A stretch of DNA of 31,992 nt from a bacterium (lineage in GTDB: Bacteria > Zhuqueibacterota > Zhuqueibacteria > Zhuqueibacterales > Zhuqueibacteraceae): positions 1 through 31,992 of the forward strand of contig JBIOXB010000053.1 in NCBI GenBank assembly GCA_044869275.1, in the 5' to 3' direction. Below the pieces are notes generated by a model. The model was not told where the DNA came from, did not search any database, and saw only the letters and a list, made by a program, of their open reading frames with translations. The translations under genes and the position numbers were made by a program. The stretch's first letter is position 1. The number at the start of each line of letters is the position of its first letter. This document shows, in pieces, positions 1-31,992 of the stretch.

Positions 1-110
1 TTGAACGGTTGAGACAGCGATGGGAGCTTGGTGAAAAACTTTTGACGCAATTAATTGACGATCTAATGAGTGTCGCCGCAGGCCTATTTTTACAGCCTCA
101 AAACACGAAC

Positions 111-692
111 TCAGAAAGTTGAGTTAAAGAGAAATCTCTCCAAATCATCGTCTTCATCTGTGCCATATCGTGCGACAAAGCATTCATAGTCCGTCGCTGT
201 TTTGAAAAACTTCTCTCGATAGCCGGGCACAAACAATTCTCCCCTTCGCACTTCGATAAACTCCAGGTAGATTGAGAAAGGCCAGTCTCGCAAGTCTATC
301 ACAATGCCATCCTTCTTGGGATTGACATGAATATAGCGGCAGAGCAGAATTTGATAGCGGTCGCTGTGCACATGTACATGCCGAAAACGTTCATAAAAGA
401 GCGGGCCGCTGCGTTGATAGCGTTTATTGATCGCCTGCACGTAGCTTTGCTGGAGCTTTCTCATGAATACAGAAAGATTATGCTGTTTTTGAGGTTGGAG
501 CATGAAGTGAAAGTGATTGGGCATCAAGCAGTAGGCAATGATGTTTATCGCGAACTTGTAGCAGTATTTCTTGAGCAGGCGCAGAAAGTAAAGATAGTTG
601 TCGGTTTCGAAGAAAATTTTCTGGCGATCCCAGCCGCGGTGATAGATGTGGTAATACTCGCCGGCTTGAAATTCGATGTAACGATAAGGCAT
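111..692 (-). CDS. REP-associated tyrosine transposase (RAYT, Y1/HUH, IS200-like fold)
   Basis: YYHIYHRG N-terminal motif, AYCLMPNHFH (HUH) and YIHVNP (catalytic Tyr). Start placed at ATG 692 (MPYRYIEF) rather than the ORF-track start at 779. Confidence 0.85.
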   Translation of the reverse strand: MPYRYIEFQAGEYYHIYHRGWDRQKIFFETDNYLYFLRLLKKYCYKFAINIIAYCLMPNHFHFMLQPQKQHNLSVFMRKLQQSYVQAINKRYQRSGPLFYERFRHVHVHSDRYQILLCRYIHVNPKKDGIVIDLRDWPFSIYLEFIEVRRGELFVPGYREKFFKTATDYECFVARYGTDEDDDLERFLFNSTF

Positions 693-1135
693 TGGTGGGC
701 CCTCCAGTTTTAGCACCCCGTTTTGACTTCCCGTATTACCGGGCGGTTGCTTATAAAGGCCGTGAAAGCTTATTGGCATCTTGGCGTCAACTAGCGCACC
801 GCCCGGACGGTTGTGTCGAATCTAATCTATTCACAGCGGAGAATCAACATCTGAGCTTTACTGTTTGACATATTTGTCAAGCACCTGCTGCACTGCTTTT
901 GGATCATAAAGCTCCTTTTCCAACTATTCAGCCGCTCAGGAGTTGATCCCAACGGATTCGGGATCGGTACAGCCCATGCGCGCTGCTCATTCATTAACAC
1001 ACGGCATACGGGACACCCGGCATACAGCGCTTGCAAAAGCATGGCCACAAGCGTATATTGCATTTACTGACCGGACACTCGAAGCGCGAGTCAGTAAAAA
1101 TGTGAGGAAGGGAGTCATTTACTACAGCCGCATTC

Positions 1136-1828
1136 ATGGCCAAAATCGCCGTCGTCATTCCCGCCTATAACGAAGCCCTTTCCATCGGCAAAGTCGTTGC
1201 AGAAATCCCCAAAAAACTGATCCATGAAATTATCGTCGTAGACAATGCTTCTACTGATGATACGGCCAGGATCGCGCAGGCAGCGGGCGCGCGCGTCGAA
1301 TACGAGCCGGAGCCGGGCTATGGCGCTGCCTGTTTGCGTGGCATCGCCAAAGCCAAAGAACTCGGCGCTGATTTGATCGTGTTCATGGACGGCGACTACA
1401 GCGACTACGGCGACGAGATTGGGCTTTTACTCGATCCCATTCTCAAAAACGAATGCGACATGGTCATCGGCTCGCGCGCATTGGGAGTGGCGGAGAAAGG
1501 CGCGCTCACGCCACAGCAGCGTTATGGCAACCAACTCGCATGTTTTCTCATGCGCCATCTGCTCGGCGCGCATTACACCGATCTCGGTCCGTTTCGTGCA
1601 ATCTCTATGTCAGCCTTGGACAAAATCGGCATGCGGGACCGCAACTATGGCTGGACCGTGGAAATGCAAATCAAAGCGCATGAGAAGGGGCTGCGCGTGA
1701 AGGAAGTTCCAGTGCGCTATCGCAAGCGCATCGGCAAGTCCAAAGTCTCGGGCACGGTGAAAGGCGTGGTCATGGCGGGATATAAGATCATCTTCACGAT
1801 TCTGCGGCACGGCCGGTGGGGAGTGTGA
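1136..1828 (+). CDS. Glycosyltransferase family 2 (DPM1-like)
   Basis: VVIPAYNE, IIVVDNASTD, GYGAA, FMDGD, VIGSR, EVPVRYRKR.GKSK motifs; GGGAG upstream. Confidence 0.92.
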   Translation: MAKIAVVIPAYNEALSIGKVVAEIPKKLIHEIIVVDNASTDDTARIAQAAGARVEYEPEPGYGAACLRGIAKAKELGADLIVFMDGDYSDYGDEIGLLLDPILKNECDMVIGSRALGVAEKGALTPQQRYGNQLACFLMRHLLGAHYTDLGPFRAISMSALDKIGMRDRNYGWTVEMQIKAHEKGLRVKEVPVRYRKRIGKSKVSGTVKGVVMAGYKIIFTILRHGRWGV

Positions 1829-2024
1829 GACGGGGTGACTGGGAGGCAAGGTGACTGGGGGACTGGGAGATTGGGAGACGGGGAGATGGGGAGACGGGGA
1901 GATTGGGGGACTGGGAGATTGGGAGCGTACAACCAGCCCATCTCACCCACTCACCCCGTCTCCCCATCACCCCATCACCCCATCTCCCCATCTCCCCATC
2001 TCCCCATCTCCCCATCTCCCCGTC
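1826..2024. repeat. Inverted array of 8-bp G-rich/C-rich tandem repeats
   Basis: About 12 GGGAGA(C/T)(G/T)-like units (1826-1925), a short spacer, then complementary CCCCATC(T/A) units (about 1937-2024). Confidence 0.9.
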
Positions 2025-2053
2025 TCGAAGTCCCAACTCGCGGATGTTTTCAC

Positions 2054-2082
2054 TTGACTTTTCTTGACTTCAAAACTACATT
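2054..2082 (+). promoter_or_regulatory. Putative sigma70 promoter for the DAK2-DegV/plsY run
   Basis: TTGACT (2054)-17 nt-TACATT (2077) in an AT-rich stretch upstream of the gene. Confidence 0.4.
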
Positions 2083-2163
2083 TATAAGTCTTTTCCCTGT
2101 GCTGCTTTAATTAAGTGTAATACTGTAAATAGTACGTTGCTCACTCAGCGGAGAATGCTGCGC

Positions 2164-3957
2164 ATGCCAGTCACCTATTTGGATGGTCCGCGTTTGAAGC
2201 ACGCCGTGGTAGCCGGAGCGCAGCGGCTGATTTCAATGCAAGAGCAACTTAACAACATCAACGTCTTTCCCGTGCCCGACGCCGACACCGGCACCAACAT
2301 GGCGCTCACCATGCGCAGCGTGGCCGATGGCGCATTGAATTGCAATGAAAGCTCGGTGCATGCCATGAGTGTGGCTTTGGCCGATTCCGCTTTGATGGGG
2401 GCACGTGGCAATTCCGGGGCTATTCTGGCGCAATTCTTTCAGGGATTGTCCGAAGGTTTTCAAGGCAAAGCGCGCTCGAGTATCTCTGATTTCGCCCGTG
2501 CGGTCAATCATGCCTCGCGCGCCTCGCGCGAAGCCATCGCCGAGCCGCGCGATGGCACCATTCTCACCGTGATTCAAGATTGGGCCATATATATTCAGGA
2601 AACTTGGGGAAAAGCCGCGGATTTTCCCACGTTGATTCGCCAGTCCTTGCGCGCCGCGACCGATTCGCTGCAGCGCACGCCGGAAAAACTCAAAGTGCTG
2701 GCCAAGGCCGGCGTGGTCGATGCCGGCGCGCAAGGCTTCGTGCATTTGCTCGAAGGCATTACCAGCTTCATGCAATCCGGCAAGATCGAGCGGCTCGCGC
2801 GCGGCGTGCTGAATTTTGCCAATATCAAAGCGAAGGTCGAAGAATCGCCGGAGGCGATCACGTTTCAATATTGCACGCAAGCCTTTGTGGTGGGAACCGA
2901 CATCGATCGCCAGGCCCTCAAAATGCGTCTGCAGCCGCTGGGCGATTCCATGATTGTCGCGGGCTCGAATGCGCGCGTGCGCATTCACATTCACACCAAT
3001 GAGCCGGAGAAAGTTTTTACCCTGGCGCGCGAGTACGGCGAATTGACGGACGCGCGCCACGACGACATGCGCAACCAGCACCATGCCGCGCATCACGATC
3101 CTGAAAAACAAACCGTGGCGATCATCACCGATTCCTCCTGCGATCTGCCTTCGGATGATTTCATCAAAAAAAACATCCGCATGGTGCCGGTGCTGGTGAT
3201 TTTCGGCAACAACAGCTACGTCGATAAAGTCACCATCACCGATCGCGAGTTTTATCGCATGCTGGAGGAATCGCCCAAGCCGCCGACGACTTCGCAGCCG
3301 GCGCCGGCGGATTTTCGCGAGGCGTATCAGCAGGCGGCGCTCAATCATCGCGAAGCCGTGGCGATCATTCTCTCGGGCGCGGCCAGCGGTACGCTGCAGG
3401 CCGCGGCGCGCGCGGCGGAGATGGTGAAGAATGATATCAAAGTGCGCGTCATCGATTCCAAAAATGTAACCGTGGGGCTGGGCTTGATCGTGCGCGAAGC
3501 GGCCGAACTGGCGGCGGCGGGCGCGAGCGTCGAGGAAATCATACAGCGTGCGGAATGGGCGGTGCGCAACGTGCGCGTCTTCATCAGCGTGGAAACCATG
3601 ACGCATCTGGTGCGCGGCGGGCGAGTTTCGCGATTTCGCGGCGTGCTCGCCAACTTGTTGAATCTCAAGCCGATTCTCGTCATGAATGCGGAGGGCAAGC
3701 CGGAAGCGGTGGCCAAGACCTTCGGCGGGCGGTCCGGGCATCTCAAGCTTTTCGAAATGGTCAAGGAACAAGCCGCGCGCCGTCGCAATTTGCGCTTTAT
3801 GGTCGCGCATGCCCGTGCACCCGAAACCGCCGCATTTTACGCCGACCAAATTCGCCGGCATTTCGAGGCGCGCGAGATTCCTATCGTTTCCGTTTCGCCC
3901 GCACTCGGGGCGCATGCCGGCCCGGGCGCTGCCGGCATTGCATTTTTAGGAGAATGA
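2164..3957 (+). CDS. DAK2 (FakA-like) / DegV (FakB-like) fusion, putative fatty acid kinase
   Basis: N-terminal LNNINVFPVPDADTGTNM, GARGNSG, GVVDAGAQG; middle YCT..RIHIHT; C-terminal DegV motifs ITDSSCDL, TTSQP, SGT, RGGR, HAGPG. GGAG at 2150 favours ATG 2164 (2155 is an alternative). Confidence 0.88.
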   Translation: MPVTYLDGPRLKHAVVAGAQRLISMQEQLNNINVFPVPDADTGTNMALTMRSVADGALNCNESSVHAMSVALADSALMGARGNSGAILAQFFQGLSEGFQGKARSSISDFARAVNHASRASREAIAEPRDGTILTVIQDWAIYIQETWGKAADFPTLIRQSLRAATDSLQRTPEKLKVLAKAGVVDAGAQGFVHLLEGITSFMQSGKIERLARGVLNFANIKAKVEESPEAITFQYCTQAFVVGTDIDRQALKMRLQPLGDSMIVAGSNARVRIHIHTNEPEKVFTLAREYGELTDARHDDMRNQHHAAHHDPEKQTVAIITDSSCDLPSDDFIKKNIRMVPVLVIFGNNSYVDKVTITDREFYRMLEESPKPPTTSQPAPADFREAYQQAALNHREAVAIILSGAASGTLQAAARAAEMVKNDIKVRVIDSKNVTVGLGLIVREAAELAAAGASVEEIIQRAEWAVRNVRVFISVETMTHLVRGGRVSRFRGVLANLLNLKPILVMNAEGKPEAVAKTFGGRSGHLKLFEMVKEQAARRRNLRFMVAHARAPETAAFYADQIRRHFEAREIPIVSVSPALGAHAGPGAAGIAFLGE

Positions 3958-3960
3958 GAG

Positions 3961-4035
3961 GTGAGGCGTAATAGGTGATTTGTAATGCGTAATACGTGAT
4001 TCGTAATTTACGCATTACGCATCACGTGTTACGAA
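3961..4035. repeat. Inverted heptamer tandem array (GTRATNC / TTACGCA)
   Basis: gtgaggc gtaatag gtgattt gtaatgc gtaatac gtgattc gtaat, then ttacgca ttacgca tcacgtg ttacgaa. Confidence 0.75.
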
Positions 4036-4082
4036 CCCTCTATCCTGGCGCAAGCCAAGCCTGCATTCTGGAGCTACCACGC

Positions 4083-4739
4083 ATGTTTTCTTTTCTTGCG
4101 GCTGTGCTCGTTTCGTATTTGGTCGGATCGATCCCGACGTCTATTGTCGCTGGAAAAGCCATGCGCGGCCGCGATTTTGATATTCGCCAGCAAGGCAGCG
4201 GCAACGCCGGCGGCACCAATGTGTTTCGCGTGCTGGGCTGGAAACCCGGCATTGTGGTTATGCTCATTGACGCCTTCAAGGGCTTCGCCGCGACTTTGTG
4301 GATCTCAAAATGGCAACCCTTCGGGCCCTCGCCCATTGGCGATGAAGTCATGCCGATTCTGTGCGGCGTGGCCGCAGTGCTCGGGCACATTTGGACGGTC
4401 TTCGCCGATTTTCGCGGTGGCAAGGGCGTGGGCACGGCGAGCGGCATGGTGGTCGCGCTCTATCCCGTGGCGGCTTTGATTTGTTTCGTGATATTCGTGG
4501 CGGTGGTTTATCTCACGCGTTATGTTTCATTGGGTTCATTGCTGGCCGCCGCCTGTTTGCCGTTGATCCTCTGGCTGGGCGAAAAATTCTTTAGGCAGGC
4601 GGTGCCCGGGCCGATGTTTCAGTTCAGCCTGGTGCTCGTCGTTTTGATTTTTTATACGCACCGCCAAAACCTTCGGCGCTTGCTGGCAGGAACGGAGAAT
4701 CGCTTCGGGCAAAAACGCGAAGCGCAGGCGCCTTCGTAA
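4083..4739 (+). CDS. plsY: Glycerol-3-phosphate acyltransferase (acyl-phosphate dependent)
   Basis: SYLVGSIP, DIRQQGSGNAGGTNVFR, DAFKG, LGHIW..F..FRGGKGV, TRYVSLGS, HRQNLRRL..GTE; GGAG RBS before ATG 4083. Confidence 0.95.
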   Translation: MFSFLAAVLVSYLVGSIPTSIVAGKAMRGRDFDIRQQGSGNAGGTNVFRVLGWKPGIVVMLIDAFKGFAATLWISKWQPFGPSPIGDEVMPILCGVAAVLGHIWTVFADFRGGKGVGTASGMVVALYPVAALICFVIFVAVVYLTRYVSLGSLLAAACLPLILWLGEKFFRQAVPGPMFQFSLVLVVLIFYTHRQNLRRLLAGTENRFGQKREAQAPS

Positions 4740-4772
4740 GGGATTTTTCTGCAAACGGATGGAGAGAATAGA

Positions 4773-5633
4773 GTGAAGAGATCGTCGAACGAAATCAAGG
4801 CTCTCATCACGCTGCTCGGCGACGAAGATGATCACGTGCGCGCGATTGCACGCGAGCACCTTTTGCAAATCGGGCGGGAGGCGGAAGAATATCTGCACGC
4901 CGCGACCGTCACGGACCTCGAGGGCAAGGTTCGCATCGAAGCGCGCCACGTTTTGGAAAAAATCCGCCAGGAAGATTTGATCGGGTCCTTTTATTTGTTC
5001 GGATTGTTGGAAGACGATCAAATTGATCTGGAACACGCCGCGTTCTTGCTGGCGCGCATCGGTTATTCGGATCTGCAAATCGCGCCTTGCCAGCAAGAGC
5101 TGGATCGCCTGGCGAGGTCGATCGCGCCGCGCATCGCGCACTTGAATCCCTGGCGCGACGGCCGCGAGATTATCGAAGCGAGCAATGCCGTCTTGTTCGA
5201 GAAGGAAGGGTTCTCCGGCAATGTCGAAGAATACTATGATCCGGACAACTCTTATCTCAACCGCGTGCTCGAACGCCGTACCGGCATTCCGGTGTCGCTG
5301 TCGGTGATTTACTTGCTGGTGTCGCGGCGCCTGCATTTGCCCGTGCGCGGCGTCAGCATGCCGGTGCATTTCATTTGCCAATATCACACCCCCCAGGAAT
5401 CTTTTTATTTCGACCCTTTCAACAAGGGCCGCATCGTGACGCGCGCGGAGTGCGCGAAGATGCTGCAAGGCTCCGGCCATGTTTTCGAAGACGCATTTCT
5501 CCAGCCGGCGCCGGCCCGCAAAATCCTCGCACGCATGCTGCGCAACCTCGTCTGGATTTATTTCCAGCGTGAGGACATGGCCAAAACCGAATTGTTGGAT
5601 CGCCTTTTGAAAATGTTGCGCCCGCCGGAGTAG
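4773..5633 (+). CDS. SirB1-like / transglutaminase-like core protein with N-terminal helical region
   Basis: GFSGN..EYYDPDNSYLNRVLERRTGIPVSLS, GVSMPVHF, YFDPFNKG, ILARMLRNL; GTG start. Confidence 0.85.
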   Translation: MKRSSNEIKALITLLGDEDDHVRAIAREHLLQIGREAEEYLHAATVTDLEGKVRIEARHVLEKIRQEDLIGSFYLFGLLEDDQIDLEHAAFLLARIGYSDLQIAPCQQELDRLARSIAPRIAHLNPWRDGREIIEASNAVLFEKEGFSGNVEEYYDPDNSYLNRVLERRTGIPVSLSVIYLLVSRRLHLPVRGVSMPVHFICQYHTPQESFYFDPFNKGRIVTRAECAKMLQGSGHVFEDAFLQPAPARKILARMLRNLVWIYFQREDMAKTELLDRLLKMLRPPE

Positions 5634-5670
5634 CAGAACGCTGAATTTTTTCTATTGAAGGGAAGAGTTG

Positions 5671-6477
5671 ATGAAGTGCTCAAATTGCGGTACCGATCTG
5701 CAAGCCCATAGCCATTTTTGTTCGCATTGTGGGACTAAAGTGAATATCGCAGGCAATGATAAGTGCGCCGCGTGTGGCGCGGCGTTGAAGGCGAACGCCA
5801 GATTTTGCCAGCAATGCGGCCATGCCGTAGCGGAGCCGGGAGCGAGCGGATTGGCGCCGAATATGGAACAAGAAATTTTTGCCGCCGAGGAAAAGCCGCA
5901 GCGGCCGGTATGGATGACGTTGTTGCCTTTGCTTGGCAGCATTGCGGTGGTCGGCATTTTATTTCTGCTCTTTTACCCGCGCTCCAATCCGCAGCCGGCA
6001 GCTATGCCGGCCGGCAGTGGCCAGGCCGCGCCGAGTCAGAATGAAGAATTCGACATGTCGGCGATGGCGCCGGTGTTCCGGCAAATTGATTCACTCAAAA
6101 GCACGGTCGCACAAGATCCCAAAAACGTCGAGGCCTTGACGCATTTGGCGGCCCTGTACGACATGGCGGGCAAATACGACCAGGCGGCGATCTACTATAA
6201 TGACATTCTCAAAGCCATGCCCGAAAACGTCGAAGCCCGCATGAATCTTGCTGGTGCGTATTTCAATCTTGGGCAGCGCGAGCAAGCTCTGGCGGAGTTG
6301 AGTACCGTGTTGAAGTATCGCCCAAACTACGACTACGCCATGTACAACATGGGCGTCATCTACGCGGCGATGTCTGAAACCGGCAAAGCACGGGAATGGT
6401 GGAACAAAGTCATGACCGGCAGCCCCACCAGCGATCTGGCGCGCCGCGCCATGGAGGGGATGAAGATGTTGAAGTAG
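5671..6477 (+). CDS. Double zinc-ribbon, single TM, TPR protein
   Basis: CSNCG..FCSHCG and CAACG..FCQQCG; hydrophobic helix LLPLLGSIAVVGILFLLF; C-terminal TPR-like repeats. Confidence 0.8.
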   Translation: MKCSNCGTDLQAHSHFCSHCGTKVNIAGNDKCAACGAALKANARFCQQCGHAVAEPGASGLAPNMEQEIFAAEEKPQRPVWMTLLPLLGSIAVVGILFLLFYPRSNPQPAAMPAGSGQAAPSQNEEFDMSAMAPVFRQIDSLKSTVAQDPKNVEALTHLAALYDMAGKYDQAAIYYNDILKAMPENVEARMNLAGAYFNLGQREQALAELSTVLKYRPNYDYAMYNMGVIYAAMSETGKAREWWNKVMTGSPTSDLARRAMEGMKMLK

Positions 6478-6507
6478 TGATGAGCGTAGGCAGAAAAGCT
6501 ACCTTAA

Positions 6508-6568
6508 TTTTGTAAAACGTTACACGTTACACCTTACACGTGTAAAGTGTAAAGTGTAACGTGCAAAA
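6508..6568. repeat. Inverted heptamer array (TTACACG x3 / TGTAAAG x3), no spacer
   Basis: cgttaca cgttaca ccttaca cg tgtaaag tgtaaag tgtaacg, centred on CACGTG. Confidence 0.8.
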
Positions 6569-6621
6569 AAAACCTTTGTCTTCTGCGAAGAGATGATTTT
6601 TGCTCAAAGGAGGAAGCAGGA

Positions 6622-7038
6622 ATGCCGACCGTCTATTTCGAGGCCGAGAATCGCAAGGTGGAAGTGCCCGAAGGAACGACGCTGCGTAAAGCGGCGAAAA
6701 AAGCCGGGGTGAGCGTCTATGGCAGCGTCAATAAAGTTCTGAACTGCCGCGGTTTCGGTTTGTGCGGCACCGATCGCGTGCTGGTGTCGCCGCATGAATG
6801 CATCAACCAGCCAACCTTCTTCGAGAAATTGTCCGCCGGCGAGAATGCGAAGGTGCGGTTGGCATGCCAGACGAAAATCGCCGGTGACGTCGTGGTCGAC
6901 ACTGCCCCCGCCATGGAATTCGGCATCGAAATGCTCGATACGTTCAAATTCGGTTTGCTTGCCGGTGTGTTTGGACTCCTCACTTTGGCCGCGATCATCT
7001 TCATGATATTTGAGATGGTTGGCAAGCCTCTCTTCTAA
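6622..7038 (+). CDS. Beta-grasp 2Fe-2S ferredoxin-like protein with C-terminal membrane helix
   Basis: VEVPEGTTLR, NCRGFGLCGTD, RLACQ; hydrophobic C-terminus; AGGAGG RBS. Confidence 0.8.
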   Translation: MPTVYFEAENRKVEVPEGTTLRKAAKKAGVSVYGSVNKVLNCRGFGLCGTDRVLVSPHECINQPTFFEKLSAGENAKVRLACQTKIAGDVVVDTAPAMEFGIEMLDTFKFGLLAGVFGLLTLAAIIFMIFEMVGKPLF

Positions 7039-7044
7039 AAACAA

Positions 7045-7205
7045 GGATTGATGGAATGTTGGATCGATGGATTGATGGATCGATGGATCGATGGATCGAT
7101 GGATTGACAGATTAATGGATTAATGGAAACTCATTACTTCATCATTCCAATAATCCATCAATCCAGTAATCCAGCAATCCAATAATCCATCAATCCTGCA
7201 ATCCA
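7045..7205. repeat. Inverted 8-bp tandem array (GGAT(T/C)GAT / AATCCANN)
   Basis: About 10 GGATYGAT-like units, then about 7 complementary units after a short spacer. Confidence 0.9.
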
Positions 7206-7239
7206 AACTGCCACTTTGTAAAATTCTTGGTCAACTGGG

Positions 7240-7560
7240 ATGCCTCGTTTCGAAAAGCACATATTCATTTGCACCAATGAACGCCCGCCGGAGGATCCCA
7301 AAGGCTGCTGCGCGGCGAAAAACGCGCGGGAAATCGCGGCATGTTTCAAACAAGAGCTGCACCGGCGAGGTTTGAAGGGCAAAATACGCGCGAATAAGGC
7401 GGGTTGTTTGGACTTGTGCGAGCTCGGGCCGACGGTGGTGGTTTATCCCGAAGGCATTTGGTATAAACAGGTCACGATAGCGGACGTGCCGGAAATCATC
7501 GAATCGCATTTGCTCGGCAATCGCCCAGTGGAAAGATTGCGCGTGGCCGATGATGCTTGA
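7240..7560 (+). CDS. Thioredoxin-like (2Fe-2S) ferredoxin
   Basis: HIFICTNER..KGCC, RANKAGCLDLCELGPTVVVYPEGIWY, IIESHL..PVERL. Confidence 0.9.
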   Translation: MPRFEKHIFICTNERPPEDPKGCCAAKNAREIAACFKQELHRRGLKGKIRANKAGCLDLCELGPTVVVYPEGIWYKQVTIADVPEIIESHLLGNRPVERLRVADDA

Positions 7561-7625
7561 CAGCGGCTGCGCACGGCCGAAATGAAGGAAAGGGATGAAC
7601 CAAAACACTAAACCGTGAGGGCGGA

Positions 7626-9401
7626 ATGACGCCTCGCTCCATCCATGATCTCCTGCAAGAGGTGTGCGCCAAGTACGCCAGTCAGACAGCCTATCAATAC
7701 AAACGCCAAGGAAGCTGGAAGAATGTGACCTGGGCGGACCATCAAATCGCGTGTCAAAAAATCGCAAAAAGCCTGATCGCGCTCGGCATGAAAAAGGGCG
7801 AGCGCGTGGGCATTCTGAGCCAGACGCGGCTGGAATGGGTGCAATGTGATTTCGGCATCATCAGCAGCGGCGGGGTGACCGTCGGCATTTATCCCACCAA
7901 TCTCGCGCCGGATTGCGCCTATATCGTCAATCATAGCGACATGCAGATTGCTTTTGTTGAAAACAAGGAACAATTGGACAAGCTATTTTCTGTGCGCGCT
8001 GATATTTCCCGTGTGCGCAGATTCATTCTTTACCAGGGGCCGGGCGACGCGGAGAAAAATGTCTTGTCTTGGGAGGATTTTTTAGAGCTTGGGCAAAGCC
8101 TTGACGACGCCGCGCTGGCGGAGCGCGTGCAGAGTTTGCAGCCGGACGACCTCGCCTCTTTGGTATATACTTCCGGCACCACGGGCGTGCCCAAAGGCGC
8201 CATGATCACCCATCGCAATCTGATTTTTGTCGCGCAGTCGGCTTCGGACTCCCTGTACCTGCGTAGCGATTTCGTTACGCTGCTGTTTCTGCCGCTGGCG
8301 CACGTGTTTGCCCGCCTCATTGTGTATTTTTGCATGCGCAACGGTATTGCCATCGCCTTTGCCGAGAGCATCGAGAAAGTAGCGGAGAATTTGAAAGAAG
8401 TCCGGCCGCACTTTATCGCGAGCGTGCCGCGCATATTCGAGAAAATCTACACCAAGGTCCTGAGCGGGGTGCAGCAGGCCGGCGGCCTCAAAGCCGCTTT
8501 GTTCCACTGGGCTTTGCACACCGGCTCTCAGGTCAGCGGCTTGCAGCAGAAGCAGCAAAGGATTCCCGCATTGCTGCGCCGCAAACATGCCGTGGCCCGC
8601 AAGCTGGTGCTGCACAAAATCGAGGATGCCTTCGGCGGCCGATTGCTCTGGGCGGTTTCGGGCGCGGCACCGTTGAACAAGAGCATCGCGGAATTCTTTC
8701 ACGCCTGCGGCGTGTTGATTCTCGAAGGCATCGGCATGACGGAAAACACCTCATTCACCAACGTGAATCGTTACGACCACAACAAATTCGGCACCGTTGG
8801 GCCGGTGGGGCCGGGCCTCGAAATGAAGCTAGCGCCGGACGGCGAAATTCTGTTCCGGGGCCCGAACGTGATGAAAGGGTATTTCAAAGACCCGCAAGCC
8901 ACGACGGAAGCCATCGATCAGGAAGGCTGGCTGCACAGCGGCGACGTCGGTGAAATTGATGAAGAAGGCTTCCTCAAAATCACCGATCGCAAAAAGGATT
9001 TGATCATCACCGCCGGCGGCAAGAACATCGCGCCGCAGCGCATCGAGAAGATACTGTGCACTTCGCCCTTCATCAGCCAGGCCATGGCTTTTGGCGACCG
9101 GAAAAAATACGTGACGGCCTTGATCACGCTCAACCCGGATAATGTCGTACCCTGGGCCAAAACGCAAGGCCTGACCTTCAAAGATATGGCAGAGCTGGCA
9201 CAGCATCCGCGGGTGAAAGAACTGATTGATAAAGAAGTCGACGAAAAAAACCAAATGCTGGCTTCGTTCGAATCCGTCAAAAAAATACGCATTCTGACCA
9301 AGGATTTTTCGATTGCCGATGGTGAATTGACGCCGACCTTGAAAATCAAGCGCAAGAAGGTAACGGAAAAGTATCGCGAGGTATTGGAAGAGATGTATTA
9401 A
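7626..9401 (+). CDS. Long-chain fatty acid--CoA ligase (AMP-binding, FadD15-like)
   Basis: YTSGTTGVPKG, LPLAHVF, SGAAPL, EGIGMTE, GWLHSGDVG, ITDRKKDLII..GGKNIAP, LTPTLKIKR. Confidence 0.93.
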   Translation: MTPRSIHDLLQEVCAKYASQTAYQYKRQGSWKNVTWADHQIACQKIAKSLIALGMKKGERVGILSQTRLEWVQCDFGIISSGGVTVGIYPTNLAPDCAYIVNHSDMQIAFVENKEQLDKLFSVRADISRVRRFILYQGPGDAEKNVLSWEDFLELGQSLDDAALAERVQSLQPDDLASLVYTSGTTGVPKGAMITHRNLIFVAQSASDSLYLRSDFVTLLFLPLAHVFARLIVYFCMRNGIAIAFAESIEKVAENLKEVRPHFIASVPRIFEKIYTKVLSGVQQAGGLKAALFHWALHTGSQVSGLQQKQQRIPALLRRKHAVARKLVLHKIEDAFGGRLLWAVSGAAPLNKSIAEFFHACGVLILEGIGMTENTSFTNVNRYDHNKFGTVGPVGPGLEMKLAPDGEILFRGPNVMKGYFKDPQATTEAIDQEGWLHSGDVGEIDEEGFLKITDRKKDLIITAGGKNIAPQRIEKILCTSPFISQAMAFGDRKKYVTALITLNPDNVVPWAKTQGLTFKDMAELAQHPRVKELIDKEVDEKNQMLASFESVKKIRILTKDFSIADGELTPTLKIKRKKVTEKYREVLEEMY

Positions 9402-9444
9402 ACAAATAGCTGTTACCGCAGACCCTCCTTATCAAGACCCATAA

Positions 9445-9571
9445 TGTGTGAAAACTTGGGAAGGCCGCACCCTGAGCGCCGACGAAAGGTGCTGCCTTCG
9501 ACAAGCTCAGGCTGCGATAGCCTCAGGCTTCGACAAGCTCAGCCTGCGTTGGCGCCAAGCGTTTTCACACA
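9445..9571. mobile_element. Putative MITE: 11-bp perfect terminal inverted repeats enclosing CTTCGACAAGCTCAG REP-like units
   Basis: TGTGTGAAAAC (9445-9455) / GTTTTCACACA (9561-9571); inside lie CCTGAGCGCCGACGAAAGG and two CTTCGACAAGCTCAG copies. Confidence 0.55.
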
Positions 9572-10071
9572 GCCCGACCCCTCCTGAATGAATACGCTGA
9601 ACACGATGAGGTGAACGCTGTTTCGCACAATGGCGGCGTTTGGCTTTCGTGTTTTGCTTTTTTCAGTTCCTTCCCCGCTGCAACGCGCTCAAAATTTTAG
9701 CGCAGTTCTCCTTCGCGAATCTGGAATTCCCATACTTGACAAAAGGCTTTAATTCACCTGCGCTTGCCGCCTCTTAGCGAGATCGCCGGTTGTCAAGCGG
9801 CGTCTATTGAGAGTGGCTACGGCTTACCGAGTCTTGTCTGGTGGACAGAGTGACATGATGCTGCTGGATGTAGAGGTTAGGAAAAATAGTACGACTGAAG
9901 ATCAAAAAGAAATGTAAGAGAATTTCAGGGGAGGATGTTTCTGTCCAAATAGAAGGATGAACAGGCAAAAACAACCAGGATTGCAAAAACAGGACGAGCA
10001 GGACGGCTATCCGGTGTTGTTCCTGGATCATTCCAAAGTCAACTTTCAACCTCTAACCAAGGAGAAGTACG

Positions 10072-10911
10072 ATGTACGATCAAACTCAAGATGTCGATGA
10101 GATCGTTCTCAAAACCAATGGCAATGGCGCCTCCGCCAAAGCGGACACCCTGGCTGCCGGCCGGAAACCCTCCGCCAAGAGCGTCTCGATGCTTTCCACC
10201 CTGGGAATGGAAGCAGATCTCCAAGTCACCGGATCGGGACTCGTCGAGCTGCCGCGCAATCTTCACGGAAAAGTCCAATCCTTTATGGATGACTACAAGG
10301 CTTACCTGGAAGACCGCACCGAGCTCTACGCGAAACGCCAGGCTGCAGAACAAATGAAGCTGCGTCGCGGGGCTGCGATAGAAGCGGGAGAGCCCACCGT
10401 CGGCAATTACGTCGCGTGGGATTTGCTGACCATCGGCCCCGTCCAGTTCATCGGTCCACCGCCATATCGGCCGCACAAGATCGTCGCGAGCAATGAATTC
10501 GCCGTGGTCTTTGTAGTGTTGTTCGTCAATCCCACCGTCAGCGTCGCCGAAGGTTTTGCGATCCCGGCCACCGAGCAGTTGGGTGGCAGACGTTTTCGCA
10601 TCCGCGGCGAACAAATCAACCTGACCAATGTGTCGAATGGTCCAGATTTCACCATCAACGGCACTTTCAGCTCGCCTGCTCCAGTGGTCAGCATTTTCGC
10701 ATTTGTTATTCCGCCGACTGATCCCGGCGTGAATCCGCTCTTGCGAGAATTGAATGTGACCGCCGACATCAGGGACTTGGCACAGCACTACGCGGCGTTC
10801 AGCACCAACTTGTTGGATATCGACGCGGAGCCGGGATTCCTCGGCGTGCCCGCCGTGCCGCCTCAGTTGCAGCATGATATCCCGCTGCGGTACATGATTT
10901 ACCGGTTCTAA
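10072..10911 (+). CDS. Hypothetical protein, 279 aa, first gene of the protease/SLT locus
   Basis: AAGGAG RBS, host-like codon usage, polar N-terminal ~100 aa followed by a Pro-rich, beta-strand-like region; no family recognised. Confidence 0.8.
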   Translation: MYDQTQDVDEIVLKTNGNGASAKADTLAAGRKPSAKSVSMLSTLGMEADLQVTGSGLVELPRNLHGKVQSFMDDYKAYLEDRTELYAKRQAAEQMKLRRGAAIEAGEPTVGNYVAWDLLTIGPVQFIGPPPYRPHKIVASNEFAVVFVVLFVNPTVSVAEGFAIPATEQLGGRRFRIRGEQINLTNVSNGPDFTINGTFSSPAPVVSIFAFVIPPTDPGVNPLLRELNVTADIRDLAQHYAAFSTNLLDIDAEPGFLGVPAVPPQLQHDIPLRYMIYRF

Positions 10912-10930
10912 GAGCGCTTGGGCTCTTTTT
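10910..10930 (+). terminator. Short intrinsic terminator candidate after the hypothetical gene
   Basis: AAGAGC-gcttgg-GCTCTT followed by TTT, overlapping the stop codon. Confidence 0.45.
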
Positions 10931-10943
10931 CGACCTCAGACTT

Positions 10944-10976
10944 TGACGCGCTTGGCCAACCTCGCCAAGCGCGTCA
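10944..10976. repeat. Perfect 13-bp stem-loop in the intergenic region
   Basis: TGACGCGCTTGGC-caacctc-GCCAAGCGCGTCA. Confidence 0.8.
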
Positions 10977-11089
10977 GAATGAGCTCGAAACCGGCCCTCA
11001 AGGAGCAAAACTTTTTTTGATTTGAGAAATGAGCGTGATTTTGGCGAATTGCACTTGGCCATTTTCGCATGCTCGATAGAGGAATGATC

Positions 11090-12067
11090 ATGTTCGACAC
11101 CTCACAACAAGAATTCCGCCAAGCTCTGGCGGCGCACGAGCATGCGGTCGCGCTGCATTTGCTCGATCCGAACGTCACGCTCATTGATTTGGGACTGCGC
11201 ATCAAAGAAGCACAAGGCCGGTTGATGACGCGAGAATTGGCCGTGCGTGTTCATCTCAAGCACAAGCCCCGGGGGGAGGCTTTCAGAGCCTTTGCCTCCG
11301 CCCAGCCGGCGCGGGTGATCACGGAGCGCAGCGTGGGATTTCCCGTGGATCTCATCCAAGCCGAATACAATTTGCACCGTTCCTGGTGGTGGCCACGCCC
11401 GCGCGCGTTGCGCGCCCAGATGCACAACCCGCTGCGCGGCGGCATTAGTATTTCGAATGAGTGGGAATATGGCTTCGGCACGCTCGGCGGGTTTGTCAAA
11501 GACCGGCAAACCGGCGCACCCATGATTTTGAGCAATTGGCACGTGCTCGCGGTTGCAGACGGCGCAGAGGTGGAAGCGGCCATCCTTCAGCCCGGATACG
11601 GCGATGGCGGGAATGCGCGCCATGTGGTAGCGCATCTGAGGCGCGATGCCATGCGACGCGGCCTCGACGCCGCAGTGGCTGAGCTCAACCAGTCGCGCGC
11701 GATCCGCAACGAGCAACTGGAGATCGGTCCGGTGACCGGCGTGGGCGGGCCGGAACTGGGCATGCGCGTGCACAAATCCGGACGTGCGTCGGGACACACG
11801 CACGGCATCGTTGACGGCATCGCCGGCAAACATAAGATCTACTATCACGGCTTTCCGCGCATCGTGGATCACGTCATCCATATCGCACCCCTGACCGTGG
11901 GCGGAGAAGTGAGCGCGCCGGGTGATTCAGGTTCATGGTGGCTGGAGGAATACTCGGACAAGGTGGTCGGTCTGCACCTGGCCGGCAGCAACGATCCCGA
12001 GTATGGGTTAGCGCATGGCATGCAGGAAGTGCTGGACGCGCTGAATGTGGACATTGTCACGCATTGA
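11090..12067 (+). CDS. Trypsin-like (clan PA) serine protease with N-terminal extra domain, no signal peptide
   Basis: GTLGGFV, ILSNWHVLA (His, 11540), LDAAVA (Asp), KSGRASG.T.G, PGDSGS (Ser, 11927), VVGLH. Start 11090 chosen from RBS spacing and alignment with the paralogous domain at 12964. Confidence 0.85.
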   Translation: MFDTSQQEFRQALAAHEHAVALHLLDPNVTLIDLGLRIKEAQGRLMTRELAVRVHLKHKPRGEAFRAFASAQPARVITERSVGFPVDLIQAEYNLHRSWWWPRPRALRAQMHNPLRGGISISNEWEYGFGTLGGFVKDRQTGAPMILSNWHVLAVADGAEVEAAILQPGYGDGGNARHVVAHLRRDAMRRGLDAAVAELNQSRAIRNEQLEIGPVTGVGGPELGMRVHKSGRASGHTHGIVDGIAGKHKIYYHGFPRIVDHVIHIAPLTVGGEVSAPGDSGSWWLEEYSDKVVGLHLAGSNDPEYGLAHGMQEVLDALNVDIVTH

Positions 12068-12096
12068 GATTATCTGAAGCAAAGAGGAGCAACGTT

Positions 12097-12948
12097 ATGT
12101 CTACGTCAAATGCCAAGCCGCGGCGGAAGAAAAGATGGTCCGAGGCCGCCACGGCGCAGACGGCAAATCAAGCAGAGCCGGGCGCTGCGGTGCAAGCAGA
12201 ATTTCAGCGGCCCGCACCCTCGCTCCGGCGCGACGACCTGTTGTTGATCTCGGGCATTGGCCCGGTGACCGAAATGGCGTTGAACAGCATCGGAATAGCA
12301 CGCTATCAAGATTTCGCAGGCTACACGCCGGAAAGCCTGGCGCAAGCCCTGCAAGCGCGCTTTGGCATCTCCGTTCCAACCGCCATGATCGAAAGCCAGG
12401 ATTGGATCGGCGCAGCACTGGCGCTGGCCAGGCAAAAGGTGATATCGGCGCCGGGAACCAACGCGCCAGAACCTGCTTTCGGGGCGCAGTTTTCATCCCG
12501 GGTTGCCGGGCAATCCCAAACCCGTGCACCGGAGCAGGGCGCCAAGGACGAAAAATCCAAAGACGCCACCACACCGCACGATGGCATTCAAATTCAAAAA
12601 GTCAGTGTCACACCAAGCACAAGCCCGGCAGCGACGGAGCAGAGCAGTGAGAATCTTCTACGAGCGGAAATCAATTGGACGTGGGCTGGAGATCGTGCCA
12701 GGCAGGGCCTAGCTGAACGCATACCACTTTGCTTCCAGATACATGCGATTCACGCGGAAGCGGGAACCGCCCGGCTTTTGGCGGCTCATTCCCGCCTCTG
12801 GTCACTCGATGAGAGGGAGGAGACTATCGTGATCGAGTTTCAAGCTCCTCTCGCAGGGCGATACGTGTTGCACACCGTGGTGTTCTCGTTGCACGATCCC
12901 TCCATGATGGTTTTCCAGAAGGGCCCGCGCTTGCACGTCGTTTCATGA
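12097..12948 (+). CDS. Helix-hairpin-helix domain protein with low-complexity linker and unknown C-terminal beta domain
   Basis: DDLLLISGIGPVTEMALNSIGI..YQDFA...IESQDWIGAA motif; GAGGAG RBS before ATG 12097. Confidence 0.75.
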   Translation: MSTSNAKPRRKKRWSEAATAQTANQAEPGAAVQAEFQRPAPSLRRDDLLLISGIGPVTEMALNSIGIARYQDFAGYTPESLAQALQARFGISVPTAMIESQDWIGAALALARQKVISAPGTNAPEPAFGAQFSSRVAGQSQTRAPEQGAKDEKSKDATTPHDGIQIQKVSVTPSTSPAATEQSSENLLRAEINWTWAGDRARQGLAERIPLCFQIHAIHAEAGTARLLAAHSRLWSLDEREETIVIEFQAPLAGRYVLHTVVFSLHDPSMMVFQKGPRLHVVS

Positions 12949-12963
12949 TGGGGCAACCTCGAT

Positions 12964-14145
12964 ATGATACACCTCGATGCCACAACCTGGCAGGCGGCGC
13001 GCCGCGGCCTGCAGCGCGCCGTGACTTTGCATCTGCACGATCCCAATGTGACTCTGATCGATCTTGGCTATCTTGCCGGGCCAGGCGCGGCACCGGAGTT
13101 GGTGATCCGCGTGCATGTGCGCCGCAAGCTGCACGGGAAGAAATTTGAAACTTTCCGCTCCCGCCATCCGGAGCGCGTCATTTCCGCCGAGCACATTGGC
13201 TTTTCCGTGGGGTTGCATTGGGGAGGCAGCAAGCAACCCGCCGTGGCGCTCGCCTTTTCCATGCCGGAAATGCTGCGCGCCCTGAACGTTGAGATGCCAG
13301 CCACTGCTCCCAGGCCCTCGTTCCCGGCCGGAAGTTTGGAGCAAGTTGATGAAACGCCGCCGGCAAACCCTCCAGAGCCGGTGGAGCCGCAGCCTTTGTT
13401 TTCGTTGAAGTCTCGCGTGCGCGGTTTTTTTTACGCGGTGGCTTTGAGCTCAATCGTGGCTTTGGCTGCCAGTGCGAAGCTGCGAGCCGAGGATCAACGG
13501 CTTTCGCAAGAGAGCGACCATTGCCGCAGGCAAATCCAGTATTTGTCTGGCGTGGCGCAGCTTGACAGTTTGCGCCGGCGCGATCTGGAGAAAATTTTGG
13601 AGATCATGGCCTCTCACAATCCGGAAATGCGATCGGATTTGAGAAACGAGATCGCCAGCCTCATTCACGAGATGAGCCGCAAGTATGCGAACCTGAGCCC
13701 GGAACTGATTTGCGCCACGATCACACATGAATCGGCCCGGACCTGGGATCCCGCGATCGTGTCTTCCGTGGGCGCGTTGGGCTTGATGCAAATCATGCCT
13801 GCCACCGGCCGCAGGCTGGCGGAAATGGAAGGGATGGCATGGACTTCCGCCCCGGAAATGCTCAAGCATCCCATGATCAATATTCGTTTGGGATGCCGTT
13901 ATCTCTCAATGCTGGTTGCTGCCTATAGTCTTGAGGGCGGCTTGGCGGCATACAATGGCGGCGAATGGCGCGCGGAACAATGGCTGCGTGCTGGCCGCGC
14001 GCCCGGCATACTGCGCGAGGAAACGGCAAATTATGTTCCTGCGATTTTGCGTTTATACGACCAGTATCGCCGCGCGCCAACCGCGGATTCGGAGGAGTTC
14101 CGGCCAATGGCACAAGTCTCGAAACGATCGCGCGCTGTGGAGTGA
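12964..14145 (+). CDS. Membrane-anchored lytic transglycosylase (SLT domain) with protease-derived N-terminal domain
   Basis: ITHES (catalytic Glu), GALGLMQIMPAT, NIRLGCRYL, LAAYNGG, ETANYV; central hydrophobic helix FFYAVALSSIVALAA; N-terminal 111 aa similar to both termini of the upstream protease. Confidence 0.85.
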   Translation: MIHLDATTWQAARRGLQRAVTLHLHDPNVTLIDLGYLAGPGAAPELVIRVHVRRKLHGKKFETFRSRHPERVISAEHIGFSVGLHWGGSKQPAVALAFSMPEMLRALNVEMPATAPRPSFPAGSLEQVDETPPANPPEPVEPQPLFSLKSRVRGFFYAVALSSIVALAASAKLRAEDQRLSQESDHCRRQIQYLSGVAQLDSLRRRDLEKILEIMASHNPEMRSDLRNEIASLIHEMSRKYANLSPELICATITHESARTWDPAIVSSVGALGLMQIMPATGRRLAEMEGMAWTSAPEMLKHPMINIRLGCRYLSMLVAAYSLEGGLAAYNGGEWRAEQWLRAGRAPGILREETANYVPAILRLYDQYRRAPTADSEEFRPMAQVSKRSRAVE

Positions 14146-14620
14146 GAAAGAAGAGTACGCTGTCACCGCAAAAAACATGCTTCCAACCATATCATCCCGC
14201 AGCGACAGCGATTCTTTATAGGATATTTGTTAGACTCTTTAATACATACTGGCCACCAAGATTAATTTGACCAATGCAAAGCCACGATAGAATTAAAATC
14301 CGCCTCATCCGCGCCATCCGTGGTCAAAGAAGTATGAAAAATTGCTTTTGAATAGTCTCTGCCGTTGCGGGATCCTGGTAAAAAGAAGTGCCGCGCAAGT
14401 CGAAACTTGCACGGCACGACGCGGTGGGGGAAATCGATATGCTTGAGTCGTCACACTGTGTTTTGGCCAGACGCAGTATAACCCCGCCATGTTAAGATTC
14501 GGTAAAGCAGAGTTGAAGAATGTGTGAAGTTTGTCGGAGGCACTCAGAGCGTTGTGTCAACCGGTATAGCCTGAATGGACACGGAATCCAAGTTAAAATG
14601 AAGAGATCAGAACTAGGAGG

Positions 14621-15514
14621 TTACGGTGTGATCTGCAGCCTCCCGCCCTCGCGCCGCATGGGAATTTGCAGATAATTTGGGCTCAGGCTTTCGAGATTGG
14701 GGCCCAATGCCGTCATCATCTCGAGCGGCAGGCTTTGATGCCGGATCAGAATGTATGGAATCACTTCATATTCGCCCGGCGGAAGCGGAAGACTGATCAA
14801 GCTGAGCGCGGCGTTGCGAACATGCTGCTGTGCGGAACTGAGAGTCACTCTTTCCCGTACGCTGCCGAGCGCTGAAGTTTTATAGATGAAAACCTGCGGC
14901 TGGCTGGCACTGAGACTGCGAAGGAGCAGCGCTCCCATGAGATTGCCGGCGCCGGGTGTTTCGGGGATAATGATGCTGACGGAGTCGCCCAGGGCTTGCA
15001 AGGATACTTGGACGTCGATGAGTTGGGTGGTGCTGGACGGCACCGAAGTGGGTGTGAGCACGGTGTTGATACGCAGAAATTTTCTCAAAGAAGTGGTGTT
15101 GACGATCTCGCCGTTTTGGTTGATGTCCGCTTCGGAATAAATGAATGCGCCGTTGCGCGTGGCGACGGTGGCGGTATTAGAGCTATAGTTGGCCAGATAA
15201 TAATAAAGATTGAAGAAGCCGGTGGCACCGCCATTGCCGCCTTGTGCCCCGGGCGGCGGCAAGGTCAGCGAAAATTTTCCGCCGGCGTCCGCGCGCGACC
15301 CCAGATTAAAGCTCTCCAGCCAGACAAAAGTCCCCTCGGGACTGGCGCGATCATTGAGCTGCACCGTGCCATTGACGGAGCGTGTGCCTCCTGAAATCTT
15401 GTCATCGCTGTTAAAGGGATTTTCGATGCAGCCCGCAAGCGGCAAGAGAGCCAGTAAAAGAATGGGGCAGGGCGCTTTCAGCCGCCGCTTCGAAAGCAAT
15501 GGTTGTCGCAACAT
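14621..15514 (-). CDS. Hypothetical lipoprotein
   Basis: Lipobox LLPLAGC; GAGGAGG RBS; beta-rich N-terminal domain. Confidence 0.75.
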   Translation of the reverse strand: MLRQPLLSKRRLKAPCPILLLALLPLAGCIENPFNSDDKISGGTRSVNGTVQLNDRASPEGTFVWLESFNLGSRADAGGKFSLTLPPPGAQGGNGGATGFFNLYYYLANYSSNTATVATRNGAFIYSEADINQNGEIVNTTSLRKFLRINTVLTPTSVPSSTTQLIDVQVSLQALGDSVSIIIPETPGAGNLMGALLLRSLSASQPQVFIYKTSALGSVRERVTLSSAQQHVRNAALSLISLPLPPGEYEVIPYILIRHQSLPLEMMTALGPNLESLSPNYLQIPMRREGGRLQITP

Positions 15515-15540
15515 TTCTCGCCTCCTCGCTGACCCAACTA

Positions 15541-15820
15541 CAATTGACCGTTCACCATTGACCGTTCACCGTTGGCCGTTCACCGTTGGCCGTTCACCAT
15601 TGACCGTTCACCGTTGACCATTCACCGTTGACCATTCACAATTGACAATTCACAATTGACCGTTGGCCGTTCACAATTCACATTTGACAATTCTTGGCCA
15701 TCAAATTTTGATTGTTAATGGTGAATTGCCAACGATGAATTGCCAATGGTGAACGAAGAATGGTCAATAGTGAATTGCAAATTGCCAACGATGAATGGTC
15801 AATGGCCAGTGAAATTGGCA
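15541..15820. repeat. Palindromic heptamer array downstream of the four-helix-bundle gene
   Basis: About 21 TT(G/C)ACCG-like units (15544-15691), largely alternating TTG/TTC, then a reverse-complement arm (about 15709-15820). Confidence 0.92.
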
Positions 15821-15821
15821 G

Positions 15822-16196
15822 CTATTCCGAGTTCTTCAGTTTGCCGCTTGCCGTGCGAATGCTGGCACTGGTGATTTTCGAAAGCTCGGTGCATTCCTGC
15901 ATTAAAGGTTGAATGATGTCCCACCGCAACATCTCACTGCGCTTGACCATTTCCAGCCAAATGCCGGATTCGTTCAGTTCTTTCAAGACGATTCCCAGCT
16001 TATGGACAAAATCGTTCGCACTTTCTGCACCACGAGCTTCGCCATAATTCGGCGCTGGTGAAGTACCGCAACGCAACAACTGCCCGGCAACATGATTTCC
16101 CGCTTTGGTCTTGGGCAAGGATGAAGACAGTTTGATCATTGCTACAGCGAAATCAATCAAGCGGTTTTGAATATCGTCCCCTTTTGCCATTTTCAT
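15822..16196 (-). CDS. Four helix bundle protein (TIGR02436 / 23S rRNA IVP / bAvd-like family)
   Basis: DIQNRLIDFAV, QLLRCGTS..PNYGEARGAES..DFVHKLGIVLKELNES..WL; GAGGGG RBS. Confidence 0.9.
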   Translation of the reverse strand: MKMAKGDDIQNRLIDFAVAMIKLSSSLPKTKAGNHVAGQLLRCGTSPAPNYGEARGAESANDFVHKLGIVLKELNESGIWLEMVKRSEMLRWDIIQPLMQECTELSKITSASIRTASGKLKNSE

Positions 16197-16219
16197 CCCC
16201 TCTTGAAATTGTTACTGAT

Positions 16220-16416
16220 ACATTGACAATTGACGATTGACCGTTCACCATTGACAATTCACAATTGGCAATTCACCGTTAGCGGTTGGCGGCCGATTTT
16301 GAACTGTCAATAGTGAATTGCCAATTGCCAACGATGAATTGCCAACGATGAATTGCCAACGGTGAATTGCCAACGGTGAATTGCCAACGGTGAATTGTTA
16401 ACGGTGAATTGTCAAT
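16220..16416. repeat. Palindromic heptamer array upstream of the four-helix-bundle gene
   Basis: TTGACAA/TTCACCA units (16223-16285), then complementary GTGAATT/GCCAACG units up to the TBDR stop codon. Confidence 0.92.
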
Positions 16417-16418
16417 CA

Positions 16419-19013
16419 CTAGTATTGTGCCCCCAGCGTGAGATAAATGCGCCGGTCGCGAATGGCCAGGCCTTCCAACACAAGCTCCTCGTCATTCAAC
16501 AAGTTCCGGCCGCTGGCGTTGGCAAACAGTTTGAGCTTGCCCATGGAAAAAGTCTTGCTCAGATGCAAATCGAGATTGGAAAACGCCGGCAAGGTGACTT
16601 CGTAAAAGGGATTGGTTCCCGGTTGCGCCGGCCCGCCGCCCTGTTCGGGCTTGCGAAAGCGCACGTACCCGGTTTGCTCGCCTTCTTTGAAGAGATGCAC
16701 TTGAAAAGAATAGCCGGCGTGATCGACATTGAAATTGAGCGTATACTTGTAATCCGACTTGAAGGGAAAGGCGGATTTGTCCGAGATGGAATAGCGCGAA
16801 GCGCCGGCATCGACCATCACTTTTTTGCGGAAAAAGAATACACTGCCGCGGCCTTCCACGCCGGAAATGCGCGCATTGGGCGAGTTGTCGTAAAAGGCGA
16901 TGGGAACCCCGGGCGTGATCGATACGCGAAATTTGTTGTCGTAATGATTCTGAAAGAAATTGGCGTTGAGCTGCCAGCCATAGATGGAAGTGTTGCCGCG
17001 CACGTCGCGCGAGACCGCGGCGCCGATTTCGACGCTATTGTTCTTCTCGGGCGAAAGGTTGGGTTGGTCCGCGCCGCCGGCCAGCAAGTCTGGCGCGCTG
17101 ATCTGCTGAAACAGCGTGGGAAACTTCACGTTCGAGCCGAAGCTCATGTAGGTATTGAAGCTCAGGCTTTCGCGATAAAGACCGGAGAAGTTGAGCGCAA
17201 ATTTCAACGTGGTCTCCTCCCACTGATTTTCAGTAAAAACGCCGGGCTCGCCCATGGCCTCCGTGCCACTGCGCACCACCGGATCGCTCTGGCGGTCGTG
17301 CACGCGATCATGGCGCATGCTCAAGTCCACATCCATGCCTTGCAGGGCTTCCGCGTCGGTTTTGTTGCTCAATTTGGCAATGGCGACAAAGCCGTGATGC
17401 TGCCGCTCCAGCCCCGCTGATTCCAGGCCCACGGGTTGTTCGACGATACCCCGCCGCACGTCCTCATAGTCGAGCGCGGCTTGCTGGAACTGATAGCCGC
17501 CCAGGATTTGCAGGCGGCCCAGGGCAACGCGTTTTTCGGCGTCGAGCTGCAGAGCGCGGTCGTCGAGATTGCGTTGCAGAAATCCCGAGACGACGTTGAG
17601 GTATTGGTCTTCCTGCAAGCGGCGCAGTGAAGCGGTGAGATCAATATTGTACCACCGCGATTGATTGCCGGTGTATTTCAAAGAGAAGAGATTGTTGAAG
17701 TTTGTGAGCGCTTCGCCGTCGCGATCGTTCTCATAATCGAGCGAAGTATAGACGTACATCGCGCCCAGCGAGGTCAACGGCGTGCCGTCGGGCCGTTCGG
17801 AAAAGCTGTATAACAAGTTTGCCGTATGGTTGAGCAGGGTATTGCGCAGCTCGCTGTCCTCTACCGGCACGTCGGCAAAGCTTCTTTTCGTCGCGCCGCG
17901 CTTGAAGCTGTAGGAGCCGATGACGCGGTCGATTTTCTTGTGCAGAAACAGACCCCAATTGCCGGAGCGATACGTGCCGATGCGCTGCTGGAAGCGCAGG
18001 GTGTAGTCGTTTTGAATCTTGGGCACGATGTTGATCACACCGGAAAACGCCTCCGGTCCATAAAGCGCGGTATTGCTGCCTTTGATGATCTCGAAGCGCT
18101 CGATGTCGCCCAGCTCGATGAGCGAGAGATCGAAGACGTTGTCGTAAGCGCTATTCATCTTCACGCCGTTGTACATCACGATGACTTCGTCGGCATTGCC
18201 GCCGCGTATGGCCGCGGTTTTCTTGCCGCTCAAATCTTCCTCCACTTGCACGCTTTGATCGGTTTTGAGCAAATCGCCGGCGTCGGTGAAGCCGCGAATC
18301 TCAAAGGCTTTGGCATCGACAATGGCCACGGGCTGCGGCAGATCTTTCTCGAGAATAACCGGCCGCACGGCGGTCTCGGCCTCCACCTGCACGCCCGGCA
18401 GGGCGATCACGCGCGGCTGCAAATCGATCGTCTTCATCCACACCAGCGAGTCCAGAACGATTTCGCGCGGCTCATAGGCCACGTGGCGGAACACGATTAT
18501 TTGTTTGCGACTGGCCTCAGGGATGCGCAGGGAATAACGTCCTGCAAAATCGCTGGTGGTGCCGACTTTTCCTTCCTTCACGAAAACATTGACGCCTTTG
18601 ATCTCACGGTAGGTGTTGCGGTCGCGCACCGTGCCTGCTACCATGATTTCTTCCGAGCCACCCAGATGTTTGGGAGAGAGTTCCACGAACGGCATACTCG
18701 CGAGCGCGACGTTCTTTTCCCACATCATGTCACCCACGGTTATTTCGCGGGTTTGATAATCGGGATGTTCGAACACCACCACGGCCTCACGTTCCGAGCG
18801 CGAAACCTTGAGTGTGTATCGCCCCGCCTGATCGCTGTTGGTGCCCAGACCGGTTGCTTTGACGAAAATCTTGACGCCGCTGATTTTACGCGCCGTGTTT
18901 TGATCAAGGATCTTGCCGGCCAACGTCACTTCCTGACTCCAGGAAGCCGTGGCGAACAAAAGCGTGCCCCAAAGAATTATTCCAGGGCGCGTAGCTTGCA
19001 TGGAGCGGAACAT
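16419..19013 (-). CDS. TonB-dependent receptor with two N-terminal CarboxypepD_reg-like domains
   Basis: Signal peptide; duplicated AG.(I/V).D.NT...I.GV..FVK...GT.SD.AGRY.L units; plug motif IRGG..DEVIVMYNGV, IERFEIIKG..ALYG.EAFSGVINI; C-terminal NLLN...RRIYLTLGAQY. AAGGAG before ATG 19013. Confidence 0.9.
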   Translation of the reverse strand: MFRSMQATRPGIILWGTLLFATASWSQEVTLAGKILDQNTARKISGVKIFVKATGLGTNSDQAGRYTLKVSRSEREAVVVFEHPDYQTREITVGDMMWEKNVALASMPFVELSPKHLGGSEEIMVAGTVRDRNTYREIKGVNVFVKEGKVGTTSDFAGRYSLRIPEASRKQIIVFRHVAYEPREIVLDSLVWMKTIDLQPRVIALPGVQVEAETAVRPVILEKDLPQPVAIVDAKAFEIRGFTDAGDLLKTDQSVQVEEDLSGKKTAAIRGGNADEVIVMYNGVKMNSAYDNVFDLSLIELGDIERFEIIKGSNTALYGPEAFSGVINIVPKIQNDYTLRFQQRIGTYRSGNWGLFLHKKIDRVIGSYSFKRGATKRSFADVPVEDSELRNTLLNHTANLLYSFSERPDGTPLTSLGAMYVYTSLDYENDRDGEALTNFNNLFSLKYTGNQSRWYNIDLTASLRRLQEDQYLNVVSGFLQRNLDDRALQLDAEKRVALGRLQILGGYQFQQAALDYEDVRRGIVEQPVGLESAGLERQHHGFVAIAKLSNKTDAEALQGMDVDLSMRHDRVHDRQSDPVVRSGTEAMGEPGVFTENQWEETTLKFALNFSGLYRESLSFNTYMSFGSNVKFPTLFQQISAPDLLAGGADQPNLSPEKNNSVEIGAAVSRDVRGNTSIYGWQLNANFFQNHYDNKFRVSITPGVPIAFYDNSPNARISGVEGRGSVFFFRKKVMVDAGASRYSISDKSAFPFKSDYKYTLNFNVDHAGYSFQVHLFKEGEQTGYVRFRKPEQGGGPAQPGTNPFYEVTLPAFSNLDLHLSKTFSMGKLKLFANASGRNLLNDEELVLEGLAIRDRRIYLTLGAQY

Positions 19014-19096
19014 GGCGAACTCCTTGCCCGGCGCGGGCGGAGAATGGGTAGAATTCAAAACTTAGGATTGAGAATTAAATAACTTTCCCATTTCGC

Positions 19097-19167
19097 AAAC
19101 CGCGAATGGACGCTAATACACGCGAATTGAGAGCATATTAGCGCACATTGGCGTTAATTAGCGGTTT
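19097..19167. repeat. Inverted 3 x 10-bp repeat (CGCGAAT / ATTAGCG)
   Basis: aaac cgcgaatgga cgctaataca cgcgaat ... attagcg cac attggcg tta attagcg gttt. Confidence 0.75.
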
Positions 19168-19220
19168 CAACAATGGGCAAGTCATTTGAGCGGCGATCCT
19201 TAACATCTAAAATCCGTGAG

Positions 19221-19330
19221 TCGTGGGTTGTAGATCGTGGATTGTGGATCGTGTGTTCGAAAATCGAATATCTCTTCCTTGCATGCAGATTTCCGACAGA
19301 CGATCCACAATCTACAATCCACGATCCACG
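19221..19330. repeat. Inverted heptamer array (TYGTGGA / TCCACRA)
   Basis: tcgtggg ttgtaga tcgtgga ttgtgga tcgtg, a spacer of about 45 nt, then acgatcc acaatct acaatcc acgatcc acg. Confidence 0.85.
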
Positions 19331-19337
19331 TCTAAGG

Positions 19338-20837
19338 TTACGGCACAGAACGCGCGACGCGCAAGCCGCCGACATCCTGGCCGTAGCTGCATTGATCGGG
19401 CAAATCGTTCCAGCCAATTCTATTCCGGCTGGCGGCGCGGCAAAATGGCGGCGTGCTTTGCCAGTCGCCGCCGCGGCCCATCATCGCCGGGAACTGGCCA
19501 TTGAACATGAGACGGCCCAATGGATTCGCTGGGCCGGGGCCGTAGGGGTTGCTTGCCGGACTGACGGCATAGTATTCGGATTGAAAGATATCGAAAACGA
19601 ATTCGGCGGCATTGCCAGCCATATCGTACAGGCCATAAGGATTGGGCGGAAATGATCCCACGGGCGCCACTCCTGCATAAATGTCCAGGCCTGCGGTGCC
19701 GGAGTAGTTGGCCAGATCTTGCGAGAGGGTGCCGTCGTGCGTGCCATAAGCCAATTGCTGTCCGCCGCGGCAGGCTTTTTCCCATTCCGCTTCCGTGGGC
19801 AGGCGCAAACCGTAAAACTCGCAGAAGGCGGCCGCACCGTACCACGTCAAACGCACCATGGGATGATTTTCATAACCGCGCGTGACTTGATATTCATAAA
19901 CGTTGTTTTCAACTTCGACATATTGAACCGCCTCCTCATGATACGCCGAAGAGGTGAAGCAGAGCTTAAGATACGGCAAATCGACGAAGCGCCCACGCCG
20001 CGCCGTAACGATGAAATTCTCATAAAAAACTTCACCACGAGCCGTGGCGTCGTTCAAAAAAGCGACGTATTGCGCGTTGGTCACTTCATATTTGCCGATC
20101 TGAAACGCGTCGAGATGCACCTCGTGCGCCGGGCGCTGGCTGCTCGGCCCGTTGTCGTCTCCCATGACAAAACTTCCCGCCGCAACGGTCACCATTTCAA
20201 AAGGCAATTCCGCGATGGCTTGAACGTTGATCCGGCTCTGCACGACGAAACTCTGGTATCTGGCGAATACGGTTTCTTGTCCCTCCGCATTCGGCGACGC
20301 ACGCAGCAATCCCGTGCTGTCAATGCTCGCGGCAATTCCCGGAGTGAGAGACCATTTGGCTTTTTCAGTCACAAACGCCTGGGTGCCGTCCTCGAATTGC
20401 GCATTGGCGGACATTTGCAGCGCGCCGCCCTGGGCCAGATTGGCGGAAGCCGGCGCAATCCCAAAACTCCTCGCCCGTTTGACCACTTCAATTTGAAGCG
20501 TCGCGCGCAGGCCGCGATAATCTGCCTGCACGGTTTCCACTCCCGCGAGGTTGGGGGAGGCCAGAAACCTGCCGTCAGGGAGAATCTGGCCGGCCACGCC
20601 GGGCGTAATCGACCAAACCGCTTCAGCTGTTACTGTCTCGGTTTCGCCATTCGATAAGCGTGACACGGCCTGCAATTGCTGGGGATTGCCGGAAATGACC
20701 GAGGTTTCAGTTGTTATAATTGTAAGTGCGAGAGCTGTGGCTGCGGGTTGTGAGGGTTGTTCGCGGCAGCCAAAGAGCAAAAGATGGATTCCTGCCGCCC
20801 ACCGTAGGAAGGGGAACATCTTTTCGTAATGGGGCAT
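19338..20837 (-). CDS. Lipoprotein with two Ig-like (Big_2-type) domains and a C-terminal FGE-sulfatase (SUMF1-like) domain
   Basis: Lipobox LLFGC; two repeats with WS(I/L)TPG.A; GSFVMG, IGKYEVTNAQY, RLPTEAEWEKACRGG, PNPYGLYDMAGN, RGG.W, GLRVAR. Confidence 0.85.
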   Translation of the reverse strand: MPHYEKMFPFLRWAAGIHLLLFGCREQPSQPAATALALTIITTETSVISGNPQQLQAVSRLSNGETETVTAEAVWSITPGVAGQILPDGRFLASPNLAGVETVQADYRGLRATLQIEVVKRARSFGIAPASANLAQGGALQMSANAQFEDGTQAFVTEKAKWSLTPGIAASIDSTGLLRASPNAEGQETVFARYQSFVVQSRINVQAIAELPFEMVTVAAGSFVMGDDNGPSSQRPAHEVHLDAFQIGKYEVTNAQYVAFLNDATARGEVFYENFIVTARRGRFVDLPYLKLCFTSSAYHEEAVQYVEVENNVYEYQVTRGYENHPMVRLTWYGAAAFCEFYGLRLPTEAEWEKACRGGQQLAYGTHDGTLSQDLANYSGTAGLDIYAGVAPVGSFPPNPYGLYDMAGNAAEFVFDIFQSEYYAVSPASNPYGPGPANPLGRLMFNGQFPAMMGRGGDWQSTPPFCRAASRNRIGWNDLPDQCSYGQDVGGLRVARSVP

Positions 20838-21886
20838 GCGCTAGCTCCCGCAAGAATGACAAGGGCGATGGCGTTTCGGCGGTTTAATATTTTATTGCTG
20901 CCGAATCAAGCGGTTATTATGGAAACTTCAATCTTCCGTGCACACTCTGTGCCGGAATGGAGCCTTTCGGATGAAAAAGCTGGAAGGCTGGAATGGCTTT
21001 GGTTCAAATTGACGTAAAGCAGGCTAACTTCTGCTAAATAAACTCGCTTTGACCGACGGATCCAAGGCCTAAGTGAGTTGTTTTGACGTTGTTTCCGTCT
21101 CTGCAAGCAAGGTAAGATCAGATTGGAATTGAAGCTTTTTAATGACAGTTTTGTATTAGGAGATGCGTCGTCTCTGAAATGGCTGCTGCAGTCATCTGCA
21201 TGACCGCCTATGCAAACATTGTCCGCGATCTATGCAAAGTTTGTTCTTATTTTAACAATTCTCAAAGGTAGCTTCGGATGATGCATCATTGAATTAATTC
21301 AATACTAATCATTGTGTTATGGCTTCAACTTCGTGTCGATGACAAATAAAAAAGTTAGTGGCATGTAATTTGTCTAAATTTCAGACGCTTTAGTGTGCCT
21401 AAAGCAGGTGTGGCCTTGTATCTCATATACATGGGCCCGGAGGAGAAGGAAAACTTACCCCACAATTTATCCTTTAACGAGTTGTTGGCATCCTCGATCG
21501 TTCTTACGCGCGATGTTAGCGGTAATTTTATTTGCTTTATCGTTGTGCGGCAGTACCGATAGCATCATCTCTATTAATGTATTTGCATAGCCGTTTGTTG
21601 ATTTAAAACCAAGAATATGCCATCGCATGTGGCGATGGTGCGTCTAAAACGTGAAAAGGCTACCGAATTTGAGCGGCAACTCAAGTCCGATAGCCTCAAT
21701 CAGCGAAGGAGAAAGTTCTTCGGAAGACATTTCACTCGGTAGGTGCATATCTTTCGGCCTGGCTTTTTTAGTTGGGTCGGAGTCAGGCTTTTCTCTTTTT
21801 CGCTGTATTTGTTTAGACGAGGGTTGATGTGAAAACGTTGCACTAGTTTTAAAAAAAAATGCCGCAGAGCCACAGAGAGCACTGAG

Positions 21887-22020
21887 ATGGATTTGAATCA
21901 AATCACCGAGAAAATAATCGGAGGTGCGATTGAAGTTCATAGACGTCTCGGGCCCGGGTTGTTGGAATCAATTTCAATTCTCGTTTGCTCAAAGATGGCG
22001 TCAAGAGAATGATCTTATGA
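21887..22020 (+). pseudogene. Internally deleted GxxExxY protein gene between inverted repeats
   Basis: [29 protein letters not shown] (frame from 21887) joined out of frame to [17 protein letters not shown] (21967-22020); flanked by 26-nt imperfect inverted repeats at 21861-21886 and 22024-22049. Confidence 0.85.
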
Positions 22021-22105
22021 AAACTCTGAGCACTCTGTGTCTCAGTGGCAAGAATGTTTAAATCACCCCCCAAACCCATTAACACTCATTAATGGAGGAA
22101 GTCAC

Positions 22106-25100
22106 ATGTATCGTAGGGTTCTGATGGTTGTAACCCTGCTTTTCCTTCTCCCGACTCTGGCGCTCGCGCAAGATGGCAAGATGCGCGGCCGGGTCACGGA
22201 CAAGGATTCAGGTGAGCCGCTGATCGGGGCGAGTATCGTGCTGGACGGTACCACGCTGGGCGCTTCCGCCGACATCAACGGTGACTATATCGTGTTGAGT
22301 GTTCCTCCGGGCGTTTACACGGTGAAGGTCTCGTACATCGGCTATCAGCCCTTGTCGGTGTCGAACGTGCGTGTGAGCGCCAATTTGACCACCTCGCAAG
22401 ATTTCAAGCTCGCCAGCACCGCAGTGGAAGTGGCGGGTATGGAAATCGTTGCCGAGCGGCCATTGGTGCAGCGCAATACCACCAATACCGTGCGTTTGAC
22501 CACGCAGGAAGACATTGAAAATCTTCCCATTCGCGGCACGCAAAACATCATCGCGCTCAACGCCGGCACGGTTTTGCAGAACGGCGATTTGTACGTGCGC
22601 GGCGGCCGCAAAGGCGAAGTCGGCTACTTTGTTGACGGCGCCACGGCCATGAATGCTTACAATAACGAAGAAAACGTCAGCGTCATTCAGGAAGCCGTGG
22701 AAGAAATCCAATTGCAGGCCGGCGGCTACACGGCGGAATTCGGCGGCGCCAATTCCGGCATCGTGCGCACCGCAGTGCGCTCCGGCAGCTCGGAATTCAA
22801 AATGACGGTGGATTATCGCACCGACGATTTCGCCAAACCGGGCGAGCAATTCCTCGGCACCACCGCTTTCGGTTTTCGCAACGGCGTGGTGACCTTGAGC
22901 GGCCCGATCATGAACAAGCTCAAATTCTTTGTGGCTGGCCAGCACAACTACATTCGTGACGAGGATCAACGCTTTTTCGAGCCTTTCGAATTTACGGGCT
23001 TGGTCACGGATCCGACGCAAGGCAATCCCATTCCGGTCGGCGCACTGCTGCCGGAAAATGGCACGGTGAAATACGAGCAAAACTACGTGCCGGACAACGC
23101 GCGCCGTGACAATACCGTGCAGGGCACGCTGAGCTATGATCTTTCCAACAGCCTGAAATTCCGTTTCACGGGCAGCTACAACGTGGTGGAAAGACAAGCC
23201 GGCAGAGGCTGGCCGAACTCTTTGACGAATTATTTTCAATTGCGTGACCCTCTGGCGCAGACCAAAACCGCTTTGACCAATTTGAAGCTCACGCACGTAC
23301 TCAATCCCAAAACGTTCTACGAAGCCTCTTTGTACTACTCCAAGCGGGATTTCAAGCAGTTTGACGAAACTTTTGGCGAGAATTGGCAAGCTTACTCGGA
23401 TAGCACCGCCAATGCCGCCCTGGGTTACACCGACTTCATCAGCCGCTGGGAAGGCCCGGCGCAGTATAAGACCATCAATGCTTTCGCCTTCGATCACCCC
23501 AATGCTCCGATCAACACCTATTTCTCGAACAACCAGGAAGATCTGGGTTTCTCGCTGGATCTCACCACGCAAGCCTCGAAAACCTGGGAAGTGAAAGTTG
23601 GCGGCAGGTTCGATCGCTGGAACATGCGCCAATTCAATGTCAACAATATTTCAGCCGTGATGACCTATCTTTACGGCCGAGATGGCAGAACGGTGCGCCA
23701 ATTTGAAAGCGCATTGGAACGCAGCGTACAAATGAGCCGCCAGGGCACGATTGACCGTTACGGCTATGACGTCGATGGTAACAAGCTCGACTCCGGCCTG
23801 GAAGGCCCGCGCAATCCGACCTTTTTGTCCATGTATGTGCAGAACAAATTGGAATATCGCGACCTGGTGGTCAATTTCGGTATACGTTACGAGCGCATTG
23901 CCACGGATGCCTTGGGAGTCGTCGATCTTGAAAGTCCGGAATACGACCCCAAGCTGAATTATCTCCTCGATGATCAGTTTACCACCGTGAGCGCCGAGGA
24001 TTATTTCCTGCCGCGGGTGAATTTCTCCTTCCCCGTGACCGATAAAACCGTGTTCTACGCCACCTACGGCAAGTACGTGCAAATGACCCAGTTGACTGAC
24101 GTATACGGCGGCAATCGCCGGCTGAATGACTCGGTGGTTCCGGTATCGCGTTCGCCCTACGGCACGTTCGGAAATTGGGTCGGTTTCACGGCAAAACCGG
24201 AACGCTCGACGCAATATGAGATGGGCATCCGCCAATCTTTGACCGACAACTTCGCGCTGACGGTGACGGGCTTTTACAAAGATTTGCGCGACCAGCTCCG
24301 CTGGGACAGAGTTCTGGCAGACGGCTCGGACGTTCTGGCCGCGGGTAGTGTGCTCTTCTCCGGTTTGATTAACAACGACATTGCCACGATCAAAGGATTG
24401 GAAACGACCCTGGAGCTGCGGCGCACCAAGCGTTTGGCCGCGAAGTTGAACTACACCATTTCCAGCACCAAGGGCACCGGCTCTGATTCACGCGCCACGC
24501 GCGTGGTGGTCAGCGACGGCGGCACGCGCTATCCGTTGTTGATCTATCCTTTGAACCATAACCAGCCGCATCGCGGCAGCTTGGTGATGGACTATCGCTG
24601 GGCGCTGGGCGACGGCGGCCCGGTTCTGCAAGGCGTGGGCTTGAACGCCATCTTCGGCTTCACCAGCGGCCACAGCTATACCCAGATCAAAGAACCCGCG
24701 AATCTGGGCCAGGCGAGCCCGTGGAACGTCGGCGTTCGTCCCTTGATTGATTCGCGCAGCAGCAATCCCACGGAGCCGATCAATACTTCGCAAACGCCGT
24801 GGAATTTCAACATTGACTTGACTCTGGGCAAAAACTTCCGCGCCGGCAGCTTGGGCATGGAGGTGTATGCCGTCGTGCTGAACGCGTTGAATACCAAAAG
24901 CGTGATCAACGTGTATCCCTCCACCGGCACGGCCGAAGACGACGGCTGGCTGCGCAGCCCGCTGGCGGCGTCGTTCACCGAAATTCCGAATTACGTGGAA
25001 TTCTACAACGCCATCAACCAGCAAAATCGCTGGGCCTACGGCACCGTCGTCGCCAACGCCGGAACCATCTCGAATTCTGGGATCGGCAGCGATCTTTATG

Positions 25101-25144
25101 GCATTCCGCGACAGATTCAGTTGGGTTTGAAAATCGAGCTGTAA
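22106..25144 (+). CDS. TonB-dependent receptor with N-terminal CarboxypepD_reg-like domain
   Basis: Signal peptide; GRVTDKDSGEPLIGA, VRGGR..EVGYFVDG, GGYTAEFG..SGIV, KPERSTQYEMG, C-terminal PRQIQLGLKIEL; GGAGG RBS before ATG 22106. Confidence 0.92.
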   Translation: MYRRVLMVVTLLFLLPTLALAQDGKMRGRVTDKDSGEPLIGASIVLDGTTLGASADINGDYIVLSVPPGVYTVKVSYIGYQPLSVSNVRVSANLTTSQDFKLASTAVEVAGMEIVAERPLVQRNTTNTVRLTTQEDIENLPIRGTQNIIALNAGTVLQNGDLYVRGGRKGEVGYFVDGATAMNAYNNEENVSVIQEAVEEIQLQAGGYTAEFGGANSGIVRTAVRSGSSEFKMTVDYRTDDFAKPGEQFLGTTAFGFRNGVVTLSGPIMNKLKFFVAGQHNYIRDEDQRFFEPFEFTGLVTDPTQGNPIPVGALLPENGTVKYEQNYVPDNARRDNTVQGTLSYDLSNSLKFRFTGSYNVVERQAGRGWPNSLTNYFQLRDPLAQTKTALTNLKLTHVLNPKTFYEASLYYSKRDFKQFDETFGENWQAYSDSTANAALGYTDFISRWEGPAQYKTINAFAFDHPNAPINTYFSNNQEDLGFSLDLTTQASKTWEVKVGGRFDRWNMRQFNVNNISAVMTYLYGRDGRTVRQFESALERSVQMSRQGTIDRYGYDVDGNKLDSGLEGPRNPTFLSMYVQNKLEYRDLVVNFGIRYERIATDALGVVDLESPEYDPKLNYLLDDQFTTVSAEDYFLPRVNFSFPVTDKTVFYATYGKYVQMTQLTDVYGGNRRLNDSVVPVSRSPYGTFGNWVGFTAKPERSTQYEMGIRQSLTDNFALTVTGFYKDLRDQLRWDRVLADGSDVLAAGSVLFSGLINNDIATIKGLETTLELRRTKRLAAKLNYTISSTKGTGSDSRATRVVVSDGGTRYPLLIYPLNHNQPHRGSLVMDYRWALGDGGPVLQGVGLNAIFGFTSGHSYTQIKEPANLGQASPWNVGVRPLIDSRSSNPTEPINTSQTPWNFNIDLTLGKNFRAGSLGMEVYAVVLNALNTKSVINVYPSTGTAEDDGWLRSPLAASFTEIPNYVEFYNAINQQNRWAYGTVVANAGTISNSGIGSDLYGIPRQIQLGLKIEL

Positions 25145-25168
25145 GATCGCGTCGTGAATGAACAGGCG

Positions 25169-25255
25169 GTAGGTTCATATTCTTGTAGAGACGGCTCGCC
25201 GAGCCGTCTCTGTAGGTGCATATCTTCGTAGAGACGGCCCACCGGCCGTCTCTAC
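25169..25255. repeat. Two tandem GTAG-type REP hairpins
   Basis: GTAGAGACGGCTCG-CCGAGCCGTCTCT (25185) and GTAGAGACGGCC-cacc-GGCCGTCTCTAC (25228), each preceded by GTAGGT(T/G)CATAT; 43-nt period. Confidence 0.8.
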
Positions 25256-25310
25256 CACCGTAACATCGATTCTTGAATAAATCGTAATCCTGAGAAAGGA
25301 GCAACACGAT

Positions 25311-28300
25311 ATGCGAAAGAAAGGTTTGAGCTTGCGCATCCTTCTGGCGGCGGGCGTGGCCCTGATCATGGCCATGGGTTCCTTGGCCTTGGCCAAGGAA
25401 AGGCCTGCCGGCGAGAAGCAAGATCGCCAGCAGTCATTGAGCAAGATTACGGGTGATCCCCGTTGGCAAATTCTCAATATTAATAACTTCACCACCTGGG
25501 CGCGAAATGACGGCCAGTCGAATCATACTCCCCGTGGGATCGACGGCGGCTTGTTTCCGCGCGGCACGCGAACGCTCATTTATCAAGATGGTTTGATGTG
25601 GGGCGGCAAATGCTACGTCGATGCCGCACTCACCATCCCTGCACCCAATAGCCAATTGATTCGCGTCGGCGGCGCCAACTACGTCGTCGGCAGCCGCGAA
25701 GGCTGGATCATCGGTTCTGGTGCGGCTGCGGTTGCGGCCAATCCGGGCGATGCGCGCGCGCGCGCTTTCCGTATCCGCCGCGACTATTTCTTCATGTCGG
25801 ACGGAGAAGTGCAGCGCGACGCCGCCGAGTCCAATGAAATTGCGGAAGCCTCGGTCAGCTCCGCGCAAATGCAAACCATCCGCTCCAACTACGACGCCGA
25901 CTGGAAAGATTGGCCGGTCGATCTGGGCGCGCCCTATATCGAGCGCAATGGCACGCCAGGTTATCAGCCGCCGCCGGCCTTTAGCGATGCTTTCACACCC
26001 GACCATCTCATCTCCGGCACTTACGACGAGCCGGGCCTGGCGGGCGCCGATCCCAATTCGCCGGCAGATCAGGTGATTTGGCTGGTTTATAACGATCTCG
26101 ACCCCAATCAGACGCTGGGCTTGGAAGGTTCCGAACCCATGGGTTTGGAGGTACAAGTAACGCTGTGGGGTTACAAACGCACCGACGCCCTCGGCAATAT
26201 TTACTTCAAGCGCTATAAATTCACCAACAAAGGCGGAGTCTCCGTGGACGCCGCCGGGACCAAAGGCGCTTTCTATATCAACGAAATGTACGCCTGCCAA
26301 TGGTCTGACCCGGATATGGGCAATGCCGGCGACGACATTCTTGGCAACGATTCGACCTTGAGCGTTGGCTTCATTTATAATGCCAATGGTATCGACTCGG
26401 AATACAACAAATTCCGTCTGCCGCCGCCTTGTGCGGGTTACGATTTTCTGCAAGGCCCGATTGTAGCATCTCCGGGGGACAGTGGGGTGTTCAATCTCGA
26501 GAGGGTTTATGACAAGAAGAACCTTGGCATGACCTCCTTCACCTACTTTTCCGCCGGCTCGCCGTTTTCGGATCCCACCGGCGGTTATAGCACGAGCACT
26601 TTGCGCTGGTATAAGCTGATGCGCGGCTTTGCGCCGACGGATGGCGATGACCAGTATTATCCCGTGCCCCCAGGCTATGACTTTACCAAGTACCCACTAT
26701 CCGGAGACCCGGTCAAACAAACCGGCTTTTTGGATGGCCAGGGCACACAATATTCCTTTCCTCCCGGCGACCGCCGCCTGCTCTGCAACACCGGCCCGTT
26801 CAGCCTGAATCCCGGCGAGACGCAGGAAGTGGTGGTGGCCACGGTGGGCGGCTTGGGCGCCGATCGCTTGTCCAGCGTTGCGGTCATGAAATTCAATGAC
26901 CAGTTCGCGCAAAATACTTATAACGCCCTGTTTCAAGTGGCAAAACCGCCTTCGGCTCCCGCCATCACGGTCAATAACATGGACCGCGAAGCGGTGATCG
27001 AATGGGGCAGCAATCTTTCCCGCGTGGCCGACACCGAAAACAAAATCAACAATCCCGGCGGCTACACGTTCGAAGGCTACAATGTTTATCAATTTCCGAC
27101 CCGCAGCGGCGGCTTGGCAGACGCGGTGCGCATTGCGACTTACGATTTGACCACCGACCCCTCCGTGGTTTTGAACACCGTGTTCGACATTGAATCCGGC
27201 CAAATCCTGTCTATCCCGGTGCAGTTCGGCACCAACAGCGGCGTGCAGCGTTTGTTCAGCTTCACCCGCGATTACGTGCGCGACATCGACGCGCTGTACA
27301 ATGGCCAGGATTACTTCCTGGGTATTACCTCCTACAGCGTCTCCACGGTGCCGGGTTTCTTGCCCGCGGCTTTGGAATCCGAGGCGCAGGTGATCGTGGT
27401 TACGCCGAAAAAGCCGTTCGGCACGGTGTATGAGGAGAACGGCGCGCCCATCGCATTGGGCGACACTTTGAAGAACGTCTCGCACGTCGGTCCGAGCGAC
27501 GGCGCGGCTTACCCGCTCGTGATCAATTCCTCCACGCTCAACGGCCATGACTACAAAGTCGTGTTCAAAGACGACGGCACGGGCACGGGCGCCACAATTT
27601 GGGACTTGATCGACGTCACGGCCAATAACAAGGTCGTGCTGGCCAATGTCGCAAATCAAAGCGGCGACGAGCAATACGCGTTCACCGACGGCTTTCAATT
27701 GCGCATCGTGGGCGCACCGAATAGCTTCAAGAATTTCTTGGTGACGGCGAATGGTGCTGGGCCGTTAGATCCACCAGAAATTGGATGCTTTGCCTTTAAT
27801 AACAGTGGTTTCCCATTTTACGAAGGTGCGGACAGGCCGTCTGACCGTCAACAAGTTGGAGCGGGATTGTGGGGCATTCACACTGCTGATAACGGCACCC
27901 GTGCGAACTTCCAACCCTTTTTGGACCGTACTTCGAACAACGGTGCCAACTGGGCCAATATCATCCCCTATGATTGGGAAATGCGCTTCACGGCCACGGG
28001 CGGCTATGCTTATGATGCTTTCGTCACTGCTAAAGTTATCCAGGTGCCGTTTGAACTCTGGAGAATCGGCATCGGCACGCCGAACGATCCCAGCGACGAT
28101 GTGCGTTTCGTTCCCTATATGTTGGACGATGATGAAAGCGGCACTTACAATTTGTGCGCCACGCATCCCAATGCAGGGGCCGATGATCACTCCATTTCCG
28201 GCGGCGACAACGATCCCTACACGGACTGGGTTTATTGGGCCACTCCGACTGATGTCACCCCGGGCGATGCTGGCTATAAAGCATGGGAAGCCGCGGCGTT

Positions 28301-28889
28301 GGCAATTCCGGGTGGCGGCGATGACGGCTCCTTCTACAATGTACTGGCGACCGACAACACGCTCCGCCGCACGGTCCTTGTCAACTGGAACGGCGGTAGT
28401 GTCACCGACCCGACCTACCCGGCAAACTTGAATCAAGCTCTACCGGAAACCGGCACCGTGTTTCGCTTGGTCACCACCAAGCCGAATACGCCGAACGACT
28501 CTTTCACGTTTAAGTCCCCGGCACCGACGGTGACGAAAGACTTGCAGGCTGCCAGCTTCAAGTTGATCAATGTTTTTCCGAATCCGTACTATGCTTTCAA
28601 CCCGGCGGAAGAGACCACGCTCAGCCGCTTCGTGACGTTCAACAACTTGCCGCCGACGGCCACGATCCGCATCTTCAACCTGGCTGGCCAGTTGGTGCGC
28701 ACGCTGGAGAAAAACGACGATCCCGTGCAGTTCATGCAATGGAACCTGCAGAATCAAATCGGTTTGCCTGTGGCGAGCGGCATGTACATCGCGTATGTCG
28801 AGGGCGTGCTCTCAGCGACCGGTGAAAAGGTGAGCAAAGTTCTGAAACTGGCCGTGATTCAAGAGCAGGAAATCTTGGATATATTCTAA
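25311..28889 (+). CDS. Large secreted protein with T9SS-type / FlgD-Ig-like C-terminal sorting domain
   Basis: Signal peptide; FEGYNVYQ FN3-like region; C-terminal NVFPNPY...FNNLP..ATIRIFNLAGQLVRTL..WNLQNQ.GLPVASGMYI. Confidence 0.8.
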   Translation: MRKKGLSLRILLAAGVALIMAMGSLALAKERPAGEKQDRQQSLSKITGDPRWQILNINNFTTWARNDGQSNHTPRGIDGGLFPRGTRTLIYQDGLMWGGKCYVDAALTIPAPNSQLIRVGGANYVVGSREGWIIGSGAAAVAANPGDARARAFRIRRDYFFMSDGEVQRDAAESNEIAEASVSSAQMQTIRSNYDADWKDWPVDLGAPYIERNGTPGYQPPPAFSDAFTPDHLISGTYDEPGLAGADPNSPADQVIWLVYNDLDPNQTLGLEGSEPMGLEVQVTLWGYKRTDALGNIYFKRYKFTNKGGVSVDAAGTKGAFYINEMYACQWSDPDMGNAGDDILGNDSTLSVGFIYNANGIDSEYNKFRLPPPCAGYDFLQGPIVASPGDSGVFNLERVYDKKNLGMTSFTYFSAGSPFSDPTGGYSTSTLRWYKLMRGFAPTDGDDQYYPVPPGYDFTKYPLSGDPVKQTGFLDGQGTQYSFPPGDRRLLCNTGPFSLNPGETQEVVVATVGGLGADRLSSVAVMKFNDQFAQNTYNALFQVAKPPSAPAITVNNMDREAVIEWGSNLSRVADTENKINNPGGYTFEGYNVYQFPTRSGGLADAVRIATYDLTTDPSVVLNTVFDIESGQILSIPVQFGTNSGVQRLFSFTRDYVRDIDALYNGQDYFLGITSYSVSTVPGFLPAALESEAQVIVVTPKKPFGTVYEENGAPIALGDTLKNVSHVGPSDGAAYPLVINSSTLNGHDYKVVFKDDGTGTGATIWDLIDVTANNKVVLANVANQSGDEQYAFTDGFQLRIVGAPNSFKNFLVTANGAGPLDPPEIGCFAFNNSGFPFYEGADRPSDRQQVGAGLWGIHTADNGTRANFQPFLDRTSNNGANWANIIPYDWEMRFTATGGYAYDAFVTAKVIQVPFELWRIGIGTPNDPSDDVRFVPYMLDDDESGTYNLCATHPNAGADDHSISGGDNDPYTDWVYWATPTDVTPGDAGYKAWEAAALAIPGGGDDGSFYNVLATDNTLRRTVLVNWNGGSVTDPTYPANLNQALPETGTVFRLVTTKPNTPNDSFTFKSPAPTVTKDLQAASFKLINVFPNPYYAFNPAEETTLSRFVTFNNLPPTATIRIFNLAGQLVRTLEKNDDPVQFMQWNLQNQIGLPVASGMYIAYVEGVLSATGEKVSKVLKLAVIQEQEILDIF

Positions 28890-28915
28890 GCGTCACGCGC
28901 TTTCTTCGAAGGCAC

Positions 28916-28949
28916 AAACCTTCGAGGTCTTCGCAGGCCTGGAAGGTTT
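28916..28949. repeat. REP-like intergenic hairpin
   Basis: AAACCTTCGAGGTCT-tcgc-AGGCCTGGAAGGTTT (13 of 15 Watson-Crick pairs). Confidence 0.6.
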
Positions 28950-28979
28950 AAACAACTTCTTCAAGAAGGAGAAAATGTC

Positions 28980-30038
28980 ATGAAAAACAAAGCTGTCCTG
29001 TTTATGTTGTGCCTCTGCGTGGCGCTGGTCACTGATCGTCTGGCGGCGCAGCAGGGAGTCGAGGTTCAAAACAATCGCATCGGCACGGCCGCGGCGAGTG
29101 AAATCACTATTCCCGTGGGCGCCCGCGATATGGCCATGGGCGGCGCGAGCATTGCCACCAGCAAGGGCATTGACGCCGCGCACTGGAATCCCGCGGGCTT
29201 GGGCCGCATCGGCACCACGGCCGAAGGGCTGTTCACAACCATGTCCTACATCGGCGACATCCGCTTGAATTACGGCGCGATCGGCGTCAATTTTGGCGGC
29301 TTCGGCACCGTGGGTTTTTCCGTGCGCTCGTTCGGCTTCGGCGATATTTCATTGACCACCAATGACGATCCCGAGGGCCTGGCCGGCAGAACCTATTCAC
29401 CGGCTTTTGTGACCGTAGGCATTACTTATGCCCGCGCGTTTACCGACGCCATTACCGCCGGCGGCACGGTGAAATTGATCTCCGAGAAAATGGCTCGCGC
29501 CAGCGGTTCCGGCGTGGCTTTCGATGTCGGTGTGCAATACCACAATCTCGCCAGCGTCAACGGTCTGCACTTGGGCGTGGCCTTGAAAAACATCGGCTCG
29601 GAAATGTCGTTTGGCGGTGAAGGCTTGAACCGCCGCGCCACTTCCAGCGAAGGCTCGCGTCCGGAGCAATACTACGAAATCAAGGCGGCCAGCTTTGAGA
29701 TGCCCACCTCCGTGGAATTGGGCATGACCTATGAGCGCGGCATCAACGAGAACATGCGTTGGAACGTCAACGGCGCTTTTGCCAACAACAACCTCGGCCT
29801 CGACGGATATCGCGGCGGCGCCGAGTTGGTGATGAAAAGCGGCACGTTGCAGCTTGCCGGCCGCGCCGGCATGGAGTATTCACCCACGAAAGCCGACGAT
29901 GACAACATTTTCGGCCCAGCGGTAGGATTTGGCGTGCTCTGGGAAAATGAGTCGGTTGACATCACCCTGGACTATGCCTTCCGCTCCGTGGATTTCTTCA
30001 ACAACAACAACATGTTCACGCTGAAGTTCGGATTCTGA
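28980..30038 (+). CDS. PorV/PorQ-family outer membrane beta-barrel (UPF0164-like)
   Basis: IPVGARDMAMGGA, WNPAGL, AFDVGVQY, GVALKNIG, DYAF, terminal Phe; AAGGAG RBS. Confidence 0.85.
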   Translation: MKNKAVLFMLCLCVALVTDRLAAQQGVEVQNNRIGTAAASEITIPVGARDMAMGGASIATSKGIDAAHWNPAGLGRIGTTAEGLFTTMSYIGDIRLNYGAIGVNFGGFGTVGFSVRSFGFGDISLTTNDDPEGLAGRTYSPAFVTVGITYARAFTDAITAGGTVKLISEKMARASGSGVAFDVGVQYHNLASVNGLHLGVALKNIGSEMSFGGEGLNRRATSSEGSRPEQYYEIKAASFEMPTSVELGMTYERGINENMRWNVNGAFANNNLGLDGYRGGAELVMKSGTLQLAGRAGMEYSPTKADDDNIFGPAVGFGVLWENESVDITLDYAFRSVDFFNNNNMFTLKFGF

Positions 30039-30070
30039 TCTCCGGCTTCTGTTATTGCACTCCCGTTTTG

Positions 30071-30120
30071 GAAAGGCTGCCCCGCAAGAGGCAGCCTTTC
30101 GTGTTCTGGGCAGTTTTTTT
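30071..30120 (+). terminator. Intrinsic terminator candidate after the PorV-family gene
   Basis: GAAAGGCTGCC-ccgcaaga-GGCAGCCTTTC 11-bp stem; T-rich sequence downstream. Confidence 0.7.
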
Positions 30121-30160
30121 GTGAGAAACTTGTTGCGTGAAATGTTGGAATTCTTTTCCT

Positions 30161-30284
30161 TGTCATGCTGAGCGAAGTCGAAGTATTGTCGTCACCCTTC
30201 GACTGCGCTCAGGGTGACCTGTTAATGGTTATGCGGAGCGGAGTCGGATCTTTCTTTGGTCATGCTGAGCGAAGTCGAAGCATG
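30161..30284. repeat. REP-like array, left flank of the GIY-YIG gene
   Basis: GTCATGCTGAGCGAAGTCGAAG (twice, plus one degenerate copy) and GTCACCCTTCGACTGCGCTCAGGGTGAC. Confidence 0.88.
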
Positions 30285-30318
30285 ATTATGCTGGTAAAGA
30301 TAAAGCAAGGGGGAGAAC

Positions 30319-30675
30319 ATGTACGTCTACATACTTAAATGCAAGGACGCCTCTTATTATGTGGGTGTTACTAATGACATTCAAAGAAGACTGAGCGAGC
30401 ACGAGGAAGGCACCGATCCCAAGTGTTATACCTTTAGAAGAAGGCCGGTAGAACTTGTTTTTGGTGAACTCTTCGATGATCCCATGAGAGCAATAGCAGT
30501 GGAGAAACAACTCAAAGGATGGAGTCGCAAAAAGAAAGAAGCTCTCATTGCGAGGAATTGGGATAAATTGAAAGAGTTGGCAAAATGCCGAAATGAGACC
30601 AGCCATGAGAACTATAAAAGGCGAGCCTTCGACTCCGCTCAGGCTGACTCAAGTGACTCCGCTCAAGATTTGTGA
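30319..30675 (+). CDS. Small GIY-YIG nuclease (UPF0213-like)
   Basis: YVYILKC.D.SYYVGVTNDIQRRLSEH, YT..RRPVELVF, EKQLKGWSRKKKEALI. Confidence 0.92.
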   Translation: MYVYILKCKDASYYVGVTNDIQRRLSEHEEGTDPKCYTFRRRPVELVFGELFDDPMRAIAVEKQLKGWSRKKKEALIARNWDKLKELAKCRNETSHENYKRRAFDSAQADSSDSAQDL

Positions 30676-30897
30676 TCATCGTGATTATCTGTTGTTGTAG
30701 TGATTGTCTCCAGCCATGCTGAGCGAAAGCGAAGCACGATAGCGACCCTTCGACTGCGCTTGAGGTGACGCTGAATGTTATGCCGAGCGCAGACGAAGCA
30801 TGGTCGTCACCCTTCGACTGCGCTCAGGGTGACGTGGAATGTCATGCTGAGCGCAGTCGAAGCAGGATCGTCACCCTTCGACTGCACTCAGGGTGAC
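30627..30897. repeat. REP-like array, right flank of the GIY-YIG gene (alternating orientations, about 63-64 nt period)
   Basis: Three pairs of ATGCTGAGCG..(T)CGAAGCA plus GTCACCCTTCGACTGCGCTCAGGGTGAC between 30714 and 30897, and copies inside the 3' end of the gene. Confidence 0.88.
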
Positions 30898-30931
30898 TGA
30901 TCAAATAAAACATATATCATCTGAGACGTTT

Positions 30932-31992
30932 ATGACAGCGAGTGATTTCAAAGCATCTCTCTATTACTTGACTTGCACTTTGTCTTTTTGCATTTTGAAT
31001 TTTGCCTGCCAGCGTGAATCCGTCCCGCGCACGTATTTCCCCGAAACTGGCAAATACGCGCTGCACCAGCGCACTCTCGATTTGGCCAACGATTTCAAGG
31101 TGCTGTCGCTGGCCTTGGAGCCGGGATACGAAGATTTGGAAACACTGGCATATCTGCGGCTGGGCAAGGGGGCGACGGTCACCAGCGCCTATCTCACCAA
31201 CGGCGAGGCCGGCGAGAGCGACGTGCGCGGTGAATACCCGTACGATCTTGCGGCGCGGCGGCGTGAAGAAGCATATGCTGCGCTCAAACATTTGGGCGGC
31301 CAGACGCATTATCTCAATTTGCCCCACCTCCTGGCCGCGCGCGATTCGAACGCCGTACGCGCGCAATGGCCGGCGGACACGGTGCGCGCACGCCTCTCGA
31401 AGTTGCTGCTTTCTTTCAAGCCGGATTTGATTCTGCTCGCACCGGATGGGAGAATGGTCTTGCAGGAACCGGGCTGGCCGTGGCAGTGTTTCATCCGTGA
31501 GGTGCTGGCGACCACAGAAGCAATCGCGGTGTTGCCTTCCTCCAATGGAGGCACCAACGGCACGGAATACTGGCGTGTGGCGCGTGTGGTGGTGGATGAC
31601 GGGCGCAGCGCCGGTGCAAAATTCCCACTGCAGGAACTGCATCCGTTGTGGAAGAAATCCTATCGCGCCCTCGGCGCAGAAGCGGCACAGCATTATGTTT
31701 CGCTCCGGACGCAACGCCGCATGTGGCAAGAGCGGCGCGAGCCCGCTTATCGTGTCCTGGCCTCGGCCTGGAAAACCGGGGATTCGGATCTGCTTGCCGG
31801 TTTACCCTTGCCCGCGACGGCACGCCTGCGCGGCCTGCAACAGCGCGTCGACCAACTGGCGCAAGTGGCTGCGCAAGGCGCGAGCGCGGAGGCGCTGCCG
31901 CTCAGCATGGCTGCGCTCGATTCGGTGGTGCGGCTGCTCACGCCGCATGCGCAAACGCAATTGAATCCTCTGGAAAAGCGGCGTGCGCTTCA
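30932..31992 (+). CDS. PIG-L/LmbE-like deacetylase-fold lipoprotein, runs off the window end
   Basis: Manual translation from ATG 30932: signal ending NFAC, then VLSLALEPGYED, YLTNGEAG, RREEA..A...LG, FKPDLI. No stop seen; absent from the ORF track because it is incomplete. Confidence 0.7.
   Translation, partial: MTASDFKASLYYLTCTLSFCILNFACQRESVPRTYFPETGKYALHQRTLDLANDFKVLSLALEPGYEDLETLAYLRLGKGATVTSAYLTNGEAGESDVRGEYPYDLAARRREEAYAALKHLGGQTHYLNLPHLLAARDSNAVRAQWPADTVRARLSKLLLSFKPDLILLAPDGRMVLQEPGWPWQCFIREVLATTEAIAVLPSSNGGTNGTEYWRVARVVVDDGRSAGAKFPLQELHPLWKKSYRALGAEAAQHYVSLRTQRRMWQERREPAYRVLASAWKTGDSDLLAGLPLPATARLRGLQQRVDQLAQVAAQGASAEALPLSMAALDSVVRLLTPHAQTQLNPLEKRRAL

Follow-up and report, generated by a model that had tools for sequence, protein, structure and literature searches.

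The four genes at positions 10072-14145 of the window (the whole 31,992-nucleotide stretch of DNA that was analyzed) represent, in KSB1, a bacterial cassette that is conserved but unstudied and comprises an Ig-fold gene 1, a signal-less protease and an HhH-Ig protein; here a transglycosylase gene has been added.

Organization and conservation of the locus

The locus contains four ORFs, all co-oriented on the forward strand: gene 1 (P1; 10072-10911, 279 aa), gene 2, encoding a NAL1-type protease (11069-12067, 332 aa; the probable start is at 11090, as in the database gene call of 325 aa), gene 3 (12097-12948, 283 aa) and gene 4 (12964-14145, 393 aa). For gene 3, the start at 12097, which has a ribosome-binding site, was preferred to the one at 11935, which would give a longer ORF. 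Intergenic gaps of 157, 29 and 15 nt separate the genes and the locus is flanked by 670 and 475 nt, which confirms the co-orientation, long flanks and short gaps described in a first-pass annotation of this DNA. The long flanks consist in part of genome-wide repeats.

Wherever 500 bp or more of sequence precede the protease in non-duplicate metagenome loci, P1 is its immediate upstream neighbor (59/59 loci). On the 3′ side of the protease, an HhH/Ig gene is found in 18/23 loci, and a free N-domain gene is present in 17/23. Two single-contig genomes, G571 and G452, also carry the core together with the free N-domain gene. The four-gene order of the window also occurs in genomes G016, G011 and G165 and in metagenome loci L103, L112 and L129. 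The dedicated module suggested earlier is thus conserved, with co-localized homologs, and its spread is patchy (13/167, 7/401 and 6/401 genomes in three phyla). No match to a described system was found for a gene combination that the first-pass annotation had also failed to recognize, and our literature search, which covered few subscription papers and no supplements, found no paper on the cassette or on bacterial relatives of NAL1. The supplements of Kaur et al. 2020 or of later surveys could list such neighborhoods.

Gene 2 encodes a relative of rice NAL1

By sequence and modeling, gene 2 is a cytoplasmic relative of the rice yield protease NAL1. Its structure model (pLDDT 94) comprises a homolog of the NAL1 ATP-binding domain followed by a trypsin-fold domain, and matches rice NAL1 over the whole length (Foldseek E 2.5e-17, TM 0.67-0.70). 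The link to NAL1 came from a profile search, the single gene 2 sequence having no sequence match in the PDB, and the profile match spans the N-terminal domain (11090..11368, forward strand). The catalytic triad, reported earlier as intact, is encoded on the same strand within 11540..11929 by the codons for H158 (11540), D200 (11666) and S287 (11927), and is unchanged in 121/121 aligned homologs. A hydropathy scan detected no signal-like N-terminus, in agreement with the initial description of the protein. Residues R44, K46, K66 and D94 of gene 2 correspond to NAL1 R120, R122, K139 and D166 and are kept. Among the homologs, the predicted ATP-site positions K139 and D166 are conserved in 120/121 and 121/121 sequences, respectively, R120 is R or K in 116/121, R122 is R or K in 80/121, and the position of K123 is acidic in 97/121. 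The free N-domain forms a separate clade that has lost the ATP-site residues.

Features common to NAL1 (PDB 8PMM, 7Y77, 8HAU and others; PMC12012508) and gene 2 are the two domains, the absence of a signal peptide, the triad and conserved residues at the R120, K139 and D166 positions. The two proteins differ at the position of K123, which is acidic in gene 2, and in the N-terminal domain of NAL1, whose strand joins two trimers into the active hexamer; gene 2 lacks this domain and starts at the first helix of the ATP-binding domain. Gene 2 also lies in an operon with partners, which PMC12012508 does not mention, the text of that paper having 0 matches for "bacteria" or "prokaryot". Like NAL1, whose activity requires a cage-like oligomer, the gene 2 protease may form an ATP-stabilized oligomer. 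Its catalytic domain also has the fold of alpha-lytic protease and related S1 proteases (Foldseek E about 1e-12). These are secreted enzymes with a removable pro-region, whereas gene 2 lacks a signal peptide and carries an N-domain that matches the NAL1 ATP-binding domain. NAL1 is of major importance for rice yield and forms an unusual, ATP-stabilized protease cage. For its bacterial relatives, the cassette suggests gene 1 as a possible native substrate and the free N-domain gene as a possible regulator, and it provides a simple test system.

P1 is found with unrelated proteases

P1 comprises a disordered N-terminus (aa 1-46), a long helix (aa 62-98) and an Ig-like β-sandwich (aa 113-279). The family has no match in Pfam, NCBIfam, PHROG or PADLOC, and a fold search against the PDB and viral libraries returned no specific match but generic Ig folds only (best Z 8.1, many ties). 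In the ESM Atlas, P1 falls into unnamed clusters only, with a low recognition score, and it is absent from the plasmid and phage collections searched. Its Ig-like domain shows weak homology to that of gene 3 (HHalign 26%, E 7e-4), and HHalign detected none with other first-gene families.

Genomes yielded no P1 match with a single-protein query; an alignment query gave matches. Among the 38 P1 loci obtained from genomes, three have an adjacent NAL1-type protease, eight an M36 protease and one a classical trypsin, while 26 have no partner in the flank. At least three changes on the P1 tree are needed to explain the M36 partners, and an S8 protease is the partner in locus L241. One clade of 25 actinomycete P1 proteins is solitary; a NAL1-type protease was found in 0/5 genomes of this kind, in a search run without a positive control. 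P1 is apparently able to do without a protease of its own.

In other lineages an M36, an S8 or a classical trypsin enzyme takes the place of the protease, and a BTAD activator usually precedes it. Such an activator lies closely upstream in 25/35 loci, and Pfam BTAD was found in 18/27 neighbors picked by eye. Dedicated transcriptional activators and housekeeping neighbors are the rule around the loci. No activator gene adjoins the locus of the window, and promoter scans found nothing above chance, sigma-54 sites included. The cassette also brings to light cytoplasmic Ig-fold proteins that have so far escaped annotation and occur in KSB1, Chloroflexota, Actinomycetota and cyanobacteria. For an accessory membrane protein, a DUF1360 label was not confirmed by Pfam at 1e-8.

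Gene 3 carries an Ig-like domain fused elsewhere to enzymes

Gene 3 consists of a basic N-terminus, an HhH motif (aa 47-83), a linker and a C-terminal Ig-like domain. The HhH and SLT domains originally assigned to genes 3 and 4 did not fare equally: SLT is well recovered (E 1.7e-19, 70 bits for a Pfam cut-off of 21.3), whereas HhH_5 scores E 2.3e-4, below the Pfam cut-off. An HhH of this kind is also appended to L21, S2, NuoE and the phasin PhaH, and that of gene 3 may bind DNA. The Ig-like domain is homologous to the Ig domains of a paralogous operon (HHalign 89-95%; controls <0.4%), and is fused elsewhere to M36 (L061, L080), S8 (L100, L241) and SLT (L169). Domains of this type seem to behave like a portable tag on enzymes.

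Gene 4 is the remnant of a protease-transglycosylase fusion

Gene 4 is a protease-membrane-SLT fusion whose protease part was lost in this strain by recent deletion. It consists, in order, of a protease N-domain, a protease C-terminal strand and helix, a predicted membrane helix, a coiled-coil-like stretch and the SLT domain. Residues 1-84 resemble aa 6-95 of the protease (45%) and residues 82-111 resemble aa 300-329 (53%), a two-part match that indicates an internal deletion and not one shared domain. The resemblance between the two proteins seen in the first-pass annotation is therefore real, but it stems from what the deletion left of another, originally full-length protease. When the protease profile is run on gene 4, coverage is limited to positions 1-86 and 293-322; the triad is absent and the protease core is not intact. 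The in-frame deletion point is a 6-bp microhomology (13205..13210, forward strand), where about 205 codons of the protease core are gone and loose ends of run X3 lie on both sides. In a close relative, the sequence still continues into the protease on either side of this point.

An assembly artefact at the junction is unlikely, as one contig of run X1 spans the locus. Run X1 is a possible source of the window DNA and hence not independent. A piece from run X2 begins five letters before the junction with the same letters as the window, and is too short to bridge it. We also considered the N-terminal piece as an evolved adaptor. This was rejected as the main reading because the relative retains protease sequence to the left and right of the junction, and because the gene 4 N-domain clusters with those of proteases and falls outside the free N-domain clade.

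The predicted single membrane helix (aa 155-173; 13426..13482, forward strand) is moderately hydrophobic, with a mean hydropathy of 1.74. The SLT domain (aa 241-344; 13684..13995, forward strand) has the catalytic Glu256 and two further motifs, as in the KSB1 membrane-anchored subfamily of Pfam SLT (GH23). What sets it apart is its fusion to a preceding NAL1-type protease, or to what is left of one, and its position in the last gene of an Ig-fold operon. GH23 is reported in all KSB1 MAGs examined in PMC9012183.

The transglycosylase was seen only in KSB1-type loci, normally as the full fusion; C139 is an intact example. It occurs in 4/16 protease loci with enough downstream sequence, the other 12 having none, and the standalone membrane SLT family is present in 93/167 KSB1 genomes; in the genome of the window, a copy at C24 is about 42% identical to the gene 4 SLT. 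Both counts weaken the original proposal of a module that couples proteolysis to wall opening, as such coupling is not its core. The fusion or its remnant is kept in at least 14/167 KSB1 genomes, which belong to 5 families, and is the last gene of several different operon types. The fused protease core is complete in 10/10 loci without a standalone protease versus 1/10 loci with one, and 4 of the latter 10 have lost the triad. In relatives, dN/dS is 0.18-0.33 for the fused protease part, indicating purifying selection that fits a role of its own, and 0.11-0.15 for the SLT part. Gene 4 of the window matters less than it first seemed, since its odd architecture results from a recent deletion.

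Possible functions of the cassette

Our leading reading, to which we assign a probability of about one in three, is an inducible program: the protease would process the gene 1 product, which then forms a scaffold that carries Ig-tagged proteins, and KSB1 would have added local opening of the wall. The cassette would be switched on by a dedicated activator and the NAL1-type protease would cut P1, which would then assemble into a scaffold where Ig-tagged proteins dock. P1 is the likely substrate and principal subunit, since no other member is invariant, proteases of unrelated kinds can accompany it and one clade keeps it on its own. The initial proposal that the first protein undergoes maturation thus agrees with our leading reading. 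In KSB1, a duplicate protease gene may have been fused to the ordinary membrane SLT of the phylum; the resulting transglycosylase has a predicted membrane anchor and would cut the wall open locally. The fused protease copy would erode where a standalone protease is present, as in the window, so that gene 4 may by now be mainly a membrane SLT. The program could serve a stress or developmental state (a DNA-associated inclusion or a released matrix) and would not be phage-triggered. More tentatively, and with some doubt, the cassette might be a new inducible assembly, in which the matured Ig-fold subunit forms a cytoplasmic scaffold, a related Ig domain serves as a docking tag that brings to it a DNA-binding domain, proteases or a wall hydrolase, maturation is carried out by an ATP-stabilized bacterial counterpart of the plant NAL1 cage, and the KSB1 fusion wires the assembly to the envelope so that the product crosses the wall. 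We count against the leading reading the weak homology between the P1 and gene 3 Ig domains, the generic fold matches of P1, its solitary actinomycete clade, the lack of an activator beside the window locus, the absence from gene 2 of the NAL1 hexamer strand and the purifying selection on the fused protease.

Rice NAL1 degrades transcription regulators (PMC12012508), and a regulator gene adjoins most loci. The protease might accordingly turn over such regulators (the adjacent activator, a sigma or an anti-sigma factor), with P1 and the free N-domain as adaptor and inhibitor; loss of the ATP site in the free N-domain clade is what a trans-acting regulator might show. The intact fusion, with its predicted topology of protease inside and SLT outside, would signal wall status to the cytoplasm. 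We find this doubtful, as the same slot is filled by unrelated M36 and S8 proteases, the fused protease was lost repeatedly while SLT keeps its catalytic Glu, and several Ig-fold paralogs are left unexplained. An anti-phage or conflict role, in which infection activates the protease, cut P1 is a toxic effector and SLT helps lysis, appears improbable to us. The patchy spread and part swapping would suit it, and the closest plasmid relatives of the gene 2 protease are annotated as non-specific endonucleases, which recalls the NucA-trypsin systems. As described in Kaur et al. 2020 (PMC7159879), the NucA-trypsin and Trypco-trypsin conflict systems resemble the locus in being multi-gene modules whose trypsin-fold peptidases can be swapped, sometimes with domains that attack peptidoglycan and with inactive copies of the peptidase; the text of that paper has 0 matches for HhH, fungalysin or BTAD. 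Unlike these systems, the window locus has no NucA, MoxR/vWA, VMAP, STAND or Trypco component: a NucA/HNH endonuclease was absent from the 22 window proteins scanned, and MoxR, vWA, VMAP and Trypco had no Pfam match in the locus proteins or in 39 neighbors scanned. PADLOC 2.0 (library dating from 2023) matched 0/4 window proteins, and the 98 neighboring ORFs of 29 long loci gave only generic AAA, TPR and ABC matches and two PDC-S03 matches in one locus. The lysis or conflict role put forward initially is therefore not supported by PADLOC or neighborhoods, and the absence of P1 from plasmid and phage collections, the dedicated activators and the housekeeping neighbors also speak against it.

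It is likewise unlikely that the SLT is a passenger, an ordinary KSB1 membrane SLT to which a duplicate of the protease gene became fused at the operon end, with no coupling between the two activities. The phylum-wide standalone family, the long protease loci that have no SLT and the loss of the triad from fused copies beside a standalone protease would all be expected from it. On the other side stand the retention of the fusion or remnant across families and operon types, the low dN/dS of the SLT part and locus L169, in which the SLT and the gene 3 Ig domain are directly joined.

Organization and conservation of the cassette

The locus comprises four co-oriented open reading frames on the forward strand: gene 1 (10072-10911, no Pfam match), gene 2 (11069-12067, a weak Peptidase_S64 match), gene 3 (12097-12948, an HHH_5 match below threshold) and gene 4 (12964-14145, a clear SLT match). 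The successive gaps are 157, 29 and 15 nt and the outer flanks 670 and 475 nt, in full agreement with the arrangement placed by the first-pass annotation. Two intergenic repeats contribute to these flanks, at 9441-9590 (147 matches on 97 contigs of the host genome, G000, in which the window forms contig C53) and 14241-14380 (22 matches on 19 contigs). Close homologues of the gene 2 protease are annotated as KSB1, the phylum label used here.

A metagenome scan with the protease alignment yielded 269 confirmed loci, of which we retained the 80 best; 77 of these are non-duplicate. Within this set, 59 loci extend 500 bp or more upstream, and at all 59 gene 1 lies directly 5' of the protease, which bears out the early suggestion of a dedicated gene module. 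An HhH/Ig gene follows the protease in 18, and a free N-domain gene of about 83 aa in 17, of the 23 loci with at least 1.5 kb downstream. SLT is found at 4 of the 16 loci that reach 3.5 kb or more downstream. The cassette is real and conserved, and apparently undescribed in print: a literature search of titles and abstract openings found no published description, in line with the first reading, which had not recognised the combination. That reading had also proposed that the module couples proteolysis to wall opening; the conserved core stands, but the wall-opening part is a lineage-specific addition.

The free N-domain, a short separate gene that copies the N-domain of gene 2, forms its own branch (41 rows, SH-aLRT 99) in a quick tree built from few columns, has lost the ATP-site residues, and is absent from the window. 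At 25 of 35 loci, gene 1 is preceded by a co-oriented BTAD activator that ends within 1.5 kb of it; the profile used for this count was itself built from 10 of those same loci, and the four SLT-bearing loci are among those with no match. Among 27 neighbours picked by eye, Pfam bore out the BTAD assignment for 18. Of the 22 fetched KSB1 stretches, 9 have another regulator in place of BTAD, either an ECF-like sigma factor or a CHASE2 sigma-54 activator; neither adjoins the window locus.

Several additional genes accompany homologous loci (L numbers). In a variant cassette (L051:3011-8826), genes for a tyrosinase and a heavy-metal-associated-domain protein are interspersed with those for the Ig, HhH and protease-SLT proteins. 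Two further products turn up repeatedly within the cassette or behind it (L130:6890-7517, L141:3602-3997, L142:5924-6557), namely a small membrane protein and a short peptide starting with Cys-Cys; neither matched Pfam at 1e-8. The cassette is flanked at L153:1604-2338, L234:6143-6454, L235:8151-8489 and L236:9420-9770 by a small zinc-ribbon-like gene (100-120 aa), and the three copies scanned matched nothing in Pfam. Two KSB1 genomes (L041:1-5444 and L044:143-6028) have in common four genes upstream of gene 1, including a TPR-CHAT protein.

Gene 2 is a NAL1-type protease

The rice serine protease NARROW LEAF 1 (NAL1) is the top match of a profile of 121 gene 2 homologues (E 3.6e-5), with both domains covered. 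NAL1 structures match the AlphaFold model of gene 2 (pLDDT 94) at E 2.5e-17 and TM 0.67-0.70, with alpha-lytic protease ranking behind. Gene 2 is a NAL1-type protease, and at the level of this enzyme the cassette resembles NAL1 in both sequence and predicted structure. As described in PMC12012508, the NAL1 domain that matches the gene 2 N-domain is an ATP-binding domain that forms a trimer by contacting the protease domain, and trimers are joined by an extra N-terminal strand into the active hexamer. Of the 121 homologues, 120 retain the equivalent of NAL1 K139 and all 121 that of D166. The R120 position is R or K in 116 of 121 and the R122 position in 80 of 121; the K123 position is mostly acidic in these bacterial proteins. 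The gene 2 model lacks an equivalent of NAL1's additional N-terminal domain. By analogy with NAL1, we infer a putative ATP binding and oligomeric state for the gene 2 protease.

More distant NAL1-type proteases were also observed. One, with a lipoprotein-like N-terminus, is encoded elsewhere in the host genome (contig C4:46029-47596, +) and is followed by a small gene that resembles the free N-domain by eye, to which the N-domain profiles gave no score. On plasmids of Rhizobium, Streptomyces and Tsukamurella, such proteases fall under genes annotated as non-specific endonucleases, and some Clostridium plasmids carry them at 7-13 places per record (endonuclease-annotated or multi-copy matches H1-H3, H7, H8, H14, H16 and H20).

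Gene 4, a damaged fusion

Relatives of gene 4 are chains of 565-770 aa comprising a protease, a membrane helix and an SLT domain. This fusion or its remnant spans 5 families of KSB1 and was seen in no fewer than 14 of 167 genomes, and standalone members of the SLT-half family occur in 93 of 167. In the window, the chain skips from protease position ~95 to ~300. A sequencing run from a different study, X3, holds a strain a few percent different from the window, and its loose ends at 13210 and 13205 overlap by six bases. Over the 30 letters of each end, translated in frame by hand, the end at 13210 encodes the protease linker E-V-I-E-R-D-Y-E-Y-H and that at 13205 the C-terminal protease strand W-W-L-D-A-E-T-G-R. 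Since these ends run into protease sequence with a six-base overlap, the deletion is recent and lies at a microhomology, which makes gene 4 of the window a damaged fusion. The domain said earlier to be shared between the SLT protein and the protease is indeed protease sequence, but as the remnant left by a deletion within the fusion.

Loss of the fused core recurs. All 10 loci with no standalone protease retain the whole core (at least 181 of 185 columns) together with its triad; of the ten loci with one, a single locus has a complete core, 5 have a shortened core that still carries the triad, and 4 lack the triad (the window, L041, L212 and L169). These loci are kin rather than independent, and L054, where the contig ends, was left out. 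By a simple counting method, five pairs gave a dN/dS of 0.18-0.33 for the fused protease, whose SLT part has 0.11-0.15; three pairs of standalone proteases gave 0.15-0.23. Selection on the fused protease is relaxed, yet not neutral.

The Ig domain of gene 3 and a paralogous operon

The Ig domain of gene 3 is also present on M36 (L061, L080), S8 (L100, L241) and SLT (L169) proteins, and behaves like a tag. The host genome harbors a paralogous operon (contig C139:82371-87020, -) that encodes a 147-aa Ig protein, a 391-aa coiled-coil-Ig protein, an HhH-Ig protein and an intact 614-aa protease-membrane-SLT fusion. Both Ig-fold proteins heading this operon are homologous to the gene 3 Ig domain (HHalign 89-95%, controls below 0.4%). 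The match between the Ig domains of gene 3 and gene 1 is weak (26%, E 7e-4). On C139, a CHASE2 sigma-54 activator accompanies the operon on the opposite strand at 88601-91588. Another gene of the 147-aa Ig type is followed by a 388-aa protein on contig C196 (986-2791, -), the latter resembling the coiled-coil-Ig partner by eye.

Gene 1 is the constant member of the cassette

The gene 1 family comprises 215 clusters at 50% identity, and database searches returned no match to any named family. In its model, a disordered start precedes a long helix and an Ig-like sandwich, and only generic fold matches were found. Gene 1 occurs in 13 of 167 KSB1 genomes. For Chloroflexota and Actinomycetota the counts are 7 and 6, each out of 401 genomes; both include the centre genome and rest on six candidates scored per genome, and one of the actinomycete matches is weak. 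At 38 loci from titled genomes, its neighbour is a NAL1-type protease in 3, an M36 metalloprotease in 8 and a classical trypsin in 1; the other 26, all from actinomycetes and some on short contigs, have no partner in the flank. An S8 protease lies beside gene 1 in L241. The distribution of M36 partners over the gene 1 tree takes no fewer than three changes to explain, and a single branch of 25 solitary copies arises from within the protease-linked ones. No NAL1-type protease was found in five genomes with solitary gene 1, one of which has a distant M36 match and two of which have HhH-only matches. Because gene 1 takes four kinds of protease and outlives their loss, we regard it as more likely a substrate with an independent function than a subunit fitted to one enzyme.

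Gene 1 is present as a tandem duplicate with near-identical ends at L043:5912-7746. The first-gene slot 5' of the protease-SLT fusion is taken at some loci by proteins of about 240 aa from a third unannotated family (L047:46-3084, L048:6634-7311, L050:6288-7151, L209:8215-8916), whose C-terminus is weakly similar to the 147-aa Ig family (HHalign 39%).

Possible role of the cassette

Our preferred reading, to which we assign a probability of about 0.35, is an induced programme. An activator would switch the cassette on and the protease would mature gene 1 into an Ig-fold scaffold, onto which Ig-tagged proteins could dock, the cargo here being an HhH domain that probably binds DNA. In KSB1, an added membrane transglycosylase would then open the cell wall locally. 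Regulatory proteolysis is a less probable account, and we doubt still more that the SLT domain is a passenger uncoupled from the protease.

The first-pass annotation had offered either a lysis or conflict system or maturation of the gene 1 product, and the induced programme retains the maturation. A role in phage defence would fit the patchy spread of gene 1 and the protease-nuclease relatives on plasmids, but is improbable: PADLOC gave no support for the core proteins, and the 98 ORFs (180 aa or longer) that neighbour the cassette in 29 long loci yielded generic matches and two PDC-S03 matches in one locus. Judged by passages of PMC7159879 (NucA-trypsin and Trypco-trypsin conflict systems) and PMC8195603, the cassette shares with both sets of systems a logic of a peptidase plus swappable partners, but their defining parts are missing from it. 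Passages of PMC9012183 mention no more than GH23 enzymes in KSB1. What the window contributes is the fusion as last gene of the cassette in KSB1, an interchangeable protease slot, an Ig domain that travels as a tag, and a gene 4 that is a recent deletion product in this strain; the conserved core is what merits attention.

Genes surrounding the locus

A gene run 5' of the locus (1136-9401, +) encodes lipid-metabolism proteins (a DAK2-DegV fusion, PlsY, an acyl-CoA ligase) together with transglutaminase-like, zinc-ribbon-TPR and ferredoxin-like proteins, and is unlinked to the cassette in the relatives viewed. An IS200-like transposase (111-779, -), a lipoprotein-like gene of 297 aa (14621-15514, -) and a 23S rRNA intervening-sequence family protein (15822-16196, -) are also present. 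Finally, a 1192-aa gene with no Pfam match (25311-28889, +) lies between a TonB-dependent receptor and a PorV-like gene, in a stretch for which the Pfam scan lists 25311-28889 and 28980-30038 (+).
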